Shown: piece after piece, positions 1-64,000 of the stretch
How positions within the stretch are numbered: the first letter of the stretch is position 1
How the letters are laid out: the number at the start of each line of letters is the position of its first letter
IMG/VR virus record: IMGVR_UViG_3300027996_003878
Direction: 5' to 3' (one strand)
DNA length: 64,000 bases
Origin: a virus
Lineage: Duplodnaviria > Caudoviricetes
Notes under the pieces: generated by a model
Database searches by the model: none
What the model was told of the DNA's origin: nothing
The model's input: only the letters and a program-made list of their open reading frames with translations
Program-made: the position numbers and the translations under genes

Positions 1-291
1 TGTTTCATGACAGCTTTCTAAATATTCATTACTGTATGAGGCTCTTCTTTTGAAATCAAAGCTATAAAAAACAATACTACTTGAGGAGGCAACAATTACA
101 TTGTCTTTATAAATACATATGCCTCTTAGCCCTCTATCAGCCCCTCGGCCACTCCAATTTATTTTCTCATTCCAATCTATGACGCATTTATATTTATTAG
201 AATTTAAATCAACTAAATATAACCCGCCATGGCTAACTCTTTTCGCGCTACGCACTATGTGGCTTGCTATAATATTTGGATATTTTTTCAT
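1..291 (-). CDS. Hypothetical beta-propeller-like protein, truncated at the window edge (not in the ORF track)
   Basis: Hand translation from ATG 291 (ATGA overlap with the sulfotransferase stop): MKKYPNIIASHIVRSAKRVSHGGLYLVDL...GRGADRGLRGICIYKDNVIVAS...CHET, open for 97 codons to position 1. The RGLRGI pattern suggests a propeller blade. Confidence 0.6.
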   Translation of the reverse strand, partial: MKKYPNIIASHIVRSAKRVSHGGLYLVDLNSNKYKCVIDWNEKINWSGRGADRGLRGICIYKDNVIVASSSSIVFYSFDFKRRASYSNEYLESCHET

Positions 292-1025
292 TTATTTTTT
301 ATACTTAAGTATTTATCTTTCAGCTCCCGATCAATCACTTTTACCTCATCACTAGAAAGTAAAGAAAAGCTCTTATTCGAAGGCTTAAGTCTAGCGCTAG
401 TATTTGCAGAAGCATTGCCATACCTATAATTAGTTTTATTAACTACATAATTACCCTCAGCCTTAAAGGCTTCCGATCTAGAATTTATATAACTTAATAC
501 CCCTGAACTGCCTGCATCACAAAACTGCTCTAAAGTTAATTTAACAACAGGTTTATTTAAAGATTTAATTTTATTAAAATAGTGATTGTAATCATATATC
601 AACCTTTCAACAGGCATATAGCTATTTCTATTCATTGATTTTGCCAGCCTTATAAAGCTTTCAAATAAAGCCTTGGGCTCCCTGAATACAGCTACAATTA
701 TATCTGAATTGTCAATTACATGATTTAAATATTTAAGCATTTTTGGGTCTTGAGGTCTATAAGTCTCCTTAACACCTCCAAATAAAAAACTATCGCTCTC
801 TACCCTTCTTTTAACCCCACTCATCAAATCATCAATTCCATTAAATTTGAAATGGATTAGCTTATCAAATGTTAATTGACCAGGGTTTGATAGCAAAATC
901 CAATGAGGCTCTGACAAACAAAAGCCATTTTTCATTGAATTAAATGTATTACAAGCAATAGTTGTTCCTGAATGAGGCAAACCTAAAACAGATATAACTT
1001 TATTTGACTTTAAATTTAGTCTCAT
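288..1025 (-). CDS. Sulfotransferase-family protein
   Basis: N-terminal 5'-PSB loop VLGLPHSGTT and 3'-PB-like VFREP; 245 aa. Confidence 0.75.
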   Translation of the reverse strand: MRLNLKSNKVISVLGLPHSGTTIACNTFNSMKNGFCLSEPHWILLSNPGQLTFDKLIHFKFNGIDDLMSGVKRRVESDSFLFGGVKETYRPQDPKMLKYLNHVIDNSDIIVAVFREPKALFESFIRLAKSMNRNSYMPVERLIYDYNHYFNKIKSLNKPVVKLTLEQFCDAGSSGVLSYINSRSEAFKAEGNYVVNKTNYRYGNASANTSARLKPSNKSFSLLSSDEVKVIDRELKDKYLSIKNK

Positions 1026-1570
1026 ATCGACGCCACTAAAATGTCATTCTTAAAAATAGTTTTCTTAAGCTTAGGATCTAGATACCCATGCTCATAATGA
1101 AACTGGTAATTTGGATTTATATCCAAGAGCAACGTTTTGACTTTATCGAGAGAAATATCCCTCCACTCACCGCCCATAAGTCGAACATCATCAACCAAAA
1201 TGGTATGATTTTTATTTGAATGATTTTTAATTAAATTAAGCTCTTGGTACAAGGGAACATCAACCGGACCTCTAGCCGTATCTCCCTCACTCCAATGGCC
1301 GTCTAGCCAAAAAACACAGGGCTCCGTCACCTTACTTAATATTTCTTTTAATTTAACAGCAGAATCGCCAAAGATAGGAAAAACTTTTCGATCATTAGCA
1401 AATCTATTGAGCGCTCTCTTATAAAAATGATCAGCTAACTCAATGGTATAAACCTCACGAAACCCAACAGCAGAGGCCATCGCTGCCGTATTACCAAGGT
1501 GAGTACCAGTCTCAACAAAAATATTCCCTTTACTCTTGTACTTTCTCAATGTTTCCAAATCAATAGGCAT
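1022..1570 (-). CDS. Class I SAM-dependent methyltransferase-like protein
   Basis: FVETGTHLG motif I, FWLDGH and ILVDD motifs, as in glycan-cluster methyltransferases. Confidence 0.65.
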   Translation of the reverse strand: MPIDLETLRKYKSKGNIFVETGTHLGNTAAMASAVGFREVYTIELADHFYKRALNRFANDRKVFPIFGDSAVKLKEILSKVTEPCVFWLDGHWSEGDTARGPVDVPLYQELNLIKNHSNKNHTILVDDVRLMGGEWRDISLDKVKTLLLDINPNYQFHYEHGYLDPKLKKTIFKNDILVASI

Positions 1571-1579
1571 AATAAGCTC

Positions 1580-2572
1580 CTAACGTAATCCAACTAATTT
1601 TAGCAATTCGTTTATACGACTTTGATATGTATGCTCAGCGAGCACCTTGTCACTGCCCGACTTTCCAATGAAATTAGCCAAATCGGGGTTTTTAAGTAAA
1701 AACTTTAGCTTGGGTATTATGTCGTTTACAGAATCCACAATACATAAATCACAATCGTTAGTGAAATATGACTCCCACTTTGGAAATGCAAGTGAGATAG
1801 TCGGCCTGCCCGATGCCATACACATCAGCAACCTGTCAGAAAAGTAATGTGAAATTTCATTAAAATGACTTATACTTAACAAGCAAAAGCTCCTACGATA
1901 TTCGTCTCCAACTTTACTCTGAGCAATCGACCCTTTAGATTTAAGTTGTCTAGGCCAATTAGAGCCATATAAAGCAAATCTATTACCAAAAGTAGATTTT
2001 AAAAGCCTGCAAGCTTCTTCTCGCTCTTTTCTACCCGGATAATTTTCTTTTAAATCATTATTACCTACAAAAATTATATCATATTTAAACTGACTGGGAG
2101 TTTCGTTTTCGCTACAATAATATAAATTTGGATCAAATCCAATTTGCCAATAATAAGCTTTCTTACCAATCGCATCCTGAAAAAATTTCAACTGACCAGT
2201 TGAAGATATTAAATTATAATCCGCAACCCTTGCAATTGATTTAAAGCTGGGCGGTACGTAAGATCTTACATCGCCAGTCCAGTTAGTAATTATAGTATTT
2301 GGCAGCTTTGACTTAATTTCACTAATTGTACCCGCATCAATGGTGTTCAAATGCTGAAGCTGTATGTGCATCAAATCGGGCTTAAATCTCAAAGCCTTAT
2401 CAACAAGCATACGTCGTATTTTATGAACTGTATGTCTTTTTTGATAAAGCTCATACAAGTAATCAAAAATTTCTAATTTTACTCCCGCGCCTCTAAACGC
2501 ATCGTAAACGCCCCGTTGAATCACGTCACCAATTCAACCATAGTTAAGGGGCAAATATAAAACCTTAACCAT
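1580..2572 (-). CDS. CgeB-like (GT-B) glycosyltransferase; likely true start ATG 2572 with an in-frame TGA at codon 13
   Basis: DIIFVGN, YFSDRLLMCMASG and AEHTYQSRINELL are CgeB/Glyco_trans_1_2-like. The frame upstream of GTG 2524 reads MVKVLYLPLNYG*IGDV, with AGGAGG 8 nt before ATG 2572. Confidence 0.7.
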
Positions 2573-2580
2573 GTTCAGCA

Positions 2581-2586
2581 CCTCCT
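2581..2586 (-). promoter_or_regulatory. Shine-Dalgarno AGGAGG for ATG 2572
   Basis: cctcct on the + strand, 8 nt spacer to the ATG. Confidence 0.7.
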
Positions 2587-2617
2587 TTCTCTTGCAATAT
2601 TAATGAAATAATATTAA

Positions 2618-3349
2618 TTATACCTTTAACCAATTTGGCGGTATCAAGTCTTTTGTATTATGAGTATAACGAAGCTTAGGACCAAACCAGCAAGAAGGAG
2701 CTACAACCTTCTTGCCCTTCGATTTAGACAAGAAGGCTCCCCACCATGAAAAAGATGAGTTCGCTATAATAAAATTTGAACAACTAATCATATTTGCTAG
2801 ATCGATGACTGGGCGCCTTTCCTCAGAAAAACTAAACTGATTGCCAATAAAATTCTTCTTACACCAAGATATATCATCGGAAAATATTAAATAATTTTTA
2901 CTATCACAGACCTCCATTGCTTTTTCATAATAATTATTTTTGCTTAAAATATTATAACACCCTTCATGAATTAAATAATCAGTGCGTCGCACGTGAAGTG
3001 CTGTATATTTATTAAAATTAGATTTTATCTTTGGACTTAAAAGTTTTTTTATTATATTAGAATGATCTTGCCAATATTTATAAGATTGAAAGTAGCCGCT
3101 TAAATTTAACAACTTGCCATTTGAATTGGGAATTGCTCGATAATGAAAATGTGGCTCTAAGTAAATCTGAGAGCGTTGAATTTTTTCAGAAAATTTATCG
3201 CTAGGTATACTAAAGTGATCGGCATATTTCCAACTAGGTAGAATCCAGTCATCACCATAATACAATGCCGCTCCTATAACGCCACTTATTTGAAATAACT
3301 GATTGCCAAGCTGACCCTTTTTGCCTAGCTCTTTAAATGTAAACGTCAT
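2618..3349 (-). CDS. GT11 alpha-1,2-fucosyltransferase-like
   Basis: GQLGNQLFQ, ALHVRRTDY, IFSDD and IIANSSFSWWGAFL are hallmark GT11 motifs. Confidence 0.9.
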   Translation of the reverse strand: MTFTFKELGKKGQLGNQLFQISGVIGAALYYGDDWILPSWKYADHFSIPSDKFSEKIQRSQIYLEPHFHYRAIPNSNGKLLNLSGYFQSYKYWQDHSNIIKKLLSPKIKSNFNKYTALHVRRTDYLIHEGCYNILSKNNYYEKAMEVCDSKNYLIFSDDISWCKKNFIGNQFSFSEERRPVIDLANMISCSNFIIANSSFSWWGAFLSKSKGKKVVAPSCWFGPKLRYTHNTKDLIPPNWLKV

Positions 3350-3355
3350 AATGCT

Positions 3356-4099
3356 CTATAAGGATTCTAATCTTTGGTAACGTGGTTTAGAGCGAATATA
3401 GCGATCCATCGCCCCTTGCCTTTGCAAAGCAATGCGAAAGTCAGAAATCGGATTTTCATTATTATACATGTACAGTACATCATGTATATACCTACCATGA
3501 TGACCGCCCATTTCTACAAATGGAATGTAGAAAGATAAATCCCATGCGACATCAAGAAACTTCCCGCTGGGATCATAAAAGTCTTCTTTCTTTATCTTCT
3601 TGAAAAGTTTTGCATAAAAAGTACGCAAATGAGACGTACACCAAGGGTGATGTCTATAGATATTCAAATCAATAACGTTACGAGGTATAGGCGCACTACA
3701 GCCTCTTTGATTGTTTGGATAATTTAAATAAGAACCCCATGTAAACCAAACATCTGGATTAGAATAGATGCTGTTTATCTTTTCACAGACATTCTCATGA
3801 GCAAACCAATCATCGCCATCAAGAGTAATTATAACATCATCATCATTACAAGCATGAATCATATTATATAAATTACACATTGCACCAAGACGACGCTTAT
3901 TTTTAATTAATTCAAAATCAACGTCGATATTATTAGACTTTAAAAAGTTTTCAACTTTATCAGCGGTCCCATCAGAAGAGCAGTCATCAGTGTACACGAC
4001 CTTTAAATTTTTATAATTTTGTGTAACAATTGAAGATACGTTTTTCTCACACCATTTAATGTTATTATAACTAGGAACAACCACAACAATATTTTTCAT
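3356..4099 (-). CDS. GT2 glycosyltransferase
   Basis: VVVVPSYN, DDCSSDGT and LDGDDW (DxD). Confidence 0.9.
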   Translation of the reverse strand: MKNIVVVVPSYNNIKWCEKNVSSIVTQNYKNLKVVYTDDCSSDGTADKVENFLKSNNIDVDFELIKNKRRLGAMCNLYNMIHACNDDDVIITLDGDDWFAHENVCEKINSIYSNPDVWFTWGSYLNYPNNQRGCSAPIPRNVIDLNIYRHHPWCTSHLRTFYAKLFKKIKKEDFYDPSGKFLDVAWDLSFYIPFVEMGGHHGRYIHDVLYMYNNENPISDFRIALQRQGAMDRYIRSKPRYQRLESL

Positions 4100-4152
4100 A
4101 ATTTCCTTAAACTTGTTATTTATAGGATATATCAGAACTATTAAGAGGTATA

Positions 4153-5109
4153 ATGTCCAGCCCTAAACTAAACATAAATATAATTTATTCGCCTCAAAAA
4201 AGAGGCCCCCACGTTATCTTTGAAAACAAGCTTGCAAAGGTATACAATAGTAAAACTTACGATCAAAAAAAAATAAACATTGGAATGGGTTGGTACTCAA
4301 TTCGAAACCCTAAGGCTGGCGATAGCTTAATTGTAATAGAGCCTCGATGCGTTTTAGAAAGAGATTATAATCCAAAGTTTATATCGAAATATAAATATAT
4401 ATTTACATGGGCAACTAAGGCATTTAATAATATCAAGCTCCCGAATACAAAAATTATTGAGGTAAATCACCCCTGCGCGCATAGCAAAATAAACATAAAT
4501 AATCTTTCAAAGAAGTGGACTCCCTGGCAACAAAGGGAGAATGAAGTTGTTTTCATTGCAAATAACAAATCGTCCCCTCACATCTCACAACTTTACACAT
4601 TAAGAGTGAAGCTGGCTGATATGTTTCACCATCAATCTAAGATGAAGGTATCTTGGTACGGTCAAATACCGCTAAACAAGCCTTATTACAAAGGAACTGT
4701 AAAGTCTAAATTTGACGTCTTGTCTAAGGCAAAATTTACAGTATGCTCTGAAAACTCTTATCACAAAAAATACTCCCACAATTACTTTACAGAAAAGCTG
4801 CCCGACGCTTGGAAAGGCGGAGCGGTACCTTTATACATGGGTTGTTATAATATAGACGATTTTAAATTCCACCCCGACTCTTATATAGATTTAAGAAAAT
4901 ACGTTAAAAAAGATTTTACACCACAAAGCAAATATCATGAAATTGATAAGAAGCTAGTAAAGTTAGTAGATAACTTTACGGAAAATCATTATAAAAAATT
5001 AATAAGACAAGTTAAGCTTGAAGCCGAGAAGCCAAAAGGACTTAACCACATTGTTAGTTATGATAGATTTTACGAAAAAATAATAGAGACAATGTTAAAA
5101 GATAAATAA
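4153..5109 (+). CDS. GT10 alpha-1,3/4-fucosyltransferase-like; the only convincing plus-strand gene
   Basis: KFTVCSENS...YFTEKLPDAW..GAVPLYMG matches the GT10 ENS/TEK motif. Confidence 0.75.
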   Translation: MSSPKLNINIIYSPQKRGPHVIFENKLAKVYNSKTYDQKKINIGMGWYSIRNPKAGDSLIVIEPRCVLERDYNPKFISKYKYIFTWATKAFNNIKLPNTKIIEVNHPCAHSKININNLSKKWTPWQQRENEVVFIANNKSSPHISQLYTLRVKLADMFHHQSKMKVSWYGQIPLNKPYYKGTVKSKFDVLSKAKFTVCSENSYHKKYSHNYFTEKLPDAWKGGAVPLYMGCYNIDDFKFHPDSYIDLRKYVKKDFTPQSKYHEIDKKLVKLVDNFTENHYKKLIRQVKLEAEKPKGLNHIVSYDRFYEKIIETMLKDK

Positions 5110-5122
5110 TATTATACCGCCG

Positions 5123-7306
5123 TTATAAGATATTAAATTTATCCAAAACTTCATTGTTATATTTATTTATTTCATCCTTATTATGGAAGCAATTTTTGTT
5201 ATTTTTTATTTTTGAAATATCATCTATCAAAGAATCAAGACCATTAAACTTATCTTTATTCAAATAAACTGTATTAGATTTTTGCTTTAAATACAAGTTA
5301 GACGTCAAAATAGGAATTTTAAAGAAATTAATCATATTCATAAATGAAGATATATAGTTAACATTATTATCTATATCTAAGACAAATTCAGCCATTTGAA
5401 TCACATAAAGCAATTTTTTATATGGCATATATTCGTTTACTGACTGTATAAAGCTCGGATAAGCGCCCCTTCCTCCAACTAGGACAATTTTCGGATAGCT
5501 ATCCTTCCAGTTACGAATCACAAAGTCCAAAGATTTATCATCCCTGTAAAACATAAGTACATACTTATTGTTTTTAAAATATTTATCTTTCGTACAAGTC
5601 GTCGCGAACAAGGGCTTACATTTCAGATGCACCCTTGCGTCTGGGCAAATTGTCTTCAATAACTCAAAATTTTCTAAACAAGGAGTGTATATGACTTTAC
5701 TTTTTTTAAGCACCTCCAATTGATCTTTCGACAATGATATTTTATCAAAAGAATCGACCCAAATATGAGAAGAGGGAACCAACATGCCGACTTCGCCAAT
5801 CAATAAAGAGCCTTTACTTAGACCATTACTCGCATTTAATAACTTCAAGTTAGGGCAAAATGCTTTTAATTTATTATAATAAAGAAATCCAGATGGGGTG
5901 GTCACCGCAATATTATTATTAAATTTAGTGAACTTTATATCTGAATCAGGAATGTAATATCTTGCAAAGAGTTTTGAAGTTGCATAAATTAAATCATCGT
6001 TATATTTTTTACTTACAAAGTTATCTATATTAGATTTTTCAAATATTTTTGAAGACAGAGGTGATATTATCGAGCTATCTAAAGAAGGAATGGCGTGTGC
6101 ATACGTAACTTTTCCATCATTTGCAATAGTAACCCTTGCGATGACGATATCCCCTGAACTCCTCTGCGCCTCTCTTTTTATAAATAATTTAAATGGCGGG
6201 ACTGCATTGCCAGAAGAAAGCTCTGCATGCGCATGAAGTTTACATTTAGCCTCTTTTAATTGAGGAGAAAGGCGGAATGACTCTGAAGTAATCACTCTAT
6301 TAGAGCGATCCATAATACCTACTTCTATAAAACCATTTCCCGTTATTTTCTTTGCAAGAAAATTTACTGTATAATACAAACCCGCCGATAAGGCAGGTAT
6401 AGTTTGTCTTATCAAGGCTCCGCGAGACATGCAAAGGCTTGACTTATTGTTTACATCTAAAAGCCGAACAAGACTTGATGTGACCGCACTGGCATTTAAA
6501 GCTTTTAAGCCATTAGAGTCTACTGTGTCGAAGATAACGCCCACAGGCACCTCTGACATGGTTCCTAAGAGCAGGTCTCTGCCGTATCGCTGCACTTTCC
6601 CACCAGAGCCGCCTGAGCCCTCATTAGGCCGCCTAACGCTCGGGGTTGGCTTGTTTCTATGTTTAAATATGTTTTGATTATTCCTTCTGCGAGCCGGGGG
6701 AGCCTTAGCGCCAGAGCCAAGAGAATAAGATAACACTTCACATGAGCCTAAAAAAACCAAGCGACTGCCGGATTTTTTATACATATTTGCAGGTCTCGTT
6801 TTCAAAACAATATCAGCATAACACCCATCCAAATAAGCGCCATGGCTTGCAAATAACCGACCATTAGAGACTTTTAAATTTTTATAATGCTTACAATACG
6901 AAAGTAACTCCTTCCAATTACCCTCAGACTTAGCCTCATTCTTCACAAAATACAAATTCACTTCTATTAACTTAATATCACCAGAGCTGTGCGCTGTTCT
7001 TGATAATTCAAAAGATTTAAAATTAGAAAAATCTGGCTCTATTATCTCCTGAGATTTCGATGATACAACATGATTTTTATTATGAATGCCGCTATTTTTA
7101 AATTCTGTAATTTTAAATAATCCATTTCCCGATTTGCGAGAGAATACCAAATCACAGCGCTCAATCTCACCCACGCCGCTAAAGTTGAACTTTAACCTTG
7201 CTGCCTTTCCTTCCAGGAGGCAACCGTCATTATCGAACCTACAAGATCTGTAAGAGGTAATAAAACTTTTAAGATGCAAGCCAGTGATTTGTTTTATACT
7301 AGTCAT
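5123..7306 (-). CDS. 727-aa protein: N-terminal beta-rich region plus C-terminal degenerate GT-B-like domain
   Basis: C-terminal KIVLVGG...AEFVLD...FKIPILTSN resembles GT4-like C-domains; basic Pro/Gly linker near aa 200-240; lies inside the GT cluster. Confidence 0.45.
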   Translation of the reverse strand: MTSIKQITGLHLKSFITSYRSCRFDNDGCLLEGKAARLKFNFSGVGEIERCDLVFSRKSGNGLFKITEFKNSGIHNKNHVVSSKSQEIIEPDFSNFKSFELSRTAHSSGDIKLIEVNLYFVKNEAKSEGNWKELLSYCKHYKNLKVSNGRLFASHGAYLDGCYADIVLKTRPANMYKKSGSRLVFLGSCEVLSYSLGSGAKAPPARRRNNQNIFKHRNKPTPSVRRPNEGSGGSGGKVQRYGRDLLLGTMSEVPVGVIFDTVDSNGLKALNASAVTSSLVRLLDVNNKSSLCMSRGALIRQTIPALSAGLYYTVNFLAKKITGNGFIEVGIMDRSNRVITSESFRLSPQLKEAKCKLHAHAELSSGNAVPPFKLFIKREAQRSSGDIVIARVTIANDGKVTYAHAIPSLDSSIISPLSSKIFEKSNIDNFVSKKYNDDLIYATSKLFARYYIPDSDIKFTKFNNNIAVTTPSGFLYYNKLKAFCPNLKLLNASNGLSKGSLLIGEVGMLVPSSHIWVDSFDKISLSKDQLEVLKKSKVIYTPCLENFELLKTICPDARVHLKCKPLFATTCTKDKYFKNNKYVLMFYRDDKSLDFVIRNWKDSYPKIVLVGGRGAYPSFIQSVNEYMPYKKLLYVIQMAEFVLDIDNNVNYISSFMNMINFFKIPILTSNLYLKQKSNTVYLNKDKFNGLDSLIDDISKIKNNKNCFHNKDEINKYNNEVLDKFNIL

Positions 7307-8072
7307 CGCCTTTATTTATATATAGTGACTTTACTCTATTAGCGTACAATCTGCAATTTTCATAAAATTTTGCCAAATTATCCTGATGAGCTTTTGTCTT
7401 AAACTCTCTATACTCACCGCGATCATTTTCACCTTCGCCAAGATGCACGCCATTCTCTTTTAAATACCCAAGGCGGAAGCCTAAGACCCTCGTCCGCATT
7501 CCCCAATCACTATCCTCCATTCCATAATACTTATAATCATGCTCATTAAAATATCCCAACATTTTATGTAAAGATTTATTAAAAACCATGCAAGCGGTCC
7601 CTAAATTACCCTGAGGTTTGTCCTGAAACTCAAACCCGTTTTTACTCACTAAGGTATAGTCAACATGCTCAAAATTAACCCCAATGGATCCATATTGAGG
7701 GTTATTTTTTACAATTTCAATGCAGTCAGTAAGCCAATTATTGGGAACAAGGACATCATTATCAATTGTAGCATACCAAGTTGTGTCTAAATCATTAGCC
7801 AAACTTAGCGCTTGGTTTCTAGCAATGGCAATTCCTTTATTTTCATTATTAAAATGAACTACCAATTCATTCAGACTGTCACAGCCAGGCTTAGTTTCAA
7901 TAAGTTCTTTTAAATATTTTATTGTATCATCTTTTTCAGAAAAATTATCAATTATAACAAGATTAAATGGGTGATTTGTTGTTTCAAACAAATTAGCCAA
8001 CATTTTTTTTGTCAAATCTAGACGATTAAATGTTACCATCATTACAGTTGCAATGTCTTTCATATTTTTCAA
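7299..8072 (-). CDS. GT2 glycosyltransferase
   Basis: MMVTFNRL, IIDNFS, NKGIAIARN, IDNDV and EDSDWGMR. Confidence 0.85.
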   Translation of the reverse strand: MKNMKDIATVMMVTFNRLDLTKKMLANLFETTNHPFNLVIIDNFSEKDDTIKYLKELIETKPGCDSLNELVVHFNNENKGIAIARNQALSLANDLDTTWYATIDNDVLVPNNWLTDCIEIVKNNPQYGSIGVNFEHVDYTLVSKNGFEFQDKPQGNLGTACMVFNKSLHKMLGYFNEHDYKYYGMEDSDWGMRTRVLGFRLGYLKENGVHLGEGENDRGEYREFKTKAHQDNLAKFYENCRLYANRVKSLYINKGDD

Positions 8073-8076
8073 CCTT

Positions 8077-9054
8077 TTATTTTTTTAAAAAGAGATCTGC
8101 AATTTTATTAGGCGATAGATCTCTGCTAGTGTATATAACATTTTTATTTCCTAAAAATGTATTGTTCTTATTTAAATTAAAAGAAGTTTTTTGCGGTAGA
8201 GATATTAATCTACCACTCGATACAGCATTTGATACTAATAAATAATCTATTTCCTTCGAAAGGACCCCCGAAGCTTTTTTCAATAATATTAAAATAAAAC
8301 TCCATTTAAAGGGACAAACGACCGCTGAACTGTACAAATATGCTGATTTTTTATTAGAAATAATGACAGCCTGCACCCCTCCTTGCTTTAGAAAGGCCAC
8401 AAACGAACGCAATTGATTCAAGCTCCACCTCAAGCACTGCTTATTATGAATCGAATAGCCCGTAACATCTGGAAAAATCACTACGAACGGCTTTTGCGGG
8501 CTAAACTTATTTATCTTAGCCCAGCTGGCAAAGCCTTTACATGAATTGAAATTAAGATTCCTAAACTTTGGAATGAACTTATTGCTCCAATCAACAAGAC
8601 CATTGCTAACTATTTGTTTAATCAAACAGATAGGGTTTTTAAAACTCCTAGTGCTTGCTATAGACTTTGCTTTTAGGTAATTATTTAAAGAATTAAAATA
8701 AACATTTCTTTTTTTATCTAGAAAAATAGGCGCAGGATATTTTTTCACCAAGTCTTTTAAAGAGCTGTCTGCCTGATCTGAAACAATACCTTGCAATTTG
8801 ACTAGTTCAAAAAAGCAATTTTCGCCGGACCAACGCAAGGATGAATTAGGAAAATTATAATTCAACATCTCTATTATAGCCAGTGAGTAAAAAGACTCTA
8901 AAGCGCCCCCATGAGCTATAATAGTTATCTTCTTTTTATCAATTATTTCACTCAATAGATCATAATCAATTTTTGGCGCTATAATCCCACCCTTAACTTC
9001 CCACGGAATCCCCGGAGAAAAGGGCAAATATTTAATTTTAGGACTTGACTTCAT
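8077..9054 (-). CDS. Divergent GT9 (heptosyltransferase)-like fold protein
   Basis: HGGALESFYSL, FVVIFP and LKKASGVLS loosely follow the GT9 layout; position in the cluster. Confidence 0.4.
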   Translation of the reverse strand: MKSSPKIKYLPFSPGIPWEVKGGIIAPKIDYDLLSEIIDKKKITIIAHGGALESFYSLAIIEMLNYNFPNSSLRWSGENCFFELVKLQGIVSDQADSSLKDLVKKYPAPIFLDKKRNVYFNSLNNYLKAKSIASTRSFKNPICLIKQIVSNGLVDWSNKFIPKFRNLNFNSCKGFASWAKINKFSPQKPFVVIFPDVTGYSIHNKQCLRWSLNQLRSFVAFLKQGGVQAVIISNKKSAYLYSSAVVCPFKWSFILILLKKASGVLSKEIDYLLVSNAVSSGRLISLPQKTSFNLNKNNTFLGNKNVIYTSRDLSPNKIADLFLKK

Positions 9055-9853
9055 TATAGCAGGGATTTTCTAAATACTTATGATAATCAATCACATACTT
9101 CCCTAGCCATTTTTCCTGAAAAAATCTAACATTATGAGACAAAAACATCTTATTTACAGGGTTTTTGTTTAACGATGCAGATGTCTTGTGCTCAATGTTA
9201 GTCGAACCGCAGCACACAACTTTTTCCTTTTGATTGATACTAATTTCTAAATTTAGATCTATATCCTCAAAGCTCCAATGTAAGTTTTTATTTAACTTCC
9301 CCGCCTTTTTATAACTGGAAGCCTTTACAAGACAACACGCAGCTGTGACCGCTTGAAAATATCTATTTTTCCTATCAAAAGAGCCCGTGCTTTCATGTGA
9401 CTTGATGTGCCAAGGCATATTTCCATGATTTCTGGAAAAAGCTACACCACAATGGCTTATTAAGTTTGTGTCAGGGAATAGAATTCTAGCACCACAGATT
9501 GCAGAATTTGTTTTAGACATTAAATCAATCATATTTGATATAGAAGCATCATCACAAAAACTGATATCATTATTTAATAATAAAACTAAATCATCGTCAC
9601 TTACACCAGACTCATCAAATAAAGAATTTACACCGACAGAAAAATTATCTCTATTGTGATCTTTTTTCAATAAATGAATTTTAGAAGAGCCTTTGCTCCA
9701 TTTGCTTATTTCATCAGGAGAGCCGTCCTTGCTCCCGTTATCACGAATCCACCAATTCCAATCAAATTTACTTAAGTTCGCCTCAAGCCCAGGCTTAAGC
9801 TTTTTAAGCATATCAAGGCCATTCCAATTTAATGTAAGTGCAAAAATCTTCAT
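9038..9853 (-). CDS. GT2 glycosyltransferase
   Basis: ALTLNWN, DNGSKDGS, LLLNNDI, AVTAAC and EDIDLNL. Confidence 0.85.
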   Translation of the reverse strand: MKIFALTLNWNGLDMLKKLKPGLEANLSKFDWNWWIRDNGSKDGSPDEISKWSKGSSKIHLLKKDHNRDNFSVGVNSLFDESGVSDDDLVLLLNNDISFCDDASISNMIDLMSKTNSAICGARILFPDTNLISHCGVAFSRNHGNMPWHIKSHESTGSFDRKNRYFQAVTAACCLVKASSYKKAGKLNKNLHWSFEDIDLNLEISINQKEKVVCCGSTNIEHKTSASLNKNPVNKMFLSHNVRFFQEKWLGKYVIDYHKYLENPCYNEVKS

Positions 9854-9869
9854 CTTTCAAACCCCTCAA

Positions 9870-10565
9870 TTAAACTCTTCCAGACCACTTGTCTGTAAAA
9901 ATTCTTTTCGCACCTTGATATAGCTCGCTAACACCCAGCTGATGGGCAGTTATGTGTCCAAAATGGATGACGGGAATCGGCACAAGTCTAAAGCCAATAC
10001 CTATTTCAGATGCCCTAAAACTTAAATCTGTATCCTCAAAAAAAGCAATACCAAACTCTTCACTAAATACCTGGCCATCCTTTGTCAAATCTAATTTATT
10101 CCAAGTATTTTTAGACGCACCAAGACACCAGCCACTCATATAATTAATAGGGCGACTTTCATCATTTGTTTCATATACAAAATCAAAAGTTTCAGAGACT
10201 AGCCCCCCTGTTGGACCAACCAATACATCATTCTCTTTATCTATAGCGTCAATCAGATCATCAACCCAAGAATCTCGACGTGACTTAACCCTTATGTCGT
10301 TGTTAAGAAATAAAACAGACTCTCCGCTGGACTCACGATAACCTCTATTACAACCTTTGGCGAAACCCTCATTCTGATCATTGCGTAAATACAATATATT
10401 ATTGTACCCCGAAAGCTCTCTGTGAGTTTGGTCTGTACTGCCGTTGTCCACAACTACAACCTCGCAATAATCAGGAAGCAACGCTAAATCCTTCAAACAA
10501 GCCTGCGTAAAATTAAACTTATTCCAAACAGGAATAACAATGCTTATCTTATATTTTTTATCCAT
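9870..10565 (-). CDS. GT2 glycosyltransferase (start re-assigned to ATG 10565)
   Basis: MDKKYKISIVIPVWN, VDNGSTD, NEGFAKGCN, FLNND and EDTDLSFR. The upstream 23 codons overlap the GT4 gene. Confidence 0.85.
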   Translation of the reverse strand: MDKKYKISIVIPVWNKFNFTQACLKDLALLPDYCEVVVVDNGSTDQTHRELSGYNNILYLRNDQNEGFAKGCNRGYRESSGESVLFLNNDIRVKSRRDSWVDDLIDAIDKENDVLVGPTGGLVSETFDFVYETNDESRPINYMSGWCLGASKNTWNKLDLTKDGQVFSEEFGIAFFEDTDLSFRASEIGIGFRLVPIPVIHFGHITAHQLGVSELYQGAKRIFTDKWSGRV

Positions 10566-10566
10566 A

Positions 10567-11688
10567 CTATACCTCGCATAAGGATAACATCTGACTCGCC
10601 ACATTATCCCAAGTAAATTTATCAACCGTCTCACTCATAGCCGAGCTAAATTTTTCTTTTAAAGCGTCAAGGTTATCAACAGCATATTTTAACTTAGAGG
10701 AAGCGTCTTCTAGATCTGGAACAAACATTTTTGCGTAAACACTAGGCGTCCAATATTGATAATTCTTTGGACACCTACCTTCTTTTCCAGATACTAGCAA
10801 TGAATTGCGATCATTCATAAAATCTAAATTTCCACCATTATTTGAAGCTATGACAACATTACCAGCCGCCATACCCTGTAAGCTAGGTATGTGAAAGCAC
10901 TCTATGTTAGAGAGCGAAAAATGAATATCACAAGTCAAAAAAAGAGACTCTATATTATCGATATAATCATAAATAACTTCAATATCTGCATGATTTGGAT
11001 TTTTCCTTTTCCATCTTTTAAAAAGATCAGAAAAACTCAACTCAAAAGGTTGCATGGGTTTTTTATTCACAACCTTTAGGACCAAGCAAACATCATCTTT
11101 TTTTGTAAAAGCTCTATTATAAGCATTCAAAATGCCTTCTAGATTCTTTCTTCTGTGAGCCTGACCGCATACATTTAAAATTTTTACTTTTTTATTTGTT
11201 TTTAATTTGTAAAACTGATCATCTGGCAACTCAAAGTCATCTTTATTGATGCCATGATGTATCACAGCCAACTTGCCTTTAGGGATATTGTTGTTTAAAA
11301 AAATATTTTTAGAATATTCTGATGATGGAAGTAATTTATCTATGAAATTATGATACTTCGCCCAACCCTTAGGTATTACAGAGCCATCGTAATTATAAAT
11401 GCCAAATCTATTTTTGGCTCCGTGAGATAAATAAGCAGGAAAATTATGCATCGCAGTATAACTAAACTGCATGTCGTATTCTTTGTATTTATTTAATAAA
11501 TATTTATCAACACCTTTTGATCTAAAGCCAAGTAAATTTGGCTTTAGATCTTCAGGAAAATGCTGAATACCGTTGGTAGACATAAGATGAACATCATGAC
11601 CCAACTTTATAAATGCCCTTGCAAGATTTCTCCCTACGACCGACCAGGAGTGGTTCTTACCAAGAAATTGTTGCGATATTATTCTCAA
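10567..11688 (-). CDS. GT4 glycosyltransferase
   Basis: HHGIN, RRKNL and ECFHIPSLQGMAAG (E-x7-E motif with the second E replaced by Q), then VIASNNGG. Confidence 0.85.
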   Translation of the reverse strand: MRIISQQFLGKNHSWSVVGRNLARAFIKLGHDVHLMSTNGIQHFPEDLKPNLLGFRSKGVDKYLLNKYKEYDMQFSYTAMHNFPAYLSHGAKNRFGIYNYDGSVIPKGWAKYHNFIDKLLPSSEYSKNIFLNNNIPKGKLAVIHHGINKDDFELPDDQFYKLKTNKKVKILNVCGQAHRRKNLEGILNAYNRAFTKKDDVCLVLKVVNKKPMQPFELSFSDLFKRWKRKNPNHADIEVIYDYIDNIESLFLTCDIHFSLSNIECFHIPSLQGMAAGNVVIASNNGGNLDFMNDRNSLLVSGKEGRCPKNYQYWTPSVYAKMFVPDLEDASSKLKYAVDNLDALKEKFSSAMSETVDKFTWDNVASQMLSLCEV

Positions 11689-11719
11689 ACCTCAGCCTAA
11701 CAAAAAAGATCATATTAAT

Positions 11720-11759
11720 AAAAATAATAAGAGCGCATAGCAACAGCCGCGCTCTTATT
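11720..11759 (-). terminator. Intrinsic terminator-like hairpin between the structural module and the GT cluster
   Basis: 11-bp stem aataagagcgc (11726-36) / gcgctcttatt (11749-59), followed on the minus strand by ATTTTT. Confidence 0.7.
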
Positions 11760-11814
11760 TGACCCTTAATATTTTAAGGAAAGAAAAATATCTCGATAAA
11801 TTTAATTTAAATTT

Positions 11815-14757
11815 CTAACCGCTAAACAGCCCTTGCACCTCTGACGGCTCAATGACTAGAATATTGTTATTCCAACCAGCTTTCTTTAAATAAACAATAA
11901 TTTGTATCTTAGAAACTAGTGTCATATATATGGGGTCATTTTCAAGATCCTTGATACTTAGCCTAAGAATACCAGAGCCATAATCCATATACACGCCAAT
12001 GATATCATCAATTATAATACCATAGCCATCACCATAGCCATCTTCTACATATCCATCTAGGTTCGGAACAAATGCTTGTAGAGATGTATTAAATCTTATT
12101 CTATTTAAAGCTAAATCTTCAGCCTTAACAGTAGTACAGTCTGCGTATCTCATCGCAGGGTAACCTGCCTCTGTAAAGCCATCTCCTCGATCTAACACAA
12201 ATTTTTGAAAAACATTAATTGATTTTTCTTCAAAAGGTATAGCCGGTAATTGCAAAACAACTGTGCCAACCTCAAAATCATGCTTAAAGAAACTTCCGTC
12301 AGGCCTGAGTATCTGACCCTTTCCTATAAGCAAATTGTCAGGAACAAAGAAGTCATTTCTACCTGGATCACAGCTTAAATCTAATTCATTGTAATCTCTA
12401 CATATTGATGTTGTCTCTTCTTCACAACTTAACTGATTTACAGACTCGTCCGTGGTAAATGTGCAAGGCACCAATTTAGCATCAGTATCGATTGCGACCA
12501 AATGACTCTGCCAATAAGGCTGCGGCAGTATTCTATAAAAAACACCAGGAAATGGAACTTGTTCAAAAACTGGATCCAAATCAATCTTTGGAGGGGCTAA
12601 ATAGCCATCATAAAGTAATTCCCATGGATTTAACGTAGAGGGATCGACAATGTTTTGGCCAGTATAACCATCCAACCTCACATAGCCATCACAATCAAAA
12701 TAACCGTCATACCTTCCAACGCTTTGCTGGACCTGCAAACAAAGATGGGTAAAAGAGCTGCCTACTGGAAATGCATTTATTTTTTTATTTACATAATTTG
12801 TAATTAACTCAACATCTGTAGCAGTTATATAGCCATCACCATCTACATCAGCACGAAGCAACTCAAAAGTAGTAAAGTATCCATCAACAATTTTCTGTTG
12901 AGTTGAGTTATAAAACAAACTCTCTCCAACTAGCGATGAAGCTAAAGCAATATCATCTTTAGTAATGTATCCATCGCCATTAACATCTCCATAACCATCG
13001 ATACAAAGAGTGGTTCTGAATATTCTAAAATCTTCTAAGCAACAATCTACATTTGGAACTATCTTGCTGCCGAGTAAATTCAAAGACAATAAATCTGCAT
13101 CTGGATTTATAATACAAAAAGTATCATCTTTAGCCAGTCCGGGATAACTTTGAAATTTATCCAATTGAGGGTTTTGCTTAGGATTCGTATCCTGGGCGCA
13201 ACCTATTAGAAAAGGCTCAGTTGTCTTTTTTAAATCTTCTAGCTCCGACTCTTTAATAAAAGAAAACGATGGAACAAATTGCTTTCTAGAGAATACATCA
13301 TTTCCAGTTCGTTCATTTTGAACGACAACGCTTTCTTTTTCTACAGCCTGAATTAATCCTACATTCAGGATATCCTCGCCAGTATCTACAAAAGATTTAT
13401 TTTTTTCTTGATTATCAATTGTAGCGCCAGTACTCGGATCTGTGATGGTTTTTGGGATAATTACACCGCGCCCAAGATCATAACCTTGTCCATCCGCAAT
13501 TTTAGCTGCATCCGTCCAAACTTGAAACCACAAGTCATTTTCTGGAACATCAGTCCAAACACCGCTAAATACAGTGAGCCTTGATCTATCTAATCGATTG
13601 TTTCCAGTTCCAATAAATACAGTACCAGAATTTGCCGCACCTGCTCTTTGCAATGTAACTGCATAGTAGTTATCAACAGATATTGCAGATGAACTAGGAC
13701 TTGCTAAATTTGTTGAATTAAAAACAAAATCAATAGGCTGCAAGACATCTGTAAGAACATAACCAAGATCTTTCAAAGTACTTTGAGAAATACTTAATTG
13801 CTGTAATGGCCTTTGATTAGGATCAAAGTCAATAGCTAACTCTGGAACAAGATCAGTGGGGCATTTTACATTTGTCTGAAGAGAATAAATACTGACTATT
13901 AAATCACCAGTCCAATCGAAAATATCCTCTATTGGTGTGCTATAGCCATCATCTCTTCTAACGCCCAATAATAAAGTTATTTTTTGTAAATTATCGGTCG
14001 TGGCTTGGAACTTCTGACCGACCTGAGTTGTCACGTCACCTGGCAAAAGCTCACGCGAAGGAAGTCCAGTAATATTAATATTTAAATCATCAGCATTGTA
14101 AGTGAGGCCTATCCCATCTTGAATAACTTGAAATAATGATAAACTCGTACTTGGCAGCTTCCAATCTCGCCAAAAAATATCAGGCTCGAAATCTTGAGCA
14201 ACCATCTTTGAATCTTTAGATAATTGAAAAGATGACGCTTCCTTGACAACAATTTGTCCACCTAAATTTCTAGAACAATTATTGTTACCTTTAAAATCAT
14301 TAAAAAATAAAGCCAGAATTTTTGCATAATGCTTGGACGTTACTTGTGATTCATTTTTATAAAAATAAAAACGATCCATTTGAAGCTGACCATCAAATGA
14401 AAGGCCTATTACAGCAACTTTTACACTATAACGTCCAAATACGTCAGCACCTGTTAGCTTTATTTCTAACTGATTTCCCTGATTTACATCACTAGGCTGG
14501 CTTGTAGGCTGAATTCCATAGCCATCAAAATCACCAGCAGCAAGAAGCGCTGCGGCAGTGGCGTCAGGTTTATCTGAGTCAAATAAAACCGGCTGCTCAG
14601 CAGTTGAAGGCAGTATTCCTGAGCCAAAATGATTATTGACGATAGCTGCATCGAGCTGATTATTTGCATCTTGCTCAACTTCCATATCAGTTTGATCAAC
14701 GCGCTGAGCGTCAAACCAACGATTCTGCAATGCACTTACATCAATTCTTTTAGTCAT
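11815..14757 (-). CDS. Baseplate/tail-associated virion protein with a dockerin-like EF-hand pair and 13 DGY motifs
   Basis: N-terminal NRWFDAQRVDQTDMEVEQ resembles contractile-system baseplate N-termini; contains GDVNGDGYITKDD and ADVDGDGYITATD. Confidence 0.6.
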   Translation of the reverse strand: MTKRIDVSALQNRWFDAQRVDQTDMEVEQDANNQLDAAIVNNHFGSGILPSTAEQPVLFDSDKPDATAAALLAAGDFDGYGIQPTSQPSDVNQGNQLEIKLTGADVFGRYSVKVAVIGLSFDGQLQMDRFYFYKNESQVTSKHYAKILALFFNDFKGNNNCSRNLGGQIVVKEASSFQLSKDSKMVAQDFEPDIFWRDWKLPSTSLSLFQVIQDGIGLTYNADDLNINITGLPSRELLPGDVTTQVGQKFQATTDNLQKITLLLGVRRDDGYSTPIEDIFDWTGDLIVSIYSLQTNVKCPTDLVPELAIDFDPNQRPLQQLSISQSTLKDLGYVLTDVLQPIDFVFNSTNLASPSSSAISVDNYYAVTLQRAGAANSGTVFIGTGNNRLDRSRLTVFSGVWTDVPENDLWFQVWTDAAKIADGQGYDLGRGVIIPKTITDPSTGATIDNQEKNKSFVDTGEDILNVGLIQAVEKESVVVQNERTGNDVFSRKQFVPSFSFIKESELEDLKKTTEPFLIGCAQDTNPKQNPQLDKFQSYPGLAKDDTFCIINPDADLLSLNLLGSKIVPNVDCCLEDFRIFRTTLCIDGYGDVNGDGYITKDDIALASSLVGESLFYNSTQQKIVDGYFTTFELLRADVDGDGYITATDVELITNYVNKKINAFPVGSSFTHLCLQVQQSVGRYDGYFDCDGYVRLDGYTGQNIVDPSTLNPWELLYDGYLAPPKIDLDPVFEQVPFPGVFYRILPQPYWQSHLVAIDTDAKLVPCTFTTDESVNQLSCEEETTSICRDYNELDLSCDPGRNDFFVPDNLLIGKGQILRPDGSFFKHDFEVGTVVLQLPAIPFEEKSINVFQKFVLDRGDGFTEAGYPAMRYADCTTVKAEDLALNRIRFNTSLQAFVPNLDGYVEDGYGDGYGIIIDDIIGVYMDYGSGILRLSIKDLENDPIYMTLVSKIQIIVYLKKAGWNNNILVIEPSEVQGLFSG
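12019..12042 (-). repeat. Exact 12-nt tandem repeat encoding DGYG-DGYG
   Basis: accatagccatc x2 on the + strand. Confidence 0.9.
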
Positions 14758-14762
14758 AAAAC

Positions 14763-17700
14763 TTATTCTATATAATCAAGCGTAGCCTTGGATTGAGCGG
14801 GCTTCAACGACTCAATAAGGGTTTCAAGTACTTGTTTTGTTTTATCATTACCCAAAACTATACCAAAAGAATCTAAGATTTTTATGGTAAAGTTAAATAT
14901 ACCGAAATTTTCATTTATCAATATAGCTATATCATCAGTTTTAGATATTAAGGTATTAAAGTTTAATAAATATGTAGTAAACACATCCTCTATGACAGGA
15001 TATACAATTGATCTGTTACTACTGAAGTTAATATCTTTAGGCTGACCAGCTACCGTAAAAGTGTTTCTTGATATATTGCTCAATCTTAAATTATCAAATC
15101 TCGCCTGAGCCAAATTTGCTGAAAAGATATCAGATCCAACGAAAAACTCATTTATAACATCTTTAAAATTTAAATCGGCAGTTAGAATAGAGTTATCTAC
15201 ACCCGCAAGACCTTGACCAAAAACGGCCCCTTGTCCAAATAAAAGACCACTCCCGAAGAGTACAGTTCCTTTTTCTTCTCCATCTACAAACAATCTAATT
15301 TCATCTAAGTTGTCTTTTCGATTAAACTTATATGTAGCCATAATTCTGTGCCACGTATTACGCGACCAAAAAACTGGCTGCCTTACTTGATAATCAATAT
15401 CATTAATGCGAACATTAAAGGTTATGAACCCAGCCTCATCTTTGTAGATAGAGATTCGGTCTCCAACCACACCGCTTGGTACATAATAAACTTTGACAGG
15501 TGTATTTTGAAAAGGTAACGCTTGCCCTAAATTTATTGTTTGAAAATCACTCGCAAGCTCTCCGCCTACAAAGTAATTCACGCCAGTATTATCTGTATCT
15601 GTTTGTAATCTAACGCTTAATATTCTCGAAGCACGGCCGGACAATTTCACAGAAGCTGATGTTAGACTAACTGACTCCTCTATCACTGAGCTGCTTGCAT
15701 CAAAATAAAACCTTCTATTTGGATCATTTGCTGTATCAAACTTTGGACTTACCCAAAATTCTATACTTCCCTCTGAAGCTGTTGACAAAAACCCTTTATT
15801 ATCAACAATTAAAGGATCTTTTCCAACAACCAAGCTTTTTTCAAATCTAGAGTTTACACTTGAGCTTGACTGTAAAAATGTTTTATCTGCTGTAATCCAA
15901 AAATCTGAATCATTTACAAGCGGCAATGAATCAAAATGAAGCAACATTAATGTATCACTATTTGGCTCAAAGGGCCTTAAGCTGGTAAAATCAGTTGTAA
16001 TGTAATCTACATTATCTTCTACCGGCTCGCCTACACGAATATCTGTCAGCGCCTTTGATAGTATTCTAAACTCATCAATAACAGCATTTGCCTGATTTCT
16101 CCCATAAAGGTCTGACCCAACAAAAGCTTTTTCATTTGAAAGCGGATTGAAGTCCACCTGTAAATAAGTTTGAAAATCAAACTCAAACAAACCTTGATTT
16201 AAAGTCCATGGCGTATTTACAGATCCAGCCTCTTCAAGCACAAAGAATCCGTTTTGAAAGCCGCTTCTCCCAATACTGATATTAAAAATATCATAAGAGC
16301 CACCTGAAAAAGCAACCGGAGGAGCCGGAGAAAGCCTTACGCTATTGGTATCTATCCGGCTAGAAATTGTATAAGTACCAGCTGCCGCTGGCGGTGAGTT
16401 AATAACGAGAGCATTTCCGACCATCGAATCTGTGAAATAGCCCTGATTGTCAGTTACAATATCCGTCAAACCATCGCCAAACAAATTACTGCCAGCCTGC
16501 ACCTTATACGCAAACCTAATTATAGGAAATAAGGAATTGCCATTTGGCTCTGTTATTGAAAATGCCTCTCTTACCTCTACAGAGATTGTATCCCTAGATG
16601 GGACAATCGGAGTTGACTCGACATCAATCGAAGATATTGTTAAAAATTTATTTACAGTATCTAACGTGGTTGGCGATGTGAAAGTCAACGTTTCAAAAAC
16701 AGGGCCACCGGCCGTTGTTCCGTTAATTGTGACTGTAGGAGGATTCGTGAAGTCAACATTACTACCCGTTATTCTTACTGCTAAAATTCTGCCCTCAATA
16801 CTGTTGGAAGGCTGACTTGCAGTGAGCCCAGTTGCAACATAACGACCCAAAACTAAAGTTGCATTTGAAGGGCCTATAGCTTCTAATGGAAATAATATTG
16901 ATATTATTTTTGTTTCATTTAAATTTATAGGTGGAGGTAATTGTGTTTTAAAAATGCTTGTAGTGTTACCCCAAATGTATGACTTATCGCGGGCTCTCCT
17001 GAAATTAAGACCCAGCGTGCGTATTGCGATTTGATCTCCAGCACTAACATCACCAAGAATTGTTAAAACATTTTGCAACAAAGCGTTCTTGCTGATTTCA
17101 TATGCCGGCAACACCGCATCAGGTCCAGGAAGCTCTGTCTCAATGCCACCGCTAATTTTTGTCACAATAATATTCTTATAAAGATCAATATCAGTTGAAA
17201 CAACTGAGGAAAATTCATTTACTGAAAATCTAGCATCCTCTAGGCTAGAGGGCATAGGGCTGTCCAATGTAAGAACATTGTCACTAATAGCCAATATTGT
17301 ATATGTAAAAAATCCTGGTTCTTTTATGCTTATTGTATTTCCCGGAACTATACCCTGAGCGCCAAAATTAATTCCATCGGATATTACAATATCTGAACCA
17401 ACAACAGTATTTAAATCAGCTCCAGTTATAGCATTGGCGGGCACGGGGGTTAGAAGCAGTTCGGGCTTTACGGTTCTAAATCTATCACTAGAGGCACCTA
17501 TAGGCCTACCGCCATATCTCATTATATTAGGAACTTCTTGCCCATCTATAAATAAATGCATCTCATCCTGGCGCTCCAATGTATTAAGCTTCCAGGTAGT
17601 TGCAATATGATGTTTCTCTCCCGCCTTCCAGTCTTGAATGTCTGCGCTTATTTTATATACATTTTTTCTATTTTTAGTAGGACCGCCCTTATCATAAACT

Positions 17701-20700
17701 CTAAAGTTTAAATAACCACGCCCATCTTTATACAATGAAAATCTATCAATATCTTTTTCCTTGCCAAAATCGAATATATAATGCTCATTGTCGGCCATAA
17801 AATCTATGCCGTCGAACGAAAAATAACCGTCATAACCATCGTAACCATCAAGTTTAAAAGTAAACTCAATGCTATCCGTACCGCTTCTTAAAACATCCGT
17901 TATTTCACCAAGTCCGCTGATAAACTTAACATCATAGACCTCTCCAGAGGATTTGACGGTTCCCTGATAGATGCTACCACCATAGCCATCAACTGAATCT
18001 TTTACGATGACTTTCCATTTGCTTTCATCATCGTTGTAAAAAATAAAACAACCAGTCTCAGTAAAAATTGCCGAAGGCAAGCCTATAGGACTTTCCTTAT
18101 CTTTTCTATTTAAAATAAACTTATTGTCAGAATCATAAGTAGGATTATGACTATCAGCGCCAATAAATATTCTAGAAGAATCTAAAACAAATCCATTTTT
18201 AAATATCTGAAATGTTAAAGAAGCATCGTTGTCTAATCCGTTCCAATCAGGTATTACCCAGGTCTCTAGAGCGCCTTCTTCAAGCCTTAGGTTGCTAGTG
18301 ACAGGAAACGTTACCGTCTCACCTTCTTTTTCTAGTAAAACTCCAGTGTCGAATTTTCCAGATAATAACTGAAGATCTCCAGTGGTACTTATCTCGTCTG
18401 GATCTAGATAACTAACCCCTAGCGCCCAATGAATAAATGCCGCCTCTTCTATTTCAGGATCTATATGCGTAATGCTAGAAACCAACGATTTAATAGCGGG
18501 TATTGTCGGGCCTTTTGTAAATGACTGAAGCGCGCCAGTCAAAGCATCACGATAACGCTCTCTTGGTAAAGTTGTATCAAAAGAATTTAAAACTGGAAGA
18601 TTAACCAACGTTCCAAAGTTTTGCAACAATGAATCACGAAGAGCACCTACTTTATACGAAACAAAATACGTATCACCTTCATTCAACGCAGTAGTTTGTG
18701 TGAAATCTAATTTATTATCTCCATACTCATAGCTAACTAAAATTTCATCTGCAAGATAATTGTAATCAATAAAGTAATCGCCACGGTTGTAATCAACCAC
18801 AGGCGTTGCTGCGCCGTTTAGTCTTAAATTATAAGTTATGGTAACTGAATCCCCAACAACGGCCCCTGAGCCGCCGCTAAGAGTTATGTCATAACCGGCA
18901 AATGTACTCCCAGCTACAAATAACTCTACATTGTCAGAGTCTCTTACAACACTTTCGACGTTTGAAATTTCGATTCCAGGCGATAAAAACGTAGCCTTTA
19001 CCACAAGACCGGGCTCAACAACGCTTGATTCTGATTTTTTTACAGACAATGGATCAAGGGTAATAATATTATCAGACACACTGGCATTACCAGCAAAGTT
19101 AGTGGGTGTAATATTATTATTGAGATCAAAAACATCTACAATGTTTCTTACATTTTTAACATCGTCTGTAACGGTAATCGTGTCCGATGACACCACATAA
19201 GGAGATGTAACATCTCCATTAAAAAATCTTTCTGCTGCGATATCAAAATCTATAGGAAATACTTCATTGTCTGTAAATGAATTATAATTTATATGAAAAT
19301 TAGGCGGCGTTGCAAAATTAATATTATAATAAATATCAGATACGCTTGTAATGTGAGCATTGGCTGTTTTTATCGCAGGCTTACGGTAGTTAACTGTGCC
19401 CAAATTTAAATCTTGAGCAGGGAGAACTGCAAGATAAACTACACCATTTTGATAATCAACTTGATACTGTCCAACTGTCAGGCGGTCAGTATTTTCGCTC
19501 TCAGTAAGGAAATCTGAGTCATAATAAAGCTCAGTTTCAAATAAATCACCCCTGCTAAACGTCACACTGCTATTAAAGCTAGCGCCTATTACGTCTTCTG
19601 ACGCACCTATAATCCTATTGTTTTCTAATAGAATTTTTAAAATTCTTATGCCCAGAATGTTAGAGAACTCATTATTAACCAAGACTAATTCGTTTAAGAC
19701 CTCAGCGAATGAAGCTCTTTCTTGCACTACAGACTCAATCCTGGGGGTATTTATTGAGGAGAAGTAAACACGATTGTCATTAAACCGTGTAACATTGTAA
19801 ATCTCTCCACTCGTTTCATTATAAATTCTGAAGACATTTGTAATCGGCGTGTTTTTTACTGCTAAAGAGTTGGATGAAAGTATTCTATTTTCAATTCTTT
19901 CATCTAAAATTTCCTCATGAATCTGCGCTCTGTAGTCAATATCCGGGACTAAATTTGACTCATATTCAAATGATAATTTAGCATTTTGACCAATCAAGCT
20001 TCGCAAGGGATTTGCTACTAACTCAGAGGTTGACGGATCATATGTATAGTCTAAACGATTGCTATAAATTCTTCTATATCTATAAGAAGCTAACGGCGGA
20101 TAATTGCCCGTACCATCATTTGTAGTAGCCCCAAACACAAAAACCCTGCCTGTGTTATAGTCAATAGAATACTCACCTGTAAATGAAGGAAGTCCTTCCA
20201 GCCTAAAGGGAATTTCTTTTAAAAATGCAGGGTGAGTTGCGCTGAAAGGAGGGTTGGAATTGGGGTCTAAAAACGTAACTCCATTTAACTGATCTATTGG
20301 GATGATGTCACTACTATCTACAATTGGAGAATTATCTAATGTGAATTCCGTAAGAACAGGAGGCACGGCCTCTCTGGTTACTTCGACAACTTCTGATACA
20401 GTTATAGTATCCTCTAAAACATATCTTCCACGAGACTTATACTCATAATCAATAACAACTTCATCAGCAGGACCCGGCACAACAAAACCATCATCCAGCA
20501 CAGTAGAATTTAATTTAAATTGATTATTCTCTAGAGTTAATAGTGGTGATGCGAAGTTCTCATCATATCTAGAATCTTTTATTTGATAACCATAAACTGG
20601 GATAATATATTCATATGTACCGCCAGATGCATATTTAATTAATACTTTATTTAACTTGCTAACAAAATTATTTTTTGCCGTCAGGATAAAATTATTAAAA

Positions 20701-21401
20701 GTTCCAGAGCCCGCGCCGGCCTCTAAAGCTTCATTAAAAACATCAGATCTTAATAATGTTATCGGGAGCCTTGGAAAGCTTGAATAGTCAAAGCTTATTG
20801 ATGTCTTCTTGCCACTCAGTGACTTTCCAACTCGTATAATTTCATAAGCCCCTTCTTCATTTAACCGGTCGTAAGGGCCAACACCACGAACTTTTCCCTC
20901 ATTGGCTACAATATAGCTTAAATAATTATCATTCTTAAGCTGGCCTATGTCATGTAACGCTCTTGATAATGTGAATACCTGCGAGTTAACAATATCGTTA
21001 ACAATTGTCCCTGGATCCAAATTATAAATATTACCGCTAAGTAATTGCTTTAAATTTCTTCTAATTTCATCTTCTTCAATCTCTGGACCCAATAAAGAAA
21101 CAACATTGGTGCGCCCATCTTCTAATAAAAGGCTTTGTCCATTTTTTGACTTAAATTGTATTGAATCAGACGATTTAAAGGTAATAAAATACACACCACC
21201 TGGCACCAATGGTTCGGTTAGTATTCTTAAACCATTTCTTACTACTTCAACCTTTTTAACAGCAGGGCTTATTAGTCCTGGTGTATTTGCAACAATTTCA
21301 ACATTAGATGTATTAATAAGCGGATCTAAAAAGTCCGTAAAAATAGCTTTAATTGTAATGCTATTTACTGCCGCTAAATCTTTAAGTCTTAAGTTGGCCA
21401 T
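14763..21401 (-). CDS. 2212-aa baseplate wedge-like protein with LamG/ConA-like domains
   Basis: RERYRDALTGALQSFTKGPTIPAI is typical of wedge (P2 I/gp7-like) proteins. LamG patterns: EGSIEFWV, WHRIMATY, LFVDG, IDEFRI. Directly downstream of baseplate J. Confidence 0.65.
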   Translation of the reverse strand: MANLRLKDLAAVNSITIKAIFTDFLDPLINTSNVEIVANTPGLISPAVKKVEVVRNGLRILTEPLVPGGVYFITFKSSDSIQFKSKNGQSLLLEDGRTNVVSLLGPEIEEDEIRRNLKQLLSGNIYNLDPGTIVNDIVNSQVFTLSRALHDIGQLKNDNYLSYIVANEGKVRGVGPYDRLNEEGAYEIIRVGKSLSGKKTSISFDYSSFPRLPITLLRSDVFNEALEAGAGSGTFNNFILTAKNNFVSKLNKVLIKYASGGTYEYIIPVYGYQIKDSRYDENFASPLLTLENNQFKLNSTVLDDGFVVPGPADEVVIDYEYKSRGRYVLEDTITVSEVVEVTREAVPPVLTEFTLDNSPIVDSSDIIPIDQLNGVTFLDPNSNPPFSATHPAFLKEIPFRLEGLPSFTGEYSIDYNTGRVFVFGATTNDGTGNYPPLASYRYRRIYSNRLDYTYDPSTSELVANPLRSLIGQNAKLSFEYESNLVPDIDYRAQIHEEILDERIENRILSSNSLAVKNTPITNVFRIYNETSGEIYNVTRFNDNRVYFSSINTPRIESVVQERASFAEVLNELVLVNNEFSNILGIRILKILLENNRIIGASEDVIGASFNSSVTFSRGDLFETELYYDSDFLTESENTDRLTVGQYQVDYQNGVVYLAVLPAQDLNLGTVNYRKPAIKTANAHITSVSDIYYNINFATPPNFHINYNSFTDNEVFPIDFDIAAERFFNGDVTSPYVVSSDTITVTDDVKNVRNIVDVFDLNNNITPTNFAGNASVSDNIITLDPLSVKKSESSVVEPGLVVKATFLSPGIEISNVESVVRDSDNVELFVAGSTFAGYDITLSGGSGAVVGDSVTITYNLRLNGAATPVVDYNRGDYFIDYNYLADEILVSYEYGDNKLDFTQTTALNEGDTYFVSYKVGALRDSLLQNFGTLVNLPVLNSFDTTLPRERYRDALTGALQSFTKGPTIPAIKSLVSSITHIDPEIEEAAFIHWALGVSYLDPDEISTTGDLQLLSGKFDTGVLLEKEGETVTFPVTSNLRLEEGALETWVIPDWNGLDNDASLTFQIFKNGFVLDSSRIFIGADSHNPTYDSDNKFILNRKDKESPIGLPSAIFTETGCFIFYNDDESKWKVIVKDSVDGYGGSIYQGTVKSSGEVYDVKFISGLGEITDVLRSGTDSIEFTFKLDGYDGYDGYFSFDGIDFMADNEHYIFDFGKEKDIDRFSLYKDGRGYLNFRVYDKGGPTKNRKNVYKISADIQDWKAGEKHHIATTWKLNTLERQDEMHLFIDGQEVPNIMRYGGRPIGASSDRFRTVKPELLLTPVPANAITGADLNTVVGSDIVISDGINFGAQGIVPGNTISIKEPGFFTYTILAISDNVLTLDSPMPSSLEDARFSVNEFSSVVSTDIDLYKNIIVTKISGGIETELPGPDAVLPAYEISKNALLQNVLTILGDVSAGDQIAIRTLGLNFRRARDKSYIWGNTTSIFKTQLPPPINLNETKIISILFPLEAIGPSNATLVLGRYVATGLTASQPSNSIEGRILAVRITGSNVDFTNPPTVTINGTTAGGPVFETLTFTSPTTLDTVNKFLTISSIDVESTPIVPSRDTISVEVREAFSITEPNGNSLFPIIRFAYKVQAGSNLFGDGLTDIVTDNQGYFTDSMVGNALVINSPPAAAGTYTISSRIDTNSVRLSPAPPVAFSGGSYDIFNISIGRSGFQNGFFVLEEAGSVNTPWTLNQGLFEFDFQTYLQVDFNPLSNEKAFVGSDLYGRNQANAVIDEFRILSKALTDIRVGEPVEDNVDYITTDFTSLRPFEPNSDTLMLLHFDSLPLVNDSDFWITADKTFLQSSSSVNSRFEKSLVVGKDPLIVDNKGFLSTASEGSIEFWVSPKFDTANDPNRRFYFDASSSVIEESVSLTSASVKLSGRASRILSVRLQTDTDNTGVNYFVGGELASDFQTINLGQALPFQNTPVKVYYVPSGVVGDRISIYKDEAGFITFNVRINDIDYQVRQPVFWSRNTWHRIMATYKFNRKDNLDEIRLFVDGEEKGTVLFGSGLLFGQGAVFGQGLAGVDNSILTADLNFKDVINEFFVGSDIFSANLAQARFDNLRLSNISRNTFTVAGQPKDINFSSNRSIVYPVIEDVFTTYLLNFNTLISKTDDIAILINENFGIFNFTIKILDSFGIVLGNDKTKQVLETLIESLKPAQSKATLDYIE
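17823..17849 (-). repeat. DGY-DGY-DGY coding repeat with synonymous variation
   Basis: Minus strand GAT GGT TAC / GAT GGT TAT / GAC GGT TAT. Confidence 0.9.
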
Positions 21402-24400
21402 TACCTTGTCTCAATATTAACTACAACATCATTTGAAATTATATACTCATTTTCCTGAGCCTCTATGCTCAAGACAGATCCTTCTTGATTTGCTCTATTA
21501 AAATATATAACTCTAACTCTATCGACACCATTTACCGTGTATGCTGCATTAATAAGATCCGAGGAATCTATTATTGTGCCAAGCTCTTGTGCATTTAACG
21601 TTGATATAATAGCATCGCTTACATTCTGCTGAACAATCGCAGTTGAGTTAACAAATGCCTCTGTAACAACAACATTCATAGTTACGTCAACCGGCAACGG
21701 TGTAGCCGCCTTGACGAGCACATCAGCAGTTACCGGCCGTACACTTTCAACCGTCAATGTTGAGTCTGTTATCAGTCTATCACTATTATATCTAATTGAT
21801 ATTCTTTCATTTGCCTTTGGTGCAAGATAATCATAAATAGCTGTATATCGCGATCTTGCATTAGGCTGATTGAAATTTCTAACAACTAAAGATGCTGAAC
21901 TAGAAGAAGTACTAGTAAATCCGCTCGAAATAGCTATTGTATCAACAGTGACAAACTTTTTATTTGTTATTAAGGTGCCACCCTTGCTAAAATACACATT
22001 TTCACTATCAATTGATGTAGTGATATAAAATCTAGCCCTTAAGGCATTACCAGCCACAGGCGCATTTTCTAAATTATTGGGCGTAGAAGGCAGCTCAACC
22101 TCAGTGACACTTAATGATGTATCTGCAATAGACTCATCTAAAACAAGACTATTATCATTCAAAGAATAATTCTTTATATCATATTCATTTAGAACTTCTA
22201 ACACTTGCAAGTCAGAGCTTGCTTCTACCCGCTCCATCTTAACAAGTCTTGCAACTTTTACATTTGAAGGCACTTGCTCGACAGAGCTTAATCCCAAAAA
22301 CGATTTAATCGCACTAGATAAATTCTGCTTTAGACCGGAAAATGCAGTAGTAAAAACAACGTCAAAAACAGCTTGTATTGTCGTACCACTTGCAGTTATC
22401 ACGCCAGGCGAAATAGCTCCAGAAATTGTCATGCTTAAATTTGTTGGACCTTGTCTTAGATTTTTATAAATCCCACCTCCTAACAAAAATAAATTTGTAG
22501 AGGGTTGAGTTCCAACGCCAACGGCAGTTTCAGTATCAAATTCATTTTGAGAACGGATTGCTGGCAAATCTGATAGGGCCGTACCAGGCAAAACTGTATT
22601 AACATCCGCAATATAAGTGCATTCAACCAAGCGCCCGGCAACCGCACTAGCAGATGGAGTGATGCTAATTAAATTGGCATCAAAGCTACCCTCTACATCG
22701 CCATTAAATACATCTATAGCATTATAGACAACCGAAACCTGATCGCCTAAGCTAGCAATCGTATCACTTGGTAAAAATATTACAGAACCACTAAATGTCC
22801 CATCATTTGCAGTCGTATTCCACAGGTGACCGCCATTTTCACTTTTTGTGACACTAACAACATTAGAAACCGGCTCTGAAACAACCAAAGCCAACTCGCC
22901 ATTTATCAAGGTTACATCTACAACTTCCTCTGTAAAAACGTTTACAGAAATAACTGAGCTAACATTATGAGTGACTGTAGCTGTTAAAAAAGAACCCGAA
23001 GAAATTAATGTAGCTACTTCACGCCTAACTAAGTTAGACATGTCCCAATCTACACTATCTTGCACTGCTCTTGCGTTATTGCTAAATACAATATTGTCAA
23101 AATCAAAATAAGGATCATAGCTATAGATCCATGTATAATCAACCTGAAGAGTATCACTTACAGCTGGCAAAGTATTTCCTCTAATTTGAATTACTCCAGT
23201 GTTATTTACTGAACCTGAACCATCAGGATTTTGATTTGCTACTATGTATCTTTCACCTGTTGTTAAATTAAATACACGGGTTACGTTTTTAATTGGGAAA
23301 TGTGATAATTGTATTCGGGATCGATCTGAAGCAATTACTCTACTATTTTCATTTGAAACTGAAATATTTTGTACTGCACTACTTACTTCTAAAACATCAG
23401 AAAAAGCCAAAGGATCTTGTCCATTAAAAATACCTTTGGTCTTATCTTCAGTAAACCCAGAGATACGATCAGAAATCCAATGCAACTTATCAAAACCCCA
23501 AGGGCTTCCTGCATAAGCGCCTTGATCAAATATAATTTCATAATTTCCGCTTACACGACCCAACTCATCAACGGATTTTTCTACAAAATTAGAGCCACTT
23601 ATAGAGCCACTTACTTGAATAACATTATTCACCGGCTGGCTAGGTAAAATTCCAGTAGAAAGATTATCAATACGCTTTCTGGTTACAGTTTTATCTTCAT
23701 CACCAGGGACTTGACCTAATACAAAATCATTTTCGCTGTTTGTTGGATCGCCGGTATTACTTTGATCATTATAAATATAACTATCAGTCACTTCTTGCAA
23801 GCGTGTGCCGAAAACATAGATGTCAACTTTACCGCCAGTGCCATCTGATATAATTGTTCGTTGACCATCTTCCGCTACAAAAACTTGAGTTCCATCCCTG
23901 GTCATTAAGGGATTACCAGGGCCAATTACAAGAGCATCAATGACAGAAGGATCTCCTAAGACAGCGTTTTGATAACCCAGAGAAGTGCCTGTATTGGCGC
24001 CGCTAAATATACCTAAAACTCTATTCCTAAAGGTTGCATCATCTTCTACATCAGCGCCGCCGCTAAAAGGAGATGAGTTTGTTACAAAGTTAATTCCAGA
24101 TATATTTGTATTATTAAGTGAATAAGTTGAAATATTACCCTGCTGACCCGCAGATACCGCCTGAACTACAACTTCAACAGCAAGCTCATCTGTTGATCCT
24201 ATAAAATCTAAATCAGCTCTGTATTTAGAAGCTATCGCTCTGTATTGACTTTCAAAAGTAGGAGTAACAACAATTCCGTTTACAACTGAAAAACTTGAAC
24301 CATTTTTCGCAGTTACAATGTCTCCCTGAGATACTGCTATAGAAGTACTCAAATTTGAGAATGTCATAATAGCAATGCCGCCAGCTTGATTTCCATTTTG

Positions 24401-24640
24401 CCTAGTAGCGCCAAAATTCTGAGCAAGTTTATCTAAATCAGAGCCTACAGCCAATCGCAATGACTGCAAGGACGAAACATTAGCAATTTCGTCATACAAG
24501 CGGGACAATTGAGCAGATGGCCCATCAATTACAACATCACGAACTACAGTACCAGGCTTTGTGTCTAATAAGGGCTGAGCTGTACGAATAAAATCAATCA
24601 AACTCAAAATAATATCATTTGTACTTCTCGTTCTGACCAT
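21401..24640 (-). CDS. Baseplate J-like (gp6/gp47) protein, 1079 aa with a large insertion
   Basis: PGTVVRDVVID, GSDLDKLAQNFGATR, SAGQQGN, GGADVEDDATFRNR and a C-terminal GVDRVRV. Confidence 0.85.
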   Translation of the reverse strand: MVRTRSTNDIILSLIDFIRTAQPLLDTKPGTVVRDVVIDGPSAQLSRLYDEIANVSSLQSLRLAVGSDLDKLAQNFGATRQNGNQAGGIAIMTFSNLSTSIAVSQGDIVTAKNGSSFSVVNGIVVTPTFESQYRAIASKYRADLDFIGSTDELAVEVVVQAVSAGQQGNISTYSLNNTNISGINFVTNSSPFSGGADVEDDATFRNRVLGIFSGANTGTSLGYQNAVLGDPSVIDALVIGPGNPLMTRDGTQVFVAEDGQRTIISDGTGGKVDIYVFGTRLQEVTDSYIYNDQSNTGDPTNSENDFVLGQVPGDEDKTVTRKRIDNLSTGILPSQPVNNVIQVSGSISGSNFVEKSVDELGRVSGNYEIIFDQGAYAGSPWGFDKLHWISDRISGFTEDKTKGIFNGQDPLAFSDVLEVSSAVQNISVSNENSRVIASDRSRIQLSHFPIKNVTRVFNLTTGERYIVANQNPDGSGSVNNTGVIQIRGNTLPAVSDTLQVDYTWIYSYDPYFDFDNIVFSNNARAVQDSVDWDMSNLVRREVATLISSGSFLTATVTHNVSSVISVNVFTEEVVDVTLINGELALVVSEPVSNVVSVTKSENGGHLWNTTANDGTFSGSVIFLPSDTIASLGDQVSVVYNAIDVFNGDVEGSFDANLISITPSASAVAGRLVECTYIADVNTVLPGTALSDLPAIRSQNEFDTETAVGVGTQPSTNLFLLGGGIYKNLRQGPTNLSMTISGAISPGVITASGTTIQAVFDVVFTTAFSGLKQNLSSAIKSFLGLSSVEQVPSNVKVARLVKMERVEASSDLQVLEVLNEYDIKNYSLNDNSLVLDESIADTSLSVTEVELPSTPNNLENAPVAGNALRARFYITTSIDSENVYFSKGGTLITNKKFVTVDTIAISSGFTSTSSSSASLVVRNFNQPNARSRYTAIYDYLAPKANERISIRYNSDRLITDSTLTVESVRPVTADVLVKAATPLPVDVTMNVVVTEAFVNSTAIVQQNVSDAIISTLNAQELGTIIDSSDLINAAYTVNGVDRVRVIYFNRANQEGSVLSIEAQENEYIISNDVVVNIETR

Positions 24641-24729
24641 AATCTAACCTGCAATACCTTTATTAATAAAGTTTATACTTACCTGCCCGCCACCTATATA
24701 AATAAATATATATAGAACAGAATAACCAA

Positions 24730-25158
24730 TCAAATGTTCTTCATATTAAATCCCGTTGTCACAGGCGTGAAAGATCTGGTTAATACCTTTATTATCACTT
24801 GGAAAAAACGAGGGTCTGTTTGATTTCTAGTAATGATAACGTCTTTAACAGCGGCTAAAAGCTCCTCTGCGGACGTCAATTGTGTCTGAGACTGAGCCTC
24901 CTGCAACTGCTTTAAGGTCTCTAGTGAGTTTCTTAATTGTGAAGAAGCTATTGTAGTCAAGAAATCTATATCAAGAGAACTTCCCACCAAAGATCTGGAA
25001 ATTGGAGAGCCATACCAGGGATGAAATTGATTACTGCCACTTGCCGTAGTAATCAGCTTCAAAATATCTTGAATCAACTTATCCTTATCTTCGGCTTTTT
25101 TTATATCTCCATTCTCAATTACAATATCACCTTGCTCCACTTTAAAATCAAATGACAT
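24730..25158 (-). CDS. gp25-like baseplate wedge / sheath initiator
   Basis: LIQDILKLITT..GS..FHPWYGS pattern; 142 aa; adjacent to J. Confidence 0.75.
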   Translation of the reverse strand: MSFDFKVEQGDIVIENGDIKKAEDKDKLIQDILKLITTASGSNQFHPWYGSPISRSLVGSSLDIDFLTTIASSQLRNSLETLKQLQEAQSQTQLTSAEELLAAVKDVIITRNQTDPRFFQVIIKVLTRSFTPVTTGFNMKNI

Positions 25159-25225
25159 TTTTACCTTTTAAGCTTAATTAGTTGTTTTATTTATACATAA
25201 TTAAGCGTATAAAGATCGCTACTAA

Positions 25226-26914
25226 TTAAGAATTGACGGTCGCAACAGGCTGATATTTAATGCCTTCCCGTTTATACAGTGTTTCCGTAAAGGACAGGGC
25301 AAGTGATAAGCTTTTTTCAATTTCAGACAAACACTCCCGCACAGAGGGTCGTGAGCCTTGCTTTTGCGCTTCAACTTCATTATTTACAAGAAGAGGATTG
25401 TTTGAAATTAATCTTTGTAAAGAAGAATCATCTAAAAGCCCAATTAGGAACCGTATATCCACTGACCATAATGCAAAATAAATACAAAAAATATCAACCA
25501 AACCCAGTCCCGAAGTCTCGCCAGTTATTAGCTCTATATTAGCCATGGCATTGTGACCACGTATGGCGAATTTTTGCTGATCCCTCTCTTCTTTTTTGAG
25601 ATCTTTGGTTATTTTTTTAACTGACTCGCCATTTGCAAAAGATGACTTCAACCCTGGTATGGCAAAATCACCTAAATCATTATAATCATTAACTGTTGCT
25701 TCTGCTAAATTTAAATTTAATTTTAAATTTAAAATTCTACGAGCAATCTCATTTGTTCTAGTTAAGTTCTGAGTCCATAACGTGCAACCCTGCCTTGACC
25801 CAAACTGCGGTCCATTTGCTGCCGGCTGAGGCACCCAACTAATTTTGTCAATTGACTTTTCCACATCCTGTTGTGCTTCTACTAGTTTTTTTATCACTAC
25901 CTTTAAAAGTTTTATTAAGCTCGCTAAGTATCTAAACTCAAGACTAGTAATATTTTCTAAAAAGAACTTATCTTGATTTTCTAAATCATTTCCTTCACTT
26001 AAAGCCCTTATTGTGTCTTTAAATAAATTTATATCTTCTGAGTTTACAGGCGCCTCCCTTGAGTCATTTTGTATGATAGCTATAGCGTTTCTATAAAAGA
26101 ATGGATTTTCAGATACTGATTGCAAGCGTTCCCGCAATATAAATTCAATACCAGGACGTAAACAAAACTTATCAGGACTGTTTGAGATCTTTGTTAGCTG
26201 CTTTGTAGATAAAAATGGTATACATACACGCAGTTCGGCGGGCTCCACGTTATCTGCAATGAAAGGATCTACAACAAGAGGCCTTAAAAGATGGTTGCCG
26301 CTTACAACGTTTTGATTTAAGTTAGCAGCGAGTAAAGTTACTTGCTCTGGCTTATAATTACTTACTTTTGTTTGAGGGTTTATTTCAAAAAATTCTTCTA
26401 AATATTCTTTTCTTTTAACATCTTTAAAATCTTGCTTATCAAAATCAAGCGGGCCTAACGAAGTATCAAATGAAGCAAATTGAACAAACGGTGACTTGCA
26501 AAATAAATAAGTATAGATGGCTGCATTAAAAGATCTACCGCGATAAAAAGTATCAATCTCACTAGCCCTTTGTTCTCGTAGAGATGATAAATTTCCAGCG
26601 GGAGAGCCCTTAAAGCTTTCATTAGTAGTTTTTATTTTGTCTTCAATAGGGAGCTTAAAGCCCGTGTTGTAAAAAGAACTGCCTTTTGCATCTACAACAG
26701 GAAAACCCAACATTCTATAGAACGCATGACAACGACTTTCTGTAAAACTAGAAGTATTTACCTGACTTTCACCTTTTACCTCAGAATCACTCCGCCTCTT
26801 AAGGCTTCGTATATTATCAATAGGAGTAATAAATCTTCTGGCTAAAGCGCTAATATCGCTCTCAATTTTTTGAAGATTTTCCTCTGAAAATATTCTTTTT
26901 GGTTTACGTGCCAA
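25226..26914 (-). CDS. Hypothetical virion-module protein (562 aa, TTG start)
   Basis: Long ORF in the baseplate operon with GGGAG SD upstream of TTG; no motif recognised. Confidence 0.6.
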   Translation of the reverse strand: MARKPKRIFSEENLQKIESDISALARRFITPIDNIRSLKRRSDSEVKGESQVNTSSFTESRCHAFYRMLGFPVVDAKGSSFYNTGFKLPIEDKIKTTNESFKGSPAGNLSSLREQRASEIDTFYRGRSFNAAIYTYLFCKSPFVQFASFDTSLGPLDFDKQDFKDVKRKEYLEEFFEINPQTKVSNYKPEQVTLLAANLNQNVVSGNHLLRPLVVDPFIADNVEPAELRVCIPFLSTKQLTKISNSPDKFCLRPGIEFILRERLQSVSENPFFYRNAIAIIQNDSREAPVNSEDINLFKDTIRALSEGNDLENQDKFFLENITSLEFRYLASLIKLLKVVIKKLVEAQQDVEKSIDKISWVPQPAANGPQFGSRQGCTLWTQNLTRTNEIARRILNLKLNLNLAEATVNDYNDLGDFAIPGLKSSFANGESVKKITKDLKKEERDQQKFAIRGHNAMANIELITGETSGLGLVDIFCIYFALWSVDIRFLIGLLDDSSLQRLISNNPLLVNNEVEAQKQGSRPSVRECLSEIEKSLSLALSFTETLYKREGIKYQPVATVNS

Positions 26915-26916
26915 AA

Positions 26917-29028
26917 TTAGCTCCCATCATTGGCTACATCAGTTGCATCGCGACGCGGCGCAGGTACGCCCAAATCATCAACAAAGTTATAAGCTAAAGA
27001 AAGCTCATTGATTACAGCGGGATTATCGTCATCACCAATTATAACTTCACTCAAAACTTTGTTATCATAAAGCACGCTCAGAACACCGCTACCAGGGTTA
27101 ACGCTCGATATAGACGCATTGTATGAGGTATAGCCATCATACTCAAAGTCTGATATATCGCCCAATGTGACTTCTCCCTTTAATTTTTTTGCGACCTCAC
27201 TTGCGCAAGATTCAAGCACGTTCTCTGAGACTGAAGCTTCTGTAGGGCCATTTAATACAACTGTGACTTTTATTTCTCTAGTTGTAAATTGAACATCAGT
27301 GTCAAGTGCAACTGTGCTTTTAAACTGACTTACGCCCTTTTGTACAGCCCCACAATAAGCAGCTTTAGTCTGATCTAAAAGATCCCCCGCACACAATTCG
27401 AATTTAGCTTGAAACTCAGCGGTACCTGTCTCAGATACATCTCCTTGAAATTTTTCTAAAGCATCTGTAATACATTCTAATGCACAATTTATATTTGGCA
27501 AAAATCCAGATGATGGGCAAAAGACACCATCAGGCGTTGGGTCTAATCTTTGATCTATAGGATCAATTCCTTCAGCTATTATCACAGCGTTAGTCACAGC
27601 CTTTTCCGCACTAACCTCAGGAATACAGCCAACTGTAATTAAATTATACTCAACAAGAGCACCGTGATTTGGCTTTAACACATACTCAACGCTTGAGATT
27701 TGATAACCATCAGGATAAGGAGGTGGCGATGAAGTATTTATCGGGTTTTGATGAATAAAATCATTTAATGTTGCCTGGGAGCCATTTACAATGTAAGGAG
27801 TTGTATTATCGTCTTCAAACACAAGCCCACCTTCAATGTTCAAGGTGCCAGTATCAGGAACCGGATCTAAATTGTTATCTTTATCAAGAACTCCAATGTA
27901 TGGCTTTCTAACAACAATACAATCGTTAACCCTCATAAACCTAGTACCACCAAAGTCCAGAGGGTTAAAAATAGCCGGATTTAACTGTAATCGAATATCA
28001 ACTAGATAAGGCGCTTTATTGAGAGGCGTGTCAGCTTCAAATGATAGCTCTGGATAGAATATTTTACCGAAAATATTAGCCGGGGTGATAATGTCTCTAA
28101 ACGGGTACGGCTGAACAACAGGATCAACAAGCTGCCACCTCTCGACTCTCAAAGGGGCAAGATTTAATCCAAGAGTATTAAGAGGCGGTGGAAAAGATGA
28201 CTGATCAGCCGCAACTTCACTATAATAAATAAGTTCACCACTATCCGCACTAATTCCACTTGGATTGTCCTTGATGAAATCAGGACAATTCTCTGAATTA
28301 CAGCAGGGACTATTTCCGTCACTATCATCACAAATCGCTGCGCCAGCAAAAGCAGCTAATGATTCAATCACCGCAAAAATCGCCTGAATTGCAATCAAAA
28401 TTGCCAAAAAATTCTGAATCAAACAAAACAAAGATGCTAATTTATTTGCAACTGCTAAAGATGCATCAGCATTCTCATATTGCACCGCTTTAGCAAGATC
28501 TATAAGCTCTTTAAGCATATCCGCAAGCAGCTTTAAAATAACTTCAATAATGTAAGTAACTATAGCTATAATCAAAAGAAGCAAAGCTATTAGCATTTGT
28601 ATTAATGCCAACCACGGGAAAATAGCTAAAAACGGCGGCAGACACTCCATAAACAATCGCTTCAAAGCCGCAGCTATTGCAAAAGGATTCGGTATCGCAC
28701 ACAGCACCTCAATGATACAGCCAAATAAATTAAGCGCCGCCATTATAAAGTTATAAAACGACAAGAATGGCTGAATGGCTGAAAGAATGCTAGATATAAT
28801 ATCGTATTTACTTTTAAAGTTGGTATCAATTGTAGCTTTAAAAGTTCCACTAGGAAATACAGCCTGAACCTGCTCGATAAGTTCAAATAAATTTTCCAAC
28901 AATTCAGTTGGCAGCTCTAAACCAGGTATTGGTATATTGAATGGAGCTGTAGCTATCCCTAAGCCAGGAATAGAAACGCCTGGAAAGTTAGGAGGGTTAA
29001 GAGTTAAATCTGAAGGCTGACAGGGCAT
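26917..29028 (-). CDS. 703-aa baseplate-region protein with long hydrophobic helices and a Cys cluster
   Basis: WLALIQMLIALLLLIIAIVTYIIEVIL and FLAILIAIQAIFAVI segments; CDDSDGNSPCCNSENC; two DGY motifs. Confidence 0.6.
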   Translation of the reverse strand: MPCQPSDLTLNPPNFPGVSIPGLGIATAPFNIPIPGLELPTELLENLFELIEQVQAVFPSGTFKATIDTNFKSKYDIISSILSAIQPFLSFYNFIMAALNLFGCIIEVLCAIPNPFAIAAALKRLFMECLPPFLAIFPWLALIQMLIALLLLIIAIVTYIIEVILKLLADMLKELIDLAKAVQYENADASLAVANKLASLFCLIQNFLAILIAIQAIFAVIESLAAFAGAAICDDSDGNSPCCNSENCPDFIKDNPSGISADSGELIYYSEVAADQSSFPPPLNTLGLNLAPLRVERWQLVDPVVQPYPFRDIITPANIFGKIFYPELSFEADTPLNKAPYLVDIRLQLNPAIFNPLDFGGTRFMRVNDCIVVRKPYIGVLDKDNNLDPVPDTGTLNIEGGLVFEDDNTTPYIVNGSQATLNDFIHQNPINTSSPPPYPDGYQISSVEYVLKPNHGALVEYNLITVGCIPEVSAEKAVTNAVIIAEGIDPIDQRLDPTPDGVFCPSSGFLPNINCALECITDALEKFQGDVSETGTAEFQAKFELCAGDLLDQTKAAYCGAVQKGVSQFKSTVALDTDVQFTTREIKVTVVLNGPTEASVSENVLESCASEVAKKLKGEVTLGDISDFEYDGYTSYNASISSVNPGSGVLSVLYDNKVLSEVIIGDDDNPAVINELSLAYNFVDDLGVPAPRRDATDVANDGS

Positions 29029-29056
29029 GATCTTAATTTGCTAAAACAATTACTTA

Positions 29057-31267
29057 TTACGTAATTGGAGTTGTATTTCTTAATATCGGTCTAGTCGTAG
29101 AACTATCAGTCTCCTTGTAAACGCGAACGATAGGTGCATCTAATAATATATCAGACTCAGAGTGGAATACCATATTTCCACCACTAGAAAATCTCATTTG
29201 ACCAGGCGTAACTATATCTATACCTCCTGAATAAATTCTTAATATAGACATTACACCTGCATTGTTCAAAACTCTTATTTCAAATGCACCATTCCTAAAA
29301 GCAGAATTTTCTAATGAAAAACGACTATCGCTAGAAGAATCTAATCCAACGCCCCCAACCTGAAGCAAGACATCTCCATCAAAAGAAGCTGCGTAACTAA
29401 CTCCCTGCTTATCTCTACCAACGTTTCCGACAATCCCACCCGCATAATCAAACCAAACAGATTGACGATCTACAGTATTTGCTCCAACGTTAATATTAAC
29501 CATACCATCCAAATTAATAGTGCCACTGCGACCACCAGAATTGGCCTCCTCTCCAGATACAGTTAATTCTTTAGATACAATGAATTCAAATTCTTTTGCA
29601 TCAAAGTTCAAAGCACTATCTTCATCATACGGAACTAATTTTTTGAAATCAATTCCTGGAGACTCTGGAGCAGTCTCTCGATATGATTTAGCGGGCTGAT
29701 ATTCAGATATTGTATTAGAAATGTCATGATAAACAGTCCCTAGTTTTATTCGTTTTTCAGAAAATCGATCCAATGGACTAACAAAATCTTTAAGAGAACT
29801 GTCGCCAGACTTTAACTTGACTCCAGATTCATTATCGTCAGCTTTGTAGTTCGCAAAATTTTCAATTAAAATGTCTTTAAAATCATCACTAATAACAAAA
29901 GAGTTTGGCTTAACGCTACCATCCGTCTCATTTGCAGCCTCTACATTTGAAAAATTCTCATACCGAGTGAGCAATCCAACATTTCCAACTTCACTCGATG
30001 CAGGAACATTTAATTTAAACTGCCCTTCTTTATCAATATCTAGGAAAAATCTGCTTCTACTTCTGGCATAATTGTTTTTTAAATTTACATCTGGAGCATC
30101 AACGATTTTATATTTATCACCTTCAACTTCTGGGTAGCTGCTTGATTTAGACGGATCAAGCTCAAACCCTTTTCTAGAATTTATTTCAAAATGATAAGCT
30201 AACGATTTTCTTAGTTGAGAGCGTATCTTTGCAAATGAATTTGGTATATCTGAGCTTTCATTAAACCCAAATCCCTCAGCGGCTCCCACTGGTAATACAT
30301 CTCGATTAAGATCTAGAACATTTCCCGCTGAATCAGATACAGTGCCATATATTTTTTCTATTAAATTGTTTGGCCTCTCTAAACTTAGGCTTAACGTATC
30401 TGCTCGAATATTTTCTCTATTGTCTATAATTTTAGGAGTATTAGACCCCTTGTACGCCTCAAACTCTACTCTATCTGAACGTACATTGAATTCTTGACTA
30501 CACTCATAAAAAACTTTTCTAGATTCTGTAAGCGGTGGATTTCTGACGCGATCAATTAATCCAATATTTTTTGTATTCTCGCTAGCACCGCCAAGCCACG
30601 AAACTCCAAATTTAGGATCAATACCAATAGAATCCAATTGTCGCTCGTATGATTGAGTATCTAATAACGAGTAAAGAAGCTCTCTATCAATAACATCGTG
30701 CTTGTCTCTATGAATTTGGCCTTCCATAGATCGAGCAGCATCCGTAAATGATAAAGATGTAGAAAAATTATCACTAATTATACTGCCATTTGTTATTCCG
30801 AACTCTTTTGTATTAATGTGCAAAACATCTTTGGTTGGCCCTTTTCCAATTCGAATACCACCGTCGCCGGCCTCGCCGCTTGGAGCTAGCTGTATAGCAT
30901 TTTCCTCATCGGCCTGAACTAAAGCAGTGCCTGGCTCCAGTCTAGACATCTTGGTTAGCCCAGTAGTGCCATCTACATCAGTAAATGCATCATCCGTAGG
31001 CAAGTAAGCTACAATATGCCATTCGCCTAAACTTTGGCGACACAAAACATTACTACCTTCAGCCGGATACCCCCCTATAAACTGAGAAGACTCACCAGGC
31101 CCGGCCCAAGCTAACGGTATTTTGGCAGTGTACGATTGTTCTTGATGATCCGTTGTAACATCTAATAGCCGTATCCTTACGTTACCATCATCAAAATATT
31201 CAGTTATTTGAGCCTTACGTAAAGCCGCTTCTGGCGCCCCAAATTGAGCTATATCATCATATGCCAT
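29057..31267 (-). CDS. Baseplate spike/gp5-like protein (N-terminal OB fold)
   Basis: AQITEYFDDGNVRIRL...KIPLAW...GGYPAEGSNV; C-terminal beta-strand repeats; follows the hub gene. Confidence 0.55.
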   Translation of the reverse strand: MAYDDIAQFGAPEAALRKAQITEYFDDGNVRIRLLDVTTDHQEQSYTAKIPLAWAGPGESSQFIGGYPAEGSNVLCRQSLGEWHIVAYLPTDDAFTDVDGTTGLTKMSRLEPGTALVQADEENAIQLAPSGEAGDGGIRIGKGPTKDVLHINTKEFGITNGSIISDNFSTSLSFTDAARSMEGQIHRDKHDVIDRELLYSLLDTQSYERQLDSIGIDPKFGVSWLGGASENTKNIGLIDRVRNPPLTESRKVFYECSQEFNVRSDRVEFEAYKGSNTPKIIDNRENIRADTLSLSLERPNNLIEKIYGTVSDSAGNVLDLNRDVLPVGAAEGFGFNESSDIPNSFAKIRSQLRKSLAYHFEINSRKGFELDPSKSSSYPEVEGDKYKIVDAPDVNLKNNYARSRSRFFLDIDKEGQFKLNVPASSEVGNVGLLTRYENFSNVEAANETDGSVKPNSFVISDDFKDILIENFANYKADDNESGVKLKSGDSSLKDFVSPLDRFSEKRIKLGTVYHDISNTISEYQPAKSYRETAPESPGIDFKKLVPYDEDSALNFDAKEFEFIVSKELTVSGEEANSGGRSGTINLDGMVNINVGANTVDRQSVWFDYAGGIVGNVGRDKQGVSYAASFDGDVLLQVGGVGLDSSSDSRFSLENSAFRNGAFEIRVLNNAGVMSILRIYSGGIDIVTPGQMRFSSGGNMVFHSESDILLDAPIVRVYKETDSSTTRPILRNTTPIT

Positions 31268-31275
31268 AAATTACC

Positions 31276-34200
31276 CTAACTGATACTAGAACCAACGTCA
31301 TCAATACTCTGGGGAAGCGAAGACTGAATATCTGAAATTTGTGATTTGACAAACTGCTTTTTCAATTTATCATATTTTTCATTAATCTTATTTTGATCTT
31401 CACTTATACTGCTAGAAGGCTGAATAATTCCCGGAGGCTGCTCTACAAATCTAATCCAAACATCAAGAACAACGTTGAAAAAAGCCTCTTTCCCAGGCTT
31501 ACCAAGCGCCCCCGGCCCCTCTGAAGAATCAACCGCACCACCTATGTAGTTTAAGTAATAATCTGTAAATAAATCCCAGGCCCTTTGAGATGGCGAAGGA
31601 GTGACGTCTCCATCTTTACCATCCTCATCCAAATTAACAAGCCTTATAGTTGGACTATCTTTCGACACAACAAACTCCGGCTTATCGATTGCCGGCAAAA
31701 GAACATTACCATCATCAAGGGCCACTTGAGATGGATTTGTAAGCCACCCTATAACTGCATTAGCTGCATTTAAAATAGAGACCCTTGGAGAGATATCATT
31801 AGTCTTGTAATGTCTTATTTCCAATATCATCCTTCTACCTGTAGTGCTTGAAGATGTGTATCCAGCAAGGGCAATCGCAATATTTTTTAACACATCTATA
31901 TTCTGCTTTGCAAAAGTACCAGTTACTAGCGCCTTCAAGGCACTTGCGCCCGTTGGAAACCCAACACTATCAACAAGCAGCGCTCCAACTGAAAGCGAAT
32001 CATCTGCCGGCTGAAATCTATCCTGCCTAACCAAATGAGCTTTATTTCGATTTGTATAAAGACCTTTGCCAATTATATCTAAAGTTGTAGGAATATACTC
32101 CCCTGGGTTATGTCCATAAGTTAAAGTCAAAGTGGTCCTAAATTCACTGCCATAAGTAAAACTGTGACTTATACTTTCTGTATAAAACAATAAGTCTCGA
32201 TCTTCTATATAATAAACCTCACCCGGTTGAATATACTCATTCCCAACAACTGTTGCAGATGCCGTGAATATCTTTTCCCTTTCCATGTTTAATTGATAAA
32301 CCGCATACGGAGCACATTGAGTATATGGATTTTCGAAATAAGGAGCATTAATAGAGCCAGCCTGTCTAAAACCATATAAGCGCCACATATCATAATCTAC
32401 GGCAAATGCCGTAGAAAAACCATTGCCGCCTTGACCAATCTCTAAGCCCGAAGGCTCCCTAACTAAAGCCTTCCCGAGCCTTCCATTGACTTGCACAATC
32501 GTTCTATCAGGAGGACGCTCTCTTAACTCAAATGATATTAACTTTTCACCAGAAATGATATATCGATTTCCAGAACCGGGACCATAATCATCATAACTCT
32601 CATCTTCAATCATACTTTCAAGCAACTCAGGAAATTCTTCTTTATTATTTCCCTTCAGCAGGTTAGTGTAAAGTACCATTTTTGGATTATTGTTCGCCGC
32701 ATTCCCTTGCTTTAAATTACTTATAGCATTGGACAAAGACTTTATTAAACTTTGCCTTTCACTTTCATATGTAGCTATGTCTGACGTAACTTTAATGACA
32801 TCTGATTGATTTAATCTTTGCGTTGAATTTGTTGACAGAATATCAGTAAAGCTTAATAAGTTTGGAGAATTAGTTCTTCTTTTTAATCTTTGGGCTATTA
32901 CACTTATTCTATCTGTTATATTTTTTTGTGAAGCGTTATTTCCAAATTTATTATCTAAACTAATTTGTAGCTGCTTGTTAATATTGAAATGTTTTCTTTT
33001 TTCTAAATTTGTATTTAAAGATTGGCTTATAGGCTCTAGCGCTCTATTGATTTCTCTTTCTTTTCTTTCAGGATCACTTTCATAAAATAACTTTCTAAAG
33101 TCAGAGCCGGCAATAGTACCATTGCTTATATTCGCAGAAAGTAAATCAATATCAAATTTGTTTTTTATATTATCATCCGTTATAAATCCAATAGCTGCTG
33201 CTCTTATTCTTATTTCATCTTCAACTATTTCTAACTGATCTGTTAAACCTTCAACCTGATTTACAAACAAACTGGTTAGAAACTCTGGGAATATCTTGAT
33301 GCCCTTTGTCAGGCTATCATTAATCATTTTTTCAAAAACAGAGCTGGGCATCCTATTATACTTTGGCGCACGTGCTCGAATATGCCCCTGACTGTCTGCA
33401 AAAATTTCAAATTGAAGTAATCTAGCAATATCTCCCAGCGAATCAAATACGTTTCTATATGAGCTATTAAAGGTTTCCAAATTACCAAGAGCCTCCTCAA
33501 AAACCTGAAGGTCATAATTCTTGTCATAAGAATCATCTACAATAAACAAATTTGGATCTTCATTTGCTTTTACCTTCCAGAGGCGACGTTTAGTTAAATA
33601 GTTCAATCTCTTTCTAAGTTGAGTTCTCGCTCTAGCAAGTTCACTTTGCCTTCTAACGTTACCCACATTCATAATAGAAGGATTAAATGAAATGTCGTCA
33701 CCAGCGATTACTAAAGTTTTACTTTGCTCCAGAGCTTGATTTAGAGTTTCTGTAAAAGTAGTTCTCTCTAATTCAATCTGCCTATCTAATTCGATAATTT
33801 GCTCCGTTAAACTTTGTGTTGTAGGATCAACTGTAACTTTCGAAAGTAATGCTTCGTCCTGATAAAACTGAGGAACATTATTAAACTGAGAGACAGCCTC
33901 TGTCAGTAAGTCAAACTTTTTAGCTCTTTCTTTAATTAATACTGATAATTTCTGATTTGATTGCTCTATATCAAATTGACCCGAAGCTAAGAATTTATAC
34001 GTCTTATCATTTATCTCTAACTCTTTGAATGGAGTAAAGTTACCCCACGTTGCATTGGTTGAAGAAATTTCACCCAATAAGGCTTTAAGAAAAGATGCTG
34101 AGTTGCGATTATTTGTGTAGGGGTCTCTAAACGAAGAGTCAGATTTAATCGCAGAACGAATAAAGTTATTAAAATTATATGGCTCACCAGTTACCAACAA

Positions 34201-36288
34201 TGAGATAACGTTCATCGCATCTTGGCCTGCATATGGACTTGTCGTAATTTTTTGAGACGATTCGCTTGGCAGCGAGCCTAATCCATAAGAGCCTCCTGGT
34301 CCAAATAATACTAAACTGCCTATCCCTTCTTTCCAACGATAGATAAGCCCATCAGGGTTATTAAACTTCTTTCTAAAAAAAGCTGAAGAAATTTTTTCAA
34401 TTTCAGATGAATTATTATAATTTTCTTTCGTCGCCTTTTGGCCGACATTTTTTCCAGCTTTATACCTTAATAGACCTGAATCAAGTCTATTTATATTTTC
34501 ATTAAGCCACGGCGGTAAGCCATCTTTTGTCTCTGAAAAACCTGTCGCGAGGTCAAACTTAAGATCAAAGGGCGTTAGCGGGTCATACAACGCTCCATTA
34601 TAAACAGAAGAAGATGGGTTTACATTTACCTGACCAAGTTTAAAGTATTCTGAATTATCTGACAAAGTAACTGTCAGGCGATACCTGCCTCCATTGTAAC
34701 TATGAACTGCATTCCCAACCAAGCCGGAAAAAACGCAGGTGCCAGCGGCTTGCCTTGTAAAGTCATTTCTAAGAAGGTTATAAAGCCATAAAGGAAATTC
34801 AGGGCCAGCAATTGAATTTTTTTCAATTTCTATCCAACTATCTTCAATTCCATCATTTTTGCCAAATAAAGCTTTTAGATCTGAAAAAGCTGAATTGACA
34901 TCCCCTATAGTGCTGTTTAATTTACTAGTAAGAGACTGACCTTTGTATGTTGCATTCATCCCTTGAATGACTTTTCTATCAACGCCTGTTTTTGATGATA
35001 CAAAAATAGAAACCACATCTAATGGCTGTATAATTGACTTGTTGCCAAAATGAAGACGCATTTTACGTCGAACAAGATTCGTTCGTTCATTGAATTTAGT
35101 GATTTCTGACTTCGTAGTTTCTCTTAAGCCAATAGATGTATACAAATTAGAAATTATTTGTTTGAATATATCAGCCTCACTGCTTGATATGTCTAATCCC
35201 AAAAAACTAACTTGAGCCGGTGGCTCTTGTGATAGTCCGTTAGGGCCTTCAAACGCACTTGGATCTAATTTGACGGGGGATGTACTTGGATCTAGTAAAT
35301 TTATTCCAAAATTACCACCTTCAAACGTAAACTCTATTTCGCGCCCCTCCTCTTCAATAATAGCCCTTACTTTTTTAAATAGTAAAGACTGCTCGTTTAC
35401 AAGGAATTCAATTCGAGACACACCACGCGACATGCGAAGTTCATTTAACTTCAGACGAAGGTCTTGAGTAGCTTGCTCTAATTGCTTTTCACTAATTCTT
35501 AAAAAATTATTTTGGTCCGCTCTACTTGCAGCTTCAGAAATCGCTCTATCAATATCATCATTTGAAATGATCATCAATGAGTACGGATCTTCTATGCCAA
35601 GACTCGCACTACCGCCTCCTAATTTTGTAGAATTAGTACAATTAAACGTACTTACTAGCGTCAGCTCAAAAGTACCATTGCCCTCTCCTGTATTTGACGC
35701 ATATGAAATTTGCTTATCATTAATCCACGTTGTTATAAAATTTGGATATGATAAATATTTTACTTTTCTAATTGTTTCTAACTTTTGCCTTGTTTTTTCA
35801 TCTATCAAATTAGGCTTAAAAGCATTTATACTATCTATCGCAGAAAATACTAGAGGCAATGCAAAATCACCCACAGATCCGTTTTCTGCAACTATTCTTT
35901 CTATCTTAGACAATCGCTCATATGCAGCAATGACTTCACATTTTTGCTCAAATAATTTTTTACTGGCACGAATAAATAACTTTTCATCAGCATCCATCAA
36001 ATCCGTTCTATAATTTTCGGACAATGATGAAAACATTCTTTTCTTTACAACAACCGTGACATCCGGCTCTTGAATTAATATTTGAGAAATACGAGGTTTG
36101 ATTCCTTGTATTGTTCCAGATTCCGTGTAAGAACGCTGCGCACTTCTATCAATGTTTTTGGCAAAGCCACCAAGAGCTGCATAAGGTATGTTAACTCCAC
36201 CTATATTCGTATCTAAGCTTCTTGTTTTGTTTTCAGCAATTCCTATTTGATCTAAAAAAGAATTACTTAGGTCTTCTAAAAAGGGCAT
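31276..36288 (-). CDS. Baseplate hub (gp27/gp44-like) protein, 1670 aa
   Basis: FADSQGHIRARAPKYN and ASATVVGNEYIQPGEVYY...SISHSFTYGSEFRTTLTL hub-type motifs. Confidence 0.65.
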   Translation of the reverse strand: MPFLEDLSNSFLDQIGIAENKTRSLDTNIGGVNIPYAALGGFAKNIDRSAQRSYTESGTIQGIKPRISQILIQEPDVTVVVKKRMFSSLSENYRTDLMDADEKLFIRASKKLFEQKCEVIAAYERLSKIERIVAENGSVGDFALPLVFSAIDSINAFKPNLIDEKTRQKLETIRKVKYLSYPNFITTWINDKQISYASNTGEGNGTFELTLVSTFNCTNSTKLGGGSASLGIEDPYSLMIISNDDIDRAISEAASRADQNNFLRISEKQLEQATQDLRLKLNELRMSRGVSRIEFLVNEQSLLFKKVRAIIEEEGREIEFTFEGGNFGINLLDPSTSPVKLDPSAFEGPNGLSQEPPAQVSFLGLDISSSEADIFKQIISNLYTSIGLRETTKSEITKFNERTNLVRRKMRLHFGNKSIIQPLDVVSIFVSSKTGVDRKVIQGMNATYKGQSLTSKLNSTIGDVNSAFSDLKALFGKNDGIEDSWIEIEKNSIAGPEFPLWLYNLLRNDFTRQAAGTCVFSGLVGNAVHSYNGGRYRLTVTLSDNSEYFKLGQVNVNPSSSVYNGALYDPLTPFDLKFDLATGFSETKDGLPPWLNENINRLDSGLLRYKAGKNVGQKATKENYNNSSEIEKISSAFFRKKFNNPDGLIYRWKEGIGSLVLFGPGGSYGLGSLPSESSQKITTSPYAGQDAMNVISLLVTGEPYNFNNFIRSAIKSDSSFRDPYTNNRNSASFLKALLGEISSTNATWGNFTPFKELEINDKTYKFLASGQFDIEQSNQKLSVLIKERAKKFDLLTEAVSQFNNVPQFYQDEALLSKVTVDPTTQSLTEQIIELDRQIELERTTFTETLNQALEQSKTLVIAGDDISFNPSIMNVGNVRRQSELARARTQLRKRLNYLTKRRLWKVKANEDPNLFIVDDSYDKNYDLQVFEEALGNLETFNSSYRNVFDSLGDIARLLQFEIFADSQGHIRARAPKYNRMPSSVFEKMINDSLTKGIKIFPEFLTSLFVNQVEGLTDQLEIVEDEIRIRAAAIGFITDDNIKNKFDIDLLSANISNGTIAGSDFRKLFYESDPERKEREINRALEPISQSLNTNLEKRKHFNINKQLQISLDNKFGNNASQKNITDRISVIAQRLKRRTNSPNLLSFTDILSTNSTQRLNQSDVIKVTSDIATYESERQSLIKSLSNAISNLKQGNAANNNPKMVLYTNLLKGNNKEEFPELLESMIEDESYDDYGPGSGNRYIISGEKLISFELRERPPDRTIVQVNGRLGKALVREPSGLEIGQGGNGFSTAFAVDYDMWRLYGFRQAGSINAPYFENPYTQCAPYAVYQLNMEREKIFTASATVVGNEYIQPGEVYYIEDRDLLFYTESISHSFTYGSEFRTTLTLTYGHNPGEYIPTTLDIIGKGLYTNRNKAHLVRQDRFQPADDSLSVGALLVDSVGFPTGASALKALVTGTFAKQNIDVLKNIAIALAGYTSSSTTGRRMILEIRHYKTNDISPRVSILNAANAVIGWLTNPSQVALDDGNVLLPAIDKPEFVVSKDSPTIRLVNLDEDGKDGDVTPSPSQRAWDLFTDYYLNYIGGAVDSSEGPGALGKPGKEAFFNVVLDVWIRFVEQPPGIIQPSSSISEDQNKINEKYDKLKKQFVKSQISDIQSSLPQSIDDVGSSIS

Positions 36289-36323
36289 CGATATCTTCCT
36301 GCGCTCTGATAAAAATGTTAAAA

Positions 36324-37232
36324 TTAAAAGTCAAAGGGTGTACTGAATAACTGATCTGGATTTTGCAATGTTTCCACCAAGTTTGATCCAGATGACTGAC
36401 GCTGCCCCGCAGCAGTCGCCTGTTCTCCAATTACCAAACCTCCAAAGCTATAAGGGGTGCCTAATTCGGGATCTGAATTGCTAGGTCCAGAAACCGCACT
36501 ACGATGCCATGGAAAAAAGTTCTGACGAAATCCGCGCTTTTGAGTTACTGTAAAATTAATACTATAATAAAATAAGCCAATTTTATCCGCAGACTCTGTT
36601 ACGGTAAAATCATTAAAGTATCCACGGTATACCTCTCCACTCCAGTACATCTCTACTGTAAATGCCAATGCCGCTAATGAAGGTGCCTGAGATGCTCTGT
36701 GTGGGCCTGGAGTCTCAGCCCCAAGTAAAGTTGCAAGGAAAGGCTGCGACTCCTCAAGGGCGTCTCCAATCCCAAAAACACCATTACTAAACTGATTTCT
36801 TTCATTTTCCGCAGCTAAATAGAGGGCATAGGGATCAAACGCAGCTTGTTCGTTCCTGTAAACGTCGTACAATACATTTATACCCTCAATGCCGGATGAA
36901 CCCGTAGTGCCTTCAATAGCTAATGTTGTTAACTGCTCGCCCCAATATTGTAATATATAACCACCCTTCGTCTTTGTGGCTCCAGGTATATCTTTTCTAT
37001 AATTATATCGTATCGATTGAGGGTTAATATACATCTCTACGATGGGTCCGTCGGGAATCAGCCAACGAACCATATTTCTTACGCTATAAGCTGGGCGATT
37101 ATTTCTTATCCTTCCCTGCCTTGTTCCCAAACCACTACTTGAAGGCACAGCTGGAGAGGCGAAGGAATTGCCTTCTAAAAATTGACCGGCTATATCAAAA
37201 AAGTCATTTGATTGTTTTGGTTGAATTGGCAT
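36324..37232 (-). CDS. Tail tube initiator / CIS-tube-like protein
   Basis: MYINPQSIRY..RK..TKGG...YWGE...IEGTTG; sits between tape measure and hub. Confidence 0.6.
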   Translation of the reverse strand: MPIQPKQSNDFFDIAGQFLEGNSFASPAVPSSSGLGTRQGRIRNNRPAYSVRNMVRWLIPDGPIVEMYINPQSIRYNYRKDIPGATKTKGGYILQYWGEQLTTLAIEGTTGSSGIEGINVLYDVYRNEQAAFDPYALYLAAENERNQFSNGVFGIGDALEESQPFLATLLGAETPGPHRASQAPSLAALAFTVEMYWSGEVYRGYFNDFTVTESADKIGLFYYSINFTVTQKRGFRQNFFPWHRSAVSGPSNSDPELGTPYSFGGLVIGEQATAAGQRQSSGSNLVETLQNPDQLFSTPFDF

Positions 37233-37241
37233 TTTTTATCC

Positions 37242-39272
37242 TTATAATAACCCAGAATCTATCTTGCGTCTTCTATCTGCATAATTTTTAATTGCTTTTT
37301 GTGCTATGGCGTCACCGCAAGTTTCACATGTAATATTTAATCGAAGCTCTCTTGTATCTTGTCTGGCCGCCGGAGGTGCCTGCGGCTCTGTTGTGGTTCT
37401 TCGCCCAGGAGTTATGGATGCTGCTTGTGGAACTACTGCACCAAGTTTGGGTCTGCCGGTTGCAGCTGGAACTTCCTTTCCTCTTCCTTCTTTTGCAGGC
37501 TCCTGTTTTTCGTCGGCTGGTTCAATTTTCTTTTTGAGCGCCATAATTGCCGTTCCCAAGCTTTTCGCAAACTCTTTCAACTTCTTTGTTGATGACACGG
37601 TTGCCACTGAATAACTTCTAAATACCTGTAGAGCAGATCTGCGCGGAGAGGCGCCTTCGACTTGTGCAAATGCATCTTCACGAGTTTCTTTCATCCTTTC
37701 CGCTCTGCCTGGAAGAACTTCTCTAGCCAACTCGGCGGCTGTTTTTGAAGTGGAAACTTTAATTAATTCCAGCTCATTTATCATTGAATTAAATTGACTG
37801 GAATGCCTTTCTTGTATCTTTGTTCCAAGATCAACTTTGTCTGCCAAATTTTTATCTTCTTGTTTTAAAATTTTAGCAAACTCCCCTGGATCCTGTTGCT
37901 TCAAAGCTCTAATGATTAATTGAGCTTGACGCTCATTTTGAGCAATTGCGTTTGGACCCTGAGTTAGGAGCTGTAGCTGTTTTGTATACTGCCTTGCACC
38001 TCCCTCTGTTGCAGCCGCTTCTTCCAGGCCAACAATTCTTCGCCCAAATTGCCTTCTTAAAGATTTCTCTACATCCTGAAATACAGCGCCAAGGTCCCCC
38101 TTCTCCAGGGCTAAGCTCATTTTAAAAGCACCCCGCAGGCCTCCCACTCCACCGGCCATACCCGAAGTAAATGCCCTTTGCGCTATAGTCATTTGAGATA
38201 TATTACGTGTAACACCCTGTACTAATTGTGAAATTGCTCTGGGTCCAATATTAGAGCCTTTCAATGCATCGCTAAAACGACCAAGTATTTCTAAGACCCC
38301 TTTTGTATTGTCTCCAAAAAACTTAAAACTATCAGCAGCTGAATTTGTATATTCTTGCACTGTCCTTAACGGAAGTCCTAATTTGTCAGCCGCGACGCTC
38401 ATATTAGAAATAAACTTAAGAGCCCCTTCACCTTTTATACCAAGATTGTCAAAAGCTTGTGTTTGCAATTGTATAACTTTTGATAGACTTTGACCTGTGC
38501 CTGCGGCCAAACGGACTCTTGCGGCAAACATTGACATTTTTGCTCCGACACCACCCGGACCTGCAACTTTCGTGCTAAAAGTATCAAGCCTATCGGGAAG
38601 TTCTTTTAATGAATCTTCAAACTTTGCAACTTGACCTATAGTTAGACCGCTTTCATTTGCCAGCGCTTTAAGATTTCCAATATAACCTAATGTCGTATTT
38701 CCAAGATTGTCTATACTGCTACCCATGCCTTCAAGCATCATGGAAAATTGCCCTGCCGCAGCGGCTCTTTTCATGAAGCTAGCTTCCAAATTATTGAACT
38801 GATCAGCTGCCTTGGCAGTGTCTTCGCCAAGTTTTTTAATGCCTTCAAGTATCTTTCCGTCAAAGGTTTTTCTTAAGCTTTCAGGAAGTAACTTAAGTGC
38901 CTTATCAAATTGTTTAAAGCTTGTTTCCGCAGAGGCAAATTCGTTACCAACCGATGACCAGCCCCCTCCAAGATTTTTAAGCTCTTTACCTACCCCCAAC
39001 AGGCCAAGCCTTTGAGCAGCCATGACTTCCCCAACTTTCTTGCCAAGGTTTTTTAGTGAATTCGAAAGCTCTGGAGAGATTTTGATGTCAGCTAGCTTTG
39101 CCAAGTGATCTTTTGCTATCCGAGCTTTACTTCCAGCCGCCACAAAAGACTTTCCAAGGTTAGAAAGTTGAGCCATAAGCTTATTAGCAAAATCATTATC
39201 GCCTAACTGGCCAAGCGACTTTTTTATCTCGTCAATTTGACGCTGTATTTCTTTTAAATTTAGATCTGCCAT
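37242..39272 (-). CDS. Tape measure-like protein (676 aa)
   Basis: Ala/Gly/Lys-rich helical composition; canonical position after the tail chaperones. Confidence 0.7.
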   Translation of the reverse strand: MADLNLKEIQRQIDEIKKSLGQLGDNDFANKLMAQLSNLGKSFVAAGSKARIAKDHLAKLADIKISPELSNSLKNLGKKVGEVMAAQRLGLLGVGKELKNLGGGWSSVGNEFASAETSFKQFDKALKLLPESLRKTFDGKILEGIKKLGEDTAKAADQFNNLEASFMKRAAAAGQFSMMLEGMGSSIDNLGNTTLGYIGNLKALANESGLTIGQVAKFEDSLKELPDRLDTFSTKVAGPGGVGAKMSMFAARVRLAAGTGQSLSKVIQLQTQAFDNLGIKGEGALKFISNMSVAADKLGLPLRTVQEYTNSAADSFKFFGDNTKGVLEILGRFSDALKGSNIGPRAISQLVQGVTRNISQMTIAQRAFTSGMAGGVGGLRGAFKMSLALEKGDLGAVFQDVEKSLRRQFGRRIVGLEEAAATEGGARQYTKQLQLLTQGPNAIAQNERQAQLIIRALKQQDPGEFAKILKQEDKNLADKVDLGTKIQERHSSQFNSMINELELIKVSTSKTAAELAREVLPGRAERMKETREDAFAQVEGASPRRSALQVFRSYSVATVSSTKKLKEFAKSLGTAIMALKKKIEPADEKQEPAKEGRGKEVPAATGRPKLGAVVPQAASITPGRRTTTEPQAPPAARQDTRELRLNITCETCGDAIAQKAIKNYADRRRKIDSGLL

Positions 39273-39304
39273 AATATAGCTTTAATATTTTCTTTGTTAA
39301 TATT

Positions 39305-39655
39305 TTACTTTTTTCGTCTTCTTCGTCTTCTGGGCTTCGATCTTTCTCTTTCTTTTTGTTTCTCGATATCATTCATCATCATTTGAGTTGAAGCTTCAAA
39401 ATCTGTATCTGAAGATGAATAATCAGGATTTTCATCATCAATCATTTTCTGAGCCATTTCATGATTAGAAAAAGCTCCATTTAAAATGGCAAAATAACGC
39501 TCCGATTCATTCTTCTCCACATAATCTTGCTTCCAACTTTCATACATCCATAATTTCATTAAAGGATCTAGATCTTCTATCCATGGATCATTAGGAAGCT
39601 TTGAAAAGGTCTTACATAAGAACCACAGAAATCTATGATCTGGATCCTTTATTAT
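39305..39655 (-). CDS. -1 frame extension of the tail assembly chaperone (lambda T-like), 116 aa
   Basis: Frame is open from 39655 (IIKDPDHRFLWFLCKTFSKLPNDPWIEDLDPL) into the tracked 84-aa ORF and has no good start of its own. Confidence 0.75.
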   Translation of the reverse strand: MIKDPDHRFLWFLCKTFSKLPNDPWIEDLDPLMKLWMYESWKQDYVEKNESERYFAILNGAFSNHEMAQKMIDDENPDYSSSDTDFEASTQMMMNDIEKQKERERSKPRRRRRRKK

Positions 39656-40263
39656 TTTTTTACAGAATCTACCGCTTCTGCAACTTCCTCTTTGGAGGAA
39701 TTATCTTTCAAACCATATTTTTCCTCAGTTTCCTCAACCAAAAGCAAGTATTGTTTATATAAAATATCAACAACATTCTCTTCTAACTCATGAATAAAAT
39801 TAACCTTATCCTTCATTGATGAGCTTCCGATTACATCATTAATATCATGCCCGTCGATAAGATAAAGAGAGCGCGCCAAAGTATTAGCCCTTAACTCAAA
39901 AGTAAGGGTGACATCTTGAAGATGAGACACATCCAATAACACCTGCCTTAACTCCCGAGATTTGAGAGTTCTAAGGGAAAACTGGACATTCTCAAAGGAG
40001 AAATCTTTTGTATTTCTACCTATTCCAGTTAGAATTTCCACCCGTTGCTTCGAATTAAAAGAAATGTTTTGTGCCGCTCGTAATTCCTCAATCTTTCGCC
40101 TTCGCAATGCCTCATAATCAACCTGCTCACCGGGCGAAACTGATGCAGCTTGGGGGCCGGGACCTTGCGCCTGACCTGAGCTATCTTCTACTGTAAAAAC
40201 CTTTTGATTCTGGGGGCCTGAAGAAAAAGTTGTCTTACCAATGGGACTTTCTATCTCTGCCAT
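39652..40263 (-). CDS. Tail assembly chaperone (lambda G-like)
   Basis: FSLRTLKSRE...LARSLYLIDG; lies between tube and tape measure; ends in a slippery A7 run. Confidence 0.75.
   Translation of the reverse strand: MAEIESPIGKTTFSSGPQNQKVFTVEDSSGQAQGPGPQAASVSPGEQVDYEALRRRKIEELRAAQNISFNSKQRVEILTGIGRNTKDFSFENVQFSLRTLKSRELRQVLLDVSHLQDVTLTFELRANTLARSLYLIDGHDINDVIGSSSMKDKVNFIHELEENVVDILYKQYLLLVEETEEKYGLKDNSSKEEVAEAVDSVKK
39655..39661 (-). promoter_or_regulatory. -1 programmed ribosomal frameshift heptamer A AAA AAA
   Basis: GTA AAA AAA TAA TAA at the chaperone end; a -1 slip gives a 319-aa fusion. Confidence 0.75.
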
Positions 40264-40338
40264 TTTTCACCTTCTTGTATTAAAAATATGAACAATAAAA
40301 ATTATAAATTATAATCTTTATTGCTATAGTATATAACA

Positions 40339-40374
40339 AAATATCCGCACCAAGATAATTTGGTGCGGATATTT
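40339..40374 (-). terminator. Strong hairpin after the tail tube gene
   Basis: 15-bp perfect stem aaatatccgcaccaa / ttggtgcggatattt with a 6-nt loop. Confidence 0.8.
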
Positions 40375-40397
40375 AAAGTATCGAATTTTATAAAATA

Positions 40398-41030
40398 TTA
40401 TCCGTCAATAAAGGCATTTAAGAGGCCAGCGGCATCAAGGGCGCCGCGATACTTACCTCGGTCAGCCTCTCTTTCAAAAGGATTAACAAAGACAGGACCG
40501 CCATTGCCATTTCCAGCCGCGCTTACTACGTTACCATTTGTAGAAGCAATAATACTGTAGATGGACTCTGCCTGCCAACCCATCGTTTCAGCGATAATAA
40601 AACTTTCCGCGCTGTAGGTGTAACTTACACTATTGACCCAAACATTTTTAATTGTTGTGATAATTGCGTTATTCTCATCAGAATCAGCAAAAATATCATG
40701 TATTTCAATGTCAAAAGGTATTCTTTGAGCGTGAACATGAACGTATCCACGATCAAATGCCTCCAAAATACGTTGCTTATCAAAGCGTGTTCTATTGCAA
40801 CTTCCAGCTATTGTTGTACTTGACTGAGGGGCACTGTCAATGAGGCCGTCTGTCCCTACCTCTGCGATAGGCGCAATCGTCCTAGTTTCATTGACCTGTA
40901 AACTTTGCACGGCACCAACAATATTACCACCGCCAACCTTAATTATGATGTTAGTTGATAAATGAGTCGCCGTTCTATTATTACCTTGCGCGTCATCGAA
41001 AGCGGTTTTTGTATTACGAGCTGATGCCAT
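40398..41030 (-). CDS. Tail tube protein
   Basis: 210 aa directly downstream of the sheath; IVGAVQSL...IAEVGT...PFDIEI pattern. Confidence 0.75.
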   Translation of the reverse strand: MASARNTKTAFDDAQGNNRTATHLSTNIIIKVGGGNIVGAVQSLQVNETRTIAPIAEVGTDGLIDSAPQSSTTIAGSCNRTRFDKQRILEAFDRGYVHVHAQRIPFDIEIHDIFADSDENNAIITTIKNVWVNSVSYTYSAESFIIAETMGWQAESIYSIIASTNGNVVSAAGNGNGGPVFVNPFEREADRGKYRGALDAAGLLNAFIDG

Positions 41031-41048
41031 ATATTATTCCTCAATAAA

Positions 41049-43508
41049 TTAGAGCAAACCTATGCTTACCTTAATATAAATCCAGTTAACTGGGTAAACT
41101 GGCTGAATTGCTACAGTTATATTCCATTGACGAGGCTCAACCTCATCCCGAACAACCTTCAAATCTCTGAAGTCTGTAATTAGTTTCGCGGAGATAAAGC
41201 TCGTTACCACATTATTCGCACGAGCCATCAAGGAGCCCTGTGTTGTCTCATCTTCGGCAGTACCAATAAAGCCAGTAAAAGCAGCTCTCATGCTCTTAGA
41301 GACTCTATCTCTAATGAAGACAATGCTTATCTCCTCCTCCTCTGGGAATCCACTTTGGGTTGTGGTCTTTCCCCAAATAACTCGGCCGCCGCCTGCGACC
41401 GGCTGAAGTACCGTCGCACCTGCTACTGCCAAGTTTTCCAAAGTAATTGGTCTGTAAAGCTTGTCTCGTAAGATTGAGAAGCCTGTCAAGACCTTGTTGG
41501 TAAGAGGTACTGACACAAGCGGAATGCCTGACAAGAAGCCTCCAGCCGCTGCGGCTTGGAAAAAACCGTCAACCTTCACTCTATCAGCTCCAATTTGAAC
41601 AACAACTTCATCTGGGTAAAAATAAACCACTCTGAAGGTGTTGCCATAATTATCTGGAATGCCATAATCTGTTAAGTCTTCAATGTTACCAGCCAAAACC
41701 TCAGTAACATCATCGCCTTGAATGCCCTCTAGAACACCCAAGTCTTCAACGGCGGCGGGCTCCGCTCCAGTAACATTTTCAGGCGTGAGACCTGCAATTG
41801 CTCCAATAAACAAGACCCTTTCTTTGCGATTCTTGATATTACTCATGGTTTCGCAATGAATTCTTGCAGCTTGGAAAATAGCACTTATTGTCTGAGAAGG
41901 AAGTGGGACTACGATATCACAATCAATCTTCTCTAAGGCCTCTAAGCCTGCCTGCCAACCTGGGTCAAAGAAATCTGCATCCTTAGTGTCAACAACCGTA
42001 GCTCGAAGTGATTCCCCGGCGCTTAGCGCTAAGTCATCTGTAAACAAAATTACAGAGCTTTGATCTGAGCTATCAATAACTTCAAACTCAATGCCAGTCT
42101 CAGCGGTGAATGGCACAAGACCAACAATTGTAGCCTTCCCATCAGTCACTGCGGAAATAGAATATGTCCCAGCATTTGCAGCTGGTGACAGTATCTTTAC
42201 ACTTCTGGTTGGACTTAAGTCATCTAATGTAAATAGAACTGTATCACTGCTCAGCTCAGCTGTAGTGGTTGGTACGCCCACTACTAACGCGCCATCATCT
42301 CCTTGTTTTTGAACAGAATCCTTTAAGATGACTGTGTAAGAATAAGTGTAGGCTGGACCAAAGTGAAAGCTATTAGGATCTGCTGTAATCGCAGGATCAT
42401 AAAATGCAACCTTATTAGGTACAATTTGTGTCTCTGTCTCTGTGATAGGATCCGTCACAAAGAAATTTATATTTGATCCTGTGTCAGGCGTTACATTCAA
42501 AGGTAAGGGGAACGAAAGATCATCCGCCGTAGCACCACCTGATGCCGATTCCTCTAATAAATATGAAACTCTTCTCGGCAAGCTAGGAGCACACTGAAGC
42601 GCCCAAACACCTGGCGGCCCATTTGCAAAAGCCAATTGCGCGCCAAGAGTTAGCCGATTTGCCAGACTAGCCTGACCGTGCTTTTGAGCTAATAAATCAA
42701 TATCACTAAAGAATTGAGGGTCATTTAATTCTGCTTCAGAAATATAAGTAGCTACGAGAGAGTCACCTGCCTGCAATGCTCCGCTCTGAACCTCAATAGT
42801 AAATACATCACCCTCAATAAAGGCACTTGAACCTTCTGTTATTGAAAATTGTAAAATCGTATTATCATTTACAACGCCATTCGACTCCCAAACTACCTGA
42901 TTTCCATTGTCATCAAGAATATTGCCACTTACAGAGCCAGTTGCTATAAACTTAGCATATCCATCAATTGGATTTCCATAACCATCTCTACGAACAGATG
43001 TGCAGCGAACAGTCCACGTTTCTGTAGGAGCGTTTAAATCAATTAACGTAAGGCCATTTATAGTGCCATTACCAACATTGATAGCATTTGGCTTATAAAA
43101 GGAGCCGCCCTGATCAACTAATGATGCTGTTTGGAGTTCAATACGACCATTACTAATATCAATTCTATAATCAAAAGAGGAGCTAAATCCAGGACTTGAA
43201 GGCGTAAATACCTGCTCTAAACCTACGAGAGGAATTCCATTCTTAAAAAGAGTTGTTCTATTCGAGACAACAGGCACAAAACTTAATAAAAAGTGCCTAC
43301 CATCACTGTTGTTTGTGGATGAGTAAGCAGGATTTAAACCATCATTGCCACCGCCAACAGCTGCGGATATTAATACTTCTTCACGAGCGCCTTCTCCAAG
43401 AATAGCCGTAAGTCTAACTCCGCCAGGTACAGCAACGCCCCGTGAATTAGTGACAACCTCGCTATAGACGCCTGGAAGTGCGTTAGTCGCTCCAGGAAAG
43501 TTTGGCAT
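41049..43508 (-). CDS. Tail sheath protein
   Basis: PGVYSEV N-terminus; GRVIWGKTT, SIVFIRDRV and C-terminal IQPVYPVNWIYI sheath motifs. Confidence 0.9.
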   Translation of the reverse strand: MPNFPGATNALPGVYSEVVTNSRGVAVPGGVRLTAILGEGAREEVLISAAVGGGNDGLNPAYSSTNNSDGRHFLLSFVPVVSNRTTLFKNGIPLVGLEQVFTPSSPGFSSSFDYRIDISNGRIELQTASLVDQGGSFYKPNAINVGNGTINGLTLIDLNAPTETWTVRCTSVRRDGYGNPIDGYAKFIATGSVSGNILDDNGNQVVWESNGVVNDNTILQFSITEGSSAFIEGDVFTIEVQSGALQAGDSLVATYISEAELNDPQFFSDIDLLAQKHGQASLANRLTLGAQLAFANGPPGVWALQCAPSLPRRVSYLLEESASGGATADDLSFPLPLNVTPDTGSNINFFVTDPITETETQIVPNKVAFYDPAITADPNSFHFGPAYTYSYTVILKDSVQKQGDDGALVVGVPTTTAELSSDTVLFTLDDLSPTRSVKILSPAANAGTYSISAVTDGKATIVGLVPFTAETGIEFEVIDSSDQSSVILFTDDLALSAGESLRATVVDTKDADFFDPGWQAGLEALEKIDCDIVVPLPSQTISAIFQAARIHCETMSNIKNRKERVLFIGAIAGLTPENVTGAEPAAVEDLGVLEGIQGDDVTEVLAGNIEDLTDYGIPDNYGNTFRVVYFYPDEVVVQIGADRVKVDGFFQAAAAGGFLSGIPLVSVPLTNKVLTGFSILRDKLYRPITLENLAVAGATVLQPVAGGGRVIWGKTTTQSGFPEEEEISIVFIRDRVSKSMRAAFTGFIGTAEDETTQGSLMARANNVVTSFISAKLITDFRDLKVVRDEVEPRQWNITVAIQPVYPVNWIYIKVSIGLL

Positions 43509-43628
43509 TTATATCCCTCTTTTGCTCAATAAAATAAGTCATAGATTAACGATAATATATTGTATTATTACCTAACATTATTCCTAATTATTGCTAATTA
43601 TTGCCAAATAGATTTAACATTGATTTTT

Positions 43629-44420
43629 TCACAGATCAGATAGAGCGTCTAATAATTCGACGGTTGTATTTATTTGCATGTTTTCTGCATATCTTGGCGG
43701 CTCAGATTCAACATTACCAATATCAACACAAATATTAATTATATTAATTACAGAATCAACTGGAATTTTTCTTCTCCATTCACTTCTAATATCAAACGTA
43801 ATTGATTGTCTGAACAATTTATCATTTCGATCTTCTGACTCAGAGGGACCTCCAACAGAAACTTGCTTTATTACAACCCCAGAATCAATCATTTCTTGAT
43901 GCCTTAAGTCAACGAATAACAAAGAAACAAGCTCAACTATCTCATCTCTTGATCTTAAAGAACGAGTTATAACATCTACAGTTACACTTCCCTCCCAAGC
44001 GCCACTTCTAACAAAAAAACTAGGCGTAGAAACCAATTTTTCATTGCCATATCCATCTACATATCTAATGTTCTTCCATTCAACAACACCACGATTACGA
44101 CTCATTGATATTGGAACATAATTAGCTCCATTACTTTTTATATAAAGACCCGGATAATAAGCCACATCAAAGCGAAAATATTCACCAATAAATAATCTTG
44201 TTGTTTCATCATCATAAAGACCTGCATCACGAGGAAGCCCCGTATGATCAGGGGTATTTGGAAAGCCCCAGGCATCACGGCTATAATGATAATATGAGCC
44301 TTCGGAGAAAAAATTTCTTAATGTTTCAATAAATAATTGCTTAGGATATGATACCTGTGTGTTTTGAACATAATCATACAAATGATATAAATCTGTTTTG
44401 AATGTATTCGAGGTACCCAT
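43629..44420 (-). CDS. Tail completion/terminator (neck) protein
   Basis: WEGSVTVDVITRSLRSRDEIVELV; upstream of the sheath gene. Confidence 0.55.
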   Translation of the reverse strand: MGTSNTFKTDLYHLYDYVQNTQVSYPKQLFIETLRNFFSEGSYYHYSRDAWGFPNTPDHTGLPRDAGLYDDETTRLFIGEYFRFDVAYYPGLYIKSNGANYVPISMSRNRGVVEWKNIRYVDGYGNEKLVSTPSFFVRSGAWEGSVTVDVITRSLRSRDEIVELVSLLFVDLRHQEMIDSGVVIKQVSVGGPSESEDRNDKLFRQSITFDIRSEWRRKIPVDSVINIINICVDIGNVESEPPRYAENMQINTTVELLDALSDL

Positions 44421-44505
44421 TTATCTCACAACTAAAATAATATATCTATTTTTTATATCTTAATATGTATTCATTGCATTTACATTGAAATTAATAAATT
44501 AAGAA

Positions 44506-44709
44506 TTAGCCTTTGAAATCTGAGTATCGAAGCCACTCAAATTCATAACCCTCACTTTCAGGATCAAAGCCAAGCTCTCTTAAAATATCTTTAGCTTTTT
44601 TAATTCTGTCATCTCCGATCTTACAATCACAATACACCCTCATAACTATCGTTCTATAAACTTGAATAAATCCATAACCCTTACAGATTTTGCACGCCAA
44701 GAAGGACAT
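44506..44709 (-). CDS. Small Cys4 zinc-ribbon-like protein
   Basis: CKICKGYG...YCDC; 67 aa in an otherwise empty gap. Confidence 0.55.
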   Translation of the reverse strand: MSFLACKICKGYGFIQVYRTIVMRVYCDCKIGDDRIKKAKDILRELGFDPESEGYEFEWLRYSDFKG

Positions 44710-44728
44710 TATATTACAGGATAATCAC

Positions 44729-47700
44729 TTACCATCTATAAGTTATAATACACTCAGATACATTTATAAACAAACTATTAGGATTTGTTTCAATCAAGCA
44801 TTGAAGCTTGAGAACCGGCTCGGTGCTAGGAATATTTCTAATTAATTCCAAATTAGGACCTGATAATGTATGATTTGTAGTACCGCCTGAAACCAACGGC
44901 TGTACATCAGGAGCCTGATGTCCGGCTCCCCCGATATTGTCTTGCAATACAAACAACGCTTGCTCGATTCCCACGCCAGAAATATTACCCGAAACTGTCA
45001 CTGTGACCTGTGCTGAAATAATTTCTACACCATAGGGAAGCATTGACGATAGCGGTATGGTCCAATTCCAAGCAACTCCCTGATTTAAATCACCATAATA
45101 AAGTTGCACTGTATTTCCAGCCGCATCATTCCATGAAGCATTTGAAAGAAGAACAAACCCGGTAGCAGGCGGCAGGTTAGCGGTATATCCAGCGCTATTA
45201 AAAGTGGCTGCGTTAGAATTAGCAGTACCAAGCTGACCATAAGCGCCATGAACAGGGACAACTTCTGTTTGGTTTTTATTAGCTGTAACAATAACATTTA
45301 AAGAATGATTGTCATTAACAACTTCTGTGTCGGTCCCTGCCTGATCAATTGTCGGAGAGTCAAAAAAATTATCTCTTACTAGCCCAAATGCCTGTGTATT
45401 ATCAGTGCTAATCTCAATATAACGGCTTATATCAAAGCCTTGTCTGTCAATTTTATTTGATTGAACAATAAACTCTCTTTCGCCTGTATAAACAGTTGAA
45501 AGAAGAATGCCATAACCATTTACATCTATACCTCTTATGATGTTTTCAGTTATCGTGCCAGATACAGATGAAAAAATACCCGCAAGGTAACCATAAAAAA
45601 CAATACCTGCGCCCTCATCGAAAGCCCCTCTATCGATTATATTTCTAGAAATAACAACTTCACCAACTGAGGAATTATTATTGTGAAAAACACTTATACA
45701 AGTGTACCCACCAACTATGGGCGAAGTTGTATAATTACTTAGGTACGTAACATCGAAGGCTGTAAGTCTATTATCAGTTATTGACTTTTGACTTGCATAA
45801 CCCCCAAATGGATCACTGCCAGTGCTTGAAACATTAATCCAATTGCAGGAGTTATTATGAATAGCGAACGATCCTGCTACCACATCAATATCATCGGCTT
45901 CTACAAGAAAGGTTCCGGTTGTCAAAATTGGATCAATATAATTAGCTATGTTGCCGATTAGATTACAAGAGTTATTTTGAATAACCAAGCCCTTTGTTCT
46001 ATTTGTCACCAACTCATAACTAAAGGTATTTGCAATTACCCCACCAACAAGGAAGCCGATAACGCCACAAAAATTGTTTTCAATAGTTGTATTTATTACA
46101 GAAAGCGAATTCAAATCATCATCTATAGTTCCAGTACTGTTCTCTTGTGTAATATAAATACCTTGCTTAAGATTACAGGTATTTCCTGAAATTTGACAAT
46201 TTGCCACTAAAGAAGGAGTCGTCGGTGCGGGTCCAGTAAGTTCACTTCTTATTATTGCAATAGCGCTTTGATCTCTGGCAGGAGAAACATCATTATCGTT
46301 AAAATTACAATCAATGACCCTTAATTCATTTAGTATGCCGTCTACACCTCGCTCCATACAAATATACGGTGGTCGCTGCTCTCCCGCACGCAAATCAGAA
46401 TAAAATGAACAATTTTCTATTGTTATTCTTTCAACAGAATCTGTGCCTCCAAAAATACATCCATTTGCACTGTTTATTTTATCATTAGCGCTATAAGATA
46501 GCCCAATTGGATCGTAATTAAATGTCAAGTTTCTAAATGTAATATCTTTATCAACCAAAAAGCCCTGATCAGAGCTTACATTTAGAACCGCTCCATCACC
46601 CTCAAAAACAACTCCGCGTTCTAGCTGCGTAAGATCTACCAGCTGATCAATATCAAATGTACCCTTTAATGTGACTAAATTTTTAGAATTCTCTAAGTTA
46701 TTAATCCAATTTATTAAAGGCTCAAAACTTTTAAAGTTACCATGAAACCCGCCAGAAGACAGCGTCAATGGTGGGTTGGTTGTTTCTGAAAATACAAACT
46801 TACGCAAGTCACTAACAGTGCCAGCTGTAAAAGACGATATAATTGCTGGCATAATTGCAATTGGCGTAAGATCTTTACGATCATTAATAAGTTCAGCAAA
46901 CGTCACAGACGGAACATAATAACTCGAAGCACCACCTGGCGTAGATGCAAAGAACTGTTGCTTCACAGATGTAACTATAATTGGTACTAAGTTATTATCT
47001 TCTGTAGCACATACCGCCCAGTTTACAACCTGTACATTCGGAGGGACTGGCAGCCCTGACGCATCATAAATCTCTGGTATTGTTACAGACGAGTTATTTA
47101 AAACACTTATCGCACCATTAACAAGAGCTAATCCGCCCTTAAAGAAAATCTCACGATCATCAGATGGATTTATATAGTCAAAATCCAGCCCCCGAATAAC
47201 ACCATTACCATGTAAATAGCGATCTCCGGCAGAAATAAATTCAATAGCTGAATCTGTAAAGTCAGTTTCATCGACACTTCCAAACTGCCTTCGATCTAAT
47301 ACATGCTCAACAATCTCCTTACCAAGCTCTGCCCTCCAATTTACCTCACATGTAGCTAAAAGAAGATTCTCATCATTGAGCTTTAAAGTTGGAAAAATCT
47401 CTATGTCAACATATCTATCTGGTGTAACTGTAACACCTGGATATACGTCAAAATCATTGAATTCTAAATCAATATAATCTACATTAGTTTCATCATAGAA
47501 TCTAACTGAAACATTTTTACGACCACGTGTTATCGGTCCAACATTTAAAATTCCAGGAATACCCAGCCCAGGCCTTTGACCGATATAACCATCGAACTCG
47601 CCAGATGCAATATTATAATTAGTTACATAAAGTCTAATAAATCTCGCATATTCAAGAGGATTTCCATCTCTGTAACCTCTAAACTTTGGAGAAACATCTC

Positions 47701-50050
47701 GTATATGCCATCTACTAGTCTCCAGCAACTCCGTCGTTCCAAGCTGCATTGGAATTCTAGCGCGCTCGTGAGTAAATGTAACACCTTCTTTATTTACATA
47801 GACCTCATGAAGTCTTGAGTAATTATCTGAAGATGGAGCGTCGTCAATAACGTTTTGTTTGTCAAAAGAAACAGAGTCTTCTGAGAAGAACAACTTAACC
47901 GGCAAACTAGGGGTTGAAGAGGAGGATACAGCATTACCTGTCGCATGAATGCCATTAATTACAGTAATATAAGTGCAGTCAGGCTGCCCAGCGCATTTTT
48001 CAAATGAAACTTCTTTTATGATAAATCTACCATAATCAACATCTTTATAAGCCGGATCTGTAAAGGAAACCGAGGGCTGTATTACTATTGTTTTACCCTT
48101 CTTAAGCCCCGCCGCCTCTAAATTCAAAGGCACCTTGTAAGTGACCTCTACAGTAAAGGCACCTACAACATTTCTGATAAAAATCTCGCCATCCCACGAA
48201 CCATCAGCATTTGCATTATAGGTAGGGGCAAAATCATCTCTCTTACGGCCATTAACAATATAATAACGCTGCTTTAAAGGGGGAATAACCTTTGTAGGCA
48301 GCTGTGCTGCTGTCACATCTGGGAAGCTTGCTTGATACGAAGGGCTTGCCGCATCCGCATGCGCAGCTCCAAAGCCAAGTGCATCAAAATTATCTAAAGT
48401 ATCCCCGCCTATTACGTTTTTTACATAAGAGCCCGTAACTAGCGTACCTGAGGAATTATCACCTGATATGATTGCAAAGCTAGCTCCGCCATAAGAATCA
48501 GCGAGCATTATGCCAAAATCACCCTTGTAAGCAAAAGTAATAAATCTGTAATTATACCCTAAGTTACGTAGGCTATTGTTAGTTTGCTGAACTACATCTT
48601 CTAAATTATATTTACCTGGAGTAACGCCTGCATTTCCAGTTACATCGATTGCAGGTAAGCTAATTACCTTTTCAGCAGGATTGCCCGTTGGGTAAAGCTC
48701 TAAATATAGGTTATAGTGCGTAGAGTCAAGTTGACCAGGATCAAAGCCCAAACCTAAGGCAGTCGCTCCTTTTGGATCAGAAACGATGAGGCTCGATAAT
48801 ATATTTGAAAAACTAGACGAAGGAATGGCGTTAGCAGGAGCTACTGCTAAAATTCCAGCAGTATCTCTGTCATATAATGGACGATCAATTCTAGCATAGG
48901 CATAACCATCATTGTACCCATCACTGTAACCATCGCCGCTATTGAAAAGATTAACGCCATTTAATCGGACAAACCATTCCAGCCCTGCATTATATCTAAC
49001 AGAATCAATAGGATACAGCGCCTCAATGCCGTTGCCGTAATTTATTCTGATTATATCACCGCTACGCACCTGGCTAAACTGCGAGTCAAATACATATGTG
49101 CTCTTAGGATTCTCAGGAAGAAACTTAACAATATCATCGCCAATAGATGTATTATCAACAGGTGACGTATTAGGATCTGTGACTAAATAAGTACTAACCG
49201 GAGTAGGAGGCACAACATTTTGCTTATACCCATCTGGTAGGTTAAAACCCTGAGCGCGAGTTATTCTGGGTATTGCATTTGCATGTTGAGTTGCCCGATG
49301 CTGTCCTAAATTTAAAACCTCAGCATCATCAATTGCGTCCAATGCCTTTTGAACATTATCAGCTGTTTGCGGGATTTCCTCAAACGAACTTGTATCCACC
49401 TGTATTGCTGATGCAACATGTGCGTCCAAGACTGCATTTTGATGCGCGTTGAAAGAATCATTAATCTGCTGTAAGGCCCTTCCAACCGTAGTGGCGCTTA
49501 ACGGATTTCCGTCTTTATCAACTAACCCTCCCCATACAAAAGCAGGATCTCGCGTATCACTCGGGACTGCATTTAAATCAATTTGACTAGCGACATGACG
49601 CGCCAAAGTTACGCCATCAGCTAGAACTGCAACTCCCTTAATATGAGATATTAAGTTTGCATCCGTTGTACTTGCAAAGGCAGCTAATGAATTTAACAGA
49701 GCCGAATTATCTGCAATAAGAGTATTAAGATCTGATGTTCCATAATCTAACGATAACTTAAACTCTTTTATACCTGCATTTGATGCAACTTGATTATCAA
49801 CGATTGGCAATGTAGCCAGACCAACGCTTGTAAGAGCAGAGGCCTTTATAGTGCCATCTGGATTTAAAGATGTATCCAATCTGGCCGCTACTGAACCAGC
49901 ACTTCCGGCAGGATTAATTCCTAATTCTTTTTCAATAGCAAATACAGCATCACGAAGCTGATTAATTGCCTCTGTGCCTAACTCTGATAAATTATCATCA
50001 ATTCGGATAATGGTATTATCATCATCAATATCAAAAGGGTAAACTGACAT
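44729..50050 (-). CDS. 1773-aa tail fibre/spike-like virion protein with a right-handed beta-helix
   Basis: Pectin-lyase-like repeats (ITIENCSF, QISGNTC, TIENNFC, AIHNNSC); HVASxI motifs; five DGY. Confidence 0.65.
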   Translation of the reverse strand: MSVYPFDIDDDNTIIRIDDNLSELGTEAINQLRDAVFAIEKELGINPAGSAGSVAARLDTSLNPDGTIKASALTSVGLATLPIVDNQVASNAGIKEFKLSLDYGTSDLNTLIADNSALLNSLAAFASTTDANLISHIKGVAVLADGVTLARHVASQIDLNAVPSDTRDPAFVWGGLVDKDGNPLSATTVGRALQQINDSFNAHQNAVLDAHVASAIQVDTSSFEEIPQTADNVQKALDAIDDAEVLNLGQHRATQHANAIPRITRAQGFNLPDGYKQNVVPPTPVSTYLVTDPNTSPVDNTSIGDDIVKFLPENPKSTYVFDSQFSQVRSGDIIRINYGNGIEALYPIDSVRYNAGLEWFVRLNGVNLFNSGDGYSDGYNDGYAYARIDRPLYDRDTAGILAVAPANAIPSSSFSNILSSLIVSDPKGATALGLGFDPGQLDSTHYNLYLELYPTGNPAEKVISLPAIDVTGNAGVTPGKYNLEDVVQQTNNSLRNLGYNYRFITFAYKGDFGIMLADSYGGASFAIISGDNSSGTLVTGSYVKNVIGGDTLDNFDALGFGAAHADAASPSYQASFPDVTAAQLPTKVIPPLKQRYYIVNGRKRDDFAPTYNANADGSWDGEIFIRNVVGAFTVEVTYKVPLNLEAAGLKKGKTIVIQPSVSFTDPAYKDVDYGRFIIKEVSFEKCAGQPDCTYITVINGIHATGNAVSSSSTPSLPVKLFFSEDSVSFDKQNVIDDAPSSDNYSRLHEVYVNKEGVTFTHERARIPMQLGTTELLETSRWHIRDVSPKFRGYRDGNPLEYARFIRLYVTNYNIASGEFDGYIGQRPGLGIPGILNVGPITRGRKNVSVRFYDETNVDYIDLEFNDFDVYPGVTVTPDRYVDIEIFPTLKLNDENLLLATCEVNWRAELGKEIVEHVLDRRQFGSVDETDFTDSAIEFISAGDRYLHGNGVIRGLDFDYINPSDDREIFFKGGLALVNGAISVLNNSSVTIPEIYDASGLPVPPNVQVVNWAVCATEDNNLVPIIVTSVKQQFFASTPGGASSYYVPSVTFAELINDRKDLTPIAIMPAIISSFTAGTVSDLRKFVFSETTNPPLTLSSGGFHGNFKSFEPLINWINNLENSKNLVTLKGTFDIDQLVDLTQLERGVVFEGDGAVLNVSSDQGFLVDKDITFRNLTFNYDPIGLSYSANDKINSANGCIFGGTDSVERITIENCSFYSDLRAGEQRPPYICMERGVDGILNELRVIDCNFNDNDVSPARDQSAIAIIRSELTGPAPTTPSLVANCQISGNTCNLKQGIYITQENSTGTIDDDLNSLSVINTTIENNFCGVIGFLVGGVIANTFSYELVTNRTKGLVIQNNSCNLIGNIANYIDPILTTGTFLVEADDIDVVAGSFAIHNNSCNWINVSSTGSDPFGGYASQKSITDNRLTAFDVTYLSNYTTSPIVGGYTCISVFHNNNSSVGEVVISRNIIDRGAFDEGAGIVFYGYLAGIFSSVSGTITENIIRGIDVNGYGILLSTVYTGEREFIVQSNKIDRQGFDISRYIEISTDNTQAFGLVRDNFFDSPTIDQAGTDTEVVNDNHSLNVIVTANKNQTEVVPVHGAYGQLGTANSNAATFNSAGYTANLPPATGFVLLSNASWNDAAGNTVQLYYGDLNQGVAWNWTIPLSSMLPYGVEIISAQVTVTVSGNISGVGIEQALFVLQDNIGGAGHQAPDVQPLVSGGTTNHTLSGPNLELIRNIPSTEPVLKLQCLIETNPNSLFINVSECIITYRW
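48902..48934 (-). repeat. DGY-S-DGY-N-DGY coding repeat
   Basis: GAT GGT TAC AGT GAT GGG TAC AAT GAT GGT TAT. Confidence 0.9.
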
Positions 50051-50101
50051 TACAACACCTTAATTAAATTAATACCCGTATTTGTTTGAATGTTTTAAGC
50101 A

Positions 50102-50422
50102 CTACTCAGATTTACTATTTAGCCAAGACTTTACTCTGTTATAAAGAAAACTAGAAAATAGACCACAAACACTTCCATATATAATATGGTTTAAAGTATC
50201 GCCTGCAAGCATTTCAGGCCAAGGAAACCTTGGGACTAATAAACCAAAAAGAGCACCATTTCCGATACCGCCTAATGGCAGAAAAAGCTCTCTCCAAAAA
50301 CGGTTTTCTGAAGCTTGCTTCCACAAACTTTCTACCATTGTTCTGATTACGTATGTGACAACATAAATGGCCAAACACAGAACCAATGTTTGCCAAGAAA
50401 AAAATTGTTCCAGAGCGCCCAT
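50102..50422 (-). CDS. Holin-like small membrane protein (start re-assigned to ATG 50422)
   Basis: 106 aa with 2-3 hydrophobic segments and a basic C-terminus; AAGGA SD upstream of 50422. Confidence 0.5.
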   Translation of the reverse strand: MGALEQFFSWQTLVLCLAIYVVTYVIRTMVESLWKQASENRFWRELFLPLGGIGNGALFGLLVPRFPWPEMLAGDTLNHIIYGSVCGLFSSFLYNRVKSWLNSKSE

Positions 50423-50490
50423 ATTAATCCTTATTTTGTTAAAATATTCAAACAAATACTCAACTTAAATACTCAATTATGCGCAATAAA

Positions 50491-50525
50491 TAATTGACAA
50501 TAATAAATAGATACATTGTCAATTA
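50491..50525. repeat. 11-bp inverted repeat (terminator or operator)
   Basis: taattgacaat (50491-501) / attgtcaatta (50515-25). Confidence 0.6.
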
Positions 50526-50540
50526 CATAAAAATCACTTA

Positions 50541-53500
50541 TTACAACCAGGCATATTCTATTGAAATATAGCCGTTTAATTCAAAATTTATTAATTCAAG
50601 CACAGGATCTGTTCCTGGAAAATCTAACTGTAAAACAACATAAGGTTTTTGTACCGAATTAACAATGTAGTCTTTGTTTCCGGGAACTACTGACAAGGAG
50701 CCAAAGGCCGGAGAAACTACAACAATTGTATTTGTTAACGTAGGCTCGCCTTGTGTGGCCAACTTTAATGTAGCCCCTAAACTTTGTCCCGGCGTATTAG
50801 TCGTAAACTGTAAATTATTCTGCCTGACTGCAACAACGTAAGTATTATATGGCAATGCTTCATTTAGGGGCAGTGCCCAATAGTAAGATCTAGGGCTATT
50901 TGAAACATTTTGTAATATTGGAAGGTCTACATTTGCAAATAAAGTAACTGTATTACTACTAGCTACAACAGAGCTAGCAACATTAAAGGCAGGCGCAAAC
51001 GTGGTGTCGCCAAAAACAAATGCAGCAGCCGGTGTGGCTCCGTTATCTCCAGACCCCCACATTCCATGATATACACTGGCATTAAAATAGTCAGTTTGAT
51101 TTTTATTGCGCTCAACAACCCAAGAGCTGCTGAAATCCTGCACTAAACCAACATCGCCGCCGGCTTCAAAAAATCTATCATCAAAAGTATTGTCTTTAAT
51201 CCAGCCTGAACCAGATGCTGCGGTTACTTGAATGTAGCCTTCTTTCAGATCAACCAAGCTATGAGTTGATCTATCACGCCTCGAAAACATATTTCCGCAA
51301 ACAAGAGCCTCAGAATAAGCACCCGCCAAAGTTGATGGTTGATTATCAATCAAAATATTATTAACACCAAAATTAACTGCACTAGCAACACCTTCATCAT
51401 TTTGCATGTTTAATAAGTTATCCTGGATCAACAAAACTGAACCACTAACTATTAAACTTTCTGCACTGTTGGGCGGAGGTGCCGCTAGCCCCGCACCAAC
51501 ATTAACCACAGTAATGTTATTATTTGAAACAAAAATTGGAGATAACGACCTTCCGTCAGTAAATGCTGATGTATAATTATCTAAGTAGACACCTGTGTAT
51601 TGATCTATTGTAGTCAAAGATGTAACATACATCGGCTGAAGAGCGTTACATTCAACTTGATTTTCAGAAAAATTTATCTTACATTGTTCAGCATAGACCT
51701 GAACAACGCCTACTCCAGAATAATTTGTTATATTTTCAGTATGCGACGGATACCTTAAGGTTGTCCCTGCTCCACCGGCACTATAGTTAGATGATATAAA
51801 ATTATTACCGTAAATATTTATACACGGATTAAAGTCATCTGGAGTTATCTGACTTCTAAAAGAGATATCAACATCTAGCATTGTCAAATTCTCTCCAGTG
51901 GCGGCACCTCCTGATGCCCCTCTTGTAATAAAGTCATTACCAACAATATTTAGACCTGATGAGTCAGGAAGAAGACTAAATACATTCGATCCTCCGAATT
52001 GAAGTGGAAAGATGCAGTTTAAAAACCTGGAGCTAGAAACCGTTGCCTTCTCTAACGGAGCTACAAATAATGATGGTAATACAAATTCATCACCACTAGC
52101 TGCATCAATAATTTTTTGGTAAGGGCCATTGACGCGACAATTAAGCATTAATAGATCGCGAGCTTGCAAAAGTACAAACTTTTCAAAGCCACCCGGAATC
52201 GTTAACCCAGGATTAACAGGGGCCAAGGCGGTGAAGTCACTTGTAACCGAGATCTGGCAATTATCCATAAATGCGTGGACATTATTAGACGCATCATCAA
52301 TAAAGAAATAGTGCTGGTGGTCTGCAATTGGAGAGGCTTGAGATATTGGCTCTTCAGCTAAATTCAACACACAATCTCTTAAAATTATATTAGAGGAATC
52401 GTAAACTCCACCATTAACATAACCAATTGAAGCGATCTGACCAATGCCTCCCACATAACCACCACCTCTAACTACGCACTTTTGTACAAGCACCTCATCA
52501 GCGGTAGGTAGCAAAAGAGACATATTGTCATTCCAAGGAGCACCAGCTACAGGTTGCTTGTAAAAATTACAATTATTTACAATAATTGATTTTCTATCAT
52601 CAATCGATGGAGCTGGCATGGGCTCAACATAAAGAGTGCAATCTTCAAAAGAACAATCATCAACGTATATAGAACTATTCTGACCAAGATTAACATTCAC
52701 AGAATGAAAGTTTGCGCTTGCCCCGTCTGTTTGAAATCGAATAGATTTAAGATAACTACCGACAGAGAAAAAACGATTTCCAATAAGATCTGTTGCAACT
52801 GAAGAAATATTTAAACTTAAAATAGGATAACTTGATTCAGTTGATTTATTACCAATAAAACTATAATTTTTACCACCAACTCCAGTTGTTACAGTGTAAG
52901 TTCCCGTATTGACAATAACAGTTGTTGGATATTCAACATTGATATTTAAAAGCAAATCAATTGCATTAGGTCCAAAAAAATCACCAGAAGGATTATCAAT
53001 AGAGTCGCCGCCAACAACTACATACCAATCATTGTGAACGGTATTTCCCCAGTTATTTCCCGTCTGGACTGCTATAACATCCTCAACCACATTAACAAAA
53101 AATGTACTTTTGTTTTGAGGTAAACTAGAAGAAGGTGTGCCTGAATTTCCAGACAGGGCCAGGCGAACATCTGTCCCACCCGCTCCTAAAGTGGATAGAT
53201 AATAGCAATACCTCACAGTTGAGTTGCCGCCACTATCAAAGCCAACATGATAGTTGTTAGTTAAAGTGGCATTACACAAACTAAAAGTTACAAAAGAGTT
53301 TAAAGCCGGATCAATGCTAACCCCGTCTTCAACTCCAAATGTTCGAGCACGACAACTATCAACAGTAAGAAAGTCAATATCACCATTGCCAGGAGAGAAG
53401 TCTACAGCAATTTGCATTGCATCAAAAAAACACTGCCTCATCCTTAAATGAGAGGATCTTGCACTTACTCCGGTATAACCTACTGCTCTAAGAGTCTTTG

Positions 53501-54239
53501 CTCTACCAGCTACAGCTCCATAATTAATTCTTCCAATAAATTTCACATAATCGCATGTAAGATCAGATCCGACCTCACATTGAATCATGGGAACGGTAGT
53601 CATTGTAGAAATAGGATCTCCACCGCTCGTGACATTTCCATCTAAATTGTCAGCAATTATTAAATTAATAAATTTACAGGATCCAGGTTCGCCAACCTTT
53701 AGATCTAACTCACCACCACCACTATCTCCACCTATTGTAGTAGAAGTGGTATTTTCAGATATTAAGAATATAGGATTCTCTGAAGTCTCACCAACAATGA
53801 TTGTTCCATCAACCTCTCCCATAACAGAAATTCCATTAGGAACTGTTATGGTTTGTACCACAGCATACTTGCCCGCTTTAACAAGTATCCATCCACCATT
53901 CAGCAGCTTAGTATCAGCCGCAGCCGCATCAAATGCATCTTTGAACGTAGGATAATCTGTTGTAAATGCATTAAAATCACCTGGATTATCTGTAGTACCA
54001 ATACTTACAAAACTACCACCGCCTAATTTACTGACATAATCCGCTAAAAGCTCTAATGTACCTTGAACGTTAGGATGATAAAATTCGTTATTTAAAACAG
54101 TTAAAGGAGGCTCCATATCAATGTCCGGTGCGCCATGGCGAAAATCTTCACCACGATAATGAACATTGAAGTCCTGCTTGTGTACGGCTAAAAACCCACC
54201 TTCTTTTAACCGACCTGATCCTATAAATCGCTTTGCCAT
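50541..54239 (-). CDS. 1232-aa beta-helix tailspike-like protein
   Basis: GGWILVKAGKY...ITVPNGISVMGE is a typical pectate-lyase-superfamily start, followed by multiple beta-helix repeats. Confidence 0.65.
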   Translation of the reverse strand: MAKRFIGSGRLKEGGFLAVHKQDFNVHYRGEDFRHGAPDIDMEPPLTVLNNEFYHPNVQGTLELLADYVSKLGGGSFVSIGTTDNPGDFNAFTTDYPTFKDAFDAAAADTKLLNGGWILVKAGKYAVVQTITVPNGISVMGEVDGTIIVGETSENPIFLISENTTSTTIGGDSGGGELDLKVGEPGSCKFINLIIADNLDGNVTSGGDPISTMTTVPMIQCEVGSDLTCDYVKFIGRINYGAVAGRAKTLRAVGYTGVSARSSHLRMRQCFFDAMQIAVDFSPGNGDIDFLTVDSCRARTFGVEDGVSIDPALNSFVTFSLCNATLTNNYHVGFDSGGNSTVRYCYYLSTLGAGGTDVRLALSGNSGTPSSSLPQNKSTFFVNVVEDVIAVQTGNNWGNTVHNDWYVVVGGDSIDNPSGDFFGPNAIDLLLNINVEYPTTVIVNTGTYTVTTGVGGKNYSFIGNKSTESSYPILSLNISSVATDLIGNRFFSVGSYLKSIRFQTDGASANFHSVNVNLGQNSSIYVDDCSFEDCTLYVEPMPAPSIDDRKSIIVNNCNFYKQPVAGAPWNDNMSLLLPTADEVLVQKCVVRGGGYVGGIGQIASIGYVNGGVYDSSNIILRDCVLNLAEEPISQASPIADHQHYFFIDDASNNVHAFMDNCQISVTSDFTALAPVNPGLTIPGGFEKFVLLQARDLLMLNCRVNGPYQKIIDAASGDEFVLPSLFVAPLEKATVSSSRFLNCIFPLQFGGSNVFSLLPDSSGLNIVGNDFITRGASGGAATGENLTMLDVDISFRSQITPDDFNPCINIYGNNFISSNYSAGGAGTTLRYPSHTENITNYSGVGVVQVYAEQCKINFSENQVECNALQPMYVTSLTTIDQYTGVYLDNYTSAFTDGRSLSPIFVSNNNITVVNVGAGLAAPPPNSAESLIVSGSVLLIQDNLLNMQNDEGVASAVNFGVNNILIDNQPSTLAGAYSEALVCGNMFSRRDRSTHSLVDLKEGYIQVTAASGSGWIKDNTFDDRFFEAGGDVGLVQDFSSSWVVERNKNQTDYFNASVYHGMWGSGDNGATPAAAFVFGDTTFAPAFNVASSVVASSNTVTLFANVDLPILQNVSNSPRSYYWALPLNEALPYNTYVVAVRQNNLQFTTNTPGQSLGATLKLATQGEPTLTNTIVVVSPAFGSLSVVPGNKDYIVNSVQKPYVVLQLDFPGTDPVLELINFELNGYISIEYAWL

Positions 54240-54370
54240 GTATTAATATCCTGCCTTAAGGTCCTGAAATACATAATTAAAACTAAAAAAAATACAATAA
54301 ATTAGTTCAATAACATATTAAAATATGAGTTGAATGTTTTTTTAATTCAACCAAATTAAAACAAAGCAAA

Positions 54371-55978
54371 TTACAAGATAATTTTATGAGTATGTCCTAG
54401 TACCTCTTGAACAACACCGTTTATAACTGGGTGATTGTGGTCTTGAGATATTGAAGTTGTTTGATTGATTTGAACCAATGATACAATCCCCTCATTGACA
54501 ACAACTTCATGAGTGTGCGGTAATATACCTCCAGGACCACTAACCATACCTATTGATGTAACTATTTTTTCGGGAAACTTTGAAGTGTCATAGATAGAGT
54601 TAACTTGATAAATAGGATCTGTCTTTCGAACTCTCTGAGCAGTAAACTTTTGCCCGCCAGAAAAACTATTTATCAATTTATTCCTGGTTACTTTTGTAAT
54701 TTCATATCTAAACTCTTCAGTCCCATCTTCATTAAATCTTATAATATAATCTCTGTCTTTAATAGCGGGAACAACTAAAGTCCAACATTCAGGAATTAAA
54801 ATAGATTCTAAGCCGCCTTCATTGGGAGCTAAGTCTTCGTCTGTCGCACCAAATCTGACTAAAATTCTTCCGTCACTTCTTCTTGGGTTGAAAAACTGAT
54901 CGAATCCAGAAACAAAACCTGTGCCAGCACAATATGGACAACGATCATCTGGATATTCAGTGGTAGCTACATAACAACTACAAGTAATATCTGTCCTCAT
55001 CCTTCTCAAAAGAACACATGGCTCACCGGTAACCTCCAACAAAACCTCTTGTCTTCTATGGTTTTCAGATTGAAGTGGAACTCCTCTTATCATTCTTCCA
55101 ACGCCTAAATATCCATCAGCGCAAAACTGCTCGCCGCCATAATATGTACCTATACACTTTCCCTCAAGCATGGCAACCGGATCGGTTCTATGCCATCCGG
55201 TATAATCATATGCCGGAAAATCTTGCTGAGAGGCATCGCTAGCACTTAAATCTGATGTTAAAATATCTTTAGTTCTAACTCGATAACCATCAGCGTTAGT
55301 CCGAGGAAAATTAGGATAAGTAAAACTTGCAGTCGCTTGAAATGCAACTACATTCGTATCTTCAATTCCCTCCCAAAAATAAACAATTGGATCTTGAAAG
55401 ACACGACCATCATATCCGTCAACATTATGTGGCCGAGCTGTAGTGTTTAGAAATCCCCTGTTTACAAAAGGATCTGTAACAATTAAAGATCCTGTAGGAA
55501 TATCCTTTGATGTATACCTTATTAACTCAGTCCCTATTTTTATAATTCCATATGCAGGAAACTCATTTATATCTGCAATAGGAATAATCGTATCAAACTC
55601 TGAAATATTACTGGTTAAAACTGTTTCTGGATAAATATGTAAATCGCCATCTTTTGGCAAAAGAGACAAGTTATACCAACTAGGATCATACTCTGTAGCT
55701 TTTACACCAAAATAATAAGTCTTTCCCGGCGTGAATCCAGAAATAGAAGCCGCAAAATACCCATCCCGAACAGACACATACTTAACACCCTCAGAAAAAA
55801 CATCATCTCTTACTGAAGAATAATAAATATTATAGGCAATATTATCTCCGTCAACCTTTGCAAAGGCCTGATTCCATTCAATTGAGATAGTATAGCCATC
55901 CCCCTTATTTGAAGCTGCTTTTATACCTCGATTAGAATGAGGTACGTATACAGGTATTCTGTCATTTAAACAGGGCAT
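54371..55978 (-). CDS. Neck/head-closure-like protein with N-terminal FN3-like domain, Cys4 motif and C-terminal HxH repeats
   Basis: ISIEWN..AYNIYYS..TYYFGVKA (FN3); CSC...CPYCAGTGF; HTH, HNH and HTH near the C-terminus; five DGY. Confidence 0.55.
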   Translation of the reverse strand: MPCLNDRIPVYVPHSNRGIKAASNKGDGYTISIEWNQAFAKVDGDNIAYNIYYSSVRDDVFSEGVKYVSVRDGYFAASISGFTPGKTYYFGVKATEYDPSWYNLSLLPKDGDLHIYPETVLTSNISEFDTIIPIADINEFPAYGIIKIGTELIRYTSKDIPTGSLIVTDPFVNRGFLNTTARPHNVDGYDGRVFQDPIVYFWEGIEDTNVVAFQATASFTYPNFPRTNADGYRVRTKDILTSDLSASDASQQDFPAYDYTGWHRTDPVAMLEGKCIGTYYGGEQFCADGYLGVGRMIRGVPLQSENHRRQEVLLEVTGEPCVLLRRMRTDITCSCYVATTEYPDDRCPYCAGTGFVSGFDQFFNPRRSDGRILVRFGATDEDLAPNEGGLESILIPECWTLVVPAIKDRDYIIRFNEDGTEEFRYEITKVTRNKLINSFSGGQKFTAQRVRKTDPIYQVNSIYDTSKFPEKIVTSIGMVSGPGGILPHTHEVVVNEGIVSLVQINQTTSISQDHNHPVINGVVQEVLGHTHKIIL

Positions 55979-56066
55979 TTAAGATTAAACCTCCAAATAA
56001 ATAATATATTATTATGCTAAAGTAGCGCTAGCGAATCTAATTTTAAAATATCATATAGTAATAGAT

Positions 56067-56573
56067 TTAATTAATTTTAGATGATATTTGCAATAAATCT
56101 TTCTTTCTTTTTCCTCTCTCTTTTTTCGGGGCTTTATGATAATCTAAAACTTTATCTACATATTGATTAGCAACACCCTCGCCATACTCTTCAGACAAGT
56201 ATTCAGTTTGTGCTCGAAATCCTTCTTGCTCAAACTTGTTATCAAGATAATTTCCATCAGAAGCGCTCTGAGTCGGACCATCTCCAAAGCATTGCTGTAA
56301 AACATGCATAATCTCATGAACCATATAATGATCATCTGATTCAAAATCATCATCATTTAACAATGAATAGTTAAAATAAATAATGCCATGATCAGTTCTC
56401 GCTGATACGTCTAAGTCAGCAAAAGTCATTGGTATGTAATCAATTAAATTGATGTCCACTCCTGCCTCTTCAAACATACCTTTTACAGTATCGCTTTTTT
56501 TTATTCTTTGTCGAACTTTATCTATCAACTCAAGAAGTTCTTTGTGAGTTTTATGTTTAAGACTTGACCCCAT
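56067..56573 (-). CDS. HExxH zinc-metallopeptidase-like protein (DUF4157-like)
   Basis: ARTDHGIIYF...VHEIMHVLQQ...FEQEG. Confidence 0.6.
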   Translation of the reverse strand: MGSSLKHKTHKELLELIDKVRQRIKKSDTVKGMFEEAGVDINLIDYIPMTFADLDVSARTDHGIIYFNYSLLNDDDFESDDHYMVHEIMHVLQQCFGDGPTQSASDGNYLDNKFEQEGFRAQTEYLSEEYGEGVANQYVDKVLDYHKAPKKERGKRKKDLLQISSKIN

Positions 56574-56631
56574 TATAACTATATAAATAAATATACCAAG
56601 AACTTGAGTTACAGATATGAATACTTAAAAG

Positions 56632-57210
56632 TTATAAATACAAACCTAAAGCTTTGGATACTGATTGCTCAATCGTCTCCTTATTGTAACCAACAATATA
56701 ACCCTTAACCTTCATATCTCTGCCTATCACAACAAATGTTGGCCAACCGCGAACTCGCCAGCCATCATGCCCTTTTGTCTTAAGCAAAGCATAACTTCCC
56801 AGCAATACAGGCTCTTTTATCTTAAACCCCTCCGCCCAATGCTTAAGATATTTTTGATTTAGAGGAGACCACCCATCACCATCGGCAAGTATAGTCAAAT
56901 ATGAAAAGCCATATCGCTTATACTTATTTCTAGTAGATGTGACATCTTTAGCGGCAATTTTACAGACATAGCACCAGCCCGCGCTAAAATCTAATAGGAT
57001 GACCTGCCTATAATGTTTATATAGAGAGAGGGTATTTCCATTTTGGTCTTGCAGCGTGAAATCACAAGCAATATCCCCCACTTCATATCCACATCTATCT
57101 GACTCAAACTCATAATTATTATCATAATTAAAATTATTGAAATAATTTGAGCTGCATCTAGATAATAAAATAATAAAAAATAAAGTAAAAAATAATTTAA
57201 TTAAATTCAT
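56632..57210 (-). CDS. TlpA/ResA-like thioredoxin-fold oxidoreductase with signal peptide / possible lipobox
   Basis: Hydrophobic N-terminus ending LSRC; DFTLQDQNG; LDFSAGWCYVCK (CxxC); GWPT cis-Pro loop. Confidence 0.8.
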   Translation of the reverse strand: MNLIKLFFTLFFIILLSRCSSNYFNNFNYDNNYEFESDRCGYEVGDIACDFTLQDQNGNTLSLYKHYRQVILLDFSAGWCYVCKIAAKDVTSTRNKYKRYGFSYLTILADGDGWSPLNQKYLKHWAEGFKIKEPVLLGSYALLKTKGHDGWRVRGWPTFVVIGRDMKVKGYIVGYNKETIEQSVSKALGLYL

Positions 57211-57246
57211 AAAGTCCTTAAATAAATAGTAAATTATTATAATTGA

Positions 57247-57591
57247 CTAGATACTAAAAGACTCACCGCAGCCGCAAGAAGATCTGCTATCAGAATTAAC
57301 AAATTCAAACCCTTGATATTTTAAAGTTTTTTTCCAATTTAAAACAACACCATTTAAAAATAAAATACTTTTTTTATCACAGTAAACATAAAAATTTTTA
57401 CTATTAAATTGAAATTCAAAAACAATATCTTTATCTGTCGCACTTTTATCATCAAATTCAATGATATAACGAAAGCCGGAGCAGCCCCCACCCTTTACCC
57501 CGACTCTTAAAGCGCCCGAATTTCTTTCTTCCAGCTTTTTAGAAACCATTTCAATAGCTGATTCAGTTAAATTAAAAGTATACTCATTCAT
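57247..57591 (-). CDS. iscA: A-type Fe-S carrier protein (IscA/HesB family)
   Basis: LRVGVKGGGCSGFRY and CGCGESF. Confidence 0.92.
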   Translation of the reverse strand: MNEYTFNLTESAIEMVSKKLEERNSGALRVGVKGGGCSGFRYIIEFDDKSATDKDIVFEFQFNSKNFYVYCDKKSILFLNGVVLNWKKTLKYQGFEFVNSDSRSSCGCGESFSI

Positions 57592-58474
57592 TTTTGCTTT
57601 CTAGTAACCCTAACGCTTTTTGTTTGTTTTTATAATTATTAATCGCTGACTTAATTGCATCTTCAGCAAGAACTGAACAATGTATCTTGACTGGGGGTAA
57701 ATTCAACTCATCAACAATATCTATATTTTTAATGCTTTCAGCTTCTTGCAAGGTTTTACCTTTTAACCATTCAGTGACTAAGGAACTAGACGCTATAGCA
57801 GACCCGCATCCAAAAGTTTTATACTTGGCATCTTCAATTATGCCATCATCATTTACCTTAATCTGAAGCCTCATGACATCACCACAATTGTGAACAAATA
57901 TCCCCTTATGCTCGCTATCTGAAACTTTAGTTATAATAGAAAAATTTGATAAAGGCTCTACTGTTAAACAATAAACATCGCGCCTACCTGCCGGAATCAC
58001 TTCAATCACCTTAGGGCTAGAGCTGAATATTTCTTGCTTCAACATTCCCTTTTCAAAGCTTCGCGTAAATGGCATTAATCTTATATTTTTAGAATCAGCC
58101 GCTTTAACCCACCGGTTAGCTATATCACTTCTTGTCCTTATTAAATGATCCGTAGTACATTCAAGGAATGAGCCATTATCTAAAATCAACTTTACGCACT
58201 CAGCGCTCTCTTTTGTTAATCTGGGCAAATATCCATTAGAAATAACCACACCATCGTCATCTGAATAAGAATAAACAGAGGTATTTTTTTTTAATTCAGA
58301 TAATTGTTTTATTGAAATAACATCTTTATTTCGAGGCACTGCAACTAAAGTATCGCCAACAAGGCAAGCCGGAGAGCCAACCAAACCTGTACCAACATTA
58401 GAGTTATCTTTATCTAAAGTACCAACATTTCTTGGATTTTCAAAATGATCAATTACCTTTTTTGAATAGCTCAT
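57584..58474 (-). CDS. iscU: Fe-S scaffold IscU containing a 160-aa intein (136 aa after splicing)
   Basis: YSKKVIDHFENPRNVG...GSPA | intein | CGDVMRLQIKV...TFGCGSAIASSS...LPPVKIHCSVLAEDA. All three Cys ligands, the Asp and LPPVK are present. Confidence 0.95.
   Translation of the reverse strand: MSYSKKVIDHFENPRNVGTLDKDNSNVGTGLVGSPACLVGDTLVAVPRNKDVISIKQLSELKKNTSVYSYSDDDGVVISNGYLPRLTKESAECVKLILDNGSFLECTTDHLIRTRSDIANRWVKAADSKNIRLMPFTRSFEKGMLKQEIFSSSPKVIEVIPAGRRDVYCLTVEPLSNFSIITKVSDSEHKGIFVHNCGDVMRLQIKVNDDGIIEDAKYKTFGCGSAIASSSLVTEWLKGKTLQEAESIKNIDIVDELNLPPVKIHCSVLAEDAIKSAINNYKNKQKALGLLESKNE
57887..58366 (-). mobile_element. Class 1 mini-intein without a homing endonuclease
   Basis: Block A CLVGDTLV, block B CTTDH, block F DVYCLTV, block G FVHN followed by Cys+1. 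Confidence 0.93.
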
Positions 58475-58511
58475 TTGGATATATATTAAACTATTCCTTT
58501 AAATTTAATTA

Positions 58512-59414
58512 TTAAAACAACTGACGCGCACGCAAATGACGAAGTCTTGCTATAGCTGGATTGCGTGATGCAGCGACAGTGAGTGTCCCCAAGCCCTTGG
58601 GAGAGGGTTTCATATTAAACTTGATAAGTTTAAGCTTCTCAAAGTGATTCTGTAACTCAGATCCATACTGAGAGTTTAACATATCTGAAACACTTGGCGG
58701 ATTAAAGTTAATCCCATTATCAGTAATGGTAAACTCTCTGCCTCTCTCAATTAGTGCTTTACTCGATAGCGCATGAATTACAGCACCTTGAACAATAATA
58801 TCGTGAAATTGATCAATAATCTGCGTATGATCAAATCCAAAAAAAGTAAAATGAGGTATTTCATTAAACATAGTTAATGAATTAGCCAAAAAAGTGACTA
58901 ATGTATCTACAGTGTAGATATCACAGTCAACATAAATTTCATTGCCAAACTCATCTTTACTTTTTGACTTACCCGAGCTGTTTAGCCGAGCTTTCAAAGT
59001 CTTTAAAAGCTTATTTATGTTTTGGATAGCAATTTGACTATAATTAAAGCCAGGATCGTCTCCCAGATGAACATATCCATCTGTATTAATTTGTGGCATC
59101 TGAGTATTCTGTACAACGAAATTAAATGATCCTGACACATTGAATCCATTTAATACGCCGTCCCAAATATCATTCCAAACACCCAACGAGGAGTTTAGTC
59201 CTATAGTAAAATCATAACCATAAAGACCTTCACTTAATCTATAAATACCAATACTTGTAGCAGCTAGCGCTACATTTCCACTTGGCTGTACTATTGTAAT
59301 TGTAGGAAATGCATCAAGATCTTTCGGATTGCCGTCTGAGCCTTTAAACAATGCTCTTAACTGAACAGTTTCAGTATAACCTACAACTTCTCCACGTGAT
59401 CGAAATACACTCAT
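58512..59414 (-). CDS. Head-tail adaptor/neck-like protein with N-terminal Ig-like domain
   Basis: N-terminal beta-sandwich (RLSEGLYGYDF..GVWNDIW) and a helical C-terminal part; contains DGY. Confidence 0.45.
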   Translation of the reverse strand: MSVFRSRGEVVGYTETVQLRALFKGSDGNPKDLDAFPTITIVQPSGNVALAATSIGIYRLSEGLYGYDFTIGLNSSLGVWNDIWDGVLNGFNVSGSFNFVVQNTQMPQINTDGYVHLGDDPGFNYSQIAIQNINKLLKTLKARLNSSGKSKSKDEFGNEIYVDCDIYTVDTLVTFLANSLTMFNEIPHFTFFGFDHTQIIDQFHDIIVQGAVIHALSSKALIERGREFTITDNGINFNPPSVSDMLNSQYGSELQNHFEKLKLIKFNMKPSPKGLGTLTVAASRNPAIARLRHLRARQLF

Positions 59415-59479
59415 AAAAACCTAAAAAAAAATAAATAATTCAAAAATATATTGAATTAATCATAAATTCAATTTTAATA

Positions 59480-64000: not shown

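What the first reader, a model, noticed from the sequence alone, without database searches (positions are those of the whole stretch)
1..11688. Phage-encoded complex glycan assembly cluster directly downstream of the tail genes
Seen: about 10 glycosyltransferase-like genes (GT2 x4, GT4, CgeB-like, GT10, GT11, two degenerate GT-B) plus a sulfotransferase and a methyltransferase, co-oriented with and just after the baseplate genes. Established: some mycobacteriophages glycosylate virion proteins with their own GTs, and giant viruses build complex virion glycans. Inference: this phage builds a branched, fucosylated, sulfated and/or methylated glycan, probably for the virion. Host-surface remodelling or DNA hypermodification are alternatives. 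No nucleotide-sugar synthesis, flippase or polymerase gene is visible, which fits cytoplasmic sequential transfer.
Basis: partly seen in the sequence, partly recalled or inferred. Interest (0 to 1): 0.7.

Follow-up and report, generated by a model that had tools for sequence, protein, structure and literature searches.

The report
Huge-phage glycan factory beside tail fibres
An uncultured 296-kb marine phage carries about 20 tightly packed genes for building a fucose-containing, sulfated and methylated sugar chain; related huge phages keep the same gene core right after their tail-fibre genes, so the sugar probably coats the virus particle, though this has not been shown.

Summary
Window 1-11688 (minus strand, one gene on plus) holds ten glycosyltransferases. 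These are four GT2, one GT4, GT10, GT11, a CgeB-like enzyme, a GT9-like GT-B, and a 727-aa protein made of two carbohydrate-binding-type beta-sandwiches plus a GT4-type GT-B domain. It also holds a sugar-type SAM methyltransferase and a sulfotransferase-fold protein.

The cluster runs off the window start. The phage's own 295,897-bp contig adds a second sulfotransferase, Gmd, an Fcl-like GDP-fucose synthase and two more sugar-nucleotide dehydratases/epimerases, and then TubZ.

All enzymes look soluble. A complete 458-kb relative has no lipid-carrier initiating transferase, flippase, polymerase/ligase or ABC-2 exporter, but it does have an APS kinase.

The island sits in the same slot, after the dockerin-bearing about 980-aa fibre gene, in all seven other contexts that reach that far. 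A core (GT4, GT9-like, CBM-GT, CgeB-like) is conserved in six of them and the outer part varies: Kdo/sialyl-type, perosamine-type, GT6, pyruvyl.

A virion, probably fibre, glycan is the best reading (about 0.45) but is unproven. The kind is known from cyanophage, giant-virus and mycobacteriophage systems, and this scan has reported similar islands on other DNA. I rate it a new variant of a known kind.

The parts
1..291 (-). First 97 codons of a 309-aa protein of unknown function (weak beta-propeller-like hint). The gene runs off the window. Beyond it on the phage's own contig (L010 coordinates) lie sulfotransferase 11673-12368, SDR 12394-13314, Gmd 13327-14313, Fcl-like 14333-15265 and RmlB-like SDR 15281-16234, then TubZ 16231-17634.
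   Evidence: A homologue is present in relative G001 (42% identity).
288..1025 (-). Sulfotransferase-fold protein, 245 aa (P0001). 5'-PSB-like loop GLPHSGTT and 3'-PB-like R-x7-S (REPKALFES).
   Evidence: No significant Pfam or PDB sequence hit. Atlas features 0.97 and TM 0.71 to sulfotransferase clusters. R115 and P117 are invariant in 19 homologues.
1022..1570 (-). Small class I SAM methyltransferase, FkbM/CmcI-like (sugar O-methyltransferase type), 182 aa (P0002).
   Evidence: Atlas TM 0.84 to an FkbM family cluster and 0.75 to rhamnosyl O-methyltransferase/CmcI. No Pfam or NCBIfam hit.
1580..2572 (-). CgeB-like GT-B glycosyltransferase. The ORF runs 1580-2524 from a GTG start. An in-frame 12-codon leader (ATG at 2572-2570, Shine-Dalgarno 2587-2579) is cut off by TGA at 2536-2534.
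   Evidence: Pfam Glyco_trans_1_2, 5.6e-22. Leader and stop are present in six assemblies and absent in relatives.
2618..3349 (-). GT11 alpha-1,2-fucosyltransferase-type enzyme, motif HVRRTDY.
   Evidence: Pfam 3.2e-20 and PHROG 2644 1.6e-53; motif.
3356..4099 (-). GT2 glycosyltransferase (GT2d).
   Evidence: Pfam 1.7e-18.
4153..5109 (+). GT10 alpha-1,3-fucosyltransferase-type enzyme, the only plus-strand gene. Motif SENS..YFTEK. Lowest GC of the window (0.31).
   Evidence: Pfam 8.9e-07, above cut-off; motif; GC. Same inverted orientation in relative G003.
5123..7306 (-). 727-aa modular glycosyltransferase (P0003): beta-sandwich 1-205, CBM6/CBM4-like beta-sandwich 250-398, GT4-type GT-B 460-727. 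No Pfam family.
   Evidence: AlphaFold2 with 66 sequences, pLDDT 85. Z 15.0 to PimA and Z about 12 to CBMs. Tandem-CBM matches in Foldseek. 194 cluster representatives in the family.
7299..8072 (-). GT2 glycosyltransferase (GT2c).
   Evidence: Pfam 1.9e-16.
8077..9054 (-). GT9-like GT-B protein, 325 aa (P0004). Conserved at 31-35% identity in five relatives.
   Evidence: Atlas TM 0.67 to a GT9 cluster; alignment A3. No PDB sequence hit.
9038..9853 (-). GT2 glycosyltransferase (GT2b).
   Evidence: Pfam 2.9e-08.
9870..10634 (-). GT2 glycosyltransferase (GT2a). Gene callers start it at 10565 (231 aa).
   Evidence: Pfam 2.4e-20; gene call.
10567..11688 (-). GT4-type GT-B glycosyltransferase, the first gene of the island and conserved in all relatives.
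   Evidence: Pfam Glycos_transf_1 6e-07 and PHROG 2170 2.5e-26. 44-46% identity in G001, G003 and G004.
11726..11759 (-). Terminator-like hairpin (11-bp stem, then a T-rich run) between the fibre gene and GT4.
   Evidence: Fold -31.2 kcal/mol, z -3.4; coordinates. Analogous hairpins in G001 and L022, none in G003 or G004.
11815..14757 (-). 980-aa dockerin/EF-hand-bearing fibre-type protein with 13 DGY tripeptides. It is the conserved upstream neighbour of the island and the candidate acceptor.
   Evidence: Pfam Dockerin_1 4.6e-09; DGY count. A homologue precedes the island in every relative.
14763..21401 (-). 2212-aa fibre/baseplate-distal protein, which follows the baseplate J gene at 21401-24640.

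Best explanation
The region is the first two thirds of an island of about 17.9 kb and 20 genes. In the infected cell's cytoplasm the island makes activated sugars and adds them one at a time to build a complex hetero-oligosaccharide or polysaccharide.

Shown at gene level:
- Gmd and an Fcl-like enzyme can make GDP-L-fucose from host GDP-mannose.
- Two further SDR enzymes can make other modified sugar nucleotides.
- Ten soluble glycosyltransferases, including alpha-1,2 and alpha-1,3 fucosyltransferase types, can add sugars.
- A sugar-type methyltransferase and two PAPS-type sulfotransferases can decorate the product.

Inferred: relatives share a constant inner part of the glycan, made by the conserved core (GT4, GT9-like, the CBM-CBM-GT protein, CgeB-like). 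The outer part differs from phage to phage, as an O-antigen does.

Inferred, and the weakest step: the acceptor is a phage-made, outward-facing virion protein. The most likely one is the dockerin-bearing fibre encoded immediately upstream, so the particle leaves the cell with a fucosylated, sulfated coat. The tandem carbohydrate-binding-type module of the 727-aa enzyme probably holds the growing glycan or glycoprotein while the catalytic domain extends it.
For: 1. Enzyme identities.
2. Operon-like packing.
3. The island occupies the same slot, directly after the about 980-aa dockerin fibre gene, in the window phage, G001, G003, G004, G008, L022, L023/L024 and L025. This holds even where the 727-aa family is only 21-25% identical. 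The core GTs (GT4, GT2a-c; 41-52% identity) have diverged about as much as the fibre (41-60%) and TubZ (51-56%), while P0004 (32-33%) and P0003 (24-29%) have diverged more. This points to vertical inheritance with the virion module, not a sporadic moron.
4. A core kept across such divergence argues for a constant, phage-supplied acceptor.
5. No transmembrane protein was found among the 20 island genes here or the 65 ORFs of three relatives' islands, apart from one N-terminal anchor.
6. No Bac_transf or MraY/WecA-type PGT, Wzx, Wzy/WaaL or ABC-2 permease was found in a CheckV-complete 458-kb relative, with positive controls ringing.
7. The N-terminal tandem beta-sandwich module is re-used with other catalytic domains (GT2+GT6) in other members at the same locus. 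That is as expected for a shared acceptor-binding module.
8. The outer part is hypervariable. G001 has formyltransferase, DegT, KdsA-like, CMP-sugar synthetase and a GT29 sialyltransferase type. L025 has GT6 and a pyruvyl transferase.
9. Precedents for cytoplasmic virion glycosylation by virus GTs are the mycobacteriophages (Freeman 2023, as cited in PMC12619734) and the chloroviruses and mimiviruses (my own knowledge).
Against: - No glycan has been observed on any particle, and the phage is uncultured.
- A terminator-like hairpin lies between the fibre gene and GT4 here and in two relatives.
- The last SDR gene overlaps TubZ by 4 nt. The island may therefore belong to a non-late transcription unit.
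- The 16-mer found upstream of two structural genes is absent before the island.
- The published reading of comparable jumbo-phage and cyanophage clusters is host-surface remodelling (PMC7824862 section 3.4.10; PMC12801897).
- The closest structural matches of the GT-B domain (PimA, PglA, WbnH) act on lipid-linked acceptors, although the fold is generic.
- The window phage's own full genome could not be scanned for export genes.
Confidence: 0.45

Rival explanations
1. Host envelope remodelling. The soluble phage GTs extend or re-decorate host lipid-linked intermediates (O-antigen, capsule or glycoprotein-glycan precursors on undecaprenyl phosphate). The host's own flippase and ligase then export them. 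This changes the cell surface to block superinfection or grazing during a long or pseudolysogenic infection.
For: - This is the standard reading of P-SSM2-type clusters and of jumbo-phage 'capsular polysaccharide modification systems' (PMC7824862 section 3.4.10; PMC12801897).
- Gene content is similar: GT10, GT11, GT2, epimerases, and KdsA/KdsB in G001.
- The island is translationally coupled to TubZ, which that review links to pseudolysogeny.
- The GT-B domain resembles PglA, WbnH and PimA, which use lipid-linked acceptors.
Against: - No initiating transferase, flippase, polymerase/ligase or ABC-2 exporter was found in the islands or in a complete relative.
- The core is lineage-wide and fixed next to the fibre gene, rather than sporadic.
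- A ten-GT pathway that depends on host-specific intermediates should not stay conserved across such divergence.
Confidence: 0.25
2. Another acceptor. The island makes a free or secreted sulfated fucose-rich polysaccharide, a glycolipid or a small-molecule glycoside. This could be a protective or adhesive matrix released at lysis, or a decoy. Nothing is attached to the virion or the cell envelope.
For: - All enzymes are soluble and no acceptor is identified.
- CBM-type modules on a GT suit polymer handling.
- Sulfotransferases together with a phage APS kinase in a relative suggest bulk sulfated glycan.
Against: - It does not explain the strict linkage to the fibre gene.
- No synthase-type processive membrane GT or exporter was found.
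Confidence: 0.15
3. DNA hypermodification. The GTs build a glycan on a modified base of the phage genome to evade restriction.
For: Phage GTs related to LPS enzymes, including heptosyltransferase-like ones, do glycosylate 5hmC. Such clusters can lie near structural genes (bioRxiv 10.1101/2023.12.21.572611).
Against: - Known DNA glycans are mono- to trisaccharides, whereas this island has ten GTs.
- Fucosyltransferases, a sugar O-methyltransferase type, sulfotransferases and CBM modules do not fit a DNA substrate.
- No C5-methyltransferase, TET/5mYOX or hydroxymethylase lies in the island.
Confidence: 0.03
4. Assembly artefact. A bacterial LPS/capsule locus was wrongly joined to a phage contig.
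For: Only this: GC is slightly lower at 4001-6000 (0.31 against about 0.36).
Against: - The identical arrangement occurs in contigs from ENA, JGI and Logan, up to 296 kb.
- It is syntenic in relatives.
- Gmd is 66-68% identical to the phage relatives' copies but at most 58% to any cellular genome found.
Confidence: 0.01

Closest known systems
'LPS' or cell-wall synthesis/modification clusters of large T4-like cyanophages (P-SSM2, S-SCSM1, S-SCSM2R) and the jumbo-phage 'capsular polysaccharide modification systems' of Iyer et al. 2021 (PMC7824862; PMC12801897)
   Same: - Large myovirus-type phages.
- Runs of paralogous GTs, including GT2, GT10 and GT11, with 1-4 NAD-dependent epimerase/dehydratases.
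- KdsA/KdsB in some members.
- Content is polymorphic between relatives and the function is unproven.
   Different: - Here a GT core is lineage-wide and locked to the slot after the distal fibre gene.
- It includes a Pfam-less CBM-CBM-GT family, two sulfotransferases and, in a relative, APS kinase.
- There is no sequence-level match of GT4 or the 727-aa protein to any GenBank phage.
- The cyanophage clusters are described as sporadic.
Giant-virus virion glycan machinery (chlorovirus PBCV-1 capsid glycans with virus GMD/GMER and the multidomain GT-methyltransferase A064R; Mimivirus/Megavirinae fibril glycan clusters). This comparison rests on my own knowledge.
   Same: - Virus-encoded soluble GTs plus the GDP-mannose dehydratase / GDP-fucose route.
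- Sugar methylation.
- Clade-specific variable clusters.
- Cytoplasmic assembly on virion proteins.
   Different: - Those are eukaryotic viruses whose glycans have been solved. Here no product or acceptor is known.
- Sulfation and the CBM-tandem GT are not features of those systems as far as I know.
Mycobacteriophage virion O-glycosylation (Che8, Corndog, Myrna; Freeman et al. 2023, cited in PMC12619734 and PMC12801897)
   Same: Phage GTs, with a methyltransferase in some, act on virion proteins in the cytoplasm, and the glycan is exposed on the particle.
   Different: - Those systems have 1-4 genes, siphoviruses, and capsid and tail-tube C-termini as targets.
- Here there are about 20 genes with their own sugar-nucleotide supply, next to fibre genes, and no shared sequences were detected.
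Bacillus subtilis spore-crust glycosylation (cge and sps genes, CgeB). This comparison rests on my own knowledge.
   Same: A CgeB-family GT-B works with GT2 enzymes and sugar-nucleotide SDRs to glycosylate a protein shell assembled inside another cell's cytoplasm.
   Different: It is a cellular differentiation system. Only the Pfam family PF13524 is shared.
'Moraphages', aquatic jumbo phages up to 307 kb with four glycosyltransferase orthogroups in their core genome (PMC12619734)
   Same: Aquatic jumbo phages of about 300 kb with T4-like tail modules, in which GTs belong to the conserved gene set. The authors leave the target open: DNA, host or virion.
   Different: Membership of this phage in that lineage was not tested, because no sequences were at hand. 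The paper does not describe the locus, its linkage to fibre genes, or the fucose and sulfate chemistry.

Membership tests
Bacterial Wzx/Wzy- or ABC-dependent O-antigen/capsule locus | Initiating phosphoglycosyl transferase (Bac_transf PF02397 or MraY/WecA-type PF00953) | tested here: not met
   No multi-pass protein in the island or in three relatives' islands. No match in complete relative G001 or in four partial relatives, with controls ringing. The window phage's own full genome was not available.
Bacterial Wzx/Wzy- or ABC-dependent O-antigen/capsule locus | Flippase (Wzx), polymerase/ligase (Wzy_C) or ABC-2 exporter | tested here: not met
   PF01943, PF04932 and PF01061 are absent from G001 (complete) and the other relatives, with controls ringing. 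Hydropathy scans are negative.
Bacterial Wzx/Wzy- or ABC-dependent O-antigen/capsule locus | Several GTs together with dedicated sugar-nucleotide genes | tested here: met
Virus-encoded cytoplasmic virion-glycan machinery (chlorovirus/mimivirus/mycobacteriophage type) | Soluble virus-encoded GTs without signal or membrane anchors | tested here: met
   Maximum 19-residue Kyte-Doolittle hydropathy is at most 1.71 for every island protein.
Virus-encoded cytoplasmic virion-glycan machinery (chlorovirus/mimivirus/mycobacteriophage type) | Virus-encoded sugar-nucleotide synthesis (GMD plus GDP-fucose synthase, as in PBCV-1) | tested here: met
   Gmd scores 443 bits against the TIGR01472 cut-off of 415. 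Fcl-like is the best full-length match at 240 bits, below the cut-off of 500.
Virus-encoded cytoplasmic virion-glycan machinery (chlorovirus/mimivirus/mycobacteriophage type) | Glycan demonstrated on a virion protein | not testable with these tools
   The phage is uncultured and no proteomic or staining data exist.
Virus-encoded cytoplasmic virion-glycan machinery (chlorovirus/mimivirus/mycobacteriophage type) | Genetic linkage of GT genes to virion genes | tested here: met
   The island follows the dockerin fibre gene in 8 of 8 contexts that reach that far.
Mycobacteriophage virion O-glycosylation (Freeman 2023) | Sequence relationship of the GTs to the Che8/Corndog enzymes, or to any GenBank phage GT | tested here: not met
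   tblastn of GT4 and of the 727-aa protein against 50,697 phage records found no match at 1e-5. Only two of the ten GTs were tried.
DNA sugar-hypermodification gene cluster (Pyle et al.) | C5-methyltransferase plus 5mYOX/TET (or a hydroxymethylase) beside the GT | tested here: inconclusive
   None in the island by Pfam or NCBIfam. The Tet_JBP search of relatives was negative, but the control rang nowhere.
GT11 alpha-1,2-fucosyltransferase | Pfam PF01531 above cut-off and the HxRRxDY motif | tested here: met
   73 bits against 23.9; HVRRTDY. Activity was not tested.
GT10 alpha-1,3/4-fucosyltransferase | Pfam PF00852 above cut-off and the (F/S)ENS...Y-x-TEK motif | tested here: met
   29.2 bits against 23.9; SENS..YFTEK.
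PAPS-dependent sulfotransferase | Sulfotransferase domain with a 5'-PSB loop and a 3'-PB R-x7-S motif | tested here: met
   For the off-window 231-aa protein: PF00685 at 31.8 bits against 22, with PRSGSNW and RNPDDVIYS.
PAPS-dependent sulfotransferase | The same features for the in-window 245-aa protein (288-1025) | tested here: inconclusive
   Pfam gives only E 0.19 and there is no PDB sequence hit. Fold and feature matches (TM 0.71, score 0.97) and the motifs PHSGTT and REPKALFES support it. The His in place of Lys/Arg in the PSB loop is unusual.

The most novel reading that the evidence does not exclude
The island is the missing 'writer' for the Asp-Gly-Tyr tag that other reports of this scan found enriched on the outer tail proteins. 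The conserved core would attach a glycan (or one of the sulfotransferases a sulfate) to the tyrosine of DGY motifs on the fibres. This would give a whole lineage of huge phages a virion 'O-antigen': a constant inner core and a strain-variable fucosylated, sulfated, methylated outer part. It would be an undescribed protein-glycosylation system with its own sequon, a CBM-tandem targeting module and a phage-encoded PAPS supply.
Probability: 0.15. Interest if true: 0.85.

Novelty: new variant of a known kind. Interest (0 to 1): 0.58.

Why it matters
If the product is on the particle, this would be the most elaborate virion glycan machinery known in a bacteriophage. It has ten transferases, its own GDP-fucose route and its own sulfation. 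Its layout resembles a bacterial O-antigen locus, with a conserved core and a variable outer part, and it is inherited together with the tail fibres across a widespread lineage of huge aquatic phages. That would point to selection on the phage's own surface chemistry, for example masking from host defences or grazers, or sticking to sulfated-glycan-rich marine particles.

It also defines a large Pfam-less enzyme family (CBM-CBM-GT, at least 194 clusters at 50% identity) with swappable catalytic domains. The finding gives a concrete test bed: fibre plus core GTs expressed in E. coli. If instead the host surface is the target, the lineage-wide conservation would still be unusual for such clusters.

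Tried and rejected
- Megablast of the region, and tblastn of GT4 and the 727-aa protein, against GenBank phages gave no match.
- No whole genome is held for the window, and the phage itself is not in IMG/VR. PGT, flippase and APS kinase could therefore be searched only in relatives.
- The single-sequence fold of the 727-aa protein failed (pLDDT 32). It succeeded with a 66-sequence alignment.
- PDB sequence searches gave nothing significant with the sulfotransferase-like protein or its 19-sequence profile, the methyltransferase, the 309-aa protein, or the profiles of the 727-aa and 325-aa families.
- The word-index homologue search of the 727-aa protein found only itself. The exhaustive search was needed.
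- The sigma-70 promoter and terminator scan was at chance level and missed the 12-nt-loop hairpin.
- The Tet_JBP search was uninformative because its control did not ring.
- No complex prediction was run. An enzyme-substrate pair picked by neighbourhood is a poor use of that test.
- Gmd neighbours in cellular genomes (Planctomycetota, Omnitrophota, Acidobacteriota; 50-58% identity) are too distant to name a host or donor.
- Freeman et al. 2023 could not be read here. It is cited only through papers that cite it.

Full report
**What is in the window**

All ORFs of 1-11688 lie on the minus strand except one. They follow, in transcription order, a baseplate J gene (21401-24640), a 2212-aa protein and a 980-aa dockerin/EF-hand-bearing fibre-type protein.

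Pfam places eight genes in glycosyltransferase families above the curated cut-offs:
- GT4-type at 10567-11688
- GT2 at 9870-10634, 9038-9853, 7299-8072 and 3356-4099
- GT10 at 4153-5109 (plus strand)
- GT11 at 2618-3349
- CgeB-like Glyco_trans_1_2 at 1580-2524

PHROGs agrees for five of them. The fucosyltransferase signature motifs are present (HVRRTDY; SENS..YFTEK).

**The four Pfam-less genes**

Other methods resolved all four.
- 1022-1570 is a small class I SAM methyltransferase of the FkbM/CmcI sugar-O-methyltransferase type (Atlas TM 0.84 and 0.75).
- 288-1025 has a sulfotransferase fold (TM 0.71, feature score 0.97). It has a PSB-like loop PHSGTT and an R-x7-S motif, with R115 and P117 invariant in 19 homologues. 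No sequence-based search reaches significance.
- 8077-9054 is GT9-like (TM 0.67).
- 5123-7306 (727 aa) failed as a single-sequence fold. An exhaustive HMMER search then found 194 cluster representatives, mostly about 700 aa. With 66 of them, AlphaFold2 gave pLDDT 85.

For the 727-aa protein, residues 460-727 are a GT4-type GT-B (Z 15.0 to PimA, rmsd 3.7, 256 aligned; also PglA, WbnH and a chlorovirus GT). Residues 250-398 are a CBM6/CBM4/CBM36-like jelly roll (Z about 12). Residues 1-125 are another beta-sandwich. Both sandwiches carry an invariant G-N-G loop.

**The cluster runs off the window**

An exact-sequence look-up found the phage's own contigs (ENA 295,897 bp, JGI 120 kb, Logan and others; 24 contigs read). 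Past window position 1 lie:
- the rest of a 309-aa unknown protein
- a 231-aa sulfotransferase (PF00685 31.8 bits against cut-off 22; PRSGSNW and RNPDDVIYS motifs)
- four SDR genes

Among the SDR genes, one is Gmd at equivalog level (443 bits against 415). One is the best full-length match to GDP-L-fucose synthase (240 bits, below cut-off). One is GalE/RmlB-like and one RmlB-like.

The last SDR gene overlaps TubZ by 4 nt. A DEAD-box helicase follows.

The island is thus about 17.9 kb and 20 genes, and it supplies its own GDP-fucose for the GT10 and GT11 enzymes.

**It is phage DNA, not a misjoined bacterial locus**

- The same arrangement recurs in independent assemblies.
- GC is homogeneous apart from a dip at the inverted GT10 gene.
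- Gmd is 66-68% identical to the copies in related phages but at most 58% to any cellular genome retrieved.

**Relatives**

Baseplate J retrieved eight IMG/VR contigs at 49-59% identity. In every contig that extends far enough (G001, 458,729 bp and CheckV-complete; G003; G004; G008), GT genes lie about 11-15 kb downstream of baseplate J.

Fetching and BLASTing these regions showed the same order: 2200-aa protein, about 980-aa dockerin fibre, GT4, GT2, GT2, GT9-like, GT2, the 727-aa family, CgeB-like, a variable part, SDR genes and TubZ.

Three look-ups of distant members of the 727-aa family (21-25% identity, or sharing only the N-terminal module) again landed directly downstream of a dockerin fibre gene with GT4, GT9-like and CgeB-like neighbours. 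One of these is a 419,687-bp NCBI metagenome-assembled contig.

L023 has the core without any GT2. L022 has ribonucleotide reductase genes inserted in the middle. G004 has a reduced island (GT4, two GT2, an anchored 328-aa protein, one SDR) and no 727-aa member.

The outer part differs strongly between phages:
- GT10, GT11 and an extra GT2 occur only here and in G003.
- G001 has about 35 genes, including a formyltransferase, DegT aminotransferase, FkbM and other methyltransferases, a KdsA-like DAHP_synth_1, a CMP-sugar synthetase, a DHDPS-family enzyme and a GT29 sialyltransferase-type gene.
- L025 has GT6, GT11, a pyruvyl transferase and a UDP-GlcNAc 2-epimerase.

In several members the N-terminal tandem sandwich module is fused to GT2+GT6 instead of the GT-B domain. 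It therefore behaves as a portable acceptor-binding module.

**Where the chemistry takes place**

No island protein here has a hydrophobic stretch typical of a membrane helix. Neither do 64 of the 65 ORFs in three relatives' islands; the exception is one N-terminal anchor in G004.

The complete relative G001 and four partial relatives have no Bac_transf or MraY/WecA-type initiating transferase, no Wzx, no Wzy/WaaL-type protein and no ABC-2 permease. Positive controls rang in 9-14 reference genomes.

G001 does encode an APS kinase (E 9e-69). An unchecked note of this scan reports one in the window's own genome too. Sulfation therefore appears to be provisioned by the phage.

This fits sequential transfer by soluble enzymes in the cytoplasm.

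**What the target is**

The sequence does not settle this.

For a virion protein, most simply the adjacent fibre:
- The GT core is linked to the fibre gene across the whole lineage, and its divergence is comparable to that of the fibre and TubZ.
- A core that stays constant while hosts must differ needs a constant acceptor.
- The design of conserved core plus variable periphery is typical of exposed glycans.
- There are precedents in mycobacteriophages and giant viruses.

The adjacent fibre carries 13 DGY tripeptides against 0.2-0.3 expected, and its homologues carry 7-10. Two of the 13 sit in dockerin calcium loops (DVNGDGYIT), so part of the enrichment is structural. G004, with the reduced island, has fewer (3-4 per fibre). 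That is a single observation.

Against the virion reading:
- A strong terminator-like hairpin lies between the fibre gene and GT4 here (-31 kcal/mol, z -3.4), and also in G001 and L022. G003 and G004 have only 26-37 nt there.
- The island's far end is coupled to TubZ.
- A 16-mer found twice, exactly, upstream of structural genes is absent before the island.
- The literature reads similar clusters as host-surface modification (PMC7824862; PMC12801897).

DNA glycosylation is unlikely given ten GTs, fucosyltransferases, sulfation and CBM modules. Known DNA glycans stop at trisaccharides and need a methylase/TET pair. No such pair lies in the island, and the genome-wide check was inconclusive.

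**Comparison and novelty**

The kind is known: virus-encoded glycan assembly. This scan has already reported fucose/sulfate islands in other large phages (e1-3497782, e1-3489893, e1-5410884), and another window of this same genome covers the same stretch. A 2025 paper notes four GT orthogroups in the core genome of aquatic 'moraphages' without analysing them. Whether this phage belongs there was not tested.

Four points are new here:
- the fixed slot next to the fibre gene
- the conserved four-to-seven-gene core with an O-antigen-like variable periphery
- the Pfam-less CBM-CBM-GT family with swappable catalytic domains
- the phage-side sulfation supply

I class it as a new variant of a known kind, with interest 0.58.

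Noticed in passing
window 2534-2587 (minus strand): The CgeB-like gene has a strong Shine-Dalgarno (AAGGAGGTG) and an ATG 48 nt upstream of the called GTG start, in frame. They encode a typical first beta-strand (MVKVLYLPLNYG), which is then cut off by TGA at 2536-2534. The 9-nt stretch holding the stop is missing in relative G003 and present in all six assemblies of this phage. TGA ends 5 of 39 window genes, so recoding is unlikely. Either the enzyme lacks its first strand or translation re-initiates.
   Followed up: partly
window 11726-11759; L015 9650-9734; L022 2369-2514: Terminator-like hairpins lie directly after the dockerin fibre gene in three of six lineages. They may act as attenuators that lower expression of the enzymes relative to the fibre. 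A similar hairpin lies at about 40290-40330.
   Followed up: partly
window 24694-24709 and 56579-56594 (minus strand): The exact 16-mer ATATTTATTTATATAG occurs twice. Both copies are intergenic and upstream of structural genes (baseplate J; the gene at 56067-56573). With up to 3 mismatches there are 12 matches against 4.6 expected. It may be a phage promoter element.
   Followed up: partly
window 11815-14757 and 14763-21401; homologues in L015, L017, L019, L022, L023, L025: The DGY tripeptide is enriched 20- to 50-fold in the dockerin fibre and its homologues, with tandem runs (DGYDGYDGY; DGYVEDGYGDGYG). Two copies are ordinary dockerin calcium loops. G004, with a reduced GT island, has the fewest.
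   Followed up: partly
L022 4515-7192: In one distant relative, ribonucleotide reductase small and large subunit genes are inserted in the middle of the GT core, between two GT2 genes.
   Followed up: no
L018 12809-13348 (G003): In relative G003 the homologue of the small methyltransferase lies after TubZ, so TubZ is embedded in the island there. Here TubZ overlaps the last SDR gene by 4 nt (L010 16231-16234).
   Followed up: no
L019 14803-15789 (G004): A 328-aa protein with a very hydrophobic N-terminal segment (Kyte-Doolittle 2.9) and no Pfam hit replaces the GT9-like gene in the reduced island. It is the only anchored protein seen in any island.
   Followed up: no
window 60263-60848: A 586-nt stretch called as 'intergenic' contains open reading frames that the 100-aa ORF list missed, including a cold-shock-domain-like sequence (KGKVVWFNVKAGYGFI).
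   Followed up: no

What the first reader, a model, noticed from the sequence alone, without database searches (positions are those of the whole stretch)
57887..58366. Mini-intein inserted exactly before the first Fe-S-ligating Cys of IscU
Seen: ...GSPA | CLVGD...FVHN | CGDVM. The +1 nucleophile is the residue equivalent to E. coli IscU Cys37, so the scaffold should be inactive until splicing. The intein has no endonuclease and four Cys (C1, ECVK, CTTDH, VYCL). Established: the M. tuberculosis SufB intein splices conditionally under oxidative/nitrosative stress, and inteins favour conserved active sites. I do not recall IscU as a described intein host, but this needs checking. Inference: a redox- or metal-gated post-translational switch on phage Fe-S assembly, and a convergent targeting of Fe-S scaffolds.
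Basis: partly seen in the sequence, partly recalled or inferred. Interest (0 to 1): 0.8.

Follow-up and report, generated by a model that had tools for sequence, protein, structure and literature searches.

The report
Mini-intein in marine phage IscU
The iron-sulfur scaffold gene iscU of a large marine phage is interrupted, directly before its first cluster-binding cysteine, by a genuine self-splicing mini-intein; the element is an ordinary type in a host gene that I could not find described in the literature, and nothing shows that it acts as a switch.

Summary
ORF 57584-58474 (- strand, 296 aa) is a true IscU. A 160-aa insert (57887-58366) splits it so that E. coli IscU residues 1-36 and 37-127 align on either side, which makes the +1 Cys equal to Cys37. 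The insert has every class 1 intein hallmark: Cys1, Thr71/His74, His159-Asn160 and Cys+1. It passes both NCBIfam intein models and folds as a HINT domain (pLDDT 93). It has no endonuclease.

It is not unique. At least 87 metagenomic IscU clusters from phages and giant-virus MAGs carry an intein at this site, either mini or HNH-bearing. Ten CPR, DPANN and Omnitrophota genomes carry a LAGLIDADG intein there. Six alleles have a second intein at Cys63. On the tree, mini and HNH forms interleave, so the window's element is an endonuclease-deleted remnant of a homing intein.

I found no paper describing IscU or NifU as an intein host. This scan has already noted IscU inteins in at least 14 other genomes.

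The redox or metal switch is untested. An active-site Cys133 (block F:4) next to Cys1 makes oxidative trapping chemically possible. However, F:4 is Asp, Thr or Asn in the other IscU inteins, so the selfish-element reading is favoured.

The parts
57584..58474 (-). iscU precursor gene (296 aa, including stop): N-extein + mini-intein + C-extein
   Evidence: ORF list and translation. TIGR01999 iscU 213.6 bits vs cutoff 192.4. PF01592 NifU_N E=2.8e-49 in two stretches.
58367..58474 (-). N-extein, IscU residues 1-36 (ends ...GSPA)
   Evidence: Aligns to E. coli IscU 2l4x residues 1-36.
57887..58366 (-). Class 1 mini-intein, 160 aa, no homing endonuclease
   Evidence: TIGR01445 and TIGR01443 above cutoff. 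HINT fold, pLDDT 93.1, top PDB matches Mtu RecA, Npu DnaE and Ssp DnaB mini-inteins. Invariant C1, H74, G155 and N160 in 55 allelic mini-inteins.
58364..58366 (-). Cys1 codon (block A nucleophile, step 1)
   Evidence: Translation. Invariant in alignments A1 and A2.
58145..58156 (-). Block B T-x-x-H (Thr71...His74)
   Evidence: The role of B:7 and B:10 is described in PMC4031507.
57968..57970 (-). Cys133 codon = block F position 4, where most inteins have Asp
   Evidence: Motif D-V-Y-C-L. Invariant in the window's subgroup. The profile aligns it to the Y-D-I Asp of Npu DnaE.
57887..57892 (-). Block G His159-Asn160 (Asn cyclisation, step 3)
   Evidence: Asn160 is invariant.
57584..57886 (-). C-extein, IscU residues 37-136 of the spliced product plus stop; the first codon (57884-57886) is Cys+1 = IscU Cys37
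   Evidence: Aligns to E. coli IscU residues 37-127. 84-87% identical to ordinary bacterial IscU.
57247..57591 (-). iscA-type carrier gene; its start overlaps the iscU stop by 8 nt (context)
   Evidence: PF01521 Fe-S_biosyn E=4.3e-13. IscA is also next to intein-bearing iscU in other viral contigs.
60849..61943 (-). Cysteine desulfurase-like gene (iscS-type) upstream on the same strand (context)
   Evidence: PF00266 Aminotran_5 on the called gene in identical contigs.

Best explanation
The insert is a class 1 mini-intein. It is the endonuclease-deleted remnant of an HNH-type homing intein that invaded a viral iscU gene at the codon of ligand Cys37.

Proposed pathway. The 296-aa precursor cannot bind a cluster, because 160 residues separate Ala36 from Cys37. 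After translation the HINT domain folds and splices autocatalytically:
1. Cys1 makes the N-terminal thioester, assisted by Thr71, His74 and the F:4 residue Cys133.
2. Cys+1 (IscU Cys37) attacks to form the branched intermediate.
3. Asn160 cyclises, assisted by His159.
4. An S-to-N shift restores the native ...GSPA-CGDVM... peptide.
The products are a normal 136-aa IscU and a free 18-kDa intein.

Why it sits there. Homing endonucleases prefer invariant DNA, inteins need a Cys/Ser/Thr at +1, and imprecise loss at an essential residue is lethal to the gene. No regulatory purpose is needed to explain the position, and splicing is most likely constitutive in the reducing cytoplasm.

Basis. Shown here: the anatomy, the exact site, the fold, conservation of the catalytic residues, and the relationship to HNH-bearing alleles. 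Inferred: that the intein actually splices, and that splicing is unregulated.
For: - Exact site and intact exteins.
- Intein HMMs above cutoff.
- HINT fold with pLDDT 93.1, and PDB mini-inteins as the top 50 matches.
- C1, H74, G155 and N160 invariant, and T71 at least 90% conserved, in 55 allelic mini-inteins.
- The window intein aligns at residues 1-107 and 114-160 to the two ends of the 326-aa HNH_3-bearing allele P0005, so about 170 aa of endonuclease are missing.
- On a tree of splicing domains, mini and long forms interleave. Parsimony needs 17 changes and well-supported branches force at least 6, with near-identical mini/long sister pairs such as P0008/P0009. This means repeated endonuclease loss, as in the homing cycle.
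- Intein GC and GC3 (0.352 / 0.275) match the exteins (about 0.345 / 0.255), so it is a long-term resident.
- The extein is 84-87% identical to ordinary bacterial IscU and keeps the Cys, His and LPPVK motifs, so the gene is under purifying selection and must yield a functional product.
- The identical protein is on at least 24 contigs from many marine samples. Strain variants inside the intein are one synonymous change and four conservative changes, all away from catalytic residues, with no frameshift or stop.
- The F:4 residue differs among IscU inteins (Cys, Asp, Thr, Asn), which argues against a family-wide specialised sensor.
- Redox inhibition is not universal, even among class 1 Cys inteins: PMC6195587.
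Against: - No experiment or proteomic evidence of splicing is available here.
- Three cysteines (Cys1, Cys133 at F:4, Cys+1) converge on the active site. F:4 is known to contact the Cys1 and Cys+1 thiols in solved inteins (PMC4031507), so oxidative or metal trapping of the precursor is chemically plausible.
- Retention of inteins at ligand cysteines of Fe-S scaffolds in many lineages could reflect more than selfishness.
- The neighbouring genes include a redoxin.
Confidence: 0.72

Rival explanations
1. The intein is a conditional protein-splicing switch. Oxidation (a Cys1-Cys133 or Cys1-Cys+1 disulfide, or S-nitrosylation) or metal binding (Zn, Cu, Fe) at the cysteine-rich active site reversibly blocks splicing. 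Phage IscU is then activated only when the infected cell is reducing or metal-replete. The intein is retained because this gating is useful.
For: - Cys1, Cys133 (F:4) and Cys+1 all lie at the catalytic centre. F:4 is positioned to contact the Cys1 and Cys+1 thiols (PMC4031507).
- Cys133 is invariant in the window's subgroup.
- There is precedent. The Mtu SufB intein is sensitive to ROS and RNS, and Msm DnaBi1 is trapped through its F:4 Cys (PMC6195587).
- Inteins are generally inhibited by divalent cations (PMC4031507).
- The same site is occupied in phages, giant viruses, CPR and DPANN.
Against: - There are no functional data.
- F:4 is Asp, Thr or Asn in the other IscU-site inteins, and Cys57 and Cys70 are not conserved.
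- F:4 Cys is the second commonest residue at that position in inteins generally.
- Redox sensitivity is not universal among class 1 Cys inteins.
- The mini/HNH interleaving fits selfish dynamics.
Confidence: 0.15
2. The intein is mechanistically unusual, with dual or alternative nucleophiles. Cys133 at F:4 can attack the N-terminal splice junction as in class 3 inteins. The element would then be intermediate between class 1 and class 3 chemistry.
For: - F:4 Cys is conserved in the subgroup.
Against: - Cys1 is present and invariant.
- The other two residues of the class 3 W-C-T triplet are absent: B:12 is Ile76 and G:5 is Val158.
Confidence: 0.05
3. The intein is dead and the phage iscU is a non-functional relic.
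For: - The endonuclease is lost.
- Pfam Intein_splicing scores below its gathering cutoff (20-23 vs 35.8 bits).
- Four of five strain variants in the intein are non-synonymous.
Against: - All catalytic residues are intact.
- The exteins are 84-87% identical to functional IscU.
- The frame is open in every contig seen.
- The strain variants are conservative and lie outside the catalytic blocks.
Confidence: 0.03

Closest known systems
Mycobacterium tuberculosis SufB (Pps1) intein
   Same: It is a class 1 Cys1/Cys+1 intein inside a scaffold protein of Fe-S cluster assembly. [quoted passage not shown]
   Different: The host protein and pathway differ (SufB of SUF versus IscU of ISC). It is in a bacterial chromosome, not a phage. 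From my own knowledge, the SufB intein is larger, with an endonuclease-derived domain, and its +1 residue is not one of the classical three cluster-ligating cysteines of a U-type scaffold. There is no specific sequence relationship: it is not among the hits.
IscU/NifU Cys37-site inteins of CPR bacteria, DPANN archaea and Omnitrophota (public MAGs; no paper found)
   Same: The insertion point is identical (GNPx|C...HN|CGDVM) in the same host protein family.
   Different: They are about 375-381 aa with a LAGLIDADG endonuclease. Their splicing domains form a separate, long-branched clade (100% SH-aLRT). F:4 is Asn. Their hosts are cellular.
HNH_3-bearing IscU inteins of uncultured phages (e.g. 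P0005, P0012, P0015)
   Same: They share the site and the intein lineage: 44-47% identity in the splicing domain, the same D-V-Y-C block F and the same V-H-N end.
   Different: They keep an HNH endonuclease insert of about 170-190 aa, sometimes with NUMOD3, between blocks B and F. The window's copy has lost it.
Solved mini-inteins: Mtu RecA splicing domain (2in9), Npu DnaE (4kl5), Ssp DnaB (1mi8, 6frh)
   Same: They share the HINT fold (TM 0.72-0.86, probability 1.00) and the block A, B, F and G layout.
   Different: Sequence identity is only 16-22%. They have Asp rather than Cys at F:4, and their host proteins are different.
Mycobacterium smegmatis DnaBi1 (class 3 intein, redox-trapped through its F:4 Cys)
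   Same: It has a Cys at block F:4 in the active site. The catalytic Cys forms an intramolecular disulfide under H2O2.
   Different: DnaBi1 lacks an N-terminal nucleophile and has the W-C-T triplet. The window's intein has Cys1 and lacks the Trp and Thr.

Membership tests
Intein (class 1 protein-splicing element) | Cys/Ser nucleophile as the first residue (block A) | tested here: met
   Cys1 begins the motif C-L-V-G-D-T-L-V. It is invariant in 55 alleles.
Intein (class 1 protein-splicing element) | Block B Thr-x-x-His | tested here: met
   Thr71 and His74 are present. His is invariant and Thr is at least 90% conserved.
Intein (class 1 protein-splicing element) | C-terminal (His)-Asn followed by a Cys/Ser/Thr +1 extein residue | tested here: met
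   His159-Asn160, then Cys+1. Asn160 is invariant.
Intein (class 1 protein-splicing element) | In-frame insertion whose removal restores a contiguous, conserved host protein | tested here: met
   E. coli IscU residues 1-36 and 37-127 align to query 1-36 and 197-287 with no residue lost or gained.
Intein (class 1 protein-splicing element) | HINT fold | tested here: met
   AF2 pLDDT 93.1 and pTM 0.89. There are 57 PDB matches at E<=1e-3, and the listed matches are almost all inteins, with a few related bacterial intein-like domains.
Intein (class 1 protein-splicing element) | Curated family HMM scores above threshold | tested here: inconclusive
   TIGR01445 scores 29.6 (cutoff 24.5) and TIGR01443 scores 18.4 (cutoff 15.6), so both pass. 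Pfam PF14890 scores 20-23 bits, below its 35.8 cutoff.
Intein (class 1 protein-splicing element) | Demonstrated protein splicing (ligated exteins plus free intein) | not testable with these tools
   This needs expression with western blot or mass spectrometry.
Mini-intein (no homing endonuclease) | No endonuclease domain between blocks B and F | tested here: met
   It is 160 aa with no HNH or LAGLIDADG hit. About 170 aa are missing relative to the HNH allele P0005.
Class 3 intein | No N-terminal nucleophile; W(B:12)-C(F:4)-T(G:5) triplet | tested here: not met
   Cys1 is present. B:12 is Ile76, F:4 is Cys133 and G:5 is Val158. Only the Cys of the triplet is there.
IscU (U-type Fe-S scaffold, TIGR01999) | Equivalog HMM above cutoff, with the conserved ligand Cys37, Cys63 and Cys106 context and the LPPVK motif | tested here: met
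   213.6 bits vs cutoff 192.4. The C-G-D-V-M, G-C-G-S-A and L-P-P-V-K-I-H-C-S motifs are all visible in the alignment to 2l4x.
Conditional (redox- or metal-sensitive) inteins, e.g. Mtu SufB and Msm DnaBi1 | A catalytic Cys with a nearby partner Cys able to form a disulfide | tested here: inconclusive
   By homology, Cys1, Cys133 (F:4) and Cys+1 lie at the active site.
Conditional (redox- or metal-sensitive) inteins, e.g. Mtu SufB and Msm DnaBi1 | Splicing reversibly inhibited by oxidants, nitrosative agents or metals | not testable with these tools
   This is a biochemical assay.

The most novel reading that the evidence does not exclude
The Cys1 / Cys133 (F:4) / Cys+1 (IscU Cys37) triad makes the phage IscU precursor a reversible redox or metal sensor, so the scaffold matures only when the infected marine cell is reducing or iron-replete. 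More broadly, inteins at the ligand cysteines of IscU persist because they gate Fe-S assembly post-translationally. I verified Cys37 and Cys63 here; a Cys106-site case is reported elsewhere in this scan and is unchecked. These inteins occur in phages, giant viruses, CPR bacteria and DPANN archaea.
Probability: 0.12. Interest if true: 0.75.

Novelty: new member of a known kind. Interest (0 to 1): 0.45.

Why it matters
Inteins are argued to be either pure parasites or post-translational sensors. The best-studied sensor candidate in Fe-S metabolism is the mycobacterial SufB intein.

An intein whose +1 nucleophile is itself a cluster ligand of the central ISC scaffold is a clean natural test case. 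The protein is obligatorily inactive until it splices. The splicing chemistry also uses the same thiol that later binds iron and sulfur.

The data here show that this site is a widespread hot-spot that I could not find described in the literature. It is shared by marine jumbo phages, giant-virus MAGs and tiny-celled prokaryotes, and two different endonuclease lineages occupy it. That is useful for intein censuses, for annotation (these genes are currently labelled simply NifU-like) and for choosing compact natural Cys/Cys mini-inteins as tools. If splicing proved to be redox- or metal-gated, it would add a viral layer of control over host Fe-S biogenesis.

Tried and rejected
- **Whole genome:** none is held for this window.
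- **Cultured relatives:** megablast of 20 kb against the phage collection found nothing, so there is no cultured relative.
- **IMG/VR scan with the subgroup alignment A2:** it returned 30 loci, but the flanks show they are related inteins in other proteins (RNR-like ...TNPC|C, portal-like ...EMEY|C and others), not IscU. The scan with A1 found only three giant-virus MAG IscU loci.
- **Genome-contig scans:** the scan with A1 found nothing, because its pattern was biased towards the giant-virus type block F.
- **Junction DNA pattern in genome contigs:** it gave 49 loci. Of these, 39 are chance matches, mostly a short Rhizobium ORF, and 10 are true IscU inteins.
- **Other inteins in the window:** tblastn with 87 IscU inteins found none.
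- **Sequencing runs:** no RNA holder was listed. Contigs of four marine DNA runs gave no joint that skips the intein, so no intein-free allele was seen. Contigs drop rare variants, so this is not proof of absence.
- **Papers not held:** Nicastri 2013 (PMC3801215) and Topilina 2015 (PMC4547236).
- **Supplements not held:** those of the intein surveys PMC4760082 and PMC10710043. An IscU entry buried in a supplementary table or in InBase cannot be excluded.
- **Cys-Cys distances:** the structure tool returns no coordinates, so distances could not be measured.
- **Class 3 mechanism:** considered and rejected on the missing Trp and Thr and the presence of Cys1.
- **BIL or Hint cleavage domain:** considered and rejected, because the exteins reconstitute IscU perfectly and a +1 Cys is present.

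Full report
**1. The observation**

The window's minus strand carries a 296-aa ORF at 57584-58474. It is an IscU. It scores 213.6 bits on NCBIfam TIGR01999 (cutoff 192.4) and E=2.8e-49 on Pfam NifU_N, in both cases as two separated stretches.

phmmer against all PDB chains aligns E. coli IscU (2l4x) residues 1-36 to query 1-36, and residues 37-127 to query 197-287. The 160 residues encoded by 57887-58366 are therefore an exact insertion between Ala36 and Cys37. The residue after the insert is the Cys37 equivalent, which by established knowledge is the first of the three cluster-ligating cysteines of IscU.

**2. It is an intein**

- The insert passes both NCBIfam intein models: TIGR01445 at 29.6 (cutoff 24.5) and TIGR01443 at 18.4 (cutoff 15.6).
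- Pfam's Intein_splicing model hits it only below its cutoff.
- It has Cys1, the block B Thr71-x-x-His74, a block F motif D-V-Y-C-L-T-V-E, and block G His159-Asn160 followed by Cys+1.
- In an alignment of 55 mini-inteins from the same site in other IscU genes, C1, H74, G155 and N160 are invariant and T6, T71, D73, Y132, L134, V136 and E137 are at least 90% conserved.
- AlphaFold2 with that alignment gives pLDDT 93.1 and pTM 0.89.
- Foldseek against PDB returns solved mini-inteins as the best matches (Mtu RecA, Npu DnaE, Ssp DnaB; TM 0.72-0.86, probability 1.00).
- No endonuclease domain is found.
- It is not a class 3 intein. Cys1 is present, and the Trp (B:12) and Thr (G:5) of the W-C-T triplet are Ile76 and Val158.

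**3. The genome**

No whole genome is held, and there is no near relative among deposited phages. The window has a tail-sheath gene (phrog_2839 at 41049-43508). The identical IscU precursor is encoded on at least 24 contigs of up to about 296 kb from many ENA, JGI and Logan samples. The DNA is held by seawater, marine and estuary metagenomes from 19 studies. This is a recurrent marine jumbo myophage.

The gene sits on one strand with an iscS-like desulfurase (60849-61943), an iscA-type carrier (57247-57591, overlapping the iscU stop by 8 nt) and a redoxin (56632-57210).

**4. It is one of a large, undescribed family**

A length-restricted homology search (163-518 aa) listed 120 best hits. A script that aligned each hit to the spliced extein found 87 with an intein at exactly this site (G-A-P-A|C ... 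N|C-G-D-V-M). Of these, 55 are minis of 144-202 aa and 32 are long forms of 236-375 aa.

The long viral forms carry an HNH_3 endonuclease, sometimes with NUMOD3. Six proteins carry a second intein before Cys63 (K-T-F-G|C ... H-N|C-G-S-A).

The genomic contexts are viral:
- Phage-like contigs with IscA, ThyX, dCMP deaminase and RNA ligase.
- For the C-I-H-E-D-T ... K-N group, giant-virus MAGs. The IMG/VR names are GVMAG-M-..., and the neighbours include Evr1/Alr, cytochrome b5 and patatin.

A DNA pattern for the C-terminal junction, scanned over 185,579 species-representative prokaryote genomes, found 10 true cases among 49 loci:
- Saccharibacteria (2)
- Nealsonbacteria
- Gribaldobacteria
- Omnitrophota (2)
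- An Actinobacteria MAG
- Woesearchaeota
- Aenigmatarchaeota
- One uncultured bacterium

These have inteins of 374-381 aa at the same cysteine. Those inteins carry LAGLIDADG endonucleases.

Full-text searches for intein with IscU or NifU gave nothing relevant. The main text of the large prokaryotic intein survey does not mention them either, and its supplements were not available. Earlier agents of this scan reached the same conclusion on at least 14 other genomes, mostly the LAGLIDADG cellular form. I verified the cellular form independently.

**5. Origin of the window's copy**

Its closest relatives are the D-V-Y-C / V-H-N subgroup. BLASTP against the 326-aa HNH-bearing allele P0005 aligns window intein residues 1-107 to P0005 residues 1-110, and residues 114-160 to 280-326. 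The roughly 170-aa endonuclease module is simply absent.

I built a maximum-likelihood tree of the splicing domains from 94 inteins, using the first 95 and last 48 residues of each. The cellular LAGLIDADG inteins form one clade (100% SH-aLRT). Within the viral clade, mini and long forms are interleaved. Parsimony needs 17 changes, well-supported branches force at least 6, and there are almost identical mini/long sister pairs. This is the expected picture of the homing cycle: invasion, fixation, endonuclease decay, and persistence of a splicing-competent mini-intein.

Base composition of the intein equals that of the exteins, so it is not a recent arrival. Beyond the IscU alleles, the nearest inteins lie in T4-like portal proteins and a family A DNA polymerase of uncultured phages. 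IMG/VR relatives sit in RNR-, portal- and terminase-like genes. This is a typical phage intein pool.

**6. How it most likely works**

The steps below are established for class 1 inteins (PMC4031507):
1. Cys1 forms a thioester with the N-extein, assisted by Thr B:7, His B:10 and residue F:4.
2. Cys+1 attacks to give the branched intermediate.
3. The terminal Asn cyclises, assisted by His G:6.
4. An S-to-N shift gives the native peptide bond.

All of these residues are present here. The product would be a 136-aa IscU that is 84-87% identical to ordinary bacterial IscU over the C-extein.

The precursor cannot be a scaffold, because Cys37 is both displaced and chemically engaged.

Several observations indicate that the gene is maintained and therefore that the intein splices:
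- The exteins are highly conserved.
- The frame is open in all contigs.
- The strain variants seen in four independent marine runs are one synonymous and four conservative substitutions in the intein (D81D, K106R, S115N, I144V, V148I). None falls in a catalytic block.

Splicing itself remains inferred.

**7. The switch hypothesis**

For it:
- Cys133 occupies block F:4. The profile alignment places it on the Y-D-I Asp of Npu DnaE.
- In solved inteins this position contacts the Cys1 and Cys+1 thiols, and in class 3 inteins it is itself the nucleophile.
- Cys133 is invariant in the window's subgroup.
- Disulfides involving active-site cysteines make some inteins redox-sensitive, and inteins are generally inhibited by divalent cations.

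Against it:
- F:4 Cys is the second commonest residue at that position among all inteins.
- Other IscU-site inteins have Asp, Thr or Asn there.
- Cys57 and Cys70 are not conserved.
- Redox inhibition is not general, even among class 1 Cys inteins.
- Site choice and persistence are fully explained by homing to invariant DNA, the need for a +1 nucleophile, and the lethality of imprecise excision.

I put the selfish, constitutively splicing remnant at about 0.72 and the adaptive switch at about 0.15.

**8. Verdict**

This is a real, intact mini-intein at a functionally critical residue. It belongs to a widespread IscU-intein family that I could not find described in the literature, and its mechanism is ordinary. 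It is a new member (a new host gene and site, with a viral HNH-derived lineage) of a well-known kind. I rate it of moderate interest, mainly as a natural test case for conditional protein splicing in Fe-S biogenesis and as an annotation gap.

Noticed in passing
Proteins P0016, P0048, P0062, P0064, P0082, P0100 (e.g. locus L012:1969-3267): Six metagenomic IscU genes carry two inteins. One is at Cys37. The second is a mini-intein of 146-174 aa directly before the second ligand Cys63 (K-T-F-G|C...H-N|C-G-S-A). In L012 the gene is followed by a FliMN_C-like ORF, an HMA metal-binding ORF and two IscA genes.
   Followed up: partly
L010 / L011 / L013-L015 (IMG/VR GVMAG-M-3300009149-34 and GVMAG-M-3300027771-3): Giant-virus MAGs encode an IscU with an N-terminal extension of about 12-20 aa and a mini-intein at the same Cys37 site (C-I-H-E-D-T ... 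I-I-K-N). The neighbours include an Evr1/Alr sulfhydryl oxidase, thioredoxin, cytochrome b5, patatin and three GATase/Peptidase_C26 genes.
   Followed up: partly
Alignment A1 and the table: Most IscU-site inteins lack the penultimate His (G:6). They have Lys (most), Ser or Arg before the terminal Asn. The window's subgroup mostly keeps His. [quoted passage not shown]
   Followed up: no
L048, L061, L067, L069, L077, L079, L082, L083, L084, L090: Ten species-representative MAGs carry a LAGLIDADG intein of about 375-381 aa at the same IscU/NifU cysteine. They are CPR bacteria, Omnitrophota, an Actinobacteria MAG and DPANN archaea. Bacterial and archaeal copies are intermixed on the tree, which suggests cross-domain transfer.
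   Followed up: partly
L016-L045 (IMG/VR): Inteins with a near-identical block A (C-[LF]-x-G-D-T-L-[VI]-A) sit in other viral genes. These include an RNR-like gene after ...G-T-N-P-C, a gene after ...F-Q-E-M-E-Y (portal-like by analogy) and a gene after ...L-E-D-H. This is the same phage intein pool as the IscU element.
   Followed up: no
window 56632-57210 (-): A TlpA/AhpC-type redoxin (C-x-x-C motif W-C-Y-V-C) has an N-terminal hydrophobic signal-like segment ending in Cys. It is therefore probably exported or membrane-anchored rather than a cytoplasmic partner of IscU.
   Followed up: no
window 57584-57591: The iscU stop and the iscA start overlap by 8 nt, which suggests translational coupling. 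IscA also directly follows or neighbours intein-bearing iscU in unrelated viral contigs (L007, L008/L009, L095).
   Followed up: no
window 57841-58124, and 58518-58724: Marine strain variants of this phage (runs X10, X14, X16) differ at six positions in iscU. Five of these changes are non-synonymous but conservative, and four of the five are in the intein. Both variants in iscA are synonymous.
   Followed up: partly
Proteins P0013, P0018, P0021, P0023, P0032, P0037: Several metagenomic 'IscU' proteins of 183-224 aa contain internal tandem duplications of 57-87 aa of the IscU core rather than inteins. They may be assembly artefacts or real duplications.
   Followed up: no
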